Positions 1-64,000 are shown, numbered from the stretch's first letter. The stretch is DNA of 64,000 bases from an uncultured archaeon (GCA_964353775.1 CAYGWB010000005.1:66690-130689); one strand, 5' to 3'. Notes: a model not told the origin generated them from the sequence alone. Numbers and translations are program-made.

Positions 1-1
1 A

Positions 2-904
2 ACGCTCGGTGCGGGATGGCTACTCACGGCCGTTGACGGTTCGTTCGGCTTCATGACAATATTCCTGGTCGCGGTCCTGTTCGGTCTTATATCCAACTTT
101 TATCTGAGCCGCATACCTGAACCCAAGTTCCATGACCATACGCGTATGAGGTCACCTTTCAAAGAATTCGCGACAGAGTTCAAGCAAAATGTCAATTTCA
201 AGCGTTTTGTGACCTTCATATTCGCATTCTATCTTGCCGTCTATGTTGCGGCGCCATTTTTTGCCGTAAGTATGCTGAGAGATTTCGGCCTGAGCTATGA
301 CGTTTATGCGCTAATAATGGCGGTCAGTATACTTGCGACAATCGTTTCACAGCCCTATTGGGGACGTCTGGCCGACCGTTTCGGTGACAGGGCGATAATG
401 GCAGTATGTGTAATATTCGCCACATTGGTGCCCGGTCTGTGGTTGTTTGTTCGTGGTCCGATTGACATAGTAGTCGTGCAGCTGTTCTCTGCTTTTGGAT
501 GGGCGGGTCTCGATCTTGCTACTTTCAACTATCTGCTCGGGGTTACCAGTCACAAGCCCAGCTACATAGCCAACTACAGCATGCTCTCAGGTATCGCGAT
601 ATTTGTCGGCCCGTTAGTAGGAGGTGCGCTTGCTGAATCGGGTCTTGTTGTGGCCGGCCTCGCTGGCCTGTCGGCCGTCTTCTTCATCTCCTTCATACTA
701 CGTATCGTCTTCTCCGCGATATTGATTCCAGGTCTGGTAGAGGTAAGGCCGGCCAAATGGGTGCCGCCAACTCCCGTTCTACTGTGGAAGTCGGTGACGA
801 TATACCCGTTCAGGTTCTTCAGGCACGAGTTCGCTACCGCGCAACACTATGTCTACCATCACAGGCCAAGACGCGGAATTGTTTCGACTATTTTGCGGCG
901 CTGA
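2..904 (+). CDS. MFS-type transporter, C-terminal part (5' end lies outside window)
   Basis: Frame is open from nt 2. Series of hydrophobic helices. MFS inter-helix loop signature WGRLADRFGDR. Stop at 902-904. Confidence 0.6.
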   Translation, partial: TLGAGWLLTAVDGSFGFMTIFLVAVLFGLISNFYLSRIPEPKFHDHTRMRSPFKEFATEFKQNVNFKRFVTFIFAFYLAVYVAAPFFAVSMLRDFGLSYDVYALIMAVSILATIVSQPYWGRLADRFGDRAIMAVCVIFATLVPGLWLFVRGPIDIVVVQLFSAFGWAGLDLATFNYLLGVTSHKPSYIANYSMLSGIAIFVGPLVGGALAESGLVVAGLAGLSAVFFISFILRIVFSAILIPGLVEVRPAKWVPPTPVLLWKSVTIYPFRFFRHEFATAQHYVYHHRPRRGIVSTILRR

Positions 905-2024
905 CAATAGAAACTATATCGCAATCCGCCAGTTGGTAATTCGCGCCCAACCGCATCTTTTTCCTGCCGTCCATCGCATACAGGAAACCCTTGCCTATGT
1001 CCGCGTGGATCTTGAACGCGAGGTCTCGGGGCGTACTGCCCAGCGGCATCAGGTAGACGTCCGGCAACAAGTTTCCTTTGCTGTCCGTCCATTTGTTCGC
1101 ATCCATGACCGGGTAGACGGCCCTGTATTTCAGCAGGTCAAAGACAGCATTATTCAGTATGTTCTGAACGCCGGTGCTCCCATACTTCGCAAGCACGTTC
1201 TTCTTTATGAACTCGAGCGCGGCGGCCTGCTGCTTTGAGAGCTTGTCGCTGACTATCTCGAAATCCGAAGAGCCTGAAATGTATTTTATCAATCCGTTCT
1301 TTGCCGCGCCGCGCAACGCTACCTCCGATTCGGCGCTTACAGGAACGATGAGCAGGTGCGGAAACTCTTTCTTCAGCCGTTCGATGTTTGCTTTGGCGGT
1401 CGGCATGTCCGCCTTGTTTGCGGCAATGACCAGAGGTTTTGAAAGCAGACGGAGCTCGTGAGCGAGTTTCGACGGCTCCAGGCCGGCCTTCGCTATCGCG
1501 GCGTCGACATGTTCGCGGCGGATGCCTATGCCGGCCAGAACTTCCGCAGCTTTCCCCCTTTCTTTTATTTTTTCGATGTTCCGCTTTATCACATCGGTGA
1601 ACCAGAGCTCGATCTCGTTCTCAAGGAAGCGGACGTCGTTCGCAGGATCGTACCCTTCGGTCGGGTTGCCTTCCGCATCCGTTGTTCCGGCCGCATCGAT
1701 CACGTGTATGAGCAGGTCTGCGGGAACGAGATCGTTGAGGAACTGGTTTCCAAGGCCCTTGCCTTCGTGCGCTCCGGGTACCAGTCCGGCCACGTCCAGC
1801 AGCTTAACCGGTATCAACCGCGTCCCATCCGAGCACATGGAATTGTTCGGTTTGCATGACTTTTTCAGTTCGCTGTGGGGGCATTTAGCAGTAACATATC
1901 CTATTCCCACATTCGGTTTTATCGTCACGAACGTCCGGTTGGATATCTCTACGTCTATGAGCGTGGCTGCCTTGAAGAAAGAGCTCTTGCCAGTATTGGT
2001 CTTACCAACAATGCCTATCTGCAT
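888..2024 (-). CDS. YchF/OLA1-family (Obg-like) GTPase/ATPase with C-terminal TGS-like domain
   Basis: G1 GKTNTGKS, G3 DVAGLV, G4 NKAD. Length and C-terminal beta-grasp-like tail are typical of archaeal YchF-like proteins. Confidence 0.8.
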   Translation of the reverse strand: MQIGIVGKTNTGKSSFFKAATLIDVEISNRTFVTIKPNVGIGYVTAKCPHSELKKSCKPNNSMCSDGTRLIPVKLLDVAGLVPGAHEGKGLGNQFLNDLVPADLLIHVIDAAGTTDAEGNPTEGYDPANDVRFLENEIELWFTDVIKRNIEKIKERGKAAEVLAGIGIRREHVDAAIAKAGLEPSKLAHELRLLSKPLVIAANKADMPTAKANIERLKKEFPHLLIVPVSAESEVALRGAAKNGLIKYISGSSDFEIVSDKLSKQQAAALEFIKKNVLAKYGSTGVQNILNNAVFDLLKYRAVYPVMDANKWTDSKGNLLPDVYLMPLGSTPRDLAFKIHADIGKGFLYAMDGRKKMRLGANYQLADCDIVSIVSAAK

Positions 2025-2048
2025 ACAGACAGTTGAGCAAGGCTGTAT

Positions 2049-2339
2049 TTATTTTCGTCTTTTCCCTACTCGTCCGAACTTCCAGCCCATTGTGTAGGCT
2101 ATCTCGAACATTACGAGCAAGGAAAGCGCGGCGTTTATTGACGTGAAGACTATATCAGCCTTTAGCCACGAGTAGACGAATAGCAGTATGGTTCCAATCA
2201 GATAGATGCCAGCGAAGCGCAAGTCCACCAATTTTTTGTGGCGCTCGACGGCCTCCCACATCTCATAGCTCCATGCAGCTGCTATCATCAATGCCCCGCC
2301 GATTCCGATCCATAACACGTTTGCTGCGATGTCAAGCAT
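2049..2339 (-). CDS. small integral membrane protein, unknown function
   Basis: 96-aa ORF with three hydrophobic helices and a basic C-terminus. No family recognised. Confidence 0.4.
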   Translation of the reverse strand: MLDIAANVLWIGIGGALMIAAAWSYEMWEAVERHKKLVDLRFAGIYLIGTILLFVYSWLKADIVFTSINAALSLLVMFEIAYTMGWKFGRVGKRRK

Positions 2340-2386
2340 GAACTTTTATATAACTTGGCTTTGTATATAAAGCTAAGGCGAGAAGC

Positions 2387-2890
2387 ATGCAGGCTCCTAT
2401 CTGTGAGGTATGTCTCAATTCAGAACTTCTTTGCGCTGGCTGCGCCGACAAGCTTGCCCGCGGCGACATCACCCAGGCCGATGTCGATGTGGCGCGTACG
2501 CTTTATACAATGTCGGACAAGATACGATCGTTGAAGGACGTGAAAATACGGAAGGTCATCGATAGTAACGTGCTCATAATTGTGGCGGGCGCAGGCGACG
2601 GCGCACGGCTCGTCGGCAAGGGCGGCGCGGTCGTAAAGGATCTTGCGAAGACGTTCGGCAAGAACATCCGCGTGCTGGAGGAGAAGCCTCAGATGCGCGC
2701 CTTTGCAGCCGAACTGATAACACCGGCCACCCTGCTCGGCGTGAACACGGTCTACCGTCAGGATGGCGAGAGCTTCCGGCTTCGCGTGCCTGAAGCCCAC
2801 AGGCGAAGGCTCGTCATGGCGCCAGAGGCCATATCCGCCGTCCTCACCAGCATATACAGCTGCAAGACCGAGATAATTTTCGAACCCTAG
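2387..2890 (+). CDS. KH-domain RNA-binding protein with N-terminal zinc ribbon (NusA/KH-like)
   Basis: CEVC...CAGC at N-terminus. KH GxxG loop VGKGGAVVKDL. Sits 12 nt upstream of ABCE1. Confidence 0.5.
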   Translation: MQAPICEVCLNSELLCAGCADKLARGDITQADVDVARTLYTMSDKIRSLKDVKIRKVIDSNVLIIVAGAGDGARLVGKGGAVVKDLAKTFGKNIRVLEEKPQMRAFAAELITPATLLGVNTVYRQDGESFRLRVPEAHRRRLVMAPEAISAVLTSIYSCKTEIIFEP

Positions 2891-2902
2891 GTACTGGTTT
2901 CT

Positions 2903-4657
2903 ATGAGATTGGCAGCGATAAACAGACAGCTATGCAAACCAGAAAAGTGCAGACAGGAATGCATTGCGGTCTGTCCCATAAACCGCGCAGGAAAGAAATG
3001 TTGCTGGGTCGACGAACAGATAAAGAAGGCCCGCATCGATGAGGAGCTCTGCATAGGTTGCGGGCTCTGCGTTAAGCGTTGTCCGTTCCATGCAATAGAC
3101 GTTGTCAATACTCCTGAGAAGCTGAAGGAGACGCCGGTGCATCGTTTCGGTCTGAACGGTTTCACGCTCTTCCGTCTGCCGTTCCCTGTAAAGGGCGAGG
3201 TCGTCGGACTTCTGGGTCCGAACGGTGTTGGTAAGACCAGCGCGCTCAAAATTCTTTCCGGAGACATCATACCGAATCTAGGGACCGACAGGCCGGCCGT
3301 GCCGTCCGCGCTCGTGAAGGTGTTCCGCGGCACAGAGCTGCAGGAACATCTGGAACAGCTGACCAAGAAGAAGCTCCACGCAGTAGTCAAGCCACAGAAC
3401 ATCGAGGGCCTGTCGAAGGTCGAGGGCACGGTTGCCGAACTTTTGAACCGTTTCAATGAGCGCGGAGAAATAGAAAACATAATCAAAGAGCTCGAGTTGG
3501 TTCCGGTGCTCGAGCGTCCGTTGACCGCTCTTTCAGGCGGCGAACTGCAACGGATCGCGATAACGATTGCGGCAAGCCGTGTCGCCGACGTATATTATTT
3601 TGACGAACCGTCCAGTTATCTGGACGTCAGACAGCGCTTGGCAACTGCAAAACTCATACGCAAGCTCGCAGCGGACTCGGCCGTCATCGCGGTCGAGCAC
3701 GATCTTGCAACCTTGGATTATCTGGCCGATCGCATACACATCTTTTACGGCGTGCCTGGCGTATACGGTATAGTAAGCAAGCCGTACAGCTGCAGGGTAG
3801 GCATCAACGCGTTCCTCGACGGTTATATCAAGGAGGACAACGTGCGCTTCAGGCCTTTCCCGATAGAATTCAATGTCTCGAAGACGGCCTCCTCCACCAC
3901 CGCAAAACCTGTGCTCACTTGGGAAAAATTGACAAAGAAGTTCAAAGGCTTCTCGCTCGATATCGCCTCCGGCGAACTGCTCGAAGGAGAGGTTCTTGGA
4001 ATATTCGGTGCGAATGCCCTGGGAAAGACAACGTTCGCCAGGATGTTGGCCGGCGAGCTGAAGCCCGACAGCGGAAAAATAACAAAGACGCTAAAGATAT
4101 CCTACAAACCGCAATATCTGAGCACGGATTTCAAAGGCACTGTCTCTGAACTTCTCGGCACAGTCACGGACGTATACTCGGAAGAGTTCCGCACGGACAT
4201 ATTGCGGCCGCTCGAGCTAGAAAGACTGCTAGAGGCTAACCTGTCGACTCTTTCAGGCGGCGAACTGCAGCGAGTGGCAATCGCCATGTGCCTAGGACGG
4301 CAAGTGGAAGTCTACCTGCTCGACGAGCCTTCCGCTTTTCTAGACAGCGAACAGAGACTTGCGGCTGCAAAGGCGATAAGAAAGATGTGCGAGCGGCGCG
4401 GCTGTTCAGCACTCATAATAGATCACGACCTGCTGTTCCTGAGCTATCTAGCCGACAGGGCGATGCTGTTCTCAGGAACATCGAGCATCAATGGTTCTGC
4501 CGAACAGTTCGGATTGACAGAAGGCTTCAACAGGTTCCTGTCAGAAATTAACATAACGTTCCGCACCGATCCGGCGACCAAGCGCCCGCGTGCAAACAAA
4601 CAGGACAGCCAGGCCGACAAAGAGCAGAAATCTTCTGGAAAATATTTCATTGTCTAA
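2903..4657 (+). CDS. abce1: ABCE1 / RNase L inhibitor-type ribosome recycling ATPase
   Basis: N-terminal Fe-S Cys clusters (CKPEKCRQECIAVCP; CIGCGLCVKRCP). Two ABC cassettes with Walker A GPNGVGKT / GANALGKT and two LSGGELQR signatures. Confidence 0.95.
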   Translation: MRLAAINRQLCKPEKCRQECIAVCPINRAGKKCCWVDEQIKKARIDEELCIGCGLCVKRCPFHAIDVVNTPEKLKETPVHRFGLNGFTLFRLPFPVKGEVVGLLGPNGVGKTSALKILSGDIIPNLGTDRPAVPSALVKVFRGTELQEHLEQLTKKKLHAVVKPQNIEGLSKVEGTVAELLNRFNERGEIENIIKELELVPVLERPLTALSGGELQRIAITIAASRVADVYYFDEPSSYLDVRQRLATAKLIRKLAADSAVIAVEHDLATLDYLADRIHIFYGVPGVYGIVSKPYSCRVGINAFLDGYIKEDNVRFRPFPIEFNVSKTASSTTAKPVLTWEKLTKKFKGFSLDIASGELLEGEVLGIFGANALGKTTFARMLAGELKPDSGKITKTLKISYKPQYLSTDFKGTVSELLGTVTDVYSEEFRTDILRPLELERLLEANLSTLSGGELQRVAIAMCLGRQVEVYLLDEPSAFLDSEQRLAAAKAIRKMCERRGCSALIIDHDLLFLSYLADRAMLFSGTSSINGSAEQFGLTEGFNRFLSEINITFRTDPATKRPRANKQDSQADKEQKSSGKYFIV

Positions 4658-5268
4658 ATGTGCTTTATTATTTTTTGTATTCTGTCCCATGGCATGCTCA
4701 ACCAGAGCGCGCCTAGCAACAGGCCGTTCGCGGCACCCACGATCACATCCAACACCCAGTGAGCACCCAGGCCTACCCTGGATAGTGCTATCAGTCCTGC
4801 GAAGACAAGAAGCGGTGTCCGCGCCTTCGGATAATAACTACCGATTATCACAGCCGCCATGAATGCGAGCTGGGCGTGCCCCGAAGGCATGCTATTGCCG
4901 GATAGGAACGGAAAATATTGCTGTTCGAACTCGAATGTGTTCAATCCAAACGGCGGCCTGGGTGTGGCAATCACACTCTTTAGGACGAACGCCACTGCTG
5001 CATTGAGCCATATGCCAATGAACAGCACGGCCCCTACAGTACGACCTCTGATCTTTCTGCCGACCTTGCTGAACTGGCCCCAGAAGAATATTCCGGTCGC
5101 GACAACCAGCCAGGCGGTGAAAGAGCCAACGTTTGCCATGATTGTCCATATAGGAGCGGCGACTGCCAGCACATTGAAAAGCGCCAGTGACGCGACCTGA
5201 TCGCTCACTAATATGCCGTACACGACCGCGATTGAGTATGCAACGGCCATTTCGAATTCGCGACGCAT
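4654..5268 (-). CDS. PAP2-family membrane phosphatase
   Basis: PAP2 motifs KSVIATPRPP, PSGH, SRVGLGAHWVLD. Start moved to the internal ATG (5266-5268) because the longest ORF (to 5331) would overlap the divergent gene. A TATA-like TTTTTATAAC lies about 25 nt upstream. Confidence 0.8.
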   Translation of the reverse strand: MRREFEMAVAYSIAVVYGILVSDQVASLALFNVLAVAAPIWTIMANVGSFTAWLVVATGIFFWGQFSKVGRKIRGRTVGAVLFIGIWLNAAVAFVLKSVIATPRPPFGLNTFEFEQQYFPFLSGNSMPSGHAQLAFMAAVIIGSYYPKARTPLLVFAGLIALSRVGLGAHWVLDVIVGAANGLLLGALWLSMPWDRIQKIIKHI

Positions 5269-5308
5269 ATAAAGATTTGGAGCTGTTATAAAAAGAGATG
5301 GTGGGTCG

Positions 5309-5893
5309 ATGCAATACTGGTATAAGGGCATGAAGATTGGGCTTGCTAAAGACGTTTACGAGCCTCTAGAAGATTCTGAACTTTTGGCCGAAGCACTTGA
5401 GCAAGATATGAAATCAGGCCTTGTCGTACTGGATATGGGCTGCGGTTGCGGCCTGCTCGGCATGATAGCCGCAAGGGCCGGCTGTGACGTGACAGCTGTT
5501 GACGCGAATCCGGAGGCCATCAGACTCGCATCTCTCAATGCCAAACTCAATGATGTCAAAATAGAGTGTCTTGTTTCTAACCTTTTTGAAAAAATCAACG
5601 CCAGATTCGATATTATTGTATTCAACCCGCCATATCTGCCAGACAAGGACGATGTTAAAGGCAGCGAGATATGGAGCAACCGAAACGTCATCGAAGATTT
5701 CATCGAAAAAGCGGCCGGCCATCTAAGACCGAACGGACGCATCCTGCTTCTTGTCAGCTCACTTACTCCGACATCGGATGTTATTGACAGACTTGCAAGG
5801 GCGGGTTTCAATGCTGAAATAGTCGCACAACGCAAGGTCCCGTGGGAAGTCCTGTCCGTAATACGCGCCGAATTGCAAAGCGATAATTTATAA
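5309..5893 (+). CDS. HemK/Mtq2-like N5-glutamine (release factor) methyltransferase
   Basis: SAM motif I VLDMGCGCG and NPPY motif (VFNPPYLP). About 190 aa, as for archaeal Mtq2 homologs. The start could instead be the ATG at 5330. Confidence 0.7.
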   Translation: MQYWYKGMKIGLAKDVYEPLEDSELLAEALEQDMKSGLVVLDMGCGCGLLGMIAARAGCDVTAVDANPEAIRLASLNAKLNDVKIECLVSNLFEKINARFDIIVFNPPYLPDKDDVKGSEIWSNRNVIEDFIEKAAGHLRPNGRILLLVSSLTPTSDVIDRLARAGFNAEIVAQRKVPWEVLSVIRAELQSDNL

Positions 5894-5916
5894 GTCAGCT
5901 TTCGAATTATTTAGGC

Positions 5917-8900
5917 ATGCGAGCCAAACTGCTGATAGCCGTACTTCTGGTGTTCCTTCTAATTATCCCGCTGGCATCGGCAAAGAGCGTAGTTTTCATC
6001 ACTGGGAACGATACCTGCCACAGGGGCAGCTGCAGTTGCTTGAGCAGCGAAGAAACGTCATTCTGCAACAGGCTTAAAACCAATCTCGGTTATAACGTCA
6101 CGATAATCGGCGAAAGTTATGTCATAGCCAATGACACCTTCGAATGGTCACAATGGGCCAACGCATCTGACCTCATTTTCCTCGGCAGCACCACCAATCG
6201 CACAGCCAACATCAGCTCCGAAGACCACCAAAAGTTCTGCAGCAACGTGTCGCTCTTCGTTCCCGCACACAAGATATTCGCGACCTTCACCAACGCTTAC
6301 ATGAACGGCACAAACACCAGCGGATGTGCCTTCGATACGCCGCTCAGCATGGTCGAATGGTCGACCGCGACCAACAACAGCTGCGCCTCACCTTCCGGCT
6401 TTCGCAAGCTCGTTGACGGTTACATCACTTCCGGCATGGTTAACGAACCCGCGCTTTACACTACCACCTATCCGGTTAAGATGCACGGACCGGCATCACC
6501 GTCCAGTCCGGTCGGCTGGATAGGTGTGGCCTGTCCCAATCCGACAGGCGTATTTTCCGTCGTCAATACTACGGACAAGGGTGTGTTCTGGGGCCTCGAC
6601 AAGCCGTCCATTTTTACAGCAGATGCTTGGAGTCTTTTTGACAGGACCATATGGAACGTACTTAACGAGACCGGATGGACAGTAACGCCGTACATGATAC
6701 CTTCCATGCCCACAGCCAATGTGAGTGCGATGGTAGTGGCAAAAGTTATGGAGCGCGGCCTGCCAATCAACAGCACGAATACGGTAAACTTCACGCTTAA
6801 TTCGGTTTTGGGCAATCTTGTCTACCAGAGCGGCTACTGGATCAGCAGCCTTGTGACAGTTCCGTCAGTCGGGAGCTATACGCTTAACGTCACTGGCTGG
6901 GACCCGTACGCGTTGCGCGGTTCGGCTTCAAAGTCGGTGGCAGTCGGCAACCTAACGGTCTCAATACTGTCCGGAGACTATGCACCAGGCGATAACTACG
7001 TGGTCATAGCGAACGTTACGGACAACGGCACGTTCGTGCCGGCCAACGTCAATGTCACCATATGGAACTACACAAGCTGGACGCCTGTATCCTCTTCGGT
7101 CATGTCCAGCCCAGGCGCGTACTACACGATGACCATAATCGGCATCCAGACGGCCGGATGGCGGGAGCCGCTGCTAATCGAAGTGACTGCCATCAATGGC
7201 TCGTACAGCGGCGGAAATTACAAGCAGATAAACATCGCCACGTTCCTATCCGGCAATCTGACGAGTGACAAGACAAGCTACAAGCCGGGCGAACTAGTAA
7301 GCCTGAATTTAATGACCAACGCCACGCCGAACGTTACGGCTGTCAATATGACGGTTTTGGATCCCGCAAACATATCGACACCATTGGGAACGATGACCCG
7401 TATCAATTCTACGTTGTGGACGCTGAACTACACTTTATCGCCGAGCAGTCTGAACGGGACGCACACATTCAATGCCAGCTTCACGGACGGGGTCCGAACC
7501 AGTTGGGCTTCGAGCAGAGCGGACGTGAAGGCCTATGACTTGTATTTCTCAAAAAACAAGGCCGTTTATTCGACAGGCGAACCGGTTGTAATGACAGTTC
7601 AGATACTGAACCCGTACACGACCGGTATCAACTTCAGCATAGTCATCAACGTCACGAGCCCGTCCAACAACACGACTGTTGTAGGCAACGGTAACATAAG
7701 CGGTGCCGGCAGCTGGAACACGAGCTGGACGATACCGATGACGTCACCGGAAGGCAGCTATAAAATAAATGCGTCGATAAAAGACAGCGCCAACCCTCTG
7801 CGCATGACATTTTTGACGGACACCTTCAGCGTAAATGCGACGCCTTATGTTTCCGTATCTCCGATTTCATGGTCACTTAACGCGACAGCGGCCAAGCGCT
7901 ACAACCAGACATTCGTGATAAACAACAGCGGCGCCGTAGACTTCGTGAACATGACCATTGTCCCAAGCTCAGGCATCGCGCCGTTCGTTGACATAACGTC
8001 GGCCAACATATCCTCGCTCCCGCACGGCAACACCACAAATTTCACCGTTGGCTGGAACGCAAGCGCGCCGGTCAATCTCTCCGGTACGATAACAATCGCC
8101 GCCGTGAACCAGTCGCTTTTAGCGTCCATACCAGTGACTCTGAGCATGTCGGCGTCCGCAGGCCCGCCGCCAGTGCAGAACTGGCTGTCAGTCAACCCTG
8201 CAACACTAATCATGACCACCACCATTGTCATCATAACAAACAGCGAATTCACACTTTCAAATTCTGGAACAGCGGACCTGACTGACATAACTGTAAACGT
8301 AGGTGACGAACTGACAGGCATTGTTAAAGTTACTGAAAAGCCAGACAGGGTGCCGGCATCAGGAACAGCAATACTCAAGCTGAGCGTTGATACGACAGAC
8401 GCGACCGAAGGCGTCCGTGCCGGAACAATAGCCATCAGAAGCTCGAGCGGATCGACTGAAATAACGGCCAACATAAAGATCGTCGGCAACCTCGCGGAGA
8501 AGGCCGACACGCTCTATTTGCAGTTGGCCGGGCTCAGCGCCAACGTTTCAGACCTGGCCGATAAAGGCAAGAACGTCACCTCGATCAGGACGTTGATAGA
8601 GGCCGCATCAGCCGCCATAACCGCGGCGCGCTCAGCTTGGCAGGCAGGCGACTATGAGACAGCTGACACCAAGATATCCGAGGCCGAATCGAGCATCGGC
8701 AGCATCCAGACGGCCCTGACTTCACTGGCAACCGCGCCCATCGAATCGAAAAAGGTGGGCGGCGTCATATGGGCGGTCGCCGCTGTCATAATAATTATGA
8801 TAGTCGGACTCACGGTGTTCAAGTTCAAGGACCAGCTTAAGGCTCTCATCGACCGCCTGCTCAAACGCAAGCCGAAAGCGCCACCTTCCCAACCCCAAGA

Positions 8901-8997
8901 ATACGGTAGTTATCCGGAACAGGAGCAGGGACCGCCGCCTGAGGAGGCTCCGCCAGAAGAGGAACGCGAGGGCCGCTACCGAACCGAATGGTATTAA
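5917..8997 (+). CDS. large secreted cell-surface (S-layer-like) glycoprotein with C-terminal TM anchor
   Basis: N-terminal signal peptide MRAKLLIAVLLVFLLIIPLASA. Dozens of N-x-S/T sequons. C-terminal helix GGVIWAVAAVIIIMIVGLTVF followed by a basic then Pro/Glu-rich tail. Confidence 0.75.
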   Translation: MRAKLLIAVLLVFLLIIPLASAKSVVFITGNDTCHRGSCSCLSSEETSFCNRLKTNLGYNVTIIGESYVIANDTFEWSQWANASDLIFLGSTTNRTANISSEDHQKFCSNVSLFVPAHKIFATFTNAYMNGTNTSGCAFDTPLSMVEWSTATNNSCASPSGFRKLVDGYITSGMVNEPALYTTTYPVKMHGPASPSSPVGWIGVACPNPTGVFSVVNTTDKGVFWGLDKPSIFTADAWSLFDRTIWNVLNETGWTVTPYMIPSMPTANVSAMVVAKVMERGLPINSTNTVNFTLNSVLGNLVYQSGYWISSLVTVPSVGSYTLNVTGWDPYALRGSASKSVAVGNLTVSILSGDYAPGDNYVVIANVTDNGTFVPANVNVTIWNYTSWTPVSSSVMSSPGAYYTMTIIGIQTAGWREPLLIEVTAINGSYSGGNYKQINIATFLSGNLTSDKTSYKPGELVSLNLMTNATPNVTAVNMTVLDPANISTPLGTMTRINSTLWTLNYTLSPSSLNGTHTFNASFTDGVRTSWASSRADVKAYDLYFSKNKAVYSTGEPVVMTVQILNPYTTGINFSIVINVTSPSNNTTVVGNGNISGAGSWNTSWTIPMTSPEGSYKINASIKDSANPLRMTFLTDTFSVNATPYVSVSPISWSLNATAAKRYNQTFVINNSGAVDFVNMTIVPSSGIAPFVDITSANISSLPHGNTTNFTVGWNASAPVNLSGTITIAAVNQSLLASIPVTLSMSASAGPPPVQNWLSVNPATLIMTTTIVIITNSEFTLSNSGTADLTDITVNVGDELTGIVKVTEKPDRVPASGTAILKLSVDTTDATEGVRAGTIAIRSSSGSTEITANIKIVGNLAEKADTLYLQLAGLSANVSDLADKGKNVTSIRTLIEAASAAITAARSAWQAGDYETADTKISEAESSIGSIQTALTSLATAPIESKKVGGVIWAVAAVIIIMIVGLTVFKFKDQLKALIDRLLKRKPKAPPSQPQEYGSYPEQEQGPPPEEAPPEEEREGRYRTEWY

Positions 8998-9027
8998 CTT
9001 AAAAGTCCGCTGAACGATTTTTCTTTA

Positions 9028-9855
9028 ATGCCAACAAACGTTACGGCCGAGTTCGTCCACGCCCAATCGCGCTATATTTCTGCCAAGACAAGGGAGGAAA
9101 AGATGGCCGCGCTCGAGGAGATGCTCGCTACTGTTCCTAAACATAAGGGAACGGAACATCTTCAGGCCGAGATACGCTCTAAGCTCGCCAAGCTGCGCGT
9201 TCAGAAGATTTCGAAGGCTGCGAGAGGCAGCATTTCTGTATCAAAAGAGGGCGACGCCCAGATAGCGATAATCGGTCCCACTCAGGCCGGCAAGAGCTCG
9301 CTTCTGTCGAAACTCACAAACGCCAAACCAAAGATATCCGACATACCGTTCACGACAACGAGGCCTGAGGTCGGTGTTGCCGAATGGAAAGGTGTCAAGT
9401 TCCAGCTCATCGAGATACCTTCCACGTTCGAACCGTCGATGATGTCCATAGCAGCTAACTCGGACGGCATACTTGTCGTTCTCGACCCGAGGCACAATCT
9501 GACCGAACAGAGAGAAAAAATCCGCGAGCTATTCTCAAAATTCAGGATACGCAAACCATATGTCGAGATAGCCGGCCGAACGATCCTTGACGCGGACCAA
9601 TTGAAGGCCGACATTTGGAAGATGCTCGGCCTGATTCGCATCTATACGAAAGAGCCCGGCAAGAAACCGGAGACCAAAGCGCTCGTGCTCAAGGAAGGTG
9701 CGACTATCCGGAAGGCTGCATCAGCAATACACAAGGATTTCCTAAAGTTCTTCAGGTTTGCAAAGGTCTGGGGCAGCGCCAAATATCCGGGCGACCGCGT
9801 GGGCCTGGGCTACCACCTGAAGGATGGAGACATCCTGGAAATACATGCAGGATAG
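9028..9855 (+). CDS. DRG-like GTP-binding protein with C-terminal TGS domain (degenerate G3/G4)
   Basis: G1 GPTQAGKS, G2 region IPFTTTRPEVG, TGS-like C-terminus (GDILEIH). EIPS occupies the DxPG position and I see no NKxD. Confidence 0.6.
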   Translation: MPTNVTAEFVHAQSRYISAKTREEKMAALEEMLATVPKHKGTEHLQAEIRSKLAKLRVQKISKAARGSISVSKEGDAQIAIIGPTQAGKSSLLSKLTNAKPKISDIPFTTTRPEVGVAEWKGVKFQLIEIPSTFEPSMMSIAANSDGILVVLDPRHNLTEQREKIRELFSKFRIRKPYVEIAGRTILDADQLKADIWKMLGLIRIYTKEPGKKPETKALVLKEGATIRKAASAIHKDFLKFFRFAKVWGSAKYPGDRVGLGYHLKDGDILEIHAG

Positions 9856-9890
9856 CAAATGTTATATAGTCTTCTGTACAGTTAGTTGAC

Positions 9891-10256
9891 ATGCCAACCG
9901 AACGTTCCGACATGCCTGACAACTGGTATCAGACCGTTGATAAGGCCAAGACCAAGGCCAAGAAGATGCTGCAGCAGACCGTGGCGGTCGACCAGAACAC
10001 CTCCGTGGTCGTGGGCAAGCTCATAGCTGTCGACATAGACACTCTATGGCGGGCCAAGTTCCCTTATTGCAGGCTAACAATCGAGAACCCTGTGCGTTAC
10101 AGACCGGACGGCAACTTCGAGTGCAAGATGGGCGATACGGAGCTTTTTTTCGTCAACAAGCCCGATATGGTTATGAACATGAACGAACTGAACACGAGGT
10201 TCCCTGGCGTCCGTGCCGGTTCAGCCACAAAAATAAAGAGCGGGGAGTTCGGATAA
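9891..10256 (+). CDS. hypothetical protein
   Basis: 121-aa ORF. Its stop overlaps the start region of the next ORF (TAAGATG). No family recognised. Confidence 0.4.
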   Translation: MPTERSDMPDNWYQTVDKAKTKAKKMLQQTVAVDQNTSVVVGKLIAVDIDTLWRAKFPYCRLTIENPVRYRPDGNFECKMGDTELFFVNKPDMVMNMNELNTRFPGVRAGSATKIKSGEFG

Positions 10257-10257
10257 G

Positions 10258-10446
10258 ATGGCTACCACGAACCTTCAATCGAAAAGGGCAGAAGAAGACA
10301 TATTCTGTCCGAAGTGCCGTTCCGAGAAGCTCCTGATCATCGAGGGCTCGCTGACCAAGTGGGTCACCTGTCCGAGATGCAAGTTCAAGAAGCTCATGGC
10401 AAAGACCGATAATCGGACAGTAAGGGTCACGTCTCTGATGAAGTAA
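10258..10446 (+). CDS. small zinc-ribbon protein
   Basis: CPKC...CPRC four-Cys ribbon in 62 aa. Start is 2 nt after the upstream stop. Confidence 0.45.
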   Translation: MATTNLQSKRAEEDIFCPKCRSEKLLIIEGSLTKWVTCPRCKFKKLMAKTDNRTVRVTSLMK

Positions 10447-10484
10447 GATTCTAATTTTAAATAGCGGCTAAGATAACCTATAGC

Positions 10485-11861
10485 ATGCTGTCCAATTACT
10501 CTGCGGCCGTTTCTGCTGCGCTAAAAAAGGCCAAGACGGCAATTGGCGACCGTATCCAGATGGTTCGCGGCGGCACTGTCTATGAAGGCATACTTCTGCC
10601 CAGACCTGAAGGCGGAGACCCCGACAGCATAGTTCTCAAGCTTCCTTCTGGCTATAACATCGGCATACGACACAGGGGCGCGAAGGTAACGAAGGTCGGC
10701 CATGAGAAGCATGCGCTGGCCGAACAGTACGCGCTCGAGAAGTGGCGTGCAGGCCTAAAGCGTTCCATGTCCTATGACCCAGGGAAGCCGACCATTTCGA
10801 TACTGCATACAGGCGGCACGATCGCCAGCCGCGTCGACTATCGTACCGGAGCTGTCTTCTCATCGTTCACGCCGGCTGACCTGGTCGGAATGTTTCCCGA
10901 GCTTACAGGCATAGCAAACGTCCGCTCACGACTGATACGGAACATGTGGTCGGACGACATTCGTTTCGGACACTACGCTATAATCGCGAAAGAGATTGCC
11001 AAAGAGATCAAGGCGGGTGCAGACGGCATAATCCTTACGCACGGTACGGACACCCTCCATTACACTGCCGCCGCGTTGTCTTTCATTCTCCAGAATCTTC
11101 CAGTTCCGGTCATTCTGGTCGGTGCACAACGCTCGTCCGACAGGCCGTCCAGCGACGCGGGCATGAACCTGATATGCGCCGCGAATTTCATCGCGAAAAG
11201 CGACTGGGCGGGCGTCGCGGCCTGCATGCATGCCGACAGCTCGGATGATATCTGCTGGATACTCCCGCCGAACAAGATGAGGAAGATGCACACCAGCCGC
11301 CGAGACACTTTTCGGCCGATTAATGCAAATCCGATCGCGTCCATCGAATACAAAACCGGAAAAATCCAGTTCACGGACACGAACCATCTGAAGAGGGACA
11401 AGCTGCGAAGACTGAAGATAATGCCTAAGATGGAGGAGCGCGTTTCAATTCTGTATATCCGCCCAAACATGAGACCAGAACAGTTCGACTTCTATAGCAA
11501 GCAGAGATACAAGGGGCTCGTGATTGTTGGCACCGGTCTGGGTCACACGCCTCTGCACGTTGTCGACGATCTCACAAAAGTTCATACAAAAATAAAGGAT
11601 GCTTTGAAGAAGTTATCAAAGAACTGTGTCGTCGTGATGGCGCCGCAGACGATTTACGGTCGCATCAACATGAATGTCTACAACAAGGGCAGGGACCTGT
11701 TGGCGATCGGCGTCATCCCTGGTGCTGACATGACGCCCGAAACAGCGTTCATCAAGCTCGCCTGGCTGCTCGGCAACTATCCGCGCGTCCGCGTCGAGGG
11801 ACTGTTCAGGAAGAACTTGGCCGGCGAGATTGGCGAGCGAACGACGGAGTGGTTGCAATGA
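10485..11861 (+). CDS. gatD: Glu-tRNA(Gln) amidotransferase subunit D
   Basis: Asparaginase-type motifs ILHTGGTIAS and THGTDT, with the N-terminal GatD-specific domain. In an operon with gatE. Confidence 0.9.
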   Translation: MLSNYSAAVSAALKKAKTAIGDRIQMVRGGTVYEGILLPRPEGGDPDSIVLKLPSGYNIGIRHRGAKVTKVGHEKHALAEQYALEKWRAGLKRSMSYDPGKPTISILHTGGTIASRVDYRTGAVFSSFTPADLVGMFPELTGIANVRSRLIRNMWSDDIRFGHYAIIAKEIAKEIKAGADGIILTHGTDTLHYTAAALSFILQNLPVPVILVGAQRSSDRPSSDAGMNLICAANFIAKSDWAGVAACMHADSSDDICWILPPNKMRKMHTSRRDTFRPINANPIASIEYKTGKIQFTDTNHLKRDKLRRLKIMPKMEERVSILYIRPNMRPEQFDFYSKQRYKGLVIVGTGLGHTPLHVVDDLTKVHTKIKDALKKLSKNCVVVMAPQTIYGRINMNVYNKGRDLLAIGVIPGADMTPETAFIKLAWLLGNYPRVRVEGLFRKNLAGEIGERTTEWLQ

Positions 11862-12442
11862 CAGAAGTGAAAGTGCTGGTCGAGGGTTACGCTAAAAAAA
11901 CAAAGAACATGATGTTGGCTTCACCGACCTCAGTTTTGATAAAAGATAAAGGCGTCAACATTGTTGTGGATCCTGGCGCGAACGAAAAGAAGTTCTTAGC
12001 TGCGCTCGCAAAGCAAAAATTGAAACCCAAAGACATAGACTATGTTTTCCTTACGCATTATCATCCTGACCACATCCTTAACATCCGACTCTTTCCAGGA
12101 AAGGACATACTCGATGGCGACACCATCTATCGTGACGACAAGGAAATTGGTTTTGGGGACAAACTTCCAAAGACAAAAATCCGAGTCATCCTGACGCCCG
12201 GGCATGCGCATGAGCATGCATGTCTGCTGGTTGAGACTAAAGATGGAAGAGTGTGTATTGCCGGCGACGTGTTCTGGTGGCGTGACGATGAGGAACAGGA
12301 TACGGACGTCGACAGTCTATTATCGCACGAAGACCCGTATGAAAAAAATCATGAAGAGCTTATCAAAAGCAGGAAAAAAATTATTGCTCTGGCCGACTGG
12401 ATAATTCCTGGTCACGGCAAGATGTTCAAGGTGAAAAAATGA
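11858..12442 (+). CDS. MBL-fold metallo-hydrolase
   Basis: HxHxDH motif THYHPDH and downstream TPGHAHEH. ATGA overlap with the gatD stop (11858-11861) and with the gatE start (12439-12442). Confidence 0.7.
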   Translation: MTEVKVLVEGYAKKTKNMMLASPTSVLIKDKGVNIVVDPGANEKKFLAALAKQKLKPKDIDYVFLTHYHPDHILNIRLFPGKDILDGDTIYRDDKEIGFGDKLPKTKIRVILTPGHAHEHACLLVETKDGRVCIAGDVFWWRDDEEQDTDVDSLLSHEDPYEKNHEELIKSRKKIIALADWIIPGHGKMFKVKK

Positions 12443-14280
12443 CGCTCGATTACGAATCACTCGGATTCAAGGCCGGCATCGAGATACACAATAGGCTGGC
12501 CACTAAGCACAAGCTGTTCTGCGCCTGTCCGGCAAAGCCGTTGGCGCCTGACGTCCAGCCGATTCGGTTGCTGAAGCGTAAGCTGCGTACCGTTCCTGGT
12601 GAGCTTGGCGAGATCGATCCAGCGGCACTCCACGAGTTCCTGCGCAACAAGACTTTCGTCTATCAGGTTTATTCCAGCACATGCGAGGTCGAGGCGGACG
12701 AGGAGCCGCCGCATCCGTTGAACCCTGATGCGCTCGAGGTCGGACTATCGATAGCGGTGCTGCTCGGCTGTCGTTTACCGGACGAGATTCACGTGATGAG
12801 GAAGACCGTCATAGACGGATCGAACACGTCGGGCTTCCAGCGCACAGCGCTAGTCGGCACGGACGGTATACTCGACACGAGCCACGGACCTGTAAGAATC
12901 ACGAACGTCTGCGTTGAAGAGGAGTCTGCTGGCATAGTCGATCAAAAAGGAGAGGAAATAGTCTATCGTCTTGACCGTCTCGGAATTCCGCTCATTGAGA
13001 TAGGAACGGGACCGGACGTGAAGAGCCCTGAACACGCGCGTGAGATTGCAGAAAAGCTCGGCATGCTGGTGCGCAGCACGGGCAAGAGCCAGCGCGGAAT
13101 CGGTTCGATAAGGCAGGACGTCAACGTTTCGATTGCAGGTGGCGCGCGCATCGAGATCAAGGGCGTTCAGGAGCTCGACCTAATAGACAAGGTAATAGAG
13201 AGCGAAGTGAGACGGCAGGTCGGTCTGATGAGGCTGAAGGACGAACTGGCAAACGCGCACGTTTCTGATTATGTTGACGCCACGCATATTTTCGCATCTA
13301 CTAAGAACAAAATCATAGCGACTCAGTTGCACGCAGGCGGTCACGTCTGGGCACTGAAGCTGCCCGGATGGGCCGGACATCTCGGGTTTGAGCTATGCCC
13401 CGGACTCACGTTCGGTCGCGAGCTGGCCGATGTTGCCAGGGGCCATGGTGTCAAAGGTCTGATTCATTCCGATGAGAACATCGCAGACTACGGAATCGAG
13501 ACAGAGTTTGCCGAACTTTCCGAAAAGCTCGGTAAAGGAAGCAATGATGCCATCATCATAATTGCCGGAAAGCATGAGGCCGAATCCGCGATGAACGCTG
13601 TTCACGCTCGATGCGTTGCCGCATTGAAAGAGGTTCCGCCAGAAACCAGGGCAGCCAACCCGGAAGGCACGACAAGATATATGCGGCCTCTGCCAGGTGC
13701 GGCAAGGATGTATCCTGAGACGGACGTGCCGCCGATACCGATCACGAAGGAGATAATTGCAGGTGTAAAACTGCCGGAAACATGGGATGTCAAGCGTGCG
13801 CGATACTCCAAGATATTGCCCGGCGAACTCGTGGATACCGTGCTGCGCAGCGAGTGGCTCGATTTGTTCGAGAGTTTCATGAAGAGTTACGACCCCATGA
13901 TAGTTGCGACAACATTGACGTCCACACTGAAAGATTTGCGCCGACGCGGACATCCCGTGGATGTTATTACGGACAGGCATCTGTCAGACACGTTCATGGC
14001 CGTGAGACAAGGGCTCATGTCCAAGGAGGCTATCCCGGTCATTCTCGAGAGGCTGGCCCATGAGCCGAACCTCTTGGCAGCCGAGGCGATCGCAAAGGCA
14101 GGAATCAGCGGAATGTCGGATGCGGATCTGCGCAAAATAATCAAAGAAGTGGTGGCCAAATATCCGGAACTTGTCAAGACCAAGCGCTATTCGGCGCTCA
14201 TGGGCGAGGTAATGGTTCGCGTACGCGGTCGGGTGGACGGCCGAAAGGTCGCGTCAGCTCTAGAGGCCGAGCTCGGATAA
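12439..14280 (+). CDS. gatE: Glu-tRNA(Gln) amidotransferase subunit E
   Basis: 613 aa. N-terminal GatB/E cradle (GIEIHNRL, SNTSGFQRT), AspRS-like insertion, and C-terminal YqeY-like tail. Pairs with gatD. Confidence 0.9.
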   Translation: MTLDYESLGFKAGIEIHNRLATKHKLFCACPAKPLAPDVQPIRLLKRKLRTVPGELGEIDPAALHEFLRNKTFVYQVYSSTCEVEADEEPPHPLNPDALEVGLSIAVLLGCRLPDEIHVMRKTVIDGSNTSGFQRTALVGTDGILDTSHGPVRITNVCVEEESAGIVDQKGEEIVYRLDRLGIPLIEIGTGPDVKSPEHAREIAEKLGMLVRSTGKSQRGIGSIRQDVNVSIAGGARIEIKGVQELDLIDKVIESEVRRQVGLMRLKDELANAHVSDYVDATHIFASTKNKIIATQLHAGGHVWALKLPGWAGHLGFELCPGLTFGRELADVARGHGVKGLIHSDENIADYGIETEFAELSEKLGKGSNDAIIIIAGKHEAESAMNAVHARCVAALKEVPPETRAANPEGTTRYMRPLPGAARMYPETDVPPIPITKEIIAGVKLPETWDVKRARYSKILPGELVDTVLRSEWLDLFESFMKSYDPMIVATTLTSTLKDLRRRGHPVDVITDRHLSDTFMAVRQGLMSKEAIPVILERLAHEPNLLAAEAIAKAGISGMSDADLRKIIKEVVAKYPELVKTKRYSALMGEVMVRVRGRVDGRKVASALEAELG

Positions 14281-14292
14281 GGACTTAAAGTT

Positions 14293-14997
14293 TTGCCTGT
14301 AACTTATTTCATGTCAGACTGGCAAGTAGTCCGGCCACGCGGAAATCGCATGTATTTCCTAAAAGCCAAGGAACTTATTGGCTACATCGATAGCCTGCTG
14401 CCAGAACCGAACGGAAAGCGGTTGCTGGCGGTCTGTCCACACAACGAACTTCATCACTGGACACTTGGCTTGGTCGCACGGAGCAATGCGACGGCTTACG
14501 TACACATCGATGCGCATCCGGACGATTCCGTCGGACGCAGAGAACATAGCGATAAGATGACAATGCGCTGGGTCGACTGTGCTTCGTTCGTACAATATAT
14601 CCCAAAGTATACGGATGCGAAGACCGTTCGGATGATAGGCCCCGAGGAATCTTGGTGCGAACTGTCCAAGAACAAGACACTTAACAGGATTGTGCGACCT
14701 TATCATAACGGTCTGAAGAGAATAGACGCGAACAGTTTGAGAGACGACTCGCATCTAGATGTCAGTAAAATAGACGAATTTCTCCACGGTATTGACGACA
14801 TATATGTGAGCATAGATTTGGACGTCACGTCCAACGCTCCAAGCTATCCTTCAAGGCTGCACGGAGAAGAACTCTGCGAGGCTGTTGGGTATATGGCCGG
14901 ACACAAGAACATCTTGGCGGCCGACATATATCCGGGTCCCAATAACTATTGGGGTCATCTGATCAAGCCGCTTGTGAAGAAGATAACATCATTCTAG
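14293..14997 (+). CDS. divergent arginase/ureohydrolase-fold-like protein
   Basis: HIDAHPDD and SIDLDV resemble the arginase-family metal-binding motifs. Other family motifs were not seen. TTG start. Confidence 0.35.
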   Translation: MPVTYFMSDWQVVRPRGNRMYFLKAKELIGYIDSLLPEPNGKRLLAVCPHNELHHWTLGLVARSNATAYVHIDAHPDDSVGRREHSDKMTMRWVDCASFVQYIPKYTDAKTVRMIGPEESWCELSKNKTLNRIVRPYHNGLKRIDANSLRDDSHLDVSKIDEFLHGIDDIYVSIDLDVTSNAPSYPSRLHGEELCEAVGYMAGHKNILAADIYPGPNNYWGHLIKPLVKKITSF

Positions 14998-15936
14998 AAA
15001 TTCTATAGTGTCTATCTCTCCGTCGCTATCCATGTCGACTCCGTCTATGACGCGTGCATGCATTTTCTGATTGTACGAATTGCCCGCGCAGACCTTGTCG
15101 AAGTGCTGCATTATCGCCAGAACTGCGGCCTTCGTGCCGAAGTAGCGGCGGCCGGCTACCACCATTATCGATTTCGTCTTATCCCACGGGTTCTTGGTCT
15201 TGACTATTATTCCATAATTTTCCTGCGAATATGTCTTTCCGGAGACTGTCGACTGTAAGCGCGTAAAATAGTTGTTTTTCATCGCAACCTGAGCGAAACG
15301 GATGGGAAGCTTAGAGTTCACTTTACCGGTTATCGAGTTGACGCCCGGCCCGCCTACCAGTATCAGGTTCCTTTTCAGGTCGGCCTCCTTCACGTCCGTA
15401 TCGAACTTTATCGAGCTGGCAGGCACCTGACTGAGAAACGTACCGAAGAACAGCGCCAGGTCAGCGGCGTACAGGAAGTCGTGCGCGCGTGCAGTTGTCG
15501 GGCCGTGCGGTTCAGGATTGCCGACGATAATCAGAGCATCGAAACGGCCTTCAGTGATGAACGGTTCGAGATAGTCTTTGTAAGCTTGAGGAACAGAGAA
15601 GAGTTTCGCGGCCGGCTCCATATCCTTCAGCATGAACGCAAATGCGGGTTCGGACACCGTGTAGAAATTTGCCATGGCGCCCTGCATCATTTCCTGCCGC
15701 ATCTTTTTGACCAGGCCGCCGGCCTCTAGTCGACGAATATGATAATATATTTTCTGCTCGTGCACCTTCAGTCGTCTGCCTATTTCCTTCGGGTAGCTCG
15801 GTCTCTCAGCCAACAGTTTAAGTATTCGCCAGGCGAGCGGAGAGCTGGCCGCCCCAATCTGCGACTGTGTCAGCACATGTGCCGGCAGCATGCTCGGCTT
15901 TCCGTTTTTCTCATCGACTACCCACATGGATACCAC
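14989..15936 (-). CDS. ArsR-type winged-helix transcription regulator with large C-terminal domain
   Basis: N-terminal wHTH (SPLAWRILKLLAERPSYPKEIGRRLKVHEQKIYYHIRRLEAGGLV). The roughly 220-aa C-terminal domain is of unknown function. Confidence 0.6.
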   Translation of the reverse strand: MVSMWVVDEKNGKPSMLPAHVLTQSQIGAASSPLAWRILKLLAERPSYPKEIGRRLKVHEQKIYYHIRRLEAGGLVKKMRQEMMQGAMANFYTVSEPAFAFMLKDMEPAAKLFSVPQAYKDYLEPFITEGRFDALIIVGNPEPHGPTTARAHDFLYAADLALFFGTFLSQVPASSIKFDTDVKEADLKRNLILVGGPGVNSITGKVNSKLPIRFAQVAMKNNYFTRLQSTVSGKTYSQENYGIIVKTKNPWDKTKSIMVVAGRRYFGTKAAVLAIMQHFDKVCAGNSYNQKMHARVIDGVDMDSDGEIDTIEFLE

Positions 15937-16220
15937 TACAATTTTTATTATAATACTGTTAAAAATGTTTTCATAAAGCTTATATATAAAACAATCCTAT
16001 AGAACGGAGTGCTGCGGCCGGTGCAATCCCCAAGGAGGTGGTCCCAAACACTTTCGCGCGCCGTGTCCGCAGCCCCATAATGGTGATACAATGCTTGATG
16101 ACAAAAAAACGCAGCCAAAGACCGCAGAAGAGATTGCGCAGATAAGATATCAGCTGGAGGTCGACGAGCTCTGCTTCAGTGACATGGCAATTGATCCTGT
16201 ACCGAGGTATCGCAAAAGGC

Positions 16221-17513
16221 CTATGTCTTGACAGGCCAGCCGACGAGCGCGGCCGGCGTCGCATCAAGTACCCTGACCTTCAATTTTTCGCCCAGCAGCT
16301 CGCCGCGTTTGTTTATTATTATCGGTTTGTACGCGAAGTTCCTGGCTATCCACTGACCGCGCTCCTTGCCGGGCATGGATATCAGCGCTTCTCCGGCCCA
16401 TTCGACCCATTTCTTGTTCGTCGCAAGCGCGAGCTCGCTAGCGAGCTGGCTGGCCTTTCTGCTGCGTTCCTTGATTACGTCGTTTGACAGCTGAGCGAGT
16501 TTTGACGCCGGTGTGCCGGGTCGTGTGCCGAATTTTGATACATTGACAAAATCAGGCTTGGTCAGTCTCAGAAGATCGAGAGTCGAGTCGAACTGGGCCG
16601 TTGTTTCGCTCGGATAGCCGACTATGACGTCTGTCCATATCTGGCAGCGGTACGCTGCCCTGAATTCTTCGACTATGCGGACGAAATCCGAGGCCAGGTA
16701 TCGGCGGTTCATTGAGATGAGAGTGTCGTCCGAACCGCTCTGCACTGGTATGTGCAGGAATTTGTAGATGCGCGGGCTGTTGTACGCCTTTATCAGGTCG
16801 TCCAGTATGGGCAGCACGCTGGACGGCGTTGCCATTCCGACACGTACGCTGAATTCGCCCGGAATCTTAGTTATTGAATTCAGGAGGGCCGGCAGCTTTG
16901 GTTCGCCGCTTATGTCGAGGCCGTAGGCCGCCGTATCTTCGGCTGTCAGCCATATCTCCTTGCAGCCTTCCGCGACGGCATTCTTCACCTCGTCGATTAT
17001 CTTTCCCTTAGGGAAGCTGTGGAGCCCTCCCTTGGCGAATCTGGTCTCGCAATAGGCGCATTCTCCGATGCAGCCGCTGGCTATCTGAACGATGGCTATC
17101 ATGGGGTTTTTCCTTATTCGCGGAAAACCGAGTTTGATATCGTCCGTTTCTCCGATCAGCTCGATATGCCGTCCGTTCGATATCGCCTTTACGGCCTGCG
17201 TGATTTTCTTGATATGATGGGTGCTGACAAGATTTGCGTTCGGCGCCACCGATTTCAGCCTGTCGGCTATCGCCTCCGGCGCACAACCGGTTATTATCAG
17301 TGGCTTTCCAGGATATTTTTTCGCGAGTTCCGATAGCCTGAAAATGAGCTTGTCTTCGGTAGGTGTCTTTACGATGCAACTGTTGACTATTATGAGATCG
17401 GCAATGTTCGGCCCTTCGACGATATCATGGCCGACGCCTTTCAGCAAACCGGCCATTATCTCCCCGTCGGCCTGGTTTGCCGTGCAGCCGTAGCTCTCAA
17501 TGTGGATGCGCAC
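16221..17513 (-). CDS. mtaB: MiaB-like radical-SAM tRNA methylthiotransferase (archaeal MtaB/CDKAL1 type) with TRAM domain
   Basis: N-terminal UPF0004 Cys pattern (SYGC...NSC...TGC), radical-SAM CxxxCxxC (SGCIGECAYC), and a C-terminal TRAM-like tail. Confidence 0.85.
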   Translation of the reverse strand: MRIHIESYGCTANQADGEIMAGLLKGVGHDIVEGPNIADLIIVNSCIVKTPTEDKLIFRLSELAKKYPGKPLIITGCAPEAIADRLKSVAPNANLVSTHHIKKITQAVKAISNGRHIELIGETDDIKLGFPRIRKNPMIAIVQIASGCIGECAYCETRFAKGGLHSFPKGKIIDEVKNAVAEGCKEIWLTAEDTAAYGLDISGEPKLPALLNSITKIPGEFSVRVGMATPSSVLPILDDLIKAYNSPRIYKFLHIPVQSGSDDTLISMNRRYLASDFVRIVEEFRAAYRCQIWTDVIVGYPSETTAQFDSTLDLLRLTKPDFVNVSKFGTRPGTPASKLAQLSNDVIKERSRKASQLASELALATNKKWVEWAGEALISMPGKERGQWIARNFAYKPIIINKRGELLGEKLKVRVLDATPAALVGWPVKT

Positions 17514-17521
17514 AAGAACAC

Positions 17522-17932
17522 CTATTCAGGCCACTCGCCTACGACCGTGACGATTACTTCACGCTGTCTGGGATTTACGTCGGCCTCATAGAGCAGTATT
17601 TGCTGCCACTCGCCAAGAACGAGCTTGCCGTTGTCCACTGGCAGTGCGGCATCCGGTCCTAGTAATGCGGCCCGGATATGGCTGTATGCGTTGTCCGCAT
17701 GGTGCCACATCTTCTTTTCGCTGGCCAGTGTTTCCAGCACGTTGGCCAGGTCCTTCAACAGCGTCGGGTCGTTCTCGTTCAGCACTATCGCGGCCGTGCT
17801 GCCCGGACAGAATACCACGCATATGCCGGCGTCGAACTCAGAATTCCTTATTATGCCCCGCACCTTGTCAGTCAGGTCGTAGAACTGCTTCGGCTTGGTC
17901 GCCAATTTTATCAGCTCTGTGTGCACGGGCAT
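17522..17932 (-). CDS. YjbQ/UPF0047 family protein (secondary thiamine-phosphate synthase-like)
   Basis: Family pattern ...STAAIVLNENDP...HHADNAYSHIRAALLG...LGEWQQILLYE. Start set at the internal ATG 17930-17932. The upstream 48 codons look non-coding. Confidence 0.8.
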   Translation of the reverse strand: MPVHTELIKLATKPKQFYDLTDKVRGIIRNSEFDAGICVVFCPGSTAAIVLNENDPTLLKDLANVLETLASEKKMWHHADNAYSHIRAALLGPDAALPVDNGKLVLGEWQQILLYEADVNPRQREVIVTVVGEWPE

Positions 17933-18027
17933 GTATAAGTTCACTTCTTGTTGACAAATAAAACTTGCATCCAAGGCACCGAATGGGTTTAAATCTCTTT
18001 GTGATTTACTATTAAATAGGGATAAGT

Positions 18028-18840
18028 ATGTTACTAAACATAACCTACCTGAAGCAAGACAAGGGCAAGAAGGCACAGAGATGTGCCGAATGCCAAGATG
18101 GGCAGACTCTATATTCTACAAGACAATACCTGAACAGGCTCAATCTTGATGAGATATGGTCGTTCGAGGAAATAGCCCACGGCCTTGGAAAGCATATAGA
18201 TTCGAAAAAGGTGGAAGGCGCCGTCCATCCCAGAAGGGTGTGGTCAATGATGGGCGCATATGAGACCATATACAGGTACAAGCTTGGCGACAAATCGGTA
18301 ACTAGTGTTGAGGTGAAGGACGCCGTCGATGACATAAGAGACTACTTCCGACTCACGCAAGAACAGACGGATTCGCACAAGCGCAAGTTCATGATGGACA
18401 TGAGAAGTTCGTGCCGTCATGCTGCCCAGAGACTGAAGTATCTCGAACTGGGCGACCGCGGTACTGGAAAGCGGTTGATGGCGAAACGGAATGAGATGGA
18501 CGAAAAAATCTCACGCATCGACCAGAACCTCAAATACGGAGGGATGATATCGGATGCATTCCTCAGCGGTTTCGGTTTCCTCGTATCTATGATATTAACG
18601 AAAGATCCTATGATCGGAGCGGCCACGGCCCTAGGAACAGGCGTAGCGAGGGTGGGCGACACCATAGCCTACAATCGCGCGAACAGGCGTAAAGATGCAA
18701 TAAGCAAAGAATATCTGCCGCAGATAAAAACGCTCGAGGACAAGATGGCATTCCATCGGGATAAGATAACTGTGCAGACCATCACCGAGATTATAAACTA
18801 TATGGGGGACGACATACCGAACTCTGTCGTAGAGGCATAG
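18028..18840 (+). CDS. hypothetical protein with C-terminal hydrophobic segments
   Basis: 270-aa ORF. TATA-like GTTTAAATC lies about 35 nt upstream. Two hydrophobic stretches near residues 175-215. No family recognised. Confidence 0.45.
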   Translation: MLLNITYLKQDKGKKAQRCAECQDGQTLYSTRQYLNRLNLDEIWSFEEIAHGLGKHIDSKKVEGAVHPRRVWSMMGAYETIYRYKLGDKSVTSVEVKDAVDDIRDYFRLTQEQTDSHKRKFMMDMRSSCRHAAQRLKYLELGDRGTGKRLMAKRNEMDEKISRIDQNLKYGGMISDAFLSGFGFLVSMILTKDPMIGAATALGTGVARVGDTIAYNRANRRKDAISKEYLPQIKTLEDKMAFHRDKITVQTITEIINYMGDDIPNSVVEA

Positions 18841-18872
18841 AAATAAGAGTTACGACAGCATGATGTGATAAT

Positions 18873-19181
18873 ATGAATTACCAGACTCTCTCGACAAAGG
18901 TTGATACCTATAATGGTTTCAGCAATCTCAGACAGGAAGCGGACCAAGCGCTGGAAAACAACGATAATGAAAAAATTCACATCGTTTATTCAAATGCCGT
19001 GAAATTACTAAAAACGATGTTGGGCACAAGCAAGGAAATAGGTCTGGGTGATGGCGGCGGAGAATTGCGGCGCAAGATAGGTTCTAAGATAGATTCTGTA
19101 CAGAACGTTATTGATTATATTGAAGGGAAGGCTGGAGAAAAGAAGATTGAATTGCCTAACCGCGAAACAATTCTGCCTTGA
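18873..19181 (+). CDS. hypothetical helical protein
   Basis: 102-aa ORF, predicted all-helical. No family recognised. Confidence 0.35.
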   Translation: MNYQTLSTKVDTYNGFSNLRQEADQALENNDNEKIHIVYSNAVKLLKTMLGTSKEIGLGDGGGELRRKIGSKIDSVQNVIDYIEGKAGEKKIELPNRETILP

Positions 19182-19824
19182 TTATTTTCAAGATGCCGCT
19201 ATCGCCGCTCCACGAGGATCCGGTCACGGTTTTTATTTTTCCTTTGAACAACGGACAGGCCAGCACGGCAGTCTCGTACTCTCCGCCCTCGCCGGAAATA
19301 TGGACGCCGTACTTCCTGTTTAATCTCTCCAGCTCATCGATCGTTTTCTTGTCCATTTTTCTACCGAGCCAGCTCTTGTCGAAACCTTCAGCCGCTACAG
19401 CCGTGAATATTATTTCAAAGTCGTCAGCCAGCATAGCGTTCAACAGCTCTTTCGGCTCCTTGCCCCAGAGCGGTGCGAACAGTTCTATGTCAATCTCCTC
19501 GCAGATAGTTTCGATTCTCTTTTTCTGGTAGTTCGATGCGATCGCACCGCATACGATGCCGTCTATTTCCAGTCCCGCGAGCGTCGTGAGCAGTTCGGCG
19601 AACTCGTTCTCCTTGTCGCCTTTGGTCTTCACGACGATGAGCGGTATGCCGGCGGCCTTCGCCTGCAGCTCCGTCAGCTCGATCGCTGCCGTGTGCCACA
19701 TCCAACTCTCGGTATTGTCAGATTTTACAGTCACCAAATAGGCTATTTCATGGCCTTCGCGTTCAGCCAGCAGAGCAGCGTAGGCGGAGTCCTTACCACC
19801 CGAAAAAAGAGCAGCTAGCCGCAT
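19156..19824 (-). CDS. dph6: diphthine-ammonia ligase (Dph6 / MJ0570-type PP-loop ATPase)
   Basis: PP-loop LFSGGKDS. Family motifs GAIASNYQKKRIE, PLWGK, GEGGEYET. Start set at the internal ATG 19822-19824, with a TATA box 22-29 nt upstream. Confidence 0.85.
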   Translation of the reverse strand: MRLAALFSGGKDSAYAALLAEREGHEIAYLVTVKSDNTESWMWHTAAIELTELQAKAAGIPLIVVKTKGDKENEFAELLTTLAGLEIDGIVCGAIASNYQKKRIETICEEIDIELFAPLWGKEPKELLNAMLADDFEIIFTAVAAEGFDKSWLGRKMDKKTIDELERLNRKYGVHISGEGGEYETAVLACPLFKGKIKTVTGSSWSGDSGILKIIKAELFRG

Positions 19825-19845
19825 AACAGGGCTTGTTTTCGACGG

Positions 19846-19863
19846 TTTAAATACCTTTATATG
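19846..19863. promoter_or_regulatory. divergent TATA-box region between dph6 and tbp
   Basis: GGTTTAAATACCTTTATATG. TTTAAATA lies 22-29 nt from the dph6 ATG on the minus strand. TTTATATG lies about 40 nt upstream of the tbp TTG start, which is preceded by a GAGGT SD. Confidence 0.5.
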
Positions 19864-19902
19864 CCATTTAAACCACCTAACATTCGATAGGAGGTTGGTT
19901 CT

Positions 19903-20451
19903 TTGGGTTTCAGGATAAGGATTGAAAACGTGGTTGCTTCTGCGACACTTGGTGTCAACATAAAGCTGGAAAAATTGGTCGCTACGATGGACGGAATCGA
20001 ATATGAGCCCGAGCAGTTCCCCGGTCTGGTGCTTCGACTTAAGGAGCCGAAGGCGGCCGCGTTGGTATTCTCTTCTGGTAAGATAGTCTGCACCGGAGCG
20101 AAGAGCCCTGGTGATGCGAAAATTGTCATAGCAAAGATAGTCCAGAAGGTGAACAAGCTCGGCTTCCGCGTACCTCCGCACTACAAGGTCAAGCTCGAGA
20201 ACATAGTCGCGTCTGCGAAGCTGGACAGAGAGCTTAACCTCGACCAGATTGCTTTCACGCTCGAAAACACCGAGTACGAACCCGAACAGTTCCCTGGATT
20301 GGTCTATCGTATGGACGATCCGAAGGTGACATTCCTGCTGTTCGGCTCAGGAAAGATAATCTGCACGGGCGGACGCTCAATAGCCGACGTCCGAGTGGCG
20401 GTTGCCCGTCTGGACAAACGGTTGCGAGCACTCGGTCGTAAACATAAATAA
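19903..20451 (+). CDS. tbp: TATA-box binding protein
   Basis: Two direct repeats of the TBP fold (ENVVASATLG...EQFPGLVLRL / ENIVASAKLD...EQFPGLVYRM). TTG start. Confidence 0.95.
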   Translation: MGFRIRIENVVASATLGVNIKLEKLVATMDGIEYEPEQFPGLVLRLKEPKAAALVFSSGKIVCTGAKSPGDAKIVIAKIVQKVNKLGFRVPPHYKVKLENIVASAKLDRELNLDQIAFTLENTEYEPEQFPGLVYRMDDPKVTFLLFGSGKIICTGGRSIADVRVAVARLDKRLRALGRKHK

Positions 20452-20509
20452 TCGGCCAACAGAAACGCTTTAATGTTTATTCATCAACCATATAGCTACA
20501 GGTGTCTAC

Positions 20510-22513
20510 GTGGCAGAGTCAGAAATAGAGCATTTCGAGGATTTTTTCAGGCAGAGTTATTCAAAGGACATAATGTCTGCGGCGGCCGCAGGCAAGAAAT
20601 CCTTCACCGTAGACTTCGGTCTTCTCGACAAGTTCGACCCGATTCTGGCTGACAAGCTTCTGAACGATCCCGAGCCCATGTTTGAGGCAGCACGCGAGGC
20701 CGTAAAGGCCATAGATATGCCTGAAGGCTCGGTGACGCTCGAACCGCGATTCAACAATGTTCCGAAGAGCCAGAATGTCCGCATACGGAACCTGCGCAGC
20801 TCGCATATCGGCAAGTTCCTGGTCATCGAAGGAACCGTGCGCCGCGCTTCTGAAGTGAAGCCTGAAATATCAGTCGCAATATTCCAGTGTCCGGATTGCG
20901 GCAACAAGATTTCTGTCAAGCAGACGGACCGTATACTGAAAGCGCCGGGCATGTGCGAATGCGGACGAAGGGGGATGGGCTTCCAGCTCGTCGACAAGAA
21001 GCTTTTCGACGCCCGATGGCTCACGCTCGAAGAGCCTTTCGAAACGGCATCCGGCGAGCGACCGGGCGAGATTGCGATATATCTTCGCGACGACCTGACC
21101 ACACCGGAGATGCAACGCAAATGTGATCCGGGAAACCGACTTATGATAAGCGGAATTGTCCGCGAGCTCAAGAAGATTTCCAAGGGCAGGATGCGTACCC
21201 AGCTCGAGATTTTCTTCGATGCCAACCATATCGAAGCGACCGAGATAGAATGGGAAGAGGTCGACATAACCCCGGAGAACGAGGAAGAGATAAAGAAGTT
21301 CGCGGCCGACCCCGAAATCTACAACAAGCTCGTTGCCTCCATCGCACCGTCGATATTCGGTCTGGACGAGATCAAGAGGGCCATTGCACTGCAGATGTTC
21401 GGCGGAATAGCGCATCTTCAGGCGGACCGGACAAGAATACGAGGCGACATTCACATACTTCTGTTAGGTGACCCGTCAACTGCTAAATCACAATTACTCA
21501 AGCTCGTATCATCTATAATACCTCGCGGCAAGTATGTCAGCGGCAAAGGTACGACAACGGCCGGATTGACTGCCACTGTTGTAAAAGATGAGGAGTTCGC
21601 CGGCGGCTGGGTTCTGGAAGCAGGCGCGATGGTGCTCTGCAACAAGGGTGTCATCTCCATCGACGAGTTCGATAAGATGACCAACGAGGACCAGGTCGCC
21701 ATGCACGAGGCGCTCGAACAGCAGACCGTCAGCATCGCAAAGGCCACCATAATAGCGACGCTGCCTGCGCAGGTCAGCGTTCTGGCGGGCGCCAACCCGA
21801 AATACAGTCGCTTCGATCCTTTCCGTTCCATAGTCGACCAGATAAACATCCCCGATACCTTGCTCAGCAGGTTCGACCTAAAATTTGCGCTGCGGGACGT
21901 ACCGGACCCTGAACGCGACATGAAACTGGCCACGCATATTCTCGAGACGAGGCTGCAACCGGAACGCGCAAAGCCGTTGATATCGCCGGAGTTCCTGCGA
22001 AAATATATCGCTTATTCACGCAAGTACTGTGTGCCCCTGATGACTAGGGAAGCTATGGAACGGTTGAAGAACTTCTATCTCGACATGCGTGCACAGGCCA
22101 CGACAGACACGGTACCGATAACGCTACGACAGAACGAAGCACTGATGCGACTGGCTGAGTCATCGGCCAAGATAAGGCTGAGCCAGAAAGTCGAAATCGA
22201 GGATGCCGAGCGCGCCATATCCGTCATGCGTTTCTCATTGCAGCAGCTGGCATACGACCAGACTACCGGAAAGATAGACATCGACCGTACGGAAGGAATG
22301 CCGGCGAGCCAGCGCTCAAAGATACACTCAATGCTCGATATAATAGATAAGCTGGAAAAGTCCATAGGCAAGCAGATCCCTCGCGAGGATCTTATAGCTG
22401 AAGCTGAGGACGAAGGCATATCCGGCAGGGAAGCTGAAGATATACTTGACAGGCTCATACGAGACGGCACATTGCATTATCCACGGCTGGGAGTCGTACA
22501 GAGGACGAGGTAA
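20510..22513 (+). CDS. mcm: MCM replicative helicase
   Basis: C4 zinc finger CPDCG...CECG, Walker A GDPSTAKS, Walker B IDEFDKM, arginine finger SRFDL, C-terminal wH. GTG start. No intein. Confidence 0.95.
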   Translation: MAESEIEHFEDFFRQSYSKDIMSAAAAGKKSFTVDFGLLDKFDPILADKLLNDPEPMFEAAREAVKAIDMPEGSVTLEPRFNNVPKSQNVRIRNLRSSHIGKFLVIEGTVRRASEVKPEISVAIFQCPDCGNKISVKQTDRILKAPGMCECGRRGMGFQLVDKKLFDARWLTLEEPFETASGERPGEIAIYLRDDLTTPEMQRKCDPGNRLMISGIVRELKKISKGRMRTQLEIFFDANHIEATEIEWEEVDITPENEEEIKKFAADPEIYNKLVASIAPSIFGLDEIKRAIALQMFGGIAHLQADRTRIRGDIHILLLGDPSTAKSQLLKLVSSIIPRGKYVSGKGTTTAGLTATVVKDEEFAGGWVLEAGAMVLCNKGVISIDEFDKMTNEDQVAMHEALEQQTVSIAKATIIATLPAQVSVLAGANPKYSRFDPFRSIVDQINIPDTLLSRFDLKFALRDVPDPERDMKLATHILETRLQPERAKPLISPEFLRKYIAYSRKYCVPLMTREAMERLKNFYLDMRAQATTDTVPITLRQNEALMRLAESSAKIRLSQKVEIEDAERAISVMRFSLQQLAYDQTTGKIDIDRTEGMPASQRSKIHSMLDIIDKLEKSIGKQIPREDLIAEAEDEGISGREAEDILDRLIRDGTLHYPRLGVVQRTR

Positions 22514-22515
22514 AG

Positions 22516-23262
22516 ATGGACAAACAAAGGATGACGGCCAAGAAGGCATCTGTTGCAGAGGTTGTCGGCGGCAGGTTCGTCCACAAGGGCGGGCTTGAAA
22601 GCAGCTATGTCATGACCTCGCTTGGTCGGAAGCTCAGCCGCGTCCGTGTTATGGGTCTTGTTGTCGACAAGTTCGTAAGCCCGGACGAGAAGTATGCTAC
22701 AATAACGCTTGATGACGGCAGCGAAACAATCCGCTGCAAGTCCTTCGTCAACATAAAGATATTCGACGGCATGACGCTCGGAGACCTTGTCGACGTCTTC
22801 GGCAAGGTCCGTTTCTATGGCGGAGAGATATACATAACGCCCGAGATCGTACGCAAAGTGCAGGCGAACACGGGCACCATGCGCATGCTTGAGCTCGAGC
22901 GCGTATACACACATCAGAAAAAACTCATAGCCAAGGTCGCTGAGATAACAAAGACCACCGCTGATGCGGCCGAGGTCAAGAGGCTTTCTGCCCAGATAGC
23001 CACGTCGGAAGAAGTTGATGGCGTACTCGAGGCCGAGGAGGCCGCCACGACAGCAGCCGAAGAAAACGTCTCGGCGGTCGCTGAAAGACGAACGAAAATT
23101 CTGGAGCTGATAATCCAGCTGGACGGCGGCGGCGGTACGGACTACACGGAACTCATCTCCAAGTCCGGTCTCCCCGAATCGGTCGTTGACGCGACCGTCC
23201 AGGAGCTTCTTGAGAGCGGAGTATGCTTCGAACCCCGTCCAGGAAAGATTAAAAAGCTCTGA
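22516..23262 (+). CDS. RPA2/Stn1-like OB-fold protein with C-terminal winged helix
   Basis: OB pattern VRVMGLVVDKF...ATITLDDGSETIRCKSF is typical of RPA32-type OB folds. Acidic linker and C-terminal wH (TDYTELISKSGLPESVVDATVQELLESG). Starts 3 nt after the mcm stop. Confidence 0.6.
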   Translation: MDKQRMTAKKASVAEVVGGRFVHKGGLESSYVMTSLGRKLSRVRVMGLVVDKFVSPDEKYATITLDDGSETIRCKSFVNIKIFDGMTLGDLVDVFGKVRFYGGEIYITPEIVRKVQANTGTMRMLELERVYTHQKKLIAKVAEITKTTADAAEVKRLSAQIATSEEVDGVLEAEEAATTAAEENVSAVAERRTKILELIIQLDGGGGTDYTELISKSGLPESVVDATVQELLESGVCFEPRPGKIKKL

Positions 23263-23268
23263 AGGACT

Positions 23269-23685
23269 ATGATTGGCATGGAAGATTACGAAGAGATGCT
23301 GACGAAGGTCTATTCAAAATTGCCAAAGCTCCCGACCAGCGGCGAGCGTTTCAACATACCGACCGTTGACGCGACGGTCATAGGGAGCCAGACCGTGATC
23401 AGGAATTTTTCTGATGTCGCGGCCGCGCTCCGACGCGAGCCAAAGCACCTTCTCAAGTTTCTCTCCAAGGAGCTGGCAGCGCCCGCCAACATCTCTGCCG
23501 GACGCGCCCTTTTCCAGGCGAGGTTACCGCAGCGCTCTATCCAGACGAAGCTCGAGGTTTACGTGAAGGAGTTCATCATATGCCACGAGTGCAGGAGACC
23601 GGACACGCGTCTCGACAAGCTGGACAGGATAATAGTAATGGTATGCGAGGCGTGCGGCGCCAAGTCCTCTGTCAAGCAGATTTAA
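23269..23685 (+). CDS. eif2b: translation initiation factor aIF2 beta subunit
   Basis: 138 aa. Central aIF2-beta core and C-terminal zinc ribbon CHECRRPDT...CEACGA. Confidence 0.9.
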   Translation: MIGMEDYEEMLTKVYSKLPKLPTSGERFNIPTVDATVIGSQTVIRNFSDVAAALRREPKHLLKFLSKELAAPANISAGRALFQARLPQRSIQTKLEVYVKEFIICHECRRPDTRLDKLDRIIVMVCEACGAKSSVKQI

Positions 23686-23709
23686 ATTCAGGCTCCGACA
23701 AACCCAATC

Positions 23710-24063
23710 ATGCGCGGCCAGTTCTTCGTGATATCGGCTGTAATCATAATAACCTCGCTGGTGCTGATAACGCAATATCTGTACGATTTCGGTCGTACCA
23801 ACCTGGCATCGCTGGCCGAACTGCGCGAGACCGACTACGTGCGATACATTCGGACAACGCTGAACAATTCAGCGGACACCAACTGTACGTTGGCTGGAGA
23901 CGAGCTGAACGCGAGTGAAAAGTTCTTGACAGGAAGCCTTGCCGAGCGAGGCATGATACTGTCGACCTATCACAACATCGTTGGGACGACCGTAAACATC
24001 AGATTCAACATCACTACGCCGGGCTTCGGCAGTCAGACGGCCTTCACGACTTTATGCAGATAG
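23710..24063 (+). CDS. putative type IV pilin-like (class III signal peptide) protein
   Basis: N-terminus MRGQFFVISAVIIITSLVLITQYLY, a short basic leader with an RG/Q junction followed by a hydrophobic helix. The remainder is secreted-like with N-x-S/T sites. Confidence 0.4.
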   Translation: MRGQFFVISAVIIITSLVLITQYLYDFGRTNLASLAELRETDYVRYIRTTLNNSADTNCTLAGDELNASEKFLTGSLAERGMILSTYHNIVGTTVNIRFNITTPGFGSQTAFTTLCR

Positions 24064-25088
24064 GGAAGGTAGTCGCTTCTTATTTTGGCTTTCGAGCAGT
24101 GCAGCATCGGCGCGAGCCTGCCCGCTAGCGACTCCCTCTCTACGTTCACGCTTCTTAGCTGCTTCAGCATTGCCAACCTGTCAGGCGTGCTGTATCTGCT
24201 CCAGCCGCTCGAACCTTTCAGCAGCGCGAACTCGGTAAGTATGTTCCTGCTCGTCTCTGCGTGTCGCCTGCGCATCATGTCGGCCCTGCTCAGCAACTCA
24301 AGCGCCACGGCCACGTCCTTCGGGTTCCGCCATTCTATGAATATGTTCGTTTCAAGCCACGAGAATATCTCATCCAGATCCATGTCGGCCTCGGAGAGCG
24401 CCTGCTTCACAGAGGACATGTTCGTGCCCTTGAACAGCGCGGACATCAGTTCGAACGGGTTCCGCGTCTTGTCTAGTGCGACTAGCTCTGCGCCGTCGGC
24501 TCCTGCAGCCAGCATTTCAAGACAGTTCAGCCCTGCGCGCATGTCGCCGCCTGAGATCGCGGCAGCTGCCTGCAACAGCTGCAGGTCCGCCGATATTCCT
24601 TCCCTTTCCGCTATTTCTTTCAGTCTCTCTGCTATGACTTTCGTCGGAAGCTTTGATATCGCGATCATCATGGAGTATTGTCGCAGCGACCTCATGGCCG
24701 GCTCCCACGGGTCGATCGCGGTGAGAACGACCGGCCATCTGCTGCGCTTTATCACGTCTATCAGTTCGGTGACATTGCTCCTGTTCTCGACCGCTATCGC
24801 ATCCACGTCATCGATGAGTATGATGCGCTGTTTGCCCGTAAGCGTTGTCTGGGTAGTCGCGCCGACGATCGCTTTGATGTCATCGACGTCCTCTATCTTG
24901 ATCAGGTCGCGCCCTAGGTCGGATGTTATGGCGCGGACCAGTACTGACTTGCCGCAGCCGGGCGGGCCGTGAAGTAGGAGCGCAGAACCTCTTTTCCAAC
25001 CCGTCAGCCATTTTAGGATCGTCTGCGTCGTTGCCGCCGCACCTAACACATCAGAACTCTTCAGGGGTCGCCATCGCTCGGCGAACAT
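24033..25088 (-). CDS. rfcL: replication factor C large subunit (short form, 351 aa)
   Basis: AAA+ Walker A GPPGCGKS and Walker B IILIDDVD. The ATG at 25086-25088 abuts the rfcS stop (25090-25092). Confidence 0.8.
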   Translation of the reverse strand: MFAERWRPLKSSDVLGAAATTQTILKWLTGWKRGSALLLHGPPGCGKSVLVRAITSDLGRDLIKIEDVDDIKAIVGATTQTTLTGKQRIILIDDVDAIAVENRSNVTELIDVIKRSRWPVVLTAIDPWEPAMRSLRQYSMMIAISKLPTKVIAERLKEIAEREGISADLQLLQAAAAISGGDMRAGLNCLEMLAAGADGAELVALDKTRNPFELMSALFKGTNMSSVKQALSEADMDLDEIFSWLETNIFIEWRNPKDVAVALELLSRADMMRRRHAETSRNILTEFALLKGSSGWSRYSTPDRLAMLKQLRSVNVERESLAGRLAPMLHCSKAKIRSDYLPYLHKVVKAV

Positions 25089-25089
25089 A

Positions 25090-26061
25090 TCAACCGCTCT
25101 CCAAAAGAGCGAGCCTGGCCAGCATGGCCGATATCTGTATCGCCGGATCGCCGCCGGCATCTATCCTCCAGGCATATTCGCCTGTCAGGTTTAGTATGTT
25201 CGCCTTGGCCTTGTCCGGCACGTCGAACGTCCAGACCTCTCGGCTGATGGCCCGTACTATCTCTTCGCCGGACATGCCGCGCTTGAGCAGAAGTTCTAGG
25301 AGCAATTGCCTAGCCGTCTGGAGCTGCCCGTTGAGCGCGGCCTTTATCATGGCCTTTATTTCTGCCGGCCGCGCGGCCGCGGCAGTCGCATAGACGGTCT
25401 CCTCGTTGATCTCCGGAGTGACGGAGGCAGCGGCCTGCAGTATGTTTATCGCCTTTCGCATGTCGCCGTCTGCCTGATTGCAGACCGCGACCAGGGCCGG
25501 CTCGTTGATTGAAATATTCTCGCGCTTCGCAATATCGCTCAGCCTTGCCTGGACATCGGAAGCATCAAGCGATTTGTACCGCAGTACGGCGCACCTGCTC
25601 TGGATGGCGGGAATTATGCGGTTGCTGTAGTTCACCGACAGGCAGAACCTGCACGCCCCCGCGTATGTTTCCATTATTCGCCTTAGCGCCGCCTGCGCTT
25701 CGGACGTGAGCGCATCTGCCTCGTCGAGAAAAATAAGTTTGAACGGACCGGAGACTGCGCGCGTTCGCGCGAAGTCCTTTATCTTGACCCGCATGGTGGC
25801 GATGCCTCGTTCGTCGCTGGCGTTCGTCTCCAGAAAGTTCGCGCGCCAATGCTGTCCGAACAGCTTGTGCGCGAGCACCAACGCGGCCGTTGACTTGCCG
25901 CAGCCCGGTGGTCCGGAGAACATCAAGTGCGGCAATCGGCCGGCCTCCACGAACGCACTAAGACGTTCCACGACGGCCTTCTGACCCACTATCTCATTCC
26001 ACTCAGTAGGCCTGTACTTCTCTGTCCATATGCCTGCTGTAGAACTATGTTCGTCTGTCAT
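25090..26061 (-). CDS. rfcS: replication factor C small subunit
   Basis: RFC boxes: WTEKYRP, GPPGCGKS, LDEADALT, SRC motif IQSRCAVL. No intein. Confidence 0.95.
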   Translation of the reverse strand: MTDEHSSTAGIWTEKYRPTEWNEIVGQKAVVERLSAFVEAGRLPHLMFSGPPGCGKSTAALVLAHKLFGQHWRANFLETNASDERGIATMRVKIKDFARTRAVSGPFKLIFLDEADALTSEAQAALRRIMETYAGACRFCLSVNYSNRIIPAIQSRCAVLRYKSLDASDVQARLSDIAKRENISINEPALVAVCNQADGDMRKAINILQAAASVTPEINEETVYATAAAARPAEIKAMIKAALNGQLQTARQLLLELLLKRGMSGEEIVRAISREVWTFDVPDKAKANILNLTGEYAWRIDAGGDPAIQISAMLARLALLESG

Positions 26062-26587
26062 AATATCTCCCCACTTCGGCTTTTATCAATTTGTTGACAA
26101 TTTTTATAATGTTATAGATGGAAAAGGTCGTAGCTAAAAATCCCAAAAGAACAAAGTAAGACATGTATTCAATAATAACCCCCGTCGTTAATAAACCCAA
26201 AACCTTTGTTTGTGTATCCAGTGCCCATACGGGTTGAGTCATATTCACACACGTAGTAATATTTAGACATACATAACTTCCGGACATTATAGAATAATAA
26301 CTCAAAACGATAACAAGAAAAAATACGGCAATACTAAAAATAATTGAATATAATAAAAGATTCAGATTATCTTTTTCACTTTCCAGACTATTATACTTTT
26401 CTACTATTTTGTTAACTGATAGTTTGATTTTATTTTTTTCCAATCTTAATTTTTGTAAAGTTATATTTTTACTCCAAGAACGTAAAAATGGAAATATTAT
26501 GGATATAATGACCAGATTAATGGATAGCATAGCAACACTTAAATTAAAGGTCCAATTGAACGGTTCTAAAAAGTAATATAAACTCAT
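26045..26587 (-). CDS. 4-TM membrane protein with central coiled-coil loop (island gene 6)
   Basis: 180 aa, AT-rich codons, four hydrophobic helices. Has its own TATA (GCTTTAAATATTTTA about 25-30 nt upstream). Its stop lies 17 nt inside rfcS. Confidence 0.5.
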   Translation of the reverse strand: MSLYYFLEPFNWTFNLSVAMLSINLVIISIIFPFLRSWSKNITLQKLRLEKNKIKLSVNKIVEKYNSLESEKDNLNLLLYSIIFSIAVFFLVIVLSYYSIMSGSYVCLNITTCVNMTQPVWALDTQTKVLGLLTTGVIIEYMSYFVLLGFLATTFSIYNIIKIVNKLIKAEVGRYYDRRT

Positions 26588-26656
26588 AGTCTATATGGAA
26601 GTTATAAAATATTTAAAGCTTGATTAATGACGTCAGCTCTATCTAAAGTTCCCATT

Positions 26657-27598
26657 TTATCTAAAATATTCTTCAGGGCTAATCCGCTGCATAAACTTAT
26701 AATTCCTTTTATTACCAGTTCTGTTTAAAATACCTTTTTTATGTAGACGATTTAAAGTATTCATTACAGTCGCTTTCGGAAAGCTAAACTCTAATTCTTT
26801 AAGTTTTTCCATTATTGATGAAAATGTGACATCTTGCTTGAAAAATCCGTTTTTGTAAAGAAGTATAATGGCACTCTCAGCTACAGGTTTTTCGCCTTTT
26901 TTCCCAGTAACGATTGCTGGCCTGATGATTAAAATGGAATTTGCAAGCTCACGGAGAGCCGGCGTGTAAATGCTGGTATCTGGATAAATGTTTTCTATTA
27001 TTTGTAAATAAAAAGAATAAACACGAGGTAAACTACTTATACAAAATTTGGCGTCCATTTCTTCAGCGGCTGGGACGTCATGCGGGCCCTTTCTATCACG
27101 TGTATGATAGATAGACTTCATCAGATGGCAAATATCTTCGGCATCTTCGAAATGTAAAGTTTTTGTGGCATATTCTTGTAAAATCCCTACCTGGTCTTCA
27201 ACCTTTTTAGGAATAGTTTTTGTGTCGCCTATAATCGGCCAGAGCCTCTTTAGCATCCTTTCTATCACCATACCGCATCGTGTTGCAGCATCGCGAAACG
27301 ATGGATGTTTGAATTCTTCAAGAGATACAGTGTAGTGCTCAAAAGGCGTTATCAAAAGATCAAGAATGTGCGCAGCGCATCGTAAATGGCTGATATCTTG
27401 TTCTGACTTTAGGAGCAAAAGTATATTTTCAAGCACATCGAACGCATCGTCGTTAGATAAGAATTTGCTCCATATTTTTATAACTTCTTCTACTTTATTT
27501 GTCGCATCCCTGTAGGCTTGTGGTGGATAATCATTCATTCCACACTCGTGCAGAAGTTCAAGTATTTCCTCAATTTTCTTTTCCTGTTCTATGAGCAT
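26657..27598 (-). CDS. helical HEPN-like domain protein with C-terminal winged-helix module (island gene 5)
   Basis: 313 aa. The helical N-domain contains HTRDRKGPHD (R-x5-H). The C-terminus carries YKNGFFKQDVTFSSIMEKLKELEF...LNRLHKKGILNR, the module shared with three neighbours. Confidence 0.5.
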   Translation of the reverse strand: MLIEQEKKIEEILELLHECGMNDYPPQAYRDATNKVEEVIKIWSKFLSNDDAFDVLENILLLLKSEQDISHLRCAAHILDLLITPFEHYTVSLEEFKHPSFRDAATRCGMVIERMLKRLWPIIGDTKTIPKKVEDQVGILQEYATKTLHFEDAEDICHLMKSIYHTRDRKGPHDVPAAEEMDAKFCISSLPRVYSFYLQIIENIYPDTSIYTPALRELANSILIIRPAIVTGKKGEKPVAESAIILLYKNGFFKQDVTFSSIMEKLKELEFSFPKATVMNTLNRLHKKGILNRTGNKRNYKFMQRISPEEYFR

Positions 27599-27606
27599 TT
27601 ATCAAA

Positions 27607-27930
27607 TCACCATACATAGGCTACCTTTTCTTTTTCATTGACGATTTTCGTGGCACGTCTAAGTTTCCGTTTGCTCTGGAGACGGAGCAGAGCCATAGTC
27701 ACTCTATTCACTTCACAATGATAGTTCATTTCCTCAAGTTTTCTATGAGTTTCAATATCTGTTTGCGGCGTGCTGAAGAAGCCACTGTCACGCAATTTCA
27801 ATATTTTATTTGGGAGACTGTCCGATTTCACTACTTGGCGCGGACGAGCTTTCATAGTCATTTCAATAGCTGTAACGCGATGTTCCAACTGCGAAAGCCT
27901 CTCTTCGATATTTGTCATGGCGGTTGTCAC
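27607..27930 (-). CDS. small coiled-coil plus winged-helix-module protein (island gene 4)
   Basis: 107 aa. LRDSGFFSTPQTDIETHRKLEEMNY module. GTG start overlaps the upstream stop (GTGA). An alternative ATG is at 27918. Confidence 0.5.
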   Translation of the reverse strand: MTTAMTNIEERLSQLEHRVTAIEMTMKARPRQVVKSDSLPNKILKLRDSGFFSTPQTDIETHRKLEEMNYHCEVNRVTMALLRLQSKRKLRRATKIVNEKEKVAYVW

Positions 27931-28181
27931 CCCACCTTTTTATATCTCCATTTTTCCTTGTCTGTTCGTTCATCTTTCGGAATCTCTTCCCGTTCAAGCC
28001 CAGTCGAAGGATCCTGACACATCTTTGTGAGCATCCGACATATCATGCCAATCTTTTTGCCCTTCACATTGAACCCACGGGCTTGGAGCTTTTTCACAAC
28101 ATCGGCAGGTGTTTTCCAGTCATTGAAAAATCCTTGATTCGGCATCTCTTGAAGGACGTCTTTGATTTCAGGTTTTGACAT
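27927..28181 (-). CDS. small winged-helix-module protein (island gene 3)
   Basis: 84 aa. PNQGFFNDWKTPADVVKKLQARGF module. GAGAGG SD in the 22-nt spacer upstream. Confidence 0.5.
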   Translation of the reverse strand: MSKPEIKDVLQEMPNQGFFNDWKTPADVVKKLQARGFNVKGKKIGMICRMLTKMCQDPSTGLEREEIPKDERTDKEKWRYKKVG

Positions 28182-28203
28182 TACTGCATCCTCTCTGCTT
28201 TCT

Positions 28204-28743
28204 TCATATGGATACGCCTTCCGCGAGCTCTTTTATCAGACGAAGACCTTCTTTACGACCCGGAGTCGTCAGTTTATATGCCGTATTCGGGGAATACTTA
28301 GTTCCTATAGTGATAATTAGACCTTTACATGCCTGAGTCAACGTGCTTCCAAAGCTCGTACTGACGGTCACGCCAGCATCTTCCATATGGCTCTTCATAA
28401 TGGCTGTCATTATACATTCTTCACCATATGCAAATTCATAGGCCGTAAGGATGACCAAACATATCTTCTTCATCTTTTCTTTTTGCATGCCCTCGATTAT
28501 TGCAATGAGTATCGGTTTTTCATTCGCGAATTCGAATACGGACTTGAGTTGCTCATCGGTAACATTGACCGCCACGGCCAGTTTCTTTATACCTTCTTCT
28601 ATGCTGTGCTGAGCAGCAGGTACCGCGGCTTTGAAAGCGGTTGGATGCTCCTTGAATTCTGCTTCCGCCTGCTCACGACTGTCAGCGATGATGACGGGCA
28701 TAACCTTACCCCTTGAATCGATTATGAATTTCAGTGACATCAT
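28204..28743 (-). CDS. hypothetical protein with C-terminal wHTH-like region (island gene 2)
   Basis: Start set at ATG 28741-28743, 1 nt after the upstream TGA (28745-28747). The longer track ORF (to 28920) would overlap gene 1 by 176 nt. Confidence 0.45.
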   Translation of the reverse strand: MMSLKFIIDSRGKVMPVIIADSREQAEAEFKEHPTAFKAAVPAAQHSIEEGIKKLAVAVNVTDEQLKSVFEFANEKPILIAIIEGMQKEKMKKICLVILTAYEFAYGEECIMTAIMKSHMEDAGVTVSTSFGSTLTQACKGLIITIGTKYSPNTAYKLTTPGRKEGLRLIKELAEGVSI

Positions 28744-28744
28744 A

Positions 28745-29152
28745 TCATCTCTGGTGCTTTTTATCAGCTCGATACCTAAATCCATCGAGCGTATACATAC
28801 GTGCCAGCAAGCCCCTTCTAACACTACGAAGCAATATCGCCGACAGTAATGTTGAGGGATAGTTGTATCCTTTCTCCGCAAGCTTGTCTCGTACCTCACC
28901 CAAAGTACGTGGGGTATCAAAAAAATGTTCGTCTCTCAGCATCATTAATCGTCCTGTTAGAGACTCCATCTTTAACGCCAGTTTTATCTTTTTGTTTTTG
29001 TCCGGGTGTTCCGTTTCCTTTAAGCGAGCCTTTTGCTCTTCTCTGTCTTGTAGAAATTGTATGATTCGTTTGATATCATAGGGCTCACCTTCAAGTCGTA
29101 CGACCATTCCCGATTCTGTCTTGATCTCGGCCTTTACGAGCGGTACTGGCAT
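28745..29152 (-). CDS. winged-helix-module protein (island gene 1)
   Basis: 135 aa. LRDEHFFDTPRTLGEVRDKLAEKGY...LLRSVRRGLLAR module. First gene of the low-GC operon. Confidence 0.5.
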   Translation of the reverse strand: MPVPLVKAEIKTESGMVVRLEGEPYDIKRIIQFLQDREEQKARLKETEHPDKNKKIKLALKMESLTGRLMMLRDEHFFDTPRTLGEVRDKLAEKGYNYPSTLLSAILLRSVRRGLLARMYTLDGFRYRADKKHQR

Positions 29153-29309
29153 GTAGAATATACATATACGAACCTTTAAATATACAATTATTCCACCGCT
29201 AAGTATTTTTTATTATTATAGGTCGATAGTTGACGTTTGACGTTCGTATGGGAACTATTCCCAATAATCCGGAGTCCTACTTTATAAATTAAGGATTTAA
29301 ACTGCATGC

Positions 29310-29831
29310 ATGGAACGCTTGATTGTTCTGACCGGTACGCCGGGCACGGGAAAGACCGCGACCGCCCGTCTTCTCAAAAAATACGGCTGGAAAGTGCTCG
29401 AGCTCAACAAGGAGATAGTGAAGAACAGGCTTTACACGAAGCGCGACGTCCGACGCAACACCTTTATCGCCGATATGCGGGCTGTCCGGACATACGTAAA
29501 GGGCGAAACGAAGGCAGGCGACTGGATAGTCGTCTCGCATCTCAGTCATTTACTGCCAAAAACCATGGTTGACAAGGTCATAATCCTCCGCTGTCAGCCG
29601 GAGAAGCTGAAAGCCAGGCTGAAGAGGAAACGCTGGTCTGCCGAAAAGATCAATGAGAACGTTGAGGCCGAGCTCATCAGCCTGATATCGGCCGAGGCCA
29701 GGGACGTACACAAGAACGTGTACGAAATCGATACGACGGACCGGAAAGCGGCAGGAACTGCCAAAGAAATAGAAAAGGTTTTAAAGGGCGGTGGCGAAAG
29801 ATATAGGACTGCCGTCGAATGGCTGAGGTGA
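29310..29831 (+). CDS. Fap7/AK6-type adenylate kinase (ribosome biogenesis NTPase)
   Basis: P-loop GTPGTGKT at the N-terminus, about 170 aa, HLSHLL motif typical of Fap7-like kinases. Confidence 0.7.
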   Translation: MERLIVLTGTPGTGKTATARLLKKYGWKVLELNKEIVKNRLYTKRDVRRNTFIADMRAVRTYVKGETKAGDWIVVSHLSHLLPKTMVDKVIILRCQPEKLKARLKRKRWSAEKINENVEAELISLISAEARDVHKNVYEIDTTDRKAAGTAKEIEKVLKGGGERYRTAVEWLR

Positions 29832-29928
29832 AAGCCTCTTCGGGATGCCTATATTATATGCGTCCCGGCACGGCAAACGTATAATCAAGGGGTTGAATGG
29901 ATTGGTAAAGGTAAAGATTCCTGCTGCA

Positions 29929-30078
29929 ATGGGACGTATCTACGAACGCGTCTGGATCTGCATGAAATGCAACTCAAAGATGCGTACGGACAGCAAACGC
30001 GTTACGGCCGGTACGGTCAAGTGCCGACGCTGCGGATACCGCGGCCTGAGGCAGAAATCCAAGGAAAGAAAGGTATAG
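29929..30078 (+). CDS. rpl40e: ribosomal protein L40e
   Basis: 49 aa from the internal ATG. Zinc ribbon ICMKCNS...CRRCGYRGLRQK is typical of L40e. The track ORF starts earlier (29845), so the start is uncertain. Confidence 0.7.
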   Translation: MGRIYERVWICMKCNSKMRTDSKRVTAGTVKCRRCGYRGLRQKSKERKV

Positions 30079-30080
30079 TG

Positions 30081-30890
30081 ATGCTAGCTTATCTGAAGAT
30101 TCTGAGACCTTCCGTGGTTGCGCTAGCAGTGTTCGCCGTTGTGGTCGGCGCAGCGCTCTCCGGCTTCTGGACGGCCTTCCCGATCGCGATAGCCGCCATC
30201 GTCGCCGCGCTGGTCTGCGGCGGCGGCAACGTCATCAACGACATCTTCGATTATGAGATTGACAGGGTCAACAGGCCGAAAAGGCCGATACCTTCCGGTA
30301 AGGTGCCGTTGAAGGTCGCCAAGATTTACGCCGTTTTGCTGCTAATCGTCGCTGTCGTTCTTTCGGTTGCTTTCCTAAACACTATGCAGATATGCCTTGC
30401 CCTGATCAACATAGGCGTCGCCCTTGTCTACTCGTGGCGTCTGAAGGCGCTGCCGCTGATAGGCAACTTCTGCCCGAGCTGGCTCGCGGCCTCGTCTTTC
30501 TTTTTCGGAGCGCTCTTCATCGGCATCGGACCGACCATACTCCTTTTGTTCATGATGGCATTCTTCGCAAACACGGGAAGGGAGATAACGAAGGCGATAG
30601 AGGACATGCCGGGCGACAAGAAGGCAGGCTATAAGACGCTGCCGCTCGTGCTGAGCAGGAACTCTGCGGCCGGTCTGGCAATACTCTTTGTCGCGTTTGC
30701 TGTCCTTCTGAGTCCGTTGCCCTGGCTGGCCAGCTTGCTCTCTATGACCTATATCTATGTGGTTTTAGTCGCCGACCTTCTGTTTGCGTTCGCGTGCTGG
30801 ATATTGATAATGAACGCGAAGAAAGGGCAGATAATAATGAAGCTCGCGATGTTCGTCTCTATTCTGGCGTTCCTTTCCGGACTTCTCTAG
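30081..30890 (+). CDS. UbiA-family prenyltransferase, probable digeranylgeranylglyceryl phosphate (DGGGP) synthase
   Basis: Multi-TM protein with the Asp-rich motif NDIFDYEIDRVNRPKRP. Start set at ATG 30081, just after the L40e stop. Confidence 0.75.
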   Translation: MLAYLKILRPSVVALAVFAVVVGAALSGFWTAFPIAIAAIVAALVCGGGNVINDIFDYEIDRVNRPKRPIPSGKVPLKVAKIYAVLLLIVAVVLSVAFLNTMQICLALINIGVALVYSWRLKALPLIGNFCPSWLAASSFFFGALFIGIGPTILLLFMMAFFANTGREITKAIEDMPGDKKAGYKTLPLVLSRNSAAGLAILFVAFAVLLSPLPWLASLLSMTYIYVVLVADLLFAFACWILIMNAKKGQIIMKLAMFVSILAFLSGLL

Positions 30891-31603
30891 ATACAAAAAT
30901 CGGCCGCATTACGTACCGCTTTCCCGGCCGCCGGGCTCGCTATCGCCACGGCCGCCTTGCGCATCGCCGGCAGATAGTACTTGTCGTCCGCGATAACCGC
31001 GCAGTCCGAGAGGCGGAGACCGTGATGGAACAGCATCTTCTCGATGGCCGATGTGATGTTCTGGCCCGTGAATTCTACGTCACAGCCGACTACCCTTCCC
31101 TTGTTGTATTTGACCGTGTTCCCTATCCATGCGCGCACCTTGTACCTCTTGCTGTAGAGATTCGGTCCGATGTCCGTGCCAGTGGTCGTGAGGAATATCT
31201 TTTTGTGGTTGGCGATTGCCGCCTTCAGCAGTTCGTGCGTTTGCGGGATTGCCGCCGTTGCGATGTGGTCCGCGGCTATCCTGTATATCTCGGCCTTAGT
31301 GGCGCCCGATTTCGCCAGAGCGTCGAACAGCGTGCGCAGGCCCAGCTTTACACAACCGGCCTTTAGGTTGCTGTGGTTGCGGTCCCATTTCGGTCCGATT
31401 AGAGGTGCGTTCGCAAACCCCGAGAATATGATGTTCTTGTAAAATGTCAGCGCCCTGCCGGCCAACCGCTCGCGCCTCAGAAAGGTGCGGCCTATCGTGG
31501 TGCCCAGCGTGTTCCTGTGCAGCGTCCTGTCCAGGTCGGATACGACGGCAGACACGTTCTTAAGGGCGGCATGAATTTCTCGCATATACATATTTTGGCA
31601 CAT
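30887..31603 (-). CDS. HAD-superfamily hydrolase (HAD-IB-like)
   Basis: Motif I VVSDLDRTL, motif II FLTTTGT, C-terminal IADDKYYLPAM. Confidence 0.5.
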   Translation of the reverse strand: MCQNMYMREIHAALKNVSAVVSDLDRTLHRNTLGTTIGRTFLRRERLAGRALTFYKNIIFSGFANAPLIGPKWDRNHSNLKAGCVKLGLRTLFDALAKSGATKAEIYRIAADHIATAAIPQTHELLKAAIANHKKIFLTTTGTDIGPNLYSKRYKVRAWIGNTVKYNKGRVVGCDVEFTGQNITSAIEKMLFHHGLRLSDCAVIADDKYYLPAMRKAAVAIASPAAGKAVRNAADFCI

Positions 31604-31638
31604 AAAAGAATATAAATCGCTTATTCTAAATAAGATAC

Positions 31639-31926
31639 ATGTTCGACCGAATAACCAAGATAATAGCCGAAAAGGGGCTTAAGCCGGCCGATTGCACTTA
31701 CCATACGTTGCGGCCCCTTGAAAACAAAGGCAAGATACGGGCACTGGTCATCAAGGGCGATTCTACGACGCATATAGAATATATCTGCCCGAAGTGCGGC
31801 CAATACGAATACGTGACGCGACCATGGACGCCCTTGGGCAAGGGTGTCAAAGTAAGATTTTCTGTCAAATGCGCCAAGTGCGGCACTGAGATCAAGATAG
31901 AGAAGCTTAAGGGCAAGCGCAAATAA
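31639..31926 (+). CDS. zinc-ribbon protein, unknown function
   Basis: 95 aa with CPKCG...CAKCG and a basic C-terminus. Confidence 0.45.
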   Translation: MFDRITKIIAEKGLKPADCTYHTLRPLENKGKIRALVIKGDSTTHIEYICPKCGQYEYVTRPWTPLGKGVKVRFSVKCAKCGTEIKIEKLKGKRK

Positions 31927-31929
31927 GAA

Positions 31930-31936
31930 TTTAAAA
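31930..31936 (+). promoter_or_regulatory. TATA box of tRNA-Thr
   Basis: TTTAAAA lies 22-28 nt upstream of tRNA position 1 (31958). Confidence 0.55.
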
Positions 31937-31957
31937 GCCCACGCCGAATTCTCTTCT

Positions 31958-32030
31958 GCCCTGGTGGCTCAGTCGGTAGAGCGTGTCCTTGGTAAGGACA
32001 AGGTCGCGAGTTCGATTCTCGCCCAGGGCT
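31958..32030 (+). tRNA. tRNA-Thr (anticodon GGU), no intron, CCA not encoded
   Basis: Hand-folded cloverleaf. Acceptor 31958-64/32023-29 (7 bp), D stem GCUC/GAGC, anticodon stem UGUCC/GGACA, loop UUGGUAA, T stem GCGAG/CUCGC with loop UUCGAUU. Confidence 0.9.
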
Positions 32031-32035
32031 CACTT
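32014..32035 (+). repeat. attL-like copy (tRNA-Thr 3' end) of direct repeat
   Basis: GATTCTCGCCCAGGGCTCACTT. The 12-nt exact core CGCCCAGGGCTC (32020-32031) recurs at 34743-34754 with conserved flanks. Confidence 0.55.
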
Positions 32036-32133
32036 TTAGCCCTTATATTTGGACGGCATCGATACGACTAAACCGCCGAGAATGTGGCTAAAAAGAGACA
32101 AGTTTAAGTTCGAACTTTCGCAATAACTATTCC

Positions 32134-33309
32134 ATGCGAAATGCAGTTCCTTTGTTTCTGATATTATCCGTTCTGGCTATTATGCTCGTTGCTGGCTGTA
32201 CATTCACGGCACCGTCAACTGAACAACCATCGGTACAACAGGTAGTCCCGTCCTGCACACCCATTTGGGATTGTAGCATGTGGTCGCCGTGCATATCCGG
32301 CACTCAAACAAGAAATTGTCAGGACTATAACAGATGTGGCGTCACGACCAACAAGCCAAGTGTAACTCAGTCATGTTGCGAAGAAAATTGGGCATGTACA
32401 TCATACGGATCTTGCACAAGTTCAGGGGTGCAATACAGGACGTGCACGGATCTGAACTATTGTGGAACCACGGTTAACAAACCATCAGAATCCATGTCTT
32501 GTGCTATCTCACAGCCTGAACAAATATTATGGAATTCCAAAACGTATTATTATACAGAACCTTATTATGGTAATTATTGTGATAAGATAGACCAATATGA
32601 TTCGAGCGTACGCCAGGCCCTTGCTGAGGCTACAATAAATCATCCTATGAATGGAACAACGGCAGACATCTACCAGCTTTTTGACATATATGACTGGGTA
32701 AGAAAAAATATCGTATATCAGACTTCTCCATTAGCAGGGATTCCTTATTCACCATCGCAAACGTTGGCAACAAGAACCGGGGATTGCAAAAATCAGGCTG
32801 TTTTAATAGCTTCTATGGTCGAGGCGTTAGGAGCTGAAGCAAGAGTTATAGCGGATATTGAATGTAAACACGCCTATGCCATGGTTCGTTTCGGTCCAAC
32901 TGATATGAATATGACATCATACACACAAGCTATTGCTATTCACTATGGTTATAATAAAAGTATAAAATATTCTAGAAACGATGAGGGTGTTTGGGTAATA
33001 TTCGATCCGGCCGGTGGCACCTACCCTGGAGATACTCTAGAAGCATGCTATGGAAGTAAAACAGTCTATGAAATAAGAACTTGCGTGGAGTGTGCCAATT
33101 TATATCCAAATACGCCCTATACATATGTAGATCACTGCTATTCCCATTGTCCTTCCGATACAATTACAGCAAGTCAATATGCATGTGAAAATTGTCAAGA
33201 AGGCCTTCAAGCTTGTAATAATCAATGTCTTCGTTGTATTGATCCTAATCAATATCTTGCTACTGATTGCAGATGCTATGACAGATATGCTGGGACTCCG
33301 TGGGGTTAG
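32134..33309 (+). CDS. secreted Cys-rich lipoprotein with transglutaminase-like cysteine protease core
   Basis: Signal peptide plus lipobox (LVAGC). Two tandem roughly 45-aa Cys-rich repeats. TGase-like core RTGDCKNQAVLIASMVEALGAEARVI with downstream His (CKHAYAMV) and Asp (VIFDP). Confidence 0.6.
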   Translation: MRNAVPLFLILSVLAIMLVAGCTFTAPSTEQPSVQQVVPSCTPIWDCSMWSPCISGTQTRNCQDYNRCGVTTNKPSVTQSCCEENWACTSYGSCTSSGVQYRTCTDLNYCGTTVNKPSESMSCAISQPEQILWNSKTYYYTEPYYGNYCDKIDQYDSSVRQALAEATINHPMNGTTADIYQLFDIYDWVRKNIVYQTSPLAGIPYSPSQTLATRTGDCKNQAVLIASMVEALGAEARVIADIECKHAYAMVRFGPTDMNMTSYTQAIAIHYGYNKSIKYSRNDEGVWVIFDPAGGTYPGDTLEACYGSKTVYEIRTCVECANLYPNTPYTYVDHCYSHCPSDTITASQYACENCQEGLQACNNQCLRCIDPNQYLATDCRCYDRYAGTPWG

Positions 33310-33374
33310 CCCGCCACCGGTGTCACGGTATATCGAGCGGGGAGATAAAGGGAAGGATATATTAAAAGAAATAA

Positions 33375-33944
33375 TTAACTCTGAATTCTAAGCCAATCTT
33401 TAATCAGTAATTTAAAACGAAGTATCTCATCATCATTAAGTTCACAACTGTGCGCAATTACATTTCTAATTTTATTGAGAGGAGATAGGGTTTCCTCAAC
33501 TGATTTTTTACTTCTAAGGATATCAGAAAAATCCTGCCAATTCGCATTAAATATATCTATCAATTCTCCAAAATTAGTATAATCTAATGGATCACCAGAC
33601 CTTATTGACATTGCACTATCGTTTTCTTTTTTCTGAATATCTTTTACATTGTTTTTTACTCCATCCGGAACTTTAGAATCCCACCAATTTTCACCATACT
33701 TTTCGGTAAGTATATCCCTTATGAGTTGTCTTACGCTATTTTCTAAACTAAAATAAAGAACGTAAAAATCAGCCATTTTTTTGGCTCTTTTTAAAATATC
33801 ATGATTGAAAAGTTCTGTATCTACTAATTCATCTTTTTTTAAGGTTGCAGCATGGCCTATATCAATTTTATCTCTTTCTAATTTCTCCAAATCTTTTTCA
33901 AGAAGGAGATTTTTCATACCAAATAACATTAGCTTTTCATCCAT
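33375..33944 (-). CDS. HEPN-domain protein (Swt1-like)
   Basis: 189 aa, all-helical. C-terminal LNKIRNVIAHS (R-x4-H with a polar residue after R). Confidence 0.6.
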   Translation of the reverse strand: MDEKLMLFGMKNLLLEKDLEKLERDKIDIGHAATLKKDELVDTELFNHDILKRAKKMADFYVLYFSLENSVRQLIRDILTEKYGENWWDSKVPDGVKNNVKDIQKKENDSAMSIRSGDPLDYTNFGELIDIFNANWQDFSDILRSKKSVEETLSPLNKIRNVIAHSCELNDDEILRFKLLIKDWLRIQS

Positions 33945-33957
33945 GCTTTAACCACTA

Positions 33958-34569
33958 TTATTTTAGTAGATTTTCTTTTAATGACTTGAATATTGAATTG
34001 AATACTTCAATATCGGTTGTTGCTGGCAAGTTTAGGTTAATTGTATAGGAGATACCTAACTTTGTAGGAATTGCTGCTGGTGCTGATTCTCCTGAAACAA
34101 CACTCTCTTTTTGCTCTACAATAGGTGTTATTTGAGGTTCTCCTTCAAAATCTGCTAGTTTACATAGTTCCAAAAAGGTCGCTGCAACCTTGGGAAGGGT
34201 CTTATCATCTCTTGAAGTTCCAAGTACAGAAGAAAGTTTAGATATTATTTCGTCTTTTTTAAGTTTCTGAGCGTAGGTGTGCGCGATATACAATTTGGAG
34301 TATGCACTCTTAATCTGTTGTGCCATTATAACCTTGGATTTAGTATCATCTCGGTATTCTGCATAAGCTTTGGTTGGAACGTTAGCTTGATCAATAAATC
34401 CAATTCTTTTCAGTAAGGGTATCATTGGACGATAACTGCTAGATTTTAAGCCGAGCACTGCTGATAGGAAATCGTTTGTGAATTTAGGCGGAACACTAGC
34501 TTCTTTAATTTTATTAAACAGGTCTTTTAGCTGCCCGTATGAATCTACATATGGCGGATAATCTGTCAT
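33958..34569 (-). CDS. DUF5343-like protein (partner of HEPN gene)
   Basis: 203 aa. N-terminal PPKFTNDFLSAVLGLKSSSYRPMIPLLKRIGFID resembles, from memory, the DUF5343 family. 13-nt gap to the HEPN gene. TATA plus AGGTGA SD upstream. Confidence 0.45.
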   Translation of the reverse strand: MTDYPPYVDSYGQLKDLFNKIKEASVPPKFTNDFLSAVLGLKSSSYRPMIPLLKRIGFIDQANVPTKAYAEYRDDTKSKVIMAQQIKSAYSKLYIAHTYAQKLKKDEIISKLSSVLGTSRDDKTLPKVAATFLELCKLADFEGEPQITPIVEQKESVVSGESAPAAIPTKLGISYTINLNLPATTDIEVFNSIFKSLKENLLK

Positions 34570-34737
34570 TCATTCACCTATTATAGTATGATTACATAAT
34601 AATTTATATATGACGACGGGATGCTTTCTCGATGATATCGTCATCGGAAACAGATATTCGTTCTCGACCTCCACAAATTCTTCGAAATAGCCGGAGTCAT
34701 CGAAAACCGACTATTAGAGCATATAAGGGCTATGGGA

Positions 34738-34759
34738 GATTCCGCCCAGGGCTCCACTT
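34738..34759 (+). repeat. attR-like partial copy of tRNA-Thr 3' end
   Basis: GATTCCGCCCAGGGCTCCACTT. It differs from 32014-32035 only by two single-base indels and overlaps the NUDIX stop codon. Confidence 0.55.
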
Positions 34760-35150
34760 AACCTATCAGACCTTTCTTGGCGAGTTCTGGCACGACAAAC
34801 TTTTCAAGAACAGAACCGAGCTTTATCTTGCCCAAACTTTTCGAATCAATAAACTTTATCTCTTCGATCTCCGACGACGCCTTCGGACTGCCCCTCACGT
34901 CCACCATGTAGACGTCCATCTTGATTTTCATTCCCGGGTCAAGGGCCGCATCGTCTTCGAACGTTCCGAAAAACGTATGAGAGATCACGTCAACACCTAG
35001 TTCTTCCTTCAGTTCCCTTCTCAGGCAGGCCGCATGGTCTTCGCCGCTCTCGATCCGTCCGCCGGGTATTATGAACTTCTGCCCCTTCCTGCCCACCAGT
35101 ATCTTCCTGTTCTCAAGAATTATCGCTCCGATCTTGTGTATGACGTTCAA
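34758..35150 (-). CDS. NUDIX hydrolase
   Basis: Complete Nudix box GGRIESGEDHAACLRRELKEELGV. TTG start 5 nt after the stop of the upstream ATPase gene. Confidence 0.85.
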   Translation of the reverse strand: MNVIHKIGAIILENRKILVGRKGQKFIIPGGRIESGEDHAACLRRELKEELGVDVISHTFFGTFEDDAALDPGMKIKMDVYMVDVRGSPKASSEIEEIKFIDSKSLGKIKLGSVLEKFVVPELAKKGLIG

Positions 35151-35155
35151 TTACA

Positions 35156-36409
35156 TCACTTTATCGCGATTGGTGTTCCGCCGGCGTGCCAGCTCTGACG
35201 GGGCCGGACCTGAATATCGAAAATGCGCTCGCTATTATCGTCCAGAACGACAGCAGTTCCCTTGTTCTTCGGAAGATCGGAAATCATCTTGCGTATGTCC
35301 TCTAGCGCGTACGTCTGCATCACAGTCCCGAGTGCGTCCAAATCGGGCTTGGCCGTCAGCCTGTGCGCTATTACCAAATCGGCCTGCGTTATCACGGTCT
35401 CGTTCAGCTTCGCGGGCTGCTGCGTTATGAATATCGTGCTTATGCCGGGCTGTCTGCCCATCGTAACGAGCGTGATCAGGTCGTGCGTCGCCGATGTCTG
35501 ACCAACAGCGGGAACGAAGTTGTGCGCCTCGTCCATGATGAACCATGTGAGCGGTATCTTCTTTTTTATCTCACCGCCTATCAGCGCCGTCTCCTCCTCG
35601 CGACGTGCAGCGACGCGCGCTTCGTAGATCTCCCTGGCCAATATGCCGAGCATGAGATTACGTACGGACCAGTCCTGCAAGCTGACGTCCAGTACGGTAG
35701 CGATACCGGGCAGCAAGAACTCCACGATATTCGTGGCCTTCTCCGAGAATATTCCCCAGCCTTCGGCTGCCAAGAACCGGTTCACCAGCGCCATCCTTTC
35801 CTTCGATTCTATCAGCTGGTCATCTTCTATTACGCCGACTATGTCAGCTATGCTGTAGTCCTTCGCAGCTAGCTTGTGCACCGTCCTCTCGATAAGTATG
35901 CCTAGCGGTTCGAACAGGTTTATGCCGAACGTCAGGCACCAGTCGCCTGCCGTAAGTGCGGACGGCTTTATCGCGAACGTGCCGTCATAGGGTATGCCCA
36001 TCTTGTCATATTCTTTCGTGAGCCCTATCGGTACGATGTTGCGCACGTTGAAGCCTTTCGGCTTGATCCCCCATTCGGACAGAAGAAGCAGGCCGGGCTC
36101 GTTCGGGTTCTTCATGGACCAGAATATGCCCATGGTGTCTATCATTATGACTGAAAGGTTCTGCTTGATGCTTTCGGGCAGGTTCATTATCTCCTCCGCA
36201 ATCACGGCTCCTGTGTAGGACTTTCCAGAACCTCTTTTACCGACGATCAGCAGACAGTGCGGCCTTGAGAGGTCCATCAGAACAGGATTGGTCATGTGGG
36301 CCTCGAAGCCCGTGCCCACTATGTGCTTGCCTATGAAGGCGCACCCGGACTTTCCGTACTTGGCCAAGTCATCCGGTTCTCTGCCTACGACTATCTCTTC
36401 TACGGGCAT
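35156..36409 (-). CDS. HerA/FtsK-superfamily (DUF87-type) P-loop ATPase
   Basis: Walker A GKRGSGKSYT, Walker B WFIMDEAHNF, and the FITQQPAKL...DLVIAHRL segment typical of HerA-like ATPases. 417 aa with no obvious HAS barrel. Confidence 0.7.
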   Translation of the reverse strand: MPVEEIVVGREPDDLAKYGKSGCAFIGKHIVGTGFEAHMTNPVLMDLSRPHCLLIVGKRGSGKSYTGAVIAEEIMNLPESIKQNLSVIMIDTMGIFWSMKNPNEPGLLLLSEWGIKPKGFNVRNIVPIGLTKEYDKMGIPYDGTFAIKPSALTAGDWCLTFGINLFEPLGILIERTVHKLAAKDYSIADIVGVIEDDQLIESKERMALVNRFLAAEGWGIFSEKATNIVEFLLPGIATVLDVSLQDWSVRNLMLGILAREIYEARVAARREEETALIGGEIKKKIPLTWFIMDEAHNFVPAVGQTSATHDLITLVTMGRQPGISTIFITQQPAKLNETVITQADLVIAHRLTAKPDLDALGTVMQTYALEDIRKMISDLPKNKGTAVVLDDNSERIFDIQVRPRQSWHAGGTPIAIK

Positions 36410-36439
36410 GAAAGAACTTGTCAGAACGGGCTTAAATTA

Positions 36440-36850
36440 TTACTTGTAGTTCACGACGAAACCCGCGGACGGTTCCTCGGCCTTCGGCGTGTCCACCATA
36501 TCGGTCGGCTCGATAACAGCTTCCCCTGTCGGCATCTCCGCAGGCTCGGCCTCTGGCCGTGCGACAGTAACGGGCTCCTTGCCGAGCGCGCGCAGTATGT
36601 CGTCCCTGCTAGCGGATACCGAACTTGAGATGTTAACGCAAAGTTTGTCGAGCGAATCGAAACGGGCAGCGATCACGTGGGCCAGGTCGTTGTTTATGGA
36701 TTTCATGTCAGCCCTCCTCATGGCTTCTATCGACAGGATGTCGATAAGAATCATAACAATAAGCGCCGGCATCACTGCATAGCCGACAGCGGTCAGCACT
36801 ATTAGTACTGCTGTCAACGACACCAGGGCCCAAAATACCTTGCTGAGCAT
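36440..36850 (-). CDS. small 2-TM membrane protein with acidic C-terminal tail
   Basis: Start set at the internal ATG 36848-36850 (the track ORF would overlap the giant gene). Two hydrophobic helices. Own TATA (GCTTTAAATCC) about 22 nt upstream. Confidence 0.45.
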   Translation of the reverse strand: MLSKVFWALVSLTAVLIVLTAVGYAVMPALIVMILIDILSIEAMRRADMKSINNDLAHVIAARFDSLDKLCVNISSSVSASRDDILRALGKEPVTVARPEAEPAEMPTGEAVIEPTDMVDTPKAEEPSAGFVVNYK

Positions 36851-36882
36851 GTCATATATGGCAAAGAAAAAGGATTTAAAGC

Positions 36883-39800
36883 TTATTGGGAGCGTTTTTC
36901 TCCGCCGTCTGTCGCAGGTTTCTTCTTGAATAACTTCTTGAACAGCTCCGGCTTCTTGTACCAGAGCCATCCGAGTATTGCGATTATCAGCAGTATGATG
37001 GCGACCGCTGTCAGCGGGTTCGATGTCACGCCGAACAATGCACCTGTTAGTCCTGACTGTACGATCGGCGCAGGTGTCGGTTCCGGACCTGGCAAGGTCT
37101 GGTTCGCTATCACCTCTTCCACAGTCTCCGCGGGCTTCTTTATGATAAGTGTCGCCGTGGCGCTGGCGCTCAGTCCTTCAGCAGTTGTGACTGTCACTGT
37201 TATAATATTTACACCGGACTTCGCAGTCTCCGGAACAGCAACGGCTACCAAAAAGGTCTGGCTGCTGCCCGATATCATCGATATCGATGACGGATCGACG
37301 GCGTATGTGTATGGCATGCCGCCGATGCTCAGCTTAACGTTGGTCAGGTCCTTGCCGCCGACGTAGACGTAAACGTTGAATATGCCCGTTGTTCCGGTGT
37401 CCATGATTATCGGGCTCTGCACCGTAACGGTCATCGTAGCATTCTGTGGCGGCGGGTTTGTTCCGAATCCGCCCAGTCCAGAACCTGTATTATTTGTATC
37501 GGTGTTCAGGTTCACTGCAAACTGTACTGTCGGACCGTCTGCCCAATTGTCGGACATGTCCCAGCATCGAGCGTGCAGGTTGTACAATCCGGTCGCATAG
37601 AATGTCCATGTAGCCGTGACTTTGGTGCTGTTCGATGGTAGCATGTCGGTCATGTTTATCACTGATCCGCCGTCTATGTAGAGCACGCACTCCTTGACAG
37701 CCGTGTTGTCAGTAACGTTCGCCGATATATTGACAAGCTGGTTCGTCAGTGCGTAGTTTGGCCATATCGCGCTGACTACCGGCGGGTCTAGATCGATTAT
37801 CACGGTTCCGTTTCTGACCATAAGTGTTATGTTTCTGCTCGCGCTGTTTCCAGACGTGTCCGTAGCGATGACAGACCAGTGGTATGTTCCGTCAGCCGAC
37901 GGTATGTCTATGGTTGTCTCCCAGACGTCCGTGCCTATCGATGTGGCGAGCGTTCCGTTGACGGTCACGTTCGCGACAGCGAAGTTGTCCGTAACGTTGA
38001 TGCTGAAGTTTGCAGGCGAGCCTGCCACTAAATCAGTCGTGTTCCATATCTTGTTTATGGAAGGCGGCATCGTATCAGCCGGAACGATAAATGTAACATT
38101 GGCGCTGCCTTCGAGACCTGCTGTGTCGATGGCGTATACGAACAGCGTGTGCGTTCCGACACCGACGGTCATCGTCATGTTGCCTGTCAGTGTCACGTTC
38201 GCAGCCCCGTCAAGGCTGTAGCCAGCCCAGCTCAGTATCTCGCTGCTTGTCCAGTTCAGGTCTATCGAGTTGGTCATGTATGTCGTGTTCGTCGGTGATA
38301 TTATTGTTACGACCGGAGGCATGGTGTCCTGTACGGTCAGGTTGAGAGCCGTCCATGCGGCAGTATAATTGGTGTTGCCGGCGACCGACGCGTTCACGAT
38401 GTGTACGCCCGTTGCCATTGTGCCTGTCATTATCAGCACTTCGTACGGGCTCGGACTCTCCGATGGCACGCCGTCAATTGTCATTGTTATGTTCTCTGGA
38501 ATAGAGAGCACGGCTGTCGCGTTTACGATCGCGCCGCGCTCAACTGTCTCGTCTGTGCTGTTTCCATCCAGGTAGAGCGCCAGCGTCGGCGTTGCCTGCA
38601 AAACTGTAATGTATCTGTCGACGATACTCGTGGCAGTGAAATTCTCCGTCTCGTCATAAGTGCAGCTGTAGTTGTAAGTTCCAGCACCAAGCGTAACGTT
38701 GTCCGGATTAGTCACGATGCTGCCGTCCCTAAGCAGTGTGATATTCGCTGCCGGGTCGCCTGTGATCATTGCGCAGGTCGCTATTGTTTCGGTTCCGTAT
38801 GTGACCGTGTCGTTCGGTGCGAATGTTATGTCAATGACAGACGTTCCTTTGGCTACTGTAGCTGTATAAGTGACATCTGCTGCGGTGTAGTTGTCTGCAG
38901 TAAAGTTGGCCTTGTAGACGTAGACGTTTGCCGCCGGGTCCCATACTTTGCTGAGGCCGCCGACATCGCTGTCGTTCTCGTAAAGCTTCAGCACGCCCTC
39001 GTCATTCACGGTCGCATCTTTCCATGCCGTTGCGTTGAGCGTCACAGGGTATGTTCCGCTTAAGTCCGACTCTATGCCGTTCAGCTCGAGGCGGATGCTT
39101 ATCGCTTTCTTGTCCACGGTCAGCCAGTACGTCTTGCTCGCAGCAGCATAGTTGCTGCTACCGCTGAACTCGACTGTGTAGTTGTACGTCCCGTAACCGA
39201 GCCTCTGGACGTCATCCAGACTGGTCAACAGTACGCCGTCCTTATAAAAGTTCAATGATCCTTCCGCAATGTCCTTGTATGCGGTCGCGTTGCTGACGTC
39301 CTCATAAGTGTAAGTCCTGTTCGCATCGACCGCGCCATCGAACGCTACGTGGATGTAATCGGTCGTCGAGGTGTTCTGCAAAATAGTTATGCTCGTGCTG
39401 TTCGAAGCAGAGGTGTAGTTGCCCGTCTCTGTGACGTTGCAGACGTAGTCGTACGTGTCGACCGGTAAAACGATGGCGACGCCGTTCTCTGTCGAAGTAA
39501 CGTCCGCACCGTTTCTCCAAAGCACCGCAGGTGCCTCCAAGTTGGTCGAGCTACAGTCAGCTGTAACGGCTGTCGGATAGGTTCCGCCAGCAGGCGTAAC
39601 AGTCAGGCTGGCTGCTGAATCCACCTTTGTAATTTCCAGGTAGTATGTCAGTCCGGTCGTGTTTGCCCAGTAGTTTGTTGCGCCTGTGCTGTTCACGGAA
39701 TATTCATATACTCCGGCCGGAAGCGTATCGATCTCAGGATTCGTCACCTGTGTGCCGTCCCTCCACAGGTCCGCATTTCCGCTCGCGGCAACGCCTGTCG

Positions 39801-42800
39801 CGTTGCTAGGCGTTCCATAGACCATTGTCACGTTCTGATCAAGCATGCCGTTCAGCCACAATTCAACAGGGTTGTCCAGCATTCCGACGTATAGCGTGTC
39901 TGTTACCGAACCGGCTGTCCAGTTCTGACCGCCTGTGCTGTTATAAGTATAGACGTATGGTCCGGCCGACAGTGTGTTGACATCCGATATCGGGTTGCCG
40001 TCGCCCATCGAGGTTGCGTCGCGCCACAGGGTGTAGACAACGTCAGCCGCGCCGACTATAACATTTGACCATCCGGTCGCATTGCTCTCCGTACCGAAGT
40101 CTATGCTCGTTGAAGGCTCTATGAGCAGTTGTATGTAACTGTTCAGGTCTCCTTTCAAAACTGTGTATGTCGTGCTGTTAGTTGCAGAGCTGTAGTTCGT
40201 TTGTGTGACGTTGCAGACGTAGTCGTGCGAACCGGCAGGTAGCAAAGTAGCCACTCCGTTCTCTGCGTCCGCGTCTGAACCGTCGCGATAAAGTTTTGCA
40301 CTCGCTTCTGGGTTCGTACAAGCGCAGGTTGCTGTTACATCTGTCGGGTATGCCGCAGCTGACGGAGTTATGTCAAGCGAACATATCGATGTCGGCTCGA
40401 TGACATCAAGATAAATAGTGTCGTTTGTTGCAGCGGTCCAGTTATCGTTTCCACTTGTGTTGTATATGACTTGGTAAGTTCCAGGACTCTGGAGCGTTGT
40501 TATCGACGCCGGGTTTCCTGTCTGAGTCAGTGATGCGACATATAAGTCGAATGTCGGCGGGGTTATGATAGCTGTTGAATTGCCTATCACTGTTACCGTG
40601 GTCGGATAGACGACGGTTCTATTGGCCGCAATATCATCTATGAATACCTCAACGTAGGGCGTTCCCTTGTCGACAGTTATGCTCGTGCTGTTCGAAGCAG
40701 CAGTATAATTGGTCTCGGTCGCGTTGCACACGTAGTCATGCGTGCCTGCTGGCAGTATGATTGCTACGCCGTTCTCGGCGTCCGCAGGTGCGCCGTCACG
40801 ATACATCGTAGCGGTTGTCTCCGGGTTCGTGCAGCTGCACGTCGCCATAACTGGCGTCGGATATGCAGCAGTCGGAGGCGTTATGTCAAGCGAGCAGGTT
40901 GCTGCCGCACGCTCGACGAACAAGTAGTATGTCAGACCGGTCGAGTTGTCAGGATAGTTCGTATCGCCAGTCGCGTTCACAAAGTATTCGTATCCTTCCG
41001 GCTTTGCCGTAAGCAGAACGTTCACACCGTTCTCGGAATCTGCTGGTGCGCCGTCCCTGAACATGTTGAGGGTTCCACCAAGTGCCGTAGCTGTTGCGTT
41101 GGCAAGCGTTCCGTAAGTTATAGTGTTGTTCTGGTCGAGCAGACCGTTCAACCACAGGTGAACAGGGTTCTCTGTACTGGCTGTGATCGTAAGTGTCTGG
41201 TCCGACTGGACTCCTGTATAATTAGCGGTCGCGCTGCTGTTGCACGAGTATGCGTATGTGTTCGCAGGAAGCGTGACAGTCTCGACCGCAGGTATCTTCT
41301 CGACGCCGTCTCTCCAAAGGTGCGCCGTTACCTCGTCGTTCAGCGACGGTATAGAACAGCTAACTGTGGTCTCTGTCGGGTAGGCCTCTGTCCAAGTGCC
41401 GCTGGGTGCCTGTGTCAAAACGATCGAAGGCGTCCTTTGGATTATGTTCAACGTCCTTGTGACTGAACCTGGCAAATAATTGGCGTTTCCTGTCGTGTTG
41501 TATACATAAGTGTAAACATTTGCGCCGAGCAGCTTCTCATCCTGCAAGGTATACGGCTCGGTTGTGCTGTTGCCTATCTCTTCGCTTGTGCTGGCAGTTT
41601 CCTTGTATAGTTTGAACTCCAGTCCGGTTTCGCCAGTCACATCGGCCCAGGCCGTAACGTTCGTGACGTTCTCATATGTGAACGTCTGATCCGTCTCGCT
41701 GCCGTTTATCGCGACGTGCATCTGGATCGTGGACGGGTCTTTCTTGTTCACTATATAACTTTGAAGAGTTGCTGATGCCGCACTGTAGTTTCCTGTTGCT
41801 GATATGTTGCAGATGTATCTCCAAACACCTGCTGGTAGCGTGACGAACTTGTTGTTCTCAGCAATAGTTACGTCCGTCGGCGTTCCAGATATGTTTCTGT
41901 AAAGTGCGACGCTGGCTTCAGGATTCACAGCAGAGCAGCTCGCGTTCGTCTGCGTGCCATAGGTTATGCCCGATGGCGGGTTGATCACAAATGCCAGGCC
42001 TGGTGATGCCTTGTTTATTATGTATGTCCAGTCCGGGGTTGTGTTCGTGTTGCCGACCGTGTCGTTCGCGAGCCAGCTGTACATGTATCCAGTAATTTTT
42101 GCCGGCAGGTCTGTAAGAGTTATGTAGTATTCGTTGCCAGATTTCAGCACCTCTCCGAGCTTGCTCGAGTAGGTCTTTCCATCAAAAGTGAATTTTACTT
42201 CTGAGACAGCCGTGTCGTCCGTCCATGTTATGTTGAACTGATAGATTGCCCCTTTCGCGTAAGTCGCTGGCGACGCCGGGTTGTTCTTGTTGTTCGACCA
42301 TTGAGGAGTCGACTTGTCAATCGTGAAGTTGGCCGGGCTCGAGAAACCTACGTTGCCCGCGTTGTCCTTCGCGGCCGCGCAGACCCACATGTGCTGTGAG
42401 ACCGTGTACGGCAGTGTCTTTAATGTGTAAGCCGCATAGCTCGTCGGACAAGCTGTAATCGACGTAGCAGATGTGTTCAGTGCATATGTCGAAGCATTGC
42501 AACCGCTCGAACCGTCAGAACAGCTGACACCTGCCGATGCGTCGGTCTTCTGCCACCCGCTCGGCGTTCCAGTAACTGAAACTGTCGGTGCCGTACCGTC
42601 GTATTTGACTATGAAAAGGACTTTTGAACCCCACGTGCCGGCCCCGTTCCTTGCCTTAACTGTGAAGTTTGTGCTGCCTTCCGTGTAGGCGGACGCCTGA
42701 TAGTAGGCGTTCGGAGTGTTAGGGCTAGAAATGATAGGATCGCTGCCGTCCTGCGTATAGTAGAACGTATCGTCCGAAGGCGAGCTCGGATCCGTCCAGT

Positions 42801-43521
42801 TGAAGTATGGGCTGTTGTCCGTCTGCCATATATTGTTGATAATGGCGACGGTCTTGCCCGAATCAGTAAATGCGTTTATTCCCGCGATGTTCGGCGTAGA
42901 GTTGTCCACCCAGATGTTGAAAGTGGCGTCACTGCCCCAGTTTCCTGCGGCATCCTTTGCCTTGACCTTGAAAATATGCTGAACGTTTGTCAATGCATTG
43001 ACCGGGTACTGGACGTTGTTGGACGTTACAGTTGTGTACGGTGCCGAGTCTATAGTATAATTGTAGGCGACCGCAGCATCAGAAGTGGTCCAGTTGAAGT
43101 ATGGGCTGTTGTCCGTCTGCCATATGCTTGCCGATATCGCAACTCCAGTGCTATTGGTGTACGCGTATACGCCGGTCACACTAGGCGCCGATGTGTCACG
43201 CGTCAGCGTCACATTGTATGTCGGATATGGTTTGTTGACGTTAACCGTAGTAACGTTCGGGTAGAACGAACTGTTGTAGACACTTACGTTGTAGTTGCCC
43301 TGCGGAAGCGTCACGAACAGCGTCTGGCTGTTCGTTCTTGTGTAAAGTGTGCTGCCCGTCGAAAGGTCTATGACCTTGATGTACTCGGCGTTCACCGGGT
43401 TCATCGCGTTGTCATATACGTATATGTTCAGCGTCCAGTAGGTCGTCGTCGCGAGCGCGGGCACTACTAGGAGTGCAAATAGCAAAAAGCATGTGAAAGC
43501 CAAAATGTTTTTGTTGTTCAT
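36883..43521 (-). CDS. giant (about 2212 aa) repeat-rich cell-surface glycoprotein/adhesin with C-terminal TM anchor
   Basis: Signal peptide MNNKNILAFTCFLLFALLVVPALA. Very many N-x-S/T sequons and repeated beta-rich domains. C-terminal helix AVAIILLIIAILGWLW plus a Lys-rich tail. ATG at 43521 (GTG at 43530 is possible), 14 nt after the upstream stop with a GGTG SD. Confidence 0.85.
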   Translation of the reverse strand: MNNKNILAFTCFLLFALLVVPALATTTYWTLNIYVYDNAMNPVNAEYIKVIDLSTGSTLYTRTNSQTLFVTLPQGNYNVSVYNSSFYPNVTTVNVNKPYPTYNVTLTRDTSAPSVTGVYAYTNSTGVAISASIWQTDNSPYFNWTTSDAAVAYNYTIDSAPYTTVTSNNVQYPVNALTNVQHIFKVKAKDAAGNWGSDATFNIWVDNSTPNIAGINAFTDSGKTVAIINNIWQTDNSPYFNWTDPSSPSDDTFYYTQDGSDPIISSPNTPNAYYQASAYTEGSTNFTVKARNGAGTWGSKVLFIVKYDGTAPTVSVTGTPSGWQKTDASAGVSCSDGSSGCNASTYALNTSATSITACPTSYAAYTLKTLPYTVSQHMWVCAAAKDNAGNVGFSSPANFTIDKSTPQWSNNKNNPASPATYAKGAIYQFNITWTDDTAVSEVKFTFDGKTYSSKLGEVLKSGNEYYITLTDLPAKITGYMYSWLANDTVGNTNTTPDWTYIINKASPGLAFVINPPSGITYGTQTNASCSAVNPEASVALYRNISGTPTDVTIAENNKFVTLPAGVWRYICNISATGNYSAASATLQSYIVNKKDPSTIQMHVAINGSETDQTFTYENVTNVTAWADVTGETGLEFKLYKETASTSEEIGNSTTEPYTLQDEKLLGANVYTYVYNTTGNANYLPGSVTRTLNIIQRTPSIVLTQAPSGTWTEAYPTETTVSCSIPSLNDEVTAHLWRDGVEKIPAVETVTLPANTYAYSCNSSATANYTGVQSDQTLTITASTENPVHLWLNGLLDQNNTITYGTLANATATALGGTLNMFRDGAPADSENGVNVLLTAKPEGYEYFVNATGDTNYPDNSTGLTYYLFVERAAATCSLDITPPTAAYPTPVMATCSCTNPETTATMYRDGAPADAENGVAIILPAGTHDYVCNATETNYTAASNSTSITVDKGTPYVEVFIDDIAANRTVVYPTTVTVIGNSTAIITPPTFDLYVASLTQTGNPASITTLQSPGTYQVIYNTSGNDNWTAATNDTIYLDVIEPTSICSLDITPSAAAYPTDVTATCACTNPEASAKLYRDGSDADAENGVATLLPAGSHDYVCNVTQTNYSSATNSTTYTVLKGDLNSYIQLLIEPSTSIDFGTESNATGWSNVIVGAADVVYTLWRDATSMGDGNPISDVNTLSAGPYVYTYNSTGGQNWTAGSVTDTLYVGMLDNPVELWLNGMLDQNVTMVYGTPSNATGVAASGNADLWRDGTQVTNPEIDTLPAGVYEYSVNSTGATNYWANTTGLTYYLEITKVDSAASLTVTPAGGTYPTAVTADCSSTNLEAPAVLWRNGADVTSTENGVAIVLPVDTYDYVCNVTETGNYTSASNSTSITILQNTSTTDYIHVAFDGAVDANRTYTYEDVSNATAYKDIAEGSLNFYKDGVLLTSLDDVQRLGYGTYNYTVEFSGSSNYAAASKTYWLTVDKKAISIRLELNGIESDLSGTYPVTLNATAWKDATVNDEGVLKLYENDSDVGGLSKVWDPAANVYVYKANFTADNYTAADVTYTATVAKGTSVIDITFAPNDTVTYGTETIATCAMITGDPAANITLLRDGSIVTNPDNVTLGAGTYNYSCTYDETENFTATSIVDRYITVLQATPTLALYLDGNSTDETVERGAIVNATAVLSIPENITMTIDGVPSESPSPYEVLIMTGTMATGVHIVNASVAGNTNYTAAWTALNLTVQDTMPPVVTIISPTNTTYMTNSIDLNWTSSEILSWAGYSLDGAANVTLTGNMTMTVGVGTHTLFVYAIDTAGLEGSANVTFIVPADTMPPSINKIWNTTDLVAGSPANFSINVTDNFAVANVTVNGTLATSIGTDVWETTIDIPSADGTYHWSVIATDTSGNSASRNITLMVRNGTVIIDLDPPVVSAIWPNYALTNQLVNISANVTDNTAVKECVLYIDGGSVINMTDMLPSNSTKVTATWTFYATGLYNLHARCWDMSDNWADGPTVQFAVNLNTDTNNTGSGLGGFGTNPPPQNATMTVTVQSPIIMDTGTTGIFNVYVYVGGKDLTNVKLSIGGMPYTYAVDPSSISMISGSSQTFLVAVAVPETAKSGVNIITVTVTTAEGLSASATATLIIKKPAETVEEVIANQTLPGPEPTPAPIVQSGLTGALFGVTSNPLTAVAIILLIIAILGWLWYKKPELFKKLFKKKPATDGGEKRSQ
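39375..41175 (-). repeat. intragenic protein-domain repeats in giant surface gene
   Basis: There are three copies of about 80 aa: CSLDITPPTAAYPT...YVCNATETNYTAASNSTSITV, CSLDITPSAAAYPT...YVCNVTQTNYSSATNSTTYTV and ASLTVTPAGGTYPT...YVCNVTETGNYTSASNSTSITI. There are two copies of NPV[HE]LWLNG[LM]LDQN...GLTYYL. Confidence 0.8.
42794..42831. repeat. exact 38-nt direct repeat, copy 2 (within giant gene)
   Basis: GTCCAGTTGAAGTATGGGCTGTTGTCCGTCTGCCATAT is identical to 43088-43125. It encodes IWQTDNSPYFNWT on the minus strand. Confidence 0.9.
43088..43125. repeat. exact 38-nt direct repeat, copy 1 (within giant gene)
   Basis: Identical to 42794-42831. Spacing is 294 nt, an in-frame offset of 98 codons. 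Confidence 0.9.
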
Positions 43522-43534
43522 GGGTGACACCCGC

Positions 43535-45334
43535 CTAACCCACGATTTCCTTTGCCTTCTTTATGTTGTCCTTCGTGAGTGTGTAGGCCTTCATCTCCGT
43601 GCCGTTTTGCACGTAGACTATTCCACCCATGCCGTCCTTGTCCTGTGTGTCCAGGAAGCCGAGCGAATAGTTTCCAGAGTTCCAGTCACCACCGACCTGG
43701 CCGTACAGTCCGTCTATGATGTTTGCCAGCGATGCGAACTTGCTGTTGTTCTTGTCATCGTATTTCAGTTCAACGCCCCAGCAGCCTTCCGTACCCTTCA
43801 GTTTGTCTATCTCGGCCTTTAGTGCAGCACCAGAGAGCTTAGCTAGGTATGCAGGCATCTCTCCAGCTCCGGTGTAATCTATCATGCCTTCCTTGCTGCC
43901 GAGTATCTTCTGTTCAAGTCCGACTGCATAGGCACGGTCCACCGAGCCTATCATATTGCCGGCAGAGGTCGTTATGTTGATCTGTCCCTTCTCGCCCAAT
44001 CCAGGTATCGTTACCTCGATCTTCCTCATCTCAGGCGAGGGGTCTGTTGCATTATCATCGAACAACTTGTCCCAAGCTGCCTTGTCGATGCCAAGCGCTG
44101 TCAGCATCTCGTCGCGTTCCTGCGCTGTCAGCGCGTTATAGAAGGTGCGACCAGCTGTGTGCTTGTCGCCCTCGGTTGTGCGCGTGTAGGTCTTGTTGAA
44201 CTGCTCGAGCGTTGTGTTGAAACCGTTCCACAATCCTTTGAGGTCGGTCGCAAGGTCCGCCGATATATTAAGCTTGCTCCACATGTCAGTATAGTTAGTT
44301 GTCATTCTGCTGAGCTGACCTCTTAGGTCGGCCAGCTTAGCCTCGTAGGATGTGTTAGTAGCATTGTAGTTGTTCTTCATTTCATCCAGCAGATTTCTTG
44401 TTTCGTTGAGGGTCTTCATGGTGTTCAATGCCAGCTGCTTGTATTCTTGTGCAAGAACTGACTGGTGGCTGCCGTAGGCCATCGCGTTGAAATCTTTTAT
44501 GAATTCGTCTGCGCTGCCGTCTATCTTGCCGTTGTCCATCTGATCGAAGAACTCTGCGGCGCCTGTCAGGTTCAGCTTGCCTGTCCTGTTGGCTGTCGCA
44601 TTGTCAGGCTTCTCCAAATACGTCACCTTCGCGACGAGCTTCTCGTCCATCCAATCATCAGGCATGGCTATTTCCGCCCTCTCGTATGTTCCGTTGGTCT
44701 CGTCGATTACGTTCGTGTTGTTGTAGAGCTCCTGGGTCATTATGTTCTTCTTGACCTTGAGCGTGAATTCCTTGTCGTCCAGAAGATTTCTCGGAAGTAT
44801 GCGTACCTCCTTGACGTTCTTTATCTTTGCGAGCTTGCCTTCTCCGCGCAGCTCTTCAAAAGGAATAGGATCGGATTTGTATGATATGTTGCCGACTTTG
44901 CTCTGAGCGGTGATTATCATTGCGTGTGAACCATTGTCTAACTCATAGCTGATGTTCCAGTCGGCGATTGTCTTGCCGTCCGCCGTCAGTTTGTCGGTCA
45001 GTGACGTTCCATTATAAGTTGGTGCCATCTTCGTCATATTGTCATTGTCAAAGACCGGCTCGAAAACGACTGCCTTCTCGGCCGTAGGGCCTGTCTTCTC
45101 TATGTTGTAGAGCTTCTCATGTGTAACAATCTTACCGGATTCGTTAAATTGATTCTCACCAAAGACCATTGTCTCGATTCCGACCGCGCCGGTGTCATCA
45201 GAGGGTGCTGATGCGCCCATGTCTTCTGCTACCTTGTAGGCTAGGGCTACGCCTAGAGCAGTTACGATACCGCCAACTGCGAGTTTTGTCTTAGTATTAC
45301 CTGAACTTGTTCCGCCGCCTATTAGATTCACCAT
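43535..45334 (-). CDS. N-terminally membrane-anchored 599-aa extracellular protein, unknown function
   Basis: Single N-terminal helix KLAVGGIVTALGVALAY, then a hydrophilic body with N-x-S/T sites. A 13-nt spacer with a GAGGGTGA SD follows the upstream gene. Confidence 0.6.
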   Translation of the reverse strand: MVNLIGGGTSSGNTKTKLAVGGIVTALGVALAYKVAEDMGASAPSDDTGAVGIETMVFGENQFNESGKIVTHEKLYNIEKTGPTAEKAVVFEPVFDNDNMTKMAPTYNGTSLTDKLTADGKTIADWNISYELDNGSHAMIITAQSKVGNISYKSDPIPFEELRGEGKLAKIKNVKEVRILPRNLLDDKEFTLKVKKNIMTQELYNNTNVIDETNGTYERAEIAMPDDWMDEKLVAKVTYLEKPDNATANRTGKLNLTGAAEFFDQMDNGKIDGSADEFIKDFNAMAYGSHQSVLAQEYKQLALNTMKTLNETRNLLDEMKNNYNATNTSYEAKLADLRGQLSRMTTNYTDMWSKLNISADLATDLKGLWNGFNTTLEQFNKTYTRTTEGDKHTAGRTFYNALTAQERDEMLTALGIDKAAWDKLFDDNATDPSPEMRKIEVTIPGLGEKGQINITTSAGNMIGSVDRAYAVGLEQKILGSKEGMIDYTGAGEMPAYLAKLSGAALKAEIDKLKGTEGCWGVELKYDDKNNSKFASLANIIDGLYGQVGGDWNSGNYSLGFLDTQDKDGMGGIVYVQNGTEMKAYTLTKDNIKKAKEIVG

Positions 45335-45347
45335 TTCTCATCACCCT

Positions 45348-46538
45348 CTATTCCACGTTTTTTACTTTGTCAAGTCCGAGATCTTTGTATGTCTGTATGA
45401 CATTGACGACGTCTCTGAAATCCGCCAACTCGGCCGGATTGAAATTCACTGGTCTTTGTGTACCGACCAGCTTTATCTCAACATTTGAAACGCCGTACGG
45501 TTTCGTCATGTTACCGACATCAACGATGCCCTCGGCATCGTATTCGATCTGGATCTTGGAATCCTCTGCAAGTCCACCGCTATTGTTTATCTTATCTCGA
45601 ATGTATTCCGCAAATTTTATTTGGCGTTCGCCAAAGTCTTTTTCCGACATCTTTCTGAGACCGTACATGGCCCGTAAGTATTGCTGGTATGCTCTTGTCG
45701 GTACCTTCTCCCAAAGCTTGTCCTCTATCTCTTGTATGTACTCTGTGAGTAAAACTTCTGCTCCCTTTACAGCCGCATCATTAGCTTCCATCTTTTTCGC
45801 TTTGGCTTCAACAATTTTATTTTTGGCTCTCTTCTCAAAGTACCCCTTGTTCAACATCTTTGCTTTGATTTCTGCGACTTCTTCCTTAAGAGATTTCGAC
45901 TCTTCTTTTAGATTCTTGATGTCTTCCGGTAATTCATTAAACAATTTTTTTATGTGCCCATATTTCATGTTTGTATTGAAATCATGCGAAGAGGGCAAAT
46001 TTTTATTTGCGTATTTCATTGCAGCTTTTATAATCTTATCAACATCTTTACCAAGAACAATCTTGCCATCTTTATCCTTTGTGACACATTCCACTGTGAC
46101 GTTGCTTCCATCGTCGACTTTAATTTTTTCCTGAGGCATTTCATTTATGGCGCCGACTATTTTCTTGTCTTCATCTTCGATCAAAGCTTCCATCCTGTGT
46201 TTTTCATTGAAATACACGTACACAATCTCTTGTGCATTGATCTTTCCCTCGAGATAATGCAAATCGTCGAGGCGCTCTCTGTACTGAGTCAAAAGCGTAT
46301 CGGCCTTTTTTCTTTCAGTGTCAAAATTAGCATACATGAAATCGGGTCTAGACACATAAGCAAGAAACTCGTTCGTGGGGAATGACATGACTGACTTGGT
46401 CGTTTTATCGACAGCGGCCGCATTTGCCTTCTGTCCGTTAGATTTAATCTCTAGCTTGGTTGCGTCTGCAGCAAATTCTTTATCCAAATCTCCAAGAACA
46501 TCTAGACCGTCGATCAAATATTTGTTATTGCCACTCAT
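45348..46538 (-). CDS. hypothetical cytoplasmic protein (396 aa, ORFan)
   Basis: Long uninterrupted ORF with no signal peptide or TM. Lys/Glu-rich central coiled-coil segment. About 40% GC. Confidence 0.55.
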   Translation of the reverse strand: MSGNNKYLIDGLDVLGDLDKEFAADATKLEIKSNGQKANAAAVDKTTKSVMSFPTNEFLAYVSRPDFMYANFDTERKKADTLLTQYRERLDDLHYLEGKINAQEIVYVYFNEKHRMEALIEDEDKKIVGAINEMPQEKIKVDDGSNVTVECVTKDKDGKIVLGKDVDKIIKAAMKYANKNLPSSHDFNTNMKYGHIKKLFNELPEDIKNLKEESKSLKEEVAEIKAKMLNKGYFEKRAKNKIVEAKAKKMEANDAAVKGAEVLLTEYIQEIEDKLWEKVPTRAYQQYLRAMYGLRKMSEKDFGERQIKFAEYIRDKINNSGGLAEDSKIQIEYDAEGIVDVGNMTKPYGVSNVEIKLVGTQRPVNFNPAELADFRDVVNVIQTYKDLGLDKVKNVE

Positions 46539-46610
46539 TTTATAGCCCCCTTTGTCACTCCTTAATGGTTATTATTCTGAAATGCTTAATAAAATAATGG
46601 ACAGTAAAGG

Positions 46611-46618
46611 ATTTAAAC
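46611..46618 (-). promoter_or_regulatory. TATA box upstream of 396-aa ORFan operon
   Basis: Minus strand reads GTTTAAAT about 73 nt upstream of ATG 46538, followed by an AAGGAG SD-like element. Confidence 0.4.
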
Positions 46619-46631
46619 ACATTAGTTATGC

Positions 46632-47537
46632 TCATAGTCCCACCTCGTTATAGTAAATCGCCAGCTGATAGACCTGTTCGTCGAATTCGGACGGTATCTG
46701 GCCTATCGATGTGATCAATTTCGGAGATATGAGCACGCCCTTCGTGACCTGCGCATGCACACTGGCGTTCTTGCTGCCGTACGGTATCGCGCCCTCCGCG
46801 CCAACAGGCTCGTAGAGTATCTGCATCTTTCCGCCGTGTTTCGACATTTCGCTTAACTGGCCTCTTATGTGCTCGCCGAGCTTGACGAACTGCTTGTCGT
46901 TTGCGTTGAAAATGAAATATTTGCCGTAAAGATAGTCGAAAATCTCGGCCGGCACCATCGCCTGTTTGATTTTGTCACAGTTGGTGGCCGCCTCTTTCAG
47001 CTCTTTTACTGATTTTATGGTTTCATTGTTGGTGAACACCAAATCAGACGCCTTACCGGCCTTGAAATCTTCCCATTTAGAAAGCTTTTTTTCAGCGTAT
47101 TTTATCACATACTTGAATTTTTCTCTTTCGAAAGCACGCCTTACAAGGTCCTTTTCATCGTATGTCCTACCGCATATTTTTCGCCCATTTTCTTTGTGTT
47201 CATAGAACCGGTCCACATCGTCCTTATTCCCAAGAGAATAGATGTCGTTCAGGGTATATGCCAGTGCACGCGCCTCGTTCTTTATGTCCCTTTCATTATC
47301 ATGATATCTCCTTACAAAATTAGCGGCCAGTTGCGGCCTCTTTTCGGCGTCCGCTTTCCTTGCCAGCATCTCGTAGAACCGGTCAAATCCGCCCCATCTG
47401 CGTATCTGGTCCGAAGCGGCTGCCACATATTCGCCTACGCGCAACCTCATTTTTTCCGGATCCTTCAGATTGTCCAAAATGTCAAATGTGTTGTCCTCGA
47501 TTTTTATCCGGACATCAGTTTTACCTGTATCACCCAT
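46632..47537 (-). CDS. hypothetical cytoplasmic protein (301 aa, ORFan)
   Basis: Uninterrupted ORF with no signal peptide or TM. No family recognised. Confidence 0.55.
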   Translation of the reverse strand: MGDTGKTDVRIKIEDNTFDILDNLKDPEKMRLRVGEYVAAASDQIRRWGGFDRFYEMLARKADAEKRPQLAANFVRRYHDNERDIKNEARALAYTLNDIYSLGNKDDVDRFYEHKENGRKICGRTYDEKDLVRRAFEREKFKYVIKYAEKKLSKWEDFKAGKASDLVFTNNETIKSVKELKEAATNCDKIKQAMVPAEIFDYLYGKYFIFNANDKQFVKLGEHIRGQLSEMSKHGGKMQILYEPVGAEGAIPYGSKNASVHAQVTKGVLISPKLITSIGQIPSEFDEQVYQLAIYYNEVGL

Positions 47538-47583
47538 AACATAACCTACTTTTACTACCTAATAATGATTACATTTTGATGTA

Positions 47584-47590
47584 TTTAAAG
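47584..47590 (-). promoter_or_regulatory. TATA box upstream of 301-aa ORFan
   Basis: Minus strand reads GCTTTAAATAC about 47 nt upstream of ATG 47537. Confidence 0.4.
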
Positions 47591-47629
47591 CTTAGTAAAT
47601 CGAAGAATTCACAGAATTCAAGCTTCTTA

Positions 47630-49063
47630 TTACTTGTCCTGTTCTATTATGACGTTATCCGCGCCGGACTGGGTCTCATCGTGTGAAGGTAGCGCTTTAA
47701 GATAATTCTTACCGGCTTCGCGAAGCACGTGCAATGCCTGGTTCTTCCTCAATACGCTGACCATCTCGTCCCTTCTTTGCTTCAGATCCCCTTCCGCCTT
47801 AATGCTGTTCAGCAGCTTGCTGATTGCATCTTCATGTCTGCCATTTTCTGTCTGTAACATTATATATCTCTGGATGCCCGGAGCTTCGTCGAAAAGCGCC
47901 TGTGAAGCATATTTTGCCAGCATTATCGTAGTGTCCTTCAGTTCATTGTCATATGCTTCTATCACTTTGAGTGCGAGCCTTTCCCTTTCCCGGAATGTAC
48001 TAATATGGGATTCATACTTGTGTAGAACGCCTTCCAATTTACGAAAGGCATAACCTAGTGTGCCTATGTGGACGTGAGGATCCGAGGTTTCCATCCACGG
48101 AAGATCACGGAATATCGTGTTAAGCATTTTCACGTCTTCGGTATATCTGTCGTTTTCTTCCTTGAACAACATTATGTCGATGTCTTTTTGGTCCAGTCGT
48201 AATGCCATCTCCTGTTCTTTCAGCTTGTGTTCGGTCTCTGTGCGAGAAAGTTTTTCTTCCTGCAGCGCCAGCTGCTTCTCCTGATATGTTATCAGCCTTT
48301 CGGTAATTTTTCTCTCATCACCGTGGGCTTCCTGATAAAAACTCTTAATAGAATTGGATACTTTCGGTAACAGCTCCTGAAGATATTTCTCCTTCTCCAC
48401 GAGCTTATCCTTGACCTTGTTGGCAACTTTCCATTCTTCCTGGAGTTTTCCAAAGCCGGCTTCGAGCTGCTTTTTAATTTTCGCGGCCTCTCCGACCTTC
48501 TCATTTAGCTCTTTTTCTTTGAGCTCTGCCTTGGACCTAAGCTCGTTGTATCGCTTTCCGAGCTCTGCCGCGTCCGTCTTATATTTTTTATCCAGTTCAT
48601 CTACCTTGCCCTTGAGCGCATATTCCTTTTCTTTCAGTTCCTTCTCCTTTTTCTTTGCCTTGTCCTGGGCCTCGGCCAGATCCAGCTCTTCATCCAGCTC
48701 CCTGAGTTCCCTCTGTGTATTCCGAACTTCTCCTTCAGCCTTAGCTATCTCACCTTTTTTGTTTCCCAACTCGCCAAGCACGTTTTCTATTTGAGCTGCC
48801 TTTTCGTTGAATTCCTTTCTATGATTGTGCACATCCGCCGTAGCAAAATTAGTATACACATCGTTGATAACAGATATGATATAATCTTTATCAAATCTGC
48901 CTTGATACATTTCAATGCCAGAATGTCTCACGGCGTCTATGGGAATGCCCTTTTCGTAATAACCGCGAGCCCAAGTAATTAATTCCTTCCCGACCTTAGG
49001 ATCCTGTTCCTTCTTTGGTGTGTACGCCTTCTGACCTTCGTCTCTTTTGTCCCCTTCCATCAT
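47630..49063 (-). CDS. long coiled-coil protein (477 aa, ORFan)
   Basis: Roughly 90-aa N-terminal globular region, roughly 200-aa Lys/Glu heptad-rich coiled coil (residues about 95-300), and a C-terminal helical domain. No P-loop. Confidence 0.6.
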   Translation of the reverse strand: MMEGDKRDEGQKAYTPKKEQDPKVGKELITWARGYYEKGIPIDAVRHSGIEMYQGRFDKDYIISVINDVYTNFATADVHNHRKEFNEKAAQIENVLGELGNKKGEIAKAEGEVRNTQRELRELDEELDLAEAQDKAKKKEKELKEKEYALKGKVDELDKKYKTDAAELGKRYNELRSKAELKEKELNEKVGEAAKIKKQLEAGFGKLQEEWKVANKVKDKLVEKEKYLQELLPKVSNSIKSFYQEAHGDERKITERLITYQEKQLALQEEKLSRTETEHKLKEQEMALRLDQKDIDIMLFKEENDRYTEDVKMLNTIFRDLPWMETSDPHVHIGTLGYAFRKLEGVLHKYESHISTFRERERLALKVIEAYDNELKDTTIMLAKYASQALFDEAPGIQRYIMLQTENGRHEDAISKLLNSIKAEGDLKQRRDEMVSVLRKNQALHVLREAGKNYLKALPSHDETQSGADNVIIEQDK

Positions 49064-49126
49064 GCATGCACCTAAAATATCTCACTTTATAGTAGTTATT
49101 ACCTGTTAGATTATGGTAACGAAAAG

Positions 49127-49135
49127 TATTTAAAC
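49127..49135 (-). promoter_or_regulatory. TATA box upstream of coiled-coil ORFan
   Basis: Minus strand reads GTTTAAATA about 64 nt upstream of ATG 49063. A TAGGTG SD lies just before the start. Confidence 0.4.
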
Positions 49136-49138
49136 TTA

Positions 49139-49414
49139 TTATTTCCATAACCCGACCGCTTTTTTTCCGTTCCACAGCTTGCGGCCGTACTTGGCGGGCG
49201 TCGGCAACGCAAGTAAACGGCCCCCGGCGATCGGTATCAGATAGTATTCTTCCTGCTTCTTGCCCTTCAGGACGAGCTTGACCTTGTTCTGGCTGCGCTT
49301 CTTCGTCCCGGGAACGAGATATTCGTACCGTACGAACTTACCGCGGTCGATCAGATTGCGCACTTCCGGGGTTCCCTTCTTGTTCTTGGTCAAAACCTCC
49401 GGTGGGTATCGCAT
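49139..49414 (-). CDS. small basic protein, unknown function
   Basis: 91 aa, Lys/Arg-rich. Divergent from the DUF460 gene. Confidence 0.4.
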   Translation of the reverse strand: MRYPPEVLTKNKKGTPEVRNLIDRGKFVRYEYLVPGTKKRSQNKVKLVLKGKKQEEYYLIPIAGGRLLALPTPAKYGRKLWNGKKAVGLWK

Positions 49415-49446
49415 ATTTATTTTATTGTCGGCTGAGATTTAAGCAT

Positions 49447-50613
49447 ATGGAAGCAAGACCGGTGATAGTCGGTATAGACAGCGGCGCGACAACGGCTGTC
49501 GCTGTTCTGGACCTGAGACGCAATCTTTTGGGCGTCACCAGCAAGAAGGATCTTTCTGCCGCTGCTGCCCGGTCGTTCGTTACGAATTTCGGCCGGCCAC
49601 TGTTCGTAGCGACGGACAAGGCGAAACCGCCTTCCGCGGCCAAGAAGTTCGCAGCCTCTTTCAACTGCGGTCTGTGGTATCCTGAACAAGACCTCTCAAT
49701 CGCAGACAAGGACAACACGACGAAGGAGTTCAATTTGGCGAACGCCCATGAGCGCGACGCCTCCGCATCTGCTGTTTTTGCGCACAAGGCGGTCGCGGGC
49801 CAGTTCAGCAAGATAGACGACACGCTGAAACAGCTCGGGTTCGAACAGTTCAGCGACATCGTCAAGACCTCCATCGCGAAACGGGAGGTCAGCAACATCG
49901 CAGAGGCCGTGAAAAGGATAACATCCGTACCTGAGTCGCCTAAGCCGATAGTACGTACCGTGGATGAGGCAACTGAACTGAAGAGGCAGGTCTCAGCTCT
50001 AAAGAAGAGCTATGAGATAGCGCAGTTCTATGTCTCGAAGCTCGAAATCAGGGTCAATGCCCTTGAGAAGCAGAAAGAACAGATGATGGACGAGAGGATG
50101 AAAGCGAACGAGGAGGCAAGACGCACGGTCATACGCGAAAAGGAGATATTCAAGCGTGACATCGCGCTGCGCCACTTGAGCACGGAGGTCGACAGGCTGA
50201 GGAAAAAGTCGGACAAGCTAGAAACGCAGCAGGCGAAGCCTCTGGAGCTGCAGCAGATAAGGGCTAACGCGGCCGTACCGGTCGTTCCAATACAGGATTT
50301 CACAAAAGAGTCCATAGCCTCCACAGGAAAAGAGTTCGGGCTGGCCAACGAGATATTGTGGATAAAGGATTATCGGCCGTCGGCCTCGACGGCAAAGTTC
50401 TTGATAGGCTTCAGGCCGCGCACCGTAATCTTTCCCCAACAACCGGCTGAAATCGAGATGTTCAAATCGAGCAACATAACGGTCGTATGGGGCGTTAAGC
50501 CAGAACAGAAAAGGTGGTGGGGCGCCGTTCCTCAGAAGGACCTGTGGCACGCCCTGAAAGAGACCGAACGCAAGAGCTTCATGAATTGGATATCAGAATA
50601 CAGGCAGAGATAG
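49447..50613 (+). CDS. DUF460 (COG2433) protein: RNase H-fold (RuvC/YqgF-like) N-domain plus coiled coil
   Basis: VIVGIDSGATTAVAVLDL...FVATDKAKPPSAAKKFAASF...NAHERDASASAVFA matches the DUF460 N-terminal pattern. Central coiled coil. Start set at ATG 49447. Confidence 0.7.
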   Translation: MEARPVIVGIDSGATTAVAVLDLRRNLLGVTSKKDLSAAAARSFVTNFGRPLFVATDKAKPPSAAKKFAASFNCGLWYPEQDLSIADKDNTTKEFNLANAHERDASASAVFAHKAVAGQFSKIDDTLKQLGFEQFSDIVKTSIAKREVSNIAEAVKRITSVPESPKPIVRTVDEATELKRQVSALKKSYEIAQFYVSKLEIRVNALEKQKEQMMDERMKANEEARRTVIREKEIFKRDIALRHLSTEVDRLRKKSDKLETQQAKPLELQQIRANAAVPVVPIQDFTKESIASTGKEFGLANEILWIKDYRPSASTAKFLIGFRPRTVIFPQQPAEIEMFKSSNITVVWGVKPEQKRWWGAVPQKDLWHALKETERKSFMNWISEYRQR

Positions 50614-51186
50614 TCATATTCTTTTGATACTTTCTATGAGCTCGGCCATCTGCGGCGCGCATACGTCCCGCAGCCAGCTTTCGTCCTTATACAGCGTCTC
50701 GTGGCAAATGTACTTCTCGGAAACTTTCACAGCTGAAACCATGCGAAACATCTCCGGCCACGGATGACGATAAATGTTCTTCTGACAATATCCAGTAGGC
50801 TCTGGCAAATAGAAATAGGAGATGCATTCAGGATATTTTTCGGGGCCGGCCACATCGTTAACTCTTATAGCATTGAAATGCTTGCCCTCATCGATTTTTG
50901 GTTTTAGTGAACGAAAGAGATCCTTATTAAAGAAGCGCAACTCGCTATAGTTTCTAGGTTTCCCTATATAGCTGGTTACACCATGAAGGTCAACTAAAAA
51001 ATCAGCACCGCCCTTGAGAAGGTCCAGATAATATCTTATCCGTTTCTGTGCGTTCTCTACATTGAAGGCTCCAACTCCGGTAGCGTCTATCATCTTAGCG
51101 TCGGTCAGACCCTTCAACTCGTCCGCTACAATATAGGCCGAACGCTCTTGTGGATGGATGCCGTGAATCACAACGACGTTTTTCAA
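50614..51186 (-). CDS. hypothetical protein (weak AstE/AspA-like HG..E / DLH pattern)
   Basis: VVVIHGIHPQER and FLVDLHG resemble the zinc-hydrolase (succinylglutamate desuccinylase/aspartoacylase) N-terminal motifs. The start is uncertain: TTG at 51186 was chosen to avoid a 43-nt overlap with the upstream gene. Confidence 0.35.
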   Translation of the reverse strand: MKNVVVIHGIHPQERSAYIVADELKGLTDAKMIDATGVGAFNVENAQKRIRYYLDLLKGGADFLVDLHGVTSYIGKPRNYSELRFFNKDLFRSLKPKIDEGKHFNAIRVNDVAGPEKYPECISYFYLPEPTGYCQKNIYRHPWPEMFRMVSAVKVSEKYICHETLYKDESWLRDVCAPQMAELIESIKRI

Positions 51187-51194
51187 AAAAACAC

Positions 51195-51746
51195 CTAGTA
51201 AATCACACCGACGACCTTGTAAGAAATGTCCGACCATCTAAGCACTTTCCCGTCAGGAACAGAATTGTTGTCGCCCTGCGTCCTGTACCAAACGCCTTCC
51301 GTATCCTCGCCCGTCTCAATAATTCTGTGCACGACCTCCCGTTCATAGACTGAAGCAGATATTATGACAATATCGTCTACCTTCAGATCCTCAGGCGCAG
51401 TGACTATCACATAACCGCCGCCTTTCAGGTTGGGCCACATCGAACCGGTCGTATCGATCTTGCGCAGCTCTATCGGCGTCTTGTAAAACAGCGAACAGAA
51501 ATGGGTATACTTGTCCTTGTATGCCGTATAGGGGTTCGCCTCGCATTCCGCGCTGTCAACCACAGGAACATCGGACTTGAAAGCGTCGTTGAGCTGTGAG
51601 CTCCATACGCCATTTCCGACAGCCGGTTCAGCGATTGCATTGGCCGTGATGGACGTTGCCGTAGGCGTCATGGTTATGGCGGCCGCGCCGCAGATAATGA
51701 TACCTAGGATAACGCCAAGAAAACCTGCCAAAAGGACCTTTTGCAT
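51195..51746 (-). CDS. signal peptidase I (archaeal Sec11/S26B type), paralog 1
   Basis: N-terminal TM, catalytic Ser box TGSMWP, His box VVHRII, GDNN box. Confidence 0.7.
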   Translation of the reverse strand: MQKVLLAGFLGVILGIIICGAAAITMTPTATSITANAIAEPAVGNGVWSSQLNDAFKSDVPVVDSAECEANPYTAYKDKYTHFCSLFYKTPIELRKIDTTGSMWPNLKGGGYVIVTAPEDLKVDDIVIISASVYEREVVHRIIETGEDTEGVWYRTQGDNNSVPDGKVLRWSDISYKVVGVIY

Positions 51747-51768
51747 AATTAAATTTACTACTATTTAG

Positions 51769-51778
51769 TATATAAAGC
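51769..51778 (-). promoter_or_regulatory. TATA box for signal peptidase gene
   Basis: Minus strand reads GCTTTATATA about 25-30 nt upstream of ATG 51746. Confidence 0.45.
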
Positions 51779-51783
51779 TTACC

Positions 51784-51791
51784 TTTAAATA
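51784..51791 (+). promoter_or_regulatory. TATA box for egsA
   Basis: TTTAAATA ends 23 nt before ATG 51814, a leaderless-type spacing. Confidence 0.5.
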
Positions 51792-51813
51792 CGGGTTTGC
51801 TGCAATTATTGGC

Positions 51814-52857
51814 ATGCATACCATAGAATTGCCGAGACGTGTGGTCATCGGCAAGGGCGTGCTCTCCCAGGTCGGAAACATATGCGAAAACATGGGTCTG
51901 GGCGAACCAGTGCTTCTGATCAGCGGGCCCCATGTCATAGAACTGGCCGGAAAGGTGGTTCTGAAGAGCCTTCTGGACGCGGAAATACCGACGAGCCTTG
52001 AGCTTGTGACAAAGACGGACACTGAGGACCTGGAACGCATTCTCCGAACGGCCGGACAGTTCCGAACCATCGTAGGCTGCGGAGGAGGCCGTGTCATCGA
52101 CGTGGCCAAATGGACCGCATCGAAGCTCGGGATACCGTTCGTATCCGTCCCTACCGCACCGTCCCACGACGGCATCGCAAGCAATCGTGTAACTATTTTC
52201 GACAGTGACGGTGTCCATCAGAGCAGCTCCGCATCCGTTCCGGCCGTGATAGCCGTTGATATGGACGTGATGGTCGCCGCACCATACCGCATGATAGCGG
52301 CCGGCGCTGCCGACGTGATAGCGAAAATAACGTCGATAGCCGACTGGAAGCTGGCCCACGAACAGAACAACGAACCGATATCGGACTATTCGGCCGCGCT
52401 CTCATTGCTGGCAGCTGAGATGGTGATAAAATCAGCCAGTTCCATCAAGGAGCGTAAGGAGCAGGGTCTGACTACCCTTATAGAGGCGCTGATCAGCTCG
52501 GGCGTTGCCATGTGCATAGCAGGCAGCAGCAGGCCGGCCAGCGGCTCCGAACATTTGTTCAGCCACGCGCTGGACTCGCTCTGGCAGCAGAAGAAATCAC
52601 TGCACGGCGAGCAGTGCGGCGTAGGAACGATAATGATGTCATACTTACACGGCATGCCCTGGCAGACCGTGCGTGACACCCTACGGACCTTGGGTGCCCC
52701 GACCAATGCCAAGGAGCTCGGAGTGCCTCCGGACGTGATCGTTGAAGCCCTGGTGCGTGCGAAGGACGTCCGAAACGACCGCTATACGATCCTGCAAGCG
52801 CAGGAACTGAACAGCAACCGTGCGGAAAAGCTCGCAAAGGCAACTGGAGTCATCTGA
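51814..52857 (+). CDS. egsA: sn-glycerol-1-phosphate dehydrogenase
   Basis: 347 aa iron-ADH/DHQS-like fold. GCGGGRVIDVAK nucleotide loop, and HDGIAS and SGSEHLFSH metal/substrate motifs typical of G1PDH. Next to the GGGP synthase gene. Confidence 0.85.
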   Translation: MHTIELPRRVVIGKGVLSQVGNICENMGLGEPVLLISGPHVIELAGKVVLKSLLDAEIPTSLELVTKTDTEDLERILRTAGQFRTIVGCGGGRVIDVAKWTASKLGIPFVSVPTAPSHDGIASNRVTIFDSDGVHQSSSASVPAVIAVDMDVMVAAPYRMIAAGAADVIAKITSIADWKLAHEQNNEPISDYSAALSLLAAEMVIKSASSIKERKEQGLTTLIEALISSGVAMCIAGSSRPASGSEHLFSHALDSLWQQKKSLHGEQCGVGTIMMSYLHGMPWQTVRDTLRTLGAPTNAKELGVPPDVIVEALVRAKDVRNDRYTILQAQELNSNRAEKLAKATGVI

Positions 52858-52911
52858 AAACCAAAGGCATTTAAATACTTTAGGCCAATATTGAGGAATT
52901 CTGGTGTATGT

Positions 52912-53691
52912 ATGGAAGACTGGAGAAAGTGGAAGCACATAACCAAGCTGGACCCGGACAGGAAAATAACGCCTGACATCATCAAGCAGATAGTCGACAC
53001 AGGCACAGACGCCATAATGGTCTCCGGAACGCAGAACATAAGGAAGGAGAACGTGACAGCGCTTCTGAAGATGCTCAAGGAATACGATATACCGAAGGTG
53101 CTCGAGCCCGCCGGACCGCTGGGAATGGTCTACGAGGGCTACGACTGGCTCTTCGTACCGTCCGTGTTCAACACGAACACCGCGGCCTGGATAAACGGCA
53201 TCCACAAGGCCTGGGTAGCGGCCCACAAGGACAAGATAAACTGGGACATAGTCGTGCCGGAAGCCTATATAATTCTCAACCCGAAATGCGCGGCGGCAAA
53301 GTTCTCCAAGGCCGTTCCGTTGAACAAGGACCAGGCCATCGCAGCGGCCGTATGCGCCGAACGCTTTTTCAAGTTCCCGATAATTTACATAGAATATTCC
53401 GGAACGTACGGGGATCCGCAGATTGTCCAGGCGGTCAGGGAATCGTTAAAGAACGCACACCTGATATACGGCGGCGGAATAAACACCAAGGAACGCGCAG
53501 AAGAGATGTCAAAATGGGCGACCATCGTCGTCGGAAACACCATCTACGAGAACGGCACGCACTCCTTCGTCAACACGATGCGCGGCAGACTTATGGCGGA
53601 GATGCATGAGATCCAGATCAAGCTGAATAAGCTGAAGAAGATCAGCAAAAATAGCAACAAGACAGCTACTGCTTCACCAGAACGTAAATGA
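52912..53691 (+). CDS. geranylgeranylglyceryl phosphate synthase (PcrB/GGGPS family)
   Basis: WRKWKHITKLDPDR, IMVSGT and YGGGI motifs of the TIM-barrel GGGPS family. Start set at ATG 52912 (the track uses TTG 52891). Confidence 0.85.
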   Translation: MEDWRKWKHITKLDPDRKITPDIIKQIVDTGTDAIMVSGTQNIRKENVTALLKMLKEYDIPKVLEPAGPLGMVYEGYDWLFVPSVFNTNTAAWINGIHKAWVAAHKDKINWDIVVPEAYIILNPKCAAAKFSKAVPLNKDQAIAAAVCAERFFKFPIIYIEYSGTYGDPQIVQAVRESLKNAHLIYGGGINTKERAEEMSKWATIVVGNTIYENGTHSFVNTMRGRLMAEMHEIQIKLNKLKKISKNSNKTATASPERK

Positions 53692-54817
53692 GCCTGTCCA
53701 ATTTCTTTTGTTCGCTCGTGTAGAGATACGGGAATATTTTCATTTCGGTCGGCTGCCACAGTTCAAAGCCGGCATCCTTTGCCATCTGATCTATCTGTAC
53801 TTCTATCGCACGTTTTTTGACGGTGAACCGCGGAAATATTATCGCCATGCGTCCGCCTGGTGCGAGCACGGCATGTGCGGCTATGAGAAAATTTTTGTAC
53901 AGAAGAGAGAGCTCGGATATTATCTTTTTTGCCTGTGCCTCCGTTGGTGCGGACTTGAGCAACGGGCCGAGGTACGGTTCCGTCGCGATCGCAGATATGG
54001 TTTCCTTGTCGAAAATCTCATGCAGTTCTGTCGCATTTCCCAGCCCAGCAGTCCATCGCGTATTCACGCCGTAATTGTCCGTGAACCATTCAATGTTTCG
54101 CTTGGCCGCTGCGACATTTTCTGCGTCGATATCGATACCAATCGATTCAATGCCCTTTAGGAGAGCCTCCTGCAGTATCGTACCGATGCCGCAGAACGGA
54201 TCAAGCAACCGTGTCCCGGGCTTTGCGCCGGAAAGGTTGATCAGGATTCTGGCCAATCTTATCGATATCGCAATCTCTGGTTTCTGGGCAGGCCTTCCTA
54301 AGTCGCGCCTCTGGACAGAACGTAGATCGCTGACAGCGACGGTCTTACCGATATACGTTTCCTTTTCATGCGAAAAGCTGACTATCTCGAGCCCCGCCTT
54401 CCATGCGACCAGTTCCCACGGCCGCGGCTCGGACTTCCACATGGCCTTCAGCTTCTCGTCTTTGAAGCGCTTCTTGAAATAGGATTTGAGTAAATTTTCC
54501 GTCTTCTTGTTTCCGTCGAACGTGCTGACGGTCCAGTTAAGTTTGTTCCCGGAATCTGTCCAGAACGGGTAATTGTCGAGCGTTTTGGTCTGGTCGTCTG
54601 CTGACGCCGGGACCCTGGCAATGACAAGCCCGGCTTTTACTGTTCCTCCAAGATCCGCAACTGCCTTCGTAAGGTTTATGTCGTGCGCCCTGACGAGCGC
54701 GATGTTCTTGTGAACCAGAGAAATCTCATATGAGATATCGCGCACAGCGAGATAGCTCACCAGCTCGGCCGCCGCAAGATTCGGGTCGCGGCCCAGAACA
54801 AAAAAGTATTCCGGCAT
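53666..54817 (-). CDS. Trm11/Trm14-like (UPF0020) tRNA guanine-N2 methyltransferase
   Basis: SAM motif LDPFCGIGTILQEA and catalytic-loop-like TEPYLG. The N-terminal roughly 170 aa is an RNA-binding-like domain. Confidence 0.6.
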   Translation of the reverse strand: MPEYFFVLGRDPNLAAAELVSYLAVRDISYEISLVHKNIALVRAHDINLTKAVADLGGTVKAGLVIARVPASADDQTKTLDNYPFWTDSGNKLNWTVSTFDGNKKTENLLKSYFKKRFKDEKLKAMWKSEPRPWELVAWKAGLEIVSFSHEKETYIGKTVAVSDLRSVQRRDLGRPAQKPEIAISIRLARILINLSGAKPGTRLLDPFCGIGTILQEALLKGIESIGIDIDAENVAAAKRNIEWFTDNYGVNTRWTAGLGNATELHEIFDKETISAIATEPYLGPLLKSAPTEAQAKKIISELSLLYKNFLIAAHAVLAPGGRMAIIFPRFTVKKRAIEVQIDQMAKDAGFELWQPTEMKIFPYLYTSEQKKLDRLIYVLVKQ

Positions 54818-54849
54818 ACCTTTTAATTGCTTACTGTCTAAATAATGCT

Positions 54850-55017
54850 ATGCCAATCGCCGAATACTTCAAAAGGGGTGCCGACAGTATCAGGGATTTA
54901 TTTGGAGATTTCGTCGGGGAAATGTACAGCACTTCTCTTACAGCGGCCAGAGGCCGCCACTACGGCTGCAGGTGTCGGGTGTCCGACATAATGGATTCTG
55001 AACCGAAACGAAGATAG
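54850..55017 (+). CDS. possible small leaderless ORF (55 aa)
   Basis: The ATG lies about 22-30 nt downstream of the TATA-like CTTTTAATT (54820-54828). It fills an otherwise 230-nt divergent intergenic region. No family recognised. Confidence 0.25.
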   Translation: MPIAEYFKRGADSIRDLFGDFVGEMYSTSLTAARGRHYGCRCRVSDIMDSEPKRR

Positions 55018-55024
55018 CTTTATC

Positions 55025-55034
55025 TTTAATTTTA
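55025..55034 (+). promoter_or_regulatory. TATA box for ppsA paralog 1
   Basis: TTTAATTTTA ends 15 nt before ATG 55049, consistent with a leaderless or very short-leader mRNA. Confidence 0.45.
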
Positions 55035-55048
55035 GACATGCTTATTAC

Positions 55049-57379
55049 ATGCCCTTGCGATATGTGGAAAGTTCGAGCATTTTCAACCAGCGCGACATGC
55101 CCTATGTCGGCGGCAAGGCGGCACATCTTGCCGAACTGATAAAGGCTGGCTTTCCTGTCCCTGAATGTTTCTTCATAACAGTCGAAGCTTACAAGAAATT
55201 CATAGAAGCGAACGGCCTGCGCAAGCCGATAATGGACATACTGGCCAAGATGGATTATAGCAGCCCGGACTCGCTTAACGCGGCTTCAAAACGCATAAAG
55301 ACCCTGGTCGAGCAGTCGCGCATGCCGCTGATAATCAGGGACGCAATACTCAAGTTCTATCGCGAACTAGGAGGCGCGCCGAATCTCACGATAGATTTCG
55401 TCAAGGCGGGACAGCAGCTACCGTTCGTCGCCGTTCGCAGCTCTGCCGTGATTGAGGACATATCAAAGACTTCAAGCGCCGGCCAGCAGGAGACCTACCT
55501 GAACATTCGCGGCGACGACGCGCTAATTTCCGCCGTCCAGGCCTGTTGGGCCTCGCTCTACACAGCAAGGGCGGTCTATTACAGGCATGCCCACGACCAA
55601 CCTCAGGACACGAGCATATGTGTCATAGTTCAGCGCATGATCAACAGTGAGACCTCGGGCATATCGTTCACGGTCGACCCGACAGCTCCGATAGACGGTG
55701 CTAACAAAATAATAAACGAGGCGAGCTGGGGCCTTGGCGAAACGATAGTCCAGGGCCAGGTCGATCCTGACCACTACGTGGTCGACAAGACGACCGGACA
55801 GATATTGAGCAAGACCATAGGCAGCAAGAAGATGATGCGCATCCGCGATAGTACGAGCGGCAACACGGTCGTACGCGACGTACCGCCTGAACGGACGGCC
55901 GCTCAGGTGCTCAGCGACGAACAGATAGTCACCTTGTCCGCATACTCTAAACGAATCGAGCAATTATACAACGGACAGCCTCAGAACGTGGAATGGGCCA
56001 CTGAACGCGGAAAGCTCTACATACTGCAGACGCGTGCAGTGACCGTGCTCGCAAGCAAGGAGATGACTGGACAGACGCCAACGGGCACTGAGCTCTTGAA
56101 AGGCGTGGGCGCCAGCCCTGGAATAGCGACCGGCACAGTAAGAATAATCCGAGACCTCTCCGAGCTCGGCAAGATCGGAGCCGGTGACGTCCTGGTCACG
56201 ATAATGACCAGCCCGGACATGGTGATTGCGATGGAAAAATCGGCCGCGATCGTTACCGATCAGGGCGGCAAGACATGCCAAGCCGCCATCGTAAGCAGAG
56301 AACTCGGAATACCGGCAATAATAGGAACGATGAATTCTACGCAAGTGCTAAAGGACGGCCAGCGCGTCACGGTCGACGCTGTCCATGGGATAATATATTC
56401 GGACGAACCTGTCGCGCCAGCTGTGCAGGAATTATCAGCCGTCCCAGTTCCAATAGCTCCTCCGACAGAAACACATTCTATTTCGCCTATCGATATAACA
56501 GCGACAGAGATCAAGGTCAATGTGGCTTTCTCGGACACGGCTGAACGCGTGGCTGCAAAGGCAGACGGCGTCGGACTGATGCGGCTCGAGCATCTGTTGA
56601 CAAAGGCAGGCATGCACCCGTTTGAATACATAAGGCAGGGCCGAAGCGAAGAACTTGCGAAAATTATAGCAGAAGGCGTCGGCGCTGTAGCAAGATCGTT
56701 CGCACCGAAACCTGTTTGGGTGCGCACATTGGATGCGCGAACGGACGAGTTCAGGCACATGTCGGGCGGCGACAAGGAGCCGACTGAAACCAATCCCATG
56801 CTTGGCTGGCACGGAATACGCCGTGATCTTGACGACTCCGAACTGCTAAAGGCGCAACTGAACGCCTTCAAGCAGCTCCACGAACAGGGCCTGACGAACG
56901 TCGCTGTCATGATACCATTCACGATAAATGTGGAAGAGCTGCGAAAAGCTAAGGCGGTCGCCAAGGAAATCGGCGCGCCGGATACGTTGAAGTTCGGGAT
57001 AATGGTCGAGACCCCGGCCGCCGCCCTCTCAATCGAGGACTATTGCAAGGAGGGCATCGCCTTCGTTTCCTTCGGTTCAAACGACCTGTGCCAGCTGACG
57101 CTCGGCATCGACCGCAACAATGAACGCCTGATAAAAATGTTCGACGAGATGCATCCCGGTATGCAGTACCAGTTCAAGAGCGTAATCAAAACGTGCAAGA
57201 GGTACGGCGTGAAGACGAGCATATGCGGCGAGGCACCGTCCAACCGCCGCGATATCGTTGACTTCCTCATACATACCGGCATCGATTCGCTTTCCGTCAA
57301 CATGGACGCCATAGACAAGGTGCGCGGATGGACGATTGCGACCGAACGCCGAATACTGCTGGACAAAATGCGCAGGTAA
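55049..57379 (+). CDS. ppsA: PEP synthase (pyruvate, water dikinase) paralog 1, with Gln at the phosphohistidine position
   Basis: Full three-domain architecture (ATP-grasp N-domain, swivel domain, PEP-utilising TIM barrel with ICGEAPS). The swivel motif reads GGKTCQAAIVSRELGIP. Confidence 0.85.
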   Translation: MPLRYVESSSIFNQRDMPYVGGKAAHLAELIKAGFPVPECFFITVEAYKKFIEANGLRKPIMDILAKMDYSSPDSLNAASKRIKTLVEQSRMPLIIRDAILKFYRELGGAPNLTIDFVKAGQQLPFVAVRSSAVIEDISKTSSAGQQETYLNIRGDDALISAVQACWASLYTARAVYYRHAHDQPQDTSICVIVQRMINSETSGISFTVDPTAPIDGANKIINEASWGLGETIVQGQVDPDHYVVDKTTGQILSKTIGSKKMMRIRDSTSGNTVVRDVPPERTAAQVLSDEQIVTLSAYSKRIEQLYNGQPQNVEWATERGKLYILQTRAVTVLASKEMTGQTPTGTELLKGVGASPGIATGTVRIIRDLSELGKIGAGDVLVTIMTSPDMVIAMEKSAAIVTDQGGKTCQAAIVSRELGIPAIIGTMNSTQVLKDGQRVTVDAVHGIIYSDEPVAPAVQELSAVPVPIAPPTETHSISPIDITATEIKVNVAFSDTAERVAAKADGVGLMRLEHLLTKAGMHPFEYIRQGRSEELAKIIAEGVGAVARSFAPKPVWVRTLDARTDEFRHMSGGDKEPTETNPMLGWHGIRRDLDDSELLKAQLNAFKQLHEQGLTNVAVMIPFTINVEELRKAKAVAKEIGAPDTLKFGIMVETPAAALSIEDYCKEGIAFVSFGSNDLCQLTLGIDRNNERLIKMFDEMHPGMQYQFKSVIKTCKRYGVKTSICGEAPSNRRDIVDFLIHTGIDSLSVNMDAIDKVRGWTIATERRILLDKMRR

Positions 57380-57383
57380 TTGG

Positions 57384-58154
57384 ATGAAATTCTTAAACCG
57401 GACTCAGGAGAAGCAGAAGGTAGCAACGCCCGTCACAAACCTTCTGATATGCAGCATAATAGCGGTCTACATCGTCGAGCTGCTCTGGCAGTACATGTAC
57501 GGTGCGGGGGCCGTCGAATCGGCCTTCAGCTCGTTCGGATTTTCTCTGAATGCTCTGCTGGCCGGCGGATGGTGGACATTCATAACTTCATCTTTCCTTC
57601 ATGCCAGTCCTGACCACATAATTTTGAACGCGCTCGCGCTGTTCTTCTTCGGCAAGGCGGCCGAATCGGAGCTTGGCGGCAAGCGAATGTCCATACTTTA
57701 TTTTGGAGCGGCAATAGCCGGCAACCTGGCAGTGCTCGCTGCAACTTTCATGGGAATAATGCCGCCTGACGTCCCAACGGTCGGCGCATCCGCCGCCATC
57801 TTCGGGATCATGGGCGCGGCCATGCTCATCAAGCCGTTCGAGTTCGTTTTCTATCCGTACCTGATACCGATACCGTTGATAATCGTCGCCATGCTGTACA
57901 CTCTGTTCAACATCGCCGAGTTCATTGCCGTCCTGGCTGCAGGCGCTGAAACGAACATAGCCTATGCGGCCCACTTGGGAGGTCTGGCTGTCGGCATGCT
58001 CGCGGGCTTCAAGATCGAGGGTTCGAAACGCGGCTTCATGGTGCTGTTGCTGATGTTCGGCCTACTGCTGGTGATACCCCTGGTTTGGGGTCTGTTCTCC
58101 GGATTGGAAATATTCAACTGGGTGACCGCGCTGGGCAAGGCGTTCACTCCTTAG
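57384..58154 (+). CDS. rhomboid-family intramembrane serine protease
   Basis: Six or more TM helices. Catalytic GASAAIFG (Ser) and AHLGGLAVG (His). Start set at ATG 57384, 5 nt after the ppsA stop. Confidence 0.8.
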   Translation: MKFLNRTQEKQKVATPVTNLLICSIIAVYIVELLWQYMYGAGAVESAFSSFGFSLNALLAGGWWTFITSSFLHASPDHIILNALALFFFGKAAESELGGKRMSILYFGAAIAGNLAVLAATFMGIMPPDVPTVGASAAIFGIMGAAMLIKPFEFVFYPYLIPIPLIIVAMLYTLFNIAEFIAVLAAGAETNIAYAAHLGGLAVGMLAGFKIEGSKRGFMVLLLMFGLLLVIPLVWGLFSGLEIFNWVTALGKAFTP

Positions 58155-58186
58155 GTTTTAAATAGTTCGGCGAACGCAAGCTGATT

Positions 58187-59047
58187 ATGCGAACTTTGAT
58201 ACAGGTTCCTGAAGGGCTGAAACGGAAAGCGCTCGAGATCGCAGATAAGAATGATGACGCGATAATCTCGGCCGAGGCCTGCTATGGCGGATGCGACCTG
58301 CGTGACCGAGAAGCGGAGCTGCTCGGTTGCAAAAAGATTGTACACGTAGGCCACACGAAATTTTTGGAAGGGCGTTTGCCTGTCGATTATGTTGACCACA
58401 AGACGGATGTCGATGCAGTCCGGATACTTGCCGACAATATCGGATGTCTCAAGAACTACAAGAACGTCGGTCTTGTTGCCAGCCTGCAGTTCATAGACAG
58501 CGTCGGTGCTGTCAAGTCAGCGCTTGAAAAGAACGGCAAGCGCGCTTTTGTCGGCCGGGGCAAGAACATGATGCCCGGACAGATACTCGGCTGCAACGTC
58601 GGTGCGGCCAAAGGCGTTGAGAAGGACGTCGATTGCTTCCTTCTGATCGGTTCTGGCAAGTTCCACGCGCTCGGCCTTGCGTTGGCGACCGAAAAGCCGA
58701 TATTGATACTTGATGTCGAAAAAAATAATATCGGTAACGTGGAATCGCTGAAGCAGACGATGCTCAAACAGAAGTTCGTGGCAATGGCGCTCGCGAAGGA
58801 CGCGCAAAAAATCGGGATACTGATATCTACAAAACCCGGGCAGATGAACGTCGAGCTCGCCGAACAGATGAAAAAGAAGGTGGAGTCCGCAGGAAAGAAG
58901 GCGTATCTTCTTTCAATGGACGAGATAACTCCGGCCAAGCTCGTCGGCTTCGGCTTCGACGCCTACATATGCACGGCCTGTCCTCGCATAGCTATCGAAA
59001 ACAGGACCGCATTCGGCAAGCCTATACTTAACCCGGACGAGTTCTAG
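58187..59047 (+). CDS. dph2: diphthamide synthesis protein Dph2 (2-(3-amino-3-carboxypropyl)histidine synthase)
   Basis: Family pattern LIQVPEGLKRKALEIA...EACYGGCDL...IVHVGHT and a C-terminal CTACPRIA. Confidence 0.8.
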   Translation: MRTLIQVPEGLKRKALEIADKNDDAIISAEACYGGCDLRDREAELLGCKKIVHVGHTKFLEGRLPVDYVDHKTDVDAVRILADNIGCLKNYKNVGLVASLQFIDSVGAVKSALEKNGKRAFVGRGKNMMPGQILGCNVGAAKGVEKDVDCFLLIGSGKFHALGLALATEKPILILDVEKNNIGNVESLKQTMLKQKFVAMALAKDAQKIGILISTKPGQMNVELAEQMKKKVESAGKKAYLLSMDEITPAKLVGFGFDAYICTACPRIAIENRTAFGKPILNPDEF

Positions 59048-59529
59048 CGAACCGTGCAGTAGCCGTCTATGCAGTCACATGCCGTGTAGTTGTTCACGCT
59101 GATGAGCGAGCCCGGATGGGATGGCGATGCGCAGTTCAAGTTCCCGTACCTTTCCATCATAACGGCGTTCAGACACTGCCTGCTCGTCTCTCCGGCGCAG
59201 TAGGTCACGTAGCAGTTGGTGCGCTGAGTACACGTATTGTTGTACTCGGGCATTACCTCTGATTCGCAACTGACCCATTCCTTGTATTCGGCACATGTGA
59301 AGTTCGAAGTTGCATTGCAATAGTAGTTCGTCCTGAACCTTGTTGCATTGATGTATTGGCATGTGCTCCAATCGCCTGAAGGGTTGCACTGCGGGCATTG
59401 CGATCCGGTGACTTCTCCGCCGAGCGTTCCGTTAGGAGTGCCTGTCTTATCGCCCTGGGCTGCACAACCGGCGATAAGAACGATCGCCAGCAGCGCGATG
59501 ATTAACTTTTGCATGCAATCTATTTGCAC
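59044..59529 (-). CDS. secreted Cys-rich lipoprotein, unknown function
   Basis: Signal peptide with lipobox LIAGC. 18 Cys in the mature part. N-x-S/T sites. Confidence 0.55.
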   Translation of the reverse strand: MQIDCMQKLIIALLAIVLIAGCAAQGDKTGTPNGTLGGEVTGSQCPQCNPSGDWSTCQYINATRFRTNYYCNATSNFTCAEYKEWVSCESEVMPEYNNTCTQRTNCYVTYCAGETSRQCLNAVMMERYGNLNCASPSHPGSLISVNNYTACDCIDGYCTVR

Positions 59530-59586
59530 GGGCGGGTTAAAAAGCTAACAGCAAGCTTTAAGAACTTCTTAGCCGATGCTAAAGAC

Positions 59587-59853
59587 ATGGAACTGCGACT
59601 TGTAAAAGAAGCGAAGGGAAAAGCTGAGATTGAGGTGCGCGGCGAGACCGCAACTCTGACCGGTCTCATAGCCGATACGGCAATGGCTGACGGTACGGAT
59701 GCGGCGGCTGTCCATGAGCACCCTTTTATGACCGAACCGAAGATAGTCGTTGCCAGCAGCAACCCTTTCAAAGCATTGGAGAAGGCTGCCGACAACGTTT
59801 CCGAACAGTTGTCGGATTTCAAGAAGGCATTTGAAGCCGCCGCAAAGAAGTAA
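59587..59853 (+). CDS. rpoL: DNA-directed RNA polymerase subunit L (Rpo11)
   Basis: 88 aa from the internal ATG. The pattern MELRLVKEAKGKAEIEVRGETATLTGLI...HEHPFMTEPKIVV matches RpoL. Confidence 0.7.
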   Translation: MELRLVKEAKGKAEIEVRGETATLTGLIADTAMADGTDAAAVHEHPFMTEPKIVVASSNPFKALEKAADNVSEQLSDFKKAFEAAAKK

Positions 59854-59878
59854 CTTATCTTTCATCACCATTCTAATT

Positions 59879-60469
59879 ATGCACTTCCGCACTGTGAAGA
59901 GCGAAATACGCATTCTCGCCTGGGATGACGGACCTTTCGAACATGAATCAAAAGGCACTGTTCCGTTGATAGGTACCATATTCCGCGGCAGCCGGTTGCT
60001 GGACGGGCTGCTTAAAGTCGATATAAATGTCGATGGTACGGATGCCGAAGAAAAGATTATCCAAGCGACTGTCAAAACCAAACATCGCGGACAAGTGCGC
60101 GTGCTGATGCTGGACGGAATAACTTTTGGCGGCTTCAACACTGTGAACATCAGAAACATAAACAGGCGTACGGGACTGCCTGTGATAGTCGTTCTCAGGA
60201 GCAAGCCGGACTTCAAGGCTTTCGGCGAGGCTGCGAAGAAGCTTTCGCATTCTTCCGAACGTTTGGCATGCATGGAAGCGGCCGGAGAGGTCTATCATGC
60301 GGCGGTTGAGGGCGGACGCATCGCCTTCCAGAAGGCCGGCATAGAACCTTCCGACGCCGAGAGTATAATACGGACATCGACCATAATCGGCAACGTTCCG
60401 GAGCCTCTCCGCGCAGCTCATCTGATAGCGACCGGAATCGTGCGCGGCGAATCAATAGGACGTGCTTAA
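59879..60469 (+). CDS. DUF99/UPF0215 (endonuclease V-like fold) protein
   Basis: ILAWDDGPF...VDGTDA...VLMLDGITFGGFN...GLPVIVV family pattern. Start set at ATG 59879. Confidence 0.75.
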   Translation: MHFRTVKSEIRILAWDDGPFEHESKGTVPLIGTIFRGSRLLDGLLKVDINVDGTDAEEKIIQATVKTKHRGQVRVLMLDGITFGGFNTVNIRNINRRTGLPVIVVLRSKPDFKAFGEAAKKLSHSSERLACMEAAGEVYHAAVEGGRIAFQKAGIEPSDAESIIRTSTIIGNVPEPLRAAHLIATGIVRGESIGRA

Positions 60470-60500
60470 GTTTTTAAGTCCACAAACGGCAAGTGTTGGC

Positions 60501-60950
60501 ATGCGAATGTCAAAGCTGAAAAAGAAATGGGACAAGCTGACTGCGGGCTGGGCCGGTTCGATAGTCTACATCATTCTCGGCTTTGTCATAGCGTTCGGCG
60601 TTAACACCGGTCTGGGAATAACTCTGCACACAGACACGCCTGTCGTCGCCGTGTTCTCGGACAGCATGGTGCCGACCCTGCTGAAGGGCGACATGATAAT
60701 CGTATATGGCGATAAGAACGTTAGCCAGGGCGACATAATAGTTTTCGACGTCCCTAACTTCCGTTATCCCATAATCCACAGGATATACAACATGACCGAC
60801 GGAACGATCCAGACGAAGGGCGACAACAATCAGTACGTCGATCCTTGGACGATCGATGTGAAAAGCATACACGGAAAGGCCGGTTTCCGCGTTCCTTTGT
60901 TGGGCTGGGTAAAGATATTGTTTGTTTCGGCAATCAGCGGCTTCAGATAA
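60501..60950 (+). CDS. signal peptidase I (archaeal Sec11/S26B type), paralog 2
   Basis: TM helix, Ser box SDSMVPT, His box IIHRI, GDNN box. Start set at ATG 60501 (GTG 60462 is possible). Confidence 0.75.
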   Translation: MRMSKLKKKWDKLTAGWAGSIVYIILGFVIAFGVNTGLGITLHTDTPVVAVFSDSMVPTLLKGDMIIVYGDKNVSQGDIIVFDVPNFRYPIIHRIYNMTDGTIQTKGDNNQYVDPWTIDVKSIHGKAGFRVPLLGWVKILFVSAISGFR

Positions 60951-60994
60951 TTTTAAATAGGTGTTGCCCACCTAACCTAAAGACCTGTGATTCA

Positions 60995-61330
60995 ATGGAA
61001 TTCTGCGAAAAATGCGGCACCGTCCTGATGTCCCAGCGAAAGGGCAGCAAAGTCATACTAGTATGTCGGAAAGGTCACACGTGCTCGGCAAATAAAATAT
61101 CGTCGAAGGAATTCAAGCTGACCATGACCGTCCCGAAGGCCGCGAACGAAGTGGTGGTCGTTGAGAAGAAGTCGAAGTTCGAGGTCCTGCCCAAGACGAC
61201 CGCCTCCTGTCCGAAGTGCGAGAACACGGAAGCGTACTGGTGGATGCAGCAGTTGCGCTCGGCTGACGAGCCTCCGACCAGGTTCTTCCGCTGCACGAAG
61301 TGTGGAAACGTCTGGCGAGAATACGAGTAG
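60995..61330 (+). CDS. tfs: transcription factor S (TFIIS-type cleavage factor)
   Basis: N-terminal ribbon CEKCG...CRKGH. C-terminal TFIIS ribbon CPKCENTEAYWWMQQLRSADEPPTRFFRCTKCG with the acidic DE hairpin. Confidence 0.85.
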   Translation: MEFCEKCGTVLMSQRKGSKVILVCRKGHTCSANKISSKEFKLTMTVPKAANEVVVVEKKSKFEVLPKTTASCPKCENTEAYWWMQQLRSADEPPTRFFRCTKCGNVWREYE

Positions 61331-61430
61331 CTATGTCCTTTTTAAACTCCGCTTCCGAACTATGTCAAATACGAAAACCGGCATTAAGGGCTCGTGCTCT
61401 TTCTGCCTTGCGGCCGATTAACCAAGGCCG

Positions 61431-62711
61431 ATGATGAAAATGAAATTCGAAGAACTAGGACTGAAACCAGAGCTGCTGAAAGCCATAGCCGAGGCTGGCT
61501 GGGCCAACACGTTCCCTATACAGGAAAAGACCATACCACCTACCATGAAAGGTCTTGATGTTGTAGGACGCGCACAGTCTGGCAGCGGCAAGACCGGCGC
61601 TTTCCTTTTGCCGATTCTGCAGAAGATCGAACCGAAAGGGCTGCAAGCGCTTATCTTGGCACCTACACGCGAACTGGCTGTACAGATCGCCGAGGACGCT
61701 AAACAGCTTGGCAAGCATATCGCTATTCGAGTCGTCCCTGTCTATGGCGGTCGCTCCATAGACCAGCAGGCCCGCGCCATACAGAACGCACAGATAGTTG
61801 TCGGTACGCCTGGCCGAATAATCGACCACATCCAAAGGGGCAATCTCAAATTAGGTTCAATTCGCATCCTCGTACTGGACGAGGCCGACCGCATGCTGGA
61901 CATGGGCTTCATCGATGACACGGAATGGATAATCAGGCAGACGCCGACCAAGCGCCAGACGATGCTTTTCTCCGCAACAATTTCAGATGAGATAAAAAAC
62001 ATGATAAACAGGTACATGAAACAGCCTGTTCTTGTCGAACTGAACATAGAGAGGCCGGCGGCCGAGAACGTAAAACAGGTCGTCTGGATGGTCAAACAGA
62101 ACGACCGGTTGGCCGCACTAAGGCACATCTTGGACATTGAAAAACCCAAGTCCGTGATAATATTTTGCGCGACAAAGCGCGGTGCAGATCGCCTGTACCG
62201 CGAACTTGGCAGGCAGTACAACATCGCTGTGATTCACGGCGATCTCTCTCAGTCGCAACGAGAATCAGTCCTGGAGAGCTTCCGTTCAGGTAGGACCACT
62301 TATCTTATCGCGACTGACGTAGCGGCGCGCGGCCTGGACATCGACAATGTCAGCCACGTGATAAACTTCGAGCTACCGAACGACGTCGACACATACATAC
62401 ACAGGATAGGCAGAAGCGGCCGGGCAGGCAAATCCGGTACTGCCATCTCACTGGTCACGGAGGCCGAAGCGACAGAATTCGGTCGGATAGAATTCACTGT
62501 CAAGATCAAATCGGAGAAGCACAGGTTCGAGTCGGGCAAGCTTTTGCCTGTGCATCCGGAGGAGTTCGGAGCCCATCGGGCAATAATCCCTGTTTGGACA
62601 AGGCGAGAGCGCGGCAGGCGGGGCAGACCAAGCAGGCCGATAAGCCAGTCTGGCGGCCAAAGAAGGCATGGACCGAGACCGGGCGGACGCAGGTTCAGCC
62701 GCCACTATTAA
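61431..62711 (+). CDS. DEAD-box ATP-dependent RNA helicase
   Basis: Q motif (F...TFPIQ), AQSGSGKT, PTRELA, DEAD, SAT, HRIGRSGRAG. Arg/Gly-rich C-terminal tail. Confidence 0.9.
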   Translation: MMKMKFEELGLKPELLKAIAEAGWANTFPIQEKTIPPTMKGLDVVGRAQSGSGKTGAFLLPILQKIEPKGLQALILAPTRELAVQIAEDAKQLGKHIAIRVVPVYGGRSIDQQARAIQNAQIVVGTPGRIIDHIQRGNLKLGSIRILVLDEADRMLDMGFIDDTEWIIRQTPTKRQTMLFSATISDEIKNMINRYMKQPVLVELNIERPAAENVKQVVWMVKQNDRLAALRHILDIEKPKSVIIFCATKRGADRLYRELGRQYNIAVIHGDLSQSQRESVLESFRSGRTTYLIATDVAARGLDIDNVSHVINFELPNDVDTYIHRIGRSGRAGKSGTAISLVTEAEATEFGRIEFTVKIKSEKHRFESGKLLPVHPEEFGAHRAIIPVWTRRERGRRGRPSRPISQSGGQRRHGPRPGGRRFSRHY

Positions 62712-62749
62712 AGATAAACCTTTTTAATCAGCTTCGGCATCTATTTTGC

Positions 62750-64000
62750 ATGCTTAAGCCAGAGATTGACAAGTCTCGTACGCATATTCTGTGGTTCGAA
62801 CAGCTAAGGAAAGAAGACACAAATTATGCCGGCGGAAAGAACGCCAACCTTGGCGAGCTGACGTCTGCAAAAATACCGGTGCCGCCTGGCTTCGCGATAA
62901 CAGCATCTGCCTATCGCCACTTCATCTCGTTCAACAAGCTCGAGCAGCTGATCACTGGCGAGCTGCGCAAGCTCATAGACCCGAACGACACGCGGACGCT
63001 CAGGCGCGTCGGCGCGACCATAAGACGTACGATAATGACCGCACGGATTCCGCCAGACCTTGAGAAGGAGATATTGGCGTCATATTATGATCTCGGCAAA
63101 AGTCTCGGAATACCGAACCCGTTCGTGGCCGTCCGTTCATCAGCGACAGCCGAGGATTTACCGGGCGCGTCGTTCGCCGGCCAACAGGAGACTTACTTGA
63201 ACGTTCGCGGTAACGTCGAACTACTGGACCGCATTCGCGCCTGCATCGCTTCGCTCTTCACGGACCGCGCGATATTCTATCGCGTCCAGAAAGGCTTCGC
63301 GCATGGCAGGATAGCGCTCTCTGTCGCTGTGCAGAAGATGGTCAACGCAAAGTCCGCCGGAGTCATGTTCACTATAGATCCAGCGACCGGAGATGACAGC
63401 AAGATCATAATAGAAGGTAATTGGGGACTCGGAGAGGCCGTTGTCTCCGGCTCCGTCACACCGGACCATTGGGTGATCGACAAGAAGACGATGAAAATAA
63501 TCGAACGCGATGTTGTTCTGAAATCTATCGAATATCTGCGCGACCCTGTGACCGGACATACTATACATTCGTCCGTTCCAGCTGACAGACAGAAGGTCCC
63601 TTGCATTTCTGACGAGGACATCAAAAAGCTGGCGCAATACGGACTCTTGATAGAGAAGCACTACGGAAACCACCAGGACATCGAATGGTCAATCGACCGA
63701 GAGCTGAAGTTCCCGCAATCGGTTTTCATCGTCCAGGCCAGACCAGAAACGGTCTGGGTCAAGAAAGAACGGGATTTCTCGATTTCCAAGGAGGTCGGCG
63801 TAACACCTCTTGTCAAAGGTCTGCCTGCCAGCCCGGGAACAGCCAGCGGGCCCATTAAAATAGTTCCGAAGGTTTCCGACATCGAACGCGTCTCGGCCGG
63901 TGACATCCTCATAACCAGGATGACGACGCCGGACTGGGTGCCTGCGATGAGAAAGGCCGCCGCAATCGTGACAGAAGAGGGCGGCACCACCTGTCATGCT
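62750..64000 (+). CDS. ppsA: PEP synthase (pyruvate, water dikinase) paralog 2, 3' end beyond window
   Basis: Absent from the ORF track because it has no stop inside the window. The frame is open from ATG 62750 to nt 64000 (417 codons). ATP-grasp N-domain (YAGGKNANLGEL), and the swivel motif begins EEGGTTCHA with His retained. Confidence 0.85.
   Translation, partial: MLKPEIDKSRTHILWFEQLRKEDTNYAGGKNANLGELTSAKIPVPPGFAITASAYRHFISFNKLEQLITGELRKLIDPNDTRTLRRVGATIRRTIMTARIPPDLEKEILASYYDLGKSLGIPNPFVAVRSSATAEDLPGASFAGQQETYLNVRGNVELLDRIRACIASLFTDRAIFYRVQKGFAHGRIALSVAVQKMVNAKSAGVMFTIDPATGDDSKIIIEGNWGLGEAVVSGSVTPDHWVIDKKTMKIIERDVVLKSIEYLRDPVTGHTIHSSVPADRQKVPCISDEDIKKLAQYGLLIEKHYGNHQDIEWSIDRELKFPQSVFIVQARPETVWVKKERDFSISKEVGVTPLVKGLPASPGTASGPIKIVPKVSDIERVSAGDILITRMTTPDWVPAMRKAAAIVTEEGGTTCHA

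What the first reader, a model, noticed from the sequence alone, without database searches (positions are those of the whole stretch)
36883..49063. 12-kb co-directional block: three cytoplasmic ORFans plus an N-anchored 599-aa protein translationally coupled to a 2215-aa surface glycoprotein
**Seen in sequence**
- Five consecutive minus-strand genes encode proteins of 477 aa (long coiled coil), 301 aa, 396 aa, 599 aa (single N-terminal TM) and about 2212 aa (signal peptide plus C-terminal anchor).
- The last three are linked by 13-14-nt spacers containing GGTG-type SD (45335-45347 and 43522-43534), so they are probably one transcript starting at the TATA near 46611.
- None of the first four proteins shows any motif I can assign.
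- Composition is mosaic: about 40% GC in the ORFans (24/60 at 45841-45900) versus about 60% in the giant gene (36/60 at 40801-40860).
- Unlike most genes here, the three ORFan promoters sit 47-73 nt upstream of the ATG, with SD sequences.

**Inference:** this is a dedicated assembly, anchoring or secretion-accessory system for a giant adhesin. It could be a cell-cell or host-attachment apparatus, possibly working with the HerA-like ATPase immediately downstream.
Basis: partly seen in the sequence, partly recalled or inferred. Interest (0 to 1): 0.7.

Follow-up and report, generated by a model that had tools for sequence, protein, structure and literature searches.

The report
DPANN adhesin cassette beside conserved ATPase
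A tiny symbiotic (DPANN) archaeon carries a clade-specific set of unknown genes plus a giant sugar-coated surface protein, placed directly upstream of a highly conserved motor ATPase; a short tail motif shared with surface proteins at the same position in related archaea suggests, but does not prove, that the two work together.

Summary
The five minus-strand genes are real and lie at the stated coordinates. The 13-nt SD-bearing spacers are confirmed. The organism is an Aenigmatarchaeote (DPANN).

None of the 477-, 301-, 396- and 599-aa proteins matches any family or fold library. Each family occurs only in a narrow clade, where the gene order is kept. The cytoplasmic three diverge much faster (29-45% identity) than flanking housekeeping genes (61-87%).

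The 599-aa protein and the giant are extracellular glycoproteins, with about 4 sequons per 100 aa. Their translational coupling holds in four lineages.

The unit extends further than the finding says. It also includes a 136-aa hairpin membrane protein and a 417-aa minimal FtsK/HerA-type ATPase. That ATPase is 47-86% identical across the Aenigmatarchaeota and Nanoarchaeota loci examined and sometimes carries an intein.

The new observation is a C-terminal cytoplasmic motif, F-x-[IVL]-x-[YF]. It sits on the hairpin protein here. In eight other loci it sits on the tail of the large surface protein just upstream of the ATPase. It occurs in 11/294 upstream ORFs against 2/1599 elsewhere.

There is no evidence for a virus or mobile element. 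The roles of the 477- and 301-aa proteins remain untested.

The parts
47630..49063 (-). 477-aa cytoplasmic protein, E/K-rich, with probable coiled coil at about residues 85-300. It has its own promoter plus an SD.
   Evidence: ORF. E+K is 26%, there are no sequons, and it has long Pro/Gly-free stretches. Only coiled-coil-type noise hits were found. The single known orthologue, in L083, is 491 aa and 29% identical.
46632..47537 (-). 301-aa cytoplasmic ORFan. A TATA box lies at 47582-47589.
   Evidence: The L083 orthologue is 301 aa and 45% identical. There is a weak profile hint (hhalign E 0.005) of a C-terminal domain shared with the 396-aa protein.
45348..46538 (-). 396-aa cytoplasmic ORFan with central long helices. 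It is the first gene of the 396-599-giant operon. A TATA box lies at 46611-46617.
   Evidence: The orthologues P0124, P0125 and L002 are 30-32% identical. dN/dS is 0.35 between the L083 and L002 copies. AF2 gave pLDDT 53 and Foldseek found no match.
45335..45347 (-). 13-nt spacer AGGGTGATGAGAA with an SD (396 to 599).
   Evidence: The same 13-nt spacing is seen in L083 and L002.
43535..45334 (-). 599-aa type II (N-anchored) extracellular glycoprotein. Its C-terminal half (about 375-599) is highly conserved.
   Evidence: TM at about residue 18. 23 sequons. The family has about five members among 1.84 billion representatives. Alignment. AF2 gave pLDDT 60 and Foldseek against PDB and BFVD found no match.
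43522..43534 (-). 13-nt spacer GCGGGTGTCACCC with an SD (599 to giant).
   Evidence: An 11-nt coupled junction is also present in the distant L087.
36883..43521 (-). 2212-aa surface glycoprotein. It has a signal peptide, about 15 Ig-like repeat modules (residues about 100-300 and 420-1700), Big/DUF4625-like domains, a stalk, a C-terminal TM segment and a short Lys-rich tail.
   Evidence: (DUF4625 28.4 bits against a cutoff of 27; Big_13 and Big_7 sub-threshold). Homologues lie upstream of the ATPase in L002, L003, L007, L009, L031 and L032.
36440..36850 (-). 136-aa hairpin (2-TM) membrane protein with a cytoplasmic C-terminal region ending in ...GFVVNYK. Its own TATA box lies at 36874-36880.
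   Evidence: It is 60% identical in L002, L003 and L088.
36446..36460 (-). Codons of the C-terminal tail motif F-V-V-N-Y (consensus F-[STGAV]-[IVL]-[NDEQ]-[YF]).
   Evidence: It is the only ORF of 68 in the window with the motif.
35156..36409 (-). 417-aa minimal FtsK/HerA-superfamily ATPase (DUF87), highly conserved across the Aenigmatarchaeota and Nanoarchaeota loci examined. A possible own TATA-like box lies at 36431-36438.

Best explanation
**What it is.** The region is a clade-specific cell-surface cassette of an Aenigmatarchaeote, a DPANN archaeon with a small genome that is presumed to live attached to a host.

**What the sequence shows.**
- One operon, 396 to 599 to giant, makes a cytoplasmic protein, an N-anchored extracellular glycoprotein, and a 2212-aa Sec-exported, heavily N-glycosylated, Ig-repeat adhesin held by a C-terminal TM segment.
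- The cassette occupies a variable slot immediately upstream of a highly conserved minimal FtsK/HerA-type ATPase.
- Between the giant and the ATPase lies a 136-aa hairpin membrane protein. Its cytoplasmic C-terminus carries the motif F-x-[IVL]-x-[YF].
- In eight other loci the same motif ends the cytoplasmic tail of the large surface protein itself.

**What is inferred.**
- The motif-bearing tail recruits a cytoplasmic partner to the inner face of the adhesin complex, and that partner is most likely the adjacent hexameric ATPase. Here a separate adaptor protein carries the tail; elsewhere the adhesin carries it.
- This would parallel the way FtsK-like EccC and T4SS coupling ATPases read C-terminal tails (my own knowledge of those families).
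- The ATPase would then do work at the contact site: either remodelling or turnover of the adhesin complex, or polymer (probably nucleic-acid) translocation.
- The 396-aa protein probably belongs to the module because of its conserved translational coupling. The 477- and 301-aa coiled-coil proteins are fast-evolving, separately promoted neighbours whose membership is only suggested.
For: **Organism and ATPase conservation.**: more than 3000 homologues; 47-86% identity across the fetched loci; some copies carry inteins.

**Surface nature of the 599-aa protein and the giant.** TM and signal topology. Sequon density of 3.8-4.1 per 100 aa against 0.8 or fewer. Ig-like and DUF4625 hits and about 15 internal repeats.

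**Coupling.** 13-nt SD spacers, kept in L002, L083 and L087.

**Synteny.** The order 477/301/396/599 is kept in L083, and 396/599/giant/small TM/ATPase in L002 and L088.

**The [giant..ATPase] unit stayed together.**
- It survived an inversion that separated the ATPase from its ancestral downstream neighbours (Hef helicase, ERCC4 nuclease, DUF460). Compare L091 with the window.
- Large C-anchored surface proteins lie on the same strand within 3 kb upstream of the ATPase in 15 of 26 loci where the ATPase is at least 59% identical. Their density is 5 times that elsewhere.

**Tail motif.**
- It occurs in 11/294 ORFs in the upstream zone against 2/1599 elsewhere (odds ratio 31, p = 6e-8).
- Carriers are the window-clade loci L002, L003 and L088 plus eight other loci: L009, L011, L012, L031, L032, L094, L106 and L108.
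- It is the only such ORF among 68 in the window. The other large surface protein in the window (5917-8997) lacks it.
- Among the six of those carriers whose ATPases could be clustered (L031 and L032 were left out because of inteins), the carriers group in adjacent ATPase sub-clades.

**Real genes.** dN/dS is 0.35 for the 396-aa gene and 0.17 for the N-terminal half of the 599-aa gene.
Against: - All evidence is genomic context. There is no expression, interaction or structural evidence for ATPase-tail binding.
- The motif pattern was widened after inspecting the tails, so the p-value is descriptive only.
- Every locus was centred on the ATPase, so a genome-wide census of the motif is missing.
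- The small TM gene and possibly the ATPase have their own TATA boxes, so co-transcription with the giant is not required.
- Some close relatives have giants without the motif (L004/L091, L007). Others have Zn-ribbon tails instead.
- Many loci have no surface gene upstream at all, only an M50-like membrane protein. The slot could therefore simply be an insertion hot spot.
- The ATPase's other conserved neighbours (Hef helicase, ERCC4 nuclease, DUF460) point to DNA repair.
- Synteny of the three ORFans is seen only among close relatives whose housekeeping flanks are collinear too.
- AF2 models were of low confidence, so the structure searches were uninformative.
Confidence: 0.5

Rival explanations
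1. The adjacency is coincidental. The slot between a conserved M50-like membrane-protein gene and the ATPase gene is a permissive hot spot where variable surface-protein cassettes accumulate. The ATPase is a DNA-repair or recombination motor that works with Hef helicase, ERCC4/XPF nuclease and DUF460. The tail motif binds some other cytoplasmic factor.
For: - The order ATPase / Hef helicase / ERCC4 / DUF460 is kept in about 30 Aenigmatarchaeota loci.
- Many loci have the M50-like gene directly upstream and no surface gene.
- The cassettes are non-homologous between lineages.
- The nearest solved relatives are all HerA helicases.
- The ATPase may have its own promoter.
Against: - The tail motif is enriched 31-fold exactly at this position, in several lineages and on non-orthologous proteins.
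- The [giant-TM-ATPase] unit stayed together through an inversion that removed Hef and XPF from the neighbourhood.
- No NurA or Mre11/Rad50 partner lies beside the ATPase. It also lacks a full HAS barrel and scores far below the HerA equivalog cutoffs (32.5 bits against 970).
Confidence: 0.3
2. The three cytoplasmic ORFans (477, 301 and possibly 396 aa) form an independent, fast-evolving system unrelated to the adhesin, such as a conflict/defence module or a cytoskeletal/partition-like set. They are merely co-directional neighbours. This rival overlaps with the others and is not exclusive.
For: - The 477- and 301-aa genes have separate promoters and intergenic gaps of 92-93 nt.
- They diverge extremely fast (29-45% identity against 61-87% for the flanks).
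- GC3 is mildly lower.
- The window contains other defence-type islets.
- Makarova et al. 2014 (PMC4158269) describe dark-matter islands that mix defence, mobilome and secretory genes.
Against: - No PADLOC, Pfam or PHROG hit was found.
- The 396-aa gene is translationally coupled to the 599-aa gene in three lineages.
- All four families have the same narrow distribution and a fixed order.
Confidence: 0.35
3. The block is an integrated virus, plasmid or other mobile element, or a remnant of one. The HerA/FtsK-like ATPase would be its packaging or transfer motor and the giant its spike or adhesin.
For: - The ORFans have lower GC.
- A tRNA-Thr lies nearby at 31958-32031.
- The ATPase has weak PHROG hits to FtsK-type packaging ATPases and Zot.
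- arCOG00280 HerA-like ATPases are common in archaeal proviruses (PMC4158269).
Against: - There is no integrase, capsid or replication gene and no att-like direct repeat.
- No relatives of the 599-, 396-, 301- or 477-aa proteins occur in IMG/VR.
- The ATPase is vertically conserved across the fetched Aenigmatarchaeota and Nanoarchaeota loci within housekeeping contexts.
- The block sits at the same chromosomal position in three lineages.
- The low GC is mainly amino-acid composition, whereas genuine foreign islets in the window have GC3 of 0.21-0.33.
- The insertion next to the tRNA is 32134-34569, not this block.
Confidence: 0.04

Closest known systems
Giant Ig-like/PKD-repeat surface adhesins of DPANN archaea (for example the large surface proteins discussed for Nanoarchaeota and Nanohaloarchaeota; SPEARE proteins known to me from Hamm et al. 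2019)
   Same: Signal peptide; many Ig-like repeats; dense N-glycosylation sequons; C-terminal TM anchor; a small-genome archaeon presumed to be host-attached; rapid divergence (49% identity against 83% for the neighbouring ATPase).
   Different: No protease, nuclease or lectin domains were detected. It is translationally coupled to a private N-anchored partner, and it is positioned next to a conserved ATPase with a tail-motif adaptor.
FtsK/HerA-superfamily ATPases that read C-terminal tails of clients: T7SS EccC/EssC and T4SS coupling proteins (VirD4/TrwB)
   Same: Same P-loop superfamily (DUF87 hit; weak EccCb hit). It is genomically coupled to membrane or exported proteins that share a short C-terminal motif.
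   Different: The ATPase has no TM domain and only one ATPase domain. The clients carry Sec signal peptides and remain membrane-anchored with the motif in the cytoplasm, so a secretion-signal role is unlikely. No other T4SS or T7SS components are present. The resemblance is functional analogy drawn from memory, not tested homology.
HerA helicase (HerA-NurA DNA end resection; defence-associated Sir2-HerA and DUF4297-HerA)
   Same: These are the best sequence matches in the PDB and in NCBIfam/PADLOC. Walker A, Walker B and the C-terminal ATPase core are conserved.
   Different: It is about 100-150 aa shorter with only a stub of the HAS barrel. Scores are far below the equivalog cutoffs. No NurA, Sir2 or DUF4297 partner is present. 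It is a conserved single gene, not a patchy defence island.
Ced/Ted archaeal DNA-import systems (HerA/VirB4-like ATPase plus small membrane proteins)
   Same: An FtsK/HerA-type ATPase lies next to a small 2-TM membrane protein. A link to cell-cell contact is conceivable. DNA-processing genes lie downstream in the ancestral arrangement.
   Different: The CedD model scores 23 bits against a cutoff of 600. No polytopic CedA-like channel protein is present in the locus.
Archaeal 'dark-matter islands' encoding secretory or membrane systems (Makarova et al. 2014, PMC4158269)
   Same: A cluster of narrowly distributed, fast-evolving ORFans that is rich in secreted and membrane proteins.
   Different: Here the island is anchored to a specific, highly conserved ATPase and carries a recurrent cytoplasmic tail motif. 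I did not find this described in the papers searched.

Membership tests
FtsK/HerA superfamily (Pfam DUF87, PF01935) | P-loop ATPase core with Walker A (GxxGxGKS/T) and Walker B (hhhhDE), scoring above the Pfam gathering threshold. | tested here: met
   DUF87 scores 29.6 bits against a cutoff of 23.2. GKRGSGKS at residues 57-64 and D293-E294 are invariant across 17 homologues.
HerA helicase sensu stricto (NF040819 / NF040937) | Full-length match above the equivalog cutoff, an N-terminal HAS barrel, and an adjacent NurA (with or without Mre11/Rad50). | tested here: not met
   It scores 32.5 bits against a cutoff of 970, and 28.6 against 800, with only the C-terminal core aligned. It is 417 aa against about 500-560. 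No NurA, Mre11 or Rad50 is present in the window locus or in 160 related loci.
HerA-based or MADS anti-phage systems (PADLOC) | ATPase together with its effector partners (Sir2, DUF4297, or Mad1-7), with a patchy island-like distribution. | tested here: not met
   mad8 hits at E = 1.8e-24, but no partner genes hit. The ATPase is conserved throughout Aenigmatarchaeota and Nanoarchaeota MAGs in housekeeping contexts.
Ced DNA-import system | CedB/CedD-type ATPase above cutoff plus a polytopic CedA and small CedA1/A2 proteins. | tested here: not met
   CedD scores 23.2 bits against a cutoff of 600. No polytopic membrane protein is in the block.
Archaeal type IV filament (pilus/archaellum) assembly systems | PilB/FlaI-type ATPase, PilC/FlaJ platform, class III signal-peptide pilins, and a prepilin peptidase. 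| tested here: not met
   None was detected in 35156-49063. Pilin-like genes occur upstream of the ATPase only in a distant clade.
Integrated virus / mobile element | Integrase or transposase, att direct repeats, capsid/replication hallmark genes, and relatives in viral collections. | tested here: not met
   No such hits. No flanking direct repeat. No relatives in IMG/VR for any of the four unknowns. Same chromosomal site in three lineages.
Archaeal surface adhesin / S-layer-type glycoprotein (the giant) | Sec signal peptide, repeated Ig-like/β-sandwich domains, N-glycosylation sequons, and a C-terminal TM or sorting anchor. | tested here: met
   Signal peptide and C-terminal TM. DUF4625 above cutoff, with Big_13, Big_7 and Ig_J sub-threshold. 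About 15 internal repeats. 90 sequons. Whether it forms the S-layer lattice cannot be tested here.
T7SS EccC / T4SS coupling-protein type substrate recognition | The ATPase binds a C-terminal signal of its client, and accessory membrane channel components are present. | not testable with these tools
   Only genomic association of a C-terminal motif with the ATPase is shown. No channel components were found, and multimer modelling was not available.

The most novel reading that the evidence does not exclude
One branch of DPANN archaea (Aenigmatarchaeota and some Nanoarchaeota-labelled lineages) has a previously undescribed contact-site machine. Interchangeable giant adhesins are wired to a conserved minimal FtsK/HerA pump, either through their own cytoplasmic tail (F-x-[IVL]-x-Y, or alternatively a Zn-ribbon) or through a small adaptor membrane protein. 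The pump moves nucleic acid or another polymer across the symbiont membrane at the host interface. In the ancestral gene order, the Hef helicase, ERCC4 nuclease and DUF460 encoded just downstream would process that cargo. The clade-specific coiled-coil proteins (477, 301 and 396 aa) would form the cytoplasmic scaffold of the attachment structure.
Probability: 0.15. Interest if true: 0.9.

Novelty: new variant of a known kind. Interest (0 to 1): 0.6.

Why it matters
DPANN archaea have very small genomes; the closest named relative is 0.52 Mb (PMC8407114). They are thought to live attached to hosts. Cryo-ET has shown elaborate attachment organelles, but the paper examined here names no protein components (PMC11420986).

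This block would take up about 2% of a genome of that size. It joins a rapidly diversifying giant adhesin to one of the most conserved proteins seen in these loci. A shared cytoplasmic tail motif gives a concrete, testable handle for how outside adhesion could be coupled to an inside motor: peptide-ATPase binding and localisation.

If the coupling is real, it identifies candidate parts of the DPANN-host interface. It also assigns a role to a conserved ATPase found throughout the Aenigmatarchaeota and Nanoarchaeota loci examined, which is currently annotated only as an 'ATP-binding protein'.

If the coupling is not real, the finding reduces to an ordinary lineage-specific adhesin operon with neighbouring ORFans.

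Tried and rejected
- **Family searches on the four unknowns.** Pfam (also at E up to 1), NCBIfam, PHROGs and PADLOC gave only coiled-coil noise: SMC, tape-measure, DivIVA and JetC.
- **Sequence searches.** The k-mer/HMMER search of 5.8 billion proteins and the full HMMER profile search of 1.84 billion representatives found only a handful of clade-restricted homologues.
- **Structure of the 599-aa protein.** AF2 on a 5-sequence MSA gave pLDDT 60. Foldseek against PDB and BFVD found nothing with E below 0.001 or a meaningful TM-score.
- **Structure of the 396-aa protein.** AF2 on a 3-sequence MSA gave pLDDT 53, and Foldseek against PDB found nothing. These models are too poor to conclude that the folds are new.
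- **Paralogy among the ORFans.** Only a weak 301/396 C-terminal hit was found (hhalign E 0.005, probability 7%). I do not count it as established.
- **ORFan HMMs against all ORFs of about 170 ATPase loci.** No distant homologues were found. A BLASTP hint between L032_449 and the 396-aa protein (E 0.008) was not confirmed.
- **Mobile-element or provirus reading.** Rejected. There are no att repeats, no hallmark genes and no IMG/VR relatives.
- **The 'mosaic GC means horizontal transfer' reading.** Largely rejected by codon-position analysis.
- **The MoxR-linked archaeal secretion system of Makarova 2015 (PMC5898192).** Its components differ, so it is not this system.
- **Literature searches.** No paper was found describing this ATPase, its tail motif, or these four ORFan families.

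Full report
**1. The observation**

The window averages 51% GC.
- The two 13-nt spacers (45335-45347 AGGGTGATGAGAA; 43522-43534 GCGGGTGTCACCC) each contain a GGTG-type SD directly before the ATG.
- The giant most likely starts at the ATG at 43521 (2212 aa). The gene call in a relative uses the same start.
- TATA-like boxes sit 52-79 nt upstream of the three ORFan ATGs, together with SD-like sequences. Most genes in the window have a box 28-31 nt upstream, which fits leaderless mRNAs. The 477-aa gene also has a second TATA-like box at 28 nt, so its promoter is ambiguous.
- The 599-aa protein has one N-terminal TM segment. The giant has a signal peptide, a C-terminal TM segment and a Lys-rich tail.
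- The 599-aa protein carries 23 N-x-S/T sequons and the giant carries 90 (3.8 and 4.1 per 100 aa). The cytoplasmic proteins have 0.8 or fewer.
- The giant contains about 15 diverged repeat modules of roughly 90 aa and weak Ig-like/DUF4625 hits.

Gene-level GC is 52.7% for the giant, 50.4% for the 599-aa gene and 40.7-47.2% for the ORFans.
- Codon-position analysis shows the dip is mostly amino-acid composition: GC2 is 0.27-0.32 against about 0.40. GC3 is only mildly reduced (0.46, 0.58 and 0.52 against 0.64 +/- 0.06). The truly foreign islets in the window have GC3 of 0.21-0.33.

**2. The organism and the true extent of the unit**

The downstream 417-aa ATPase (35156-36409) has more than 3000 homologues. 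The named ones come from Aenigmatarchaeota and Nanoarchaeota MAGs. The listed protein hits are 65-86% identical over the full length, and identities in the fetched loci range from 47% to 86%. Several copies carry inteins. The closest named relative is a hot-spring Aenigmatarchaeote MAG, JZ-2_2 bin 245 (0.52 Mb; PMC8407114).

The ORF finder reports a 176-aa ORF between the giant and the ATPase that overlaps the giant. By homology with L002 and L003 and by promoter position, it is really a 136-aa protein starting at the ATG at 36850. A TTTAAAT box lies 30 nt upstream, immediately after the giant's stop codon. This protein has a 2-TM hairpin and a cytoplasmic C-terminal region of about 90 aa. The ATPase starts 30 nt further on and may have its own TATA-like box.

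**3. The four unknowns**

- *Family libraries.* None of Pfam, NCBIfam, PHROGs or PADLOC gives anything beyond coiled-coil noise.
- *The 599-aa protein.* It has one homologue in the 5.8-billion-protein search. The exhaustive profile search of 1.84 billion representatives adds only a fragment (P0126), one distant full-length member (P0127) and a protein carrying only the C-terminal domain (P0128). Its C-terminal half is about 90% identical between lineages, and the N-terminal half is much less conserved.
- *The 396-aa protein.* It has three homologues at 30-32% identity.
- *The 477- and 301-aa proteins.* One orthologue of each was found, both on contig L083.
- *Structure prediction.* AF2 models of the 599- and 396-aa proteins were of low confidence (pLDDT 60 and 53), and Foldseek found nothing meaningful. 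The folds remain unknown rather than demonstrably new.
- *Selection.* dN/dS between two close lineages is 0.35 for the 396-aa gene and 0.17 for the N-terminal half of the 599-aa gene. These are real genes under somewhat relaxed purifying selection.

**4. Conservation of the arrangement**

- Contig L083 has PcrB / Fe-ADH / signal peptidase / DUF460 / 91 aa / 491 / 301 / 369 / partial 599 homologue, which matches the window exactly.
- L002, L086 and L088 have 366 / 628 / 1685-aa giant / 139 / ATPase.
- Identities to the window are: 477-aa 29%, 301-aa 45%, 396-aa 32%, 599-aa about 60%, giant 49%, hairpin protein 60%, ATPase 83-86%. Flanking housekeeping proteins are 61-87% identical. The three cytoplasmic ORFans therefore diverge unusually fast.
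- In the distant lineage L087, a homologue only 32% identical to the 599-aa protein is followed, after an 11-nt SD spacer, by a gene that opens with the same signal peptide and 'YWxLN' start as the giant. The 599-giant pair is thus the conserved core of the block.
- This synteny comes from close relatives whose housekeeping flanks are collinear too. It does not by itself prove that the 477- and 301-aa genes are functionally linked to the rest.
- HMMs of all four families find nothing in about 170 other ATPase-centred loci.

**5. The ATPase neighbourhood across DPANN**

I fetched 80 GTDB loci and 80 metagenome loci centred on the ATPase.

*Downstream.* About 30 loci keep the order ATPase / Hef-type helicase / ERCC4 nuclease / DUF460. 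A 740-kb contig (L091) shows what appears to be the ancestral order: M50-like / 383-aa TM protein / 2024-aa PKD giant / 80 aa / ATPase / Hef / ERCC4 / DUF460 / Fe-ADH / PcrB / ... / PPDK / rhomboid. In the window lineage the [cassette-ATPase] segment is inverted relative to DUF460. Hef and ERCC4 are no longer nearby, yet the giant, the hairpin protein and the ATPase stayed together.

*Upstream.* What lies upstream depends on the ATPase clade.
- Where the ATPase is at least 59% identical, 15 of 26 loci have large signal-plus-C-terminal-TM proteins on the same strand within 3 kb. This is 5 times the density found elsewhere.
- The remaining loci of that clade have an M50-like multi-TM gene directly upstream.
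- The clade at 47-54% identity has two or three pilin-like small genes instead.

**6. The tail motif**

The hairpin protein ends in GFVVNYK. Its orthologues end in AFALNFKQD and SFTVNYG.

The same short motif terminates the cytoplasmic tails of the large surface proteins upstream of the ATPase in L009 (DFSIDYTK), L012 (DFSINYGDK), L011, L106 and L108 (DFSIEY...), L094 (NFTIEYQ), L032 (SFTVQYE) and L031 (SFGIQYK). In each case it follows a long charged linker.

- With the pattern F-[STGAV]-[IVL]-[NDEQ]-[YF] in the last 28 residues, 11 of 294 non-redundant ORFs in the upstream zone match, against 2 of 1599 elsewhere (Fisher p = 6e-8).
- I widened the pattern after seeing the tails, so the statistic is descriptive only.
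- In the window, only the hairpin protein among 68 ORFs has the motif. The other large surface protein (5917-8997) lacks it.
- Among the carriers whose ATPases could be clustered (intein-bearing copies were left out), the carriers group in adjacent ATPase sub-clades.
- A second recurrent tail type at the same position is a Zn-ribbon.

This is the strongest evidence that the surface proteins encoded here engage a cytoplasmic partner. The adjacent ATPase is the obvious candidate.

**7. Interpretation**

*Shown by the sequence:*
- a coupled surface glycoprotein pair;
- a clade-restricted, fast-evolving ORFan set kept in a fixed order;
- a recurrent association between C-anchored surface proteins that carry a conserved cytoplasmic tail motif and a highly conserved minimal FtsK/HerA ATPase.

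*Inferred:* the tail tethers the ATPase under the adhesin complex. In the window it sits on a separate adaptor protein; elsewhere it sits on the adhesin itself. I recall that the FtsK-like EccC of type VII secretion and the type IV coupling proteins read C-terminal tails of their clients. That is an analogy, not tested homology. Here the clients have Sec signal peptides and keep the motif in the cytoplasm, so docking is more plausible than a secretion signal.

What the ATPase then does is open. It could remodel the adhesin complex, or it could translocate a polymer. The family's known dsDNA-pumping activity and the ancestral Hef/ERCC4/DUF460 neighbours favour nucleic acid, but they are equally compatible with a plain DNA-repair role unconnected to the surface genes. 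That is the main rival.

**8. Rivals rejected or retained**

- *Provirus or mobile element: rejected.* There is no integrase, capsid gene or att repeat. There are no IMG/VR relatives. The chromosomal position is the same in three lineages. The composition is native-like. The real insertion next to tRNA-Thr is 32134-34569, which is absent from L003.
- *Defence system: not supported.* The ATPase hits PADLOC mad8 and HerA models, but no partner genes are present and the gene is conserved throughout the fetched loci.
- *Hot-spot coincidence: retained at about 0.3.*
- *The 477- and 301-aa genes as an independent system: retained at about 0.35.* This rival is not exclusive of the others.

**9. Novelty**

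Giant DPANN adhesins are a known kind. Three things were not found described in the literature I could search:
- the four private protein families;
- the adaptor hairpin protein;
- the tail-motif link to this conserved ATPase.

I rate this a new variant of a known kind (an adhesin locus plus an FtsK/HerA ATPase). There is a minority chance that it marks a truly new contact-site machine.

Noticed in passing
window 32134-34569 (next to tRNA-Thr at 31958-32031): A low-GC insertion (GC3 0.21-0.33) that is absent from the closest relative, L003. It encodes a Cys-rich secreted transglutaminase-like protein (391 aa) and a DUF5343 + HEPN_Swt1 pair that matches the candidate defence system PDC-M34 A/B (E = 4e-56 and 5e-47).
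   Followed up: partly
window 26045-28920: A second low-GC island (GC 31-44%, GC3 0.28-0.48) beside the RFC subunit genes. It encodes a 3-TM 180-aa protein, a 313-aa protein with a C-terminal winged-helix (Penicillinase_R-like) domain, and 107- and 238-aa ORFans. It may be a mobile or defence islet.
   Followed up: partly
L005, L008, L013, L097, L130, L131, L134 (genes just upstream of the ATPase): C-anchored surface proteins at the same position carry a different conserved cytoplasmic tail: a Zn-ribbon (CxxC...CxxC...C..C, ending K(K/R)GL[IL]). This is a second kind of inside-facing module on surface proteins at this locus.
   Followed up: partly
L031, L032, L033, L043 (860-aa ATPase); P0090, P0099: Several orthologues of the ATPase contain inteins (Hint / Intein_splicing domains). 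This is typical of highly conserved, important ATPases.
   Followed up: no
About 30 loci, e.g. L006 10001-14802 and L091 10001-15114: A conserved gene order across Aenigmatarchaeota: ATPase / Hef-type helicase (split from its nuclease) / ERCC4-HhH nuclease / DUF460. In the window lineage only DUF460 (49402-50613) remains nearby, and it is in inverted orientation.
   Followed up: partly
L044, L047, L050, L052-L056, L058, L059, L062-L064 and others (upstream of the ATPase): In the clade whose ATPase is 47-54% identical, two or three small proteins with class-III-signal-like N-termini (pilin-like, 127-165 aa) sit directly upstream of the ATPase instead of a giant surface protein.
   Followed up: no
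window 5917-8997: A second large surface protein (1026 aa) with a signal peptide, an MG2 (alpha-2-macroglobulin-like) domain and a C-terminal TM segment. Its tail lacks the F-x-[IVL]-x-Y motif.
   Followed up: partly
window 49139-49414: A 91-aa basic protein with no Pfam match, 87% identical in L083, transcribed divergently from DUF460 and directly upstream of the 477-aa gene. It is far more conserved than the ORFans that follow it.
   Followed up: no
window 50614-51237: A 207-aa ORFan (GC3 0.49) that is absent from the otherwise collinear relative L083, so probably a recent gain.
   Followed up: no
window-wide, e.g. 36874-36880, 47582-47589, 26610-26628: A recurring promoter-like element, (A)AGCTTTAAAT(A/C), lies 28-31 nt before most start codons. 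This implies mostly leaderless transcripts. Internal operon genes and the three ORFans use SD-like GGTG/AGGT sequences instead.
   Followed up: partly
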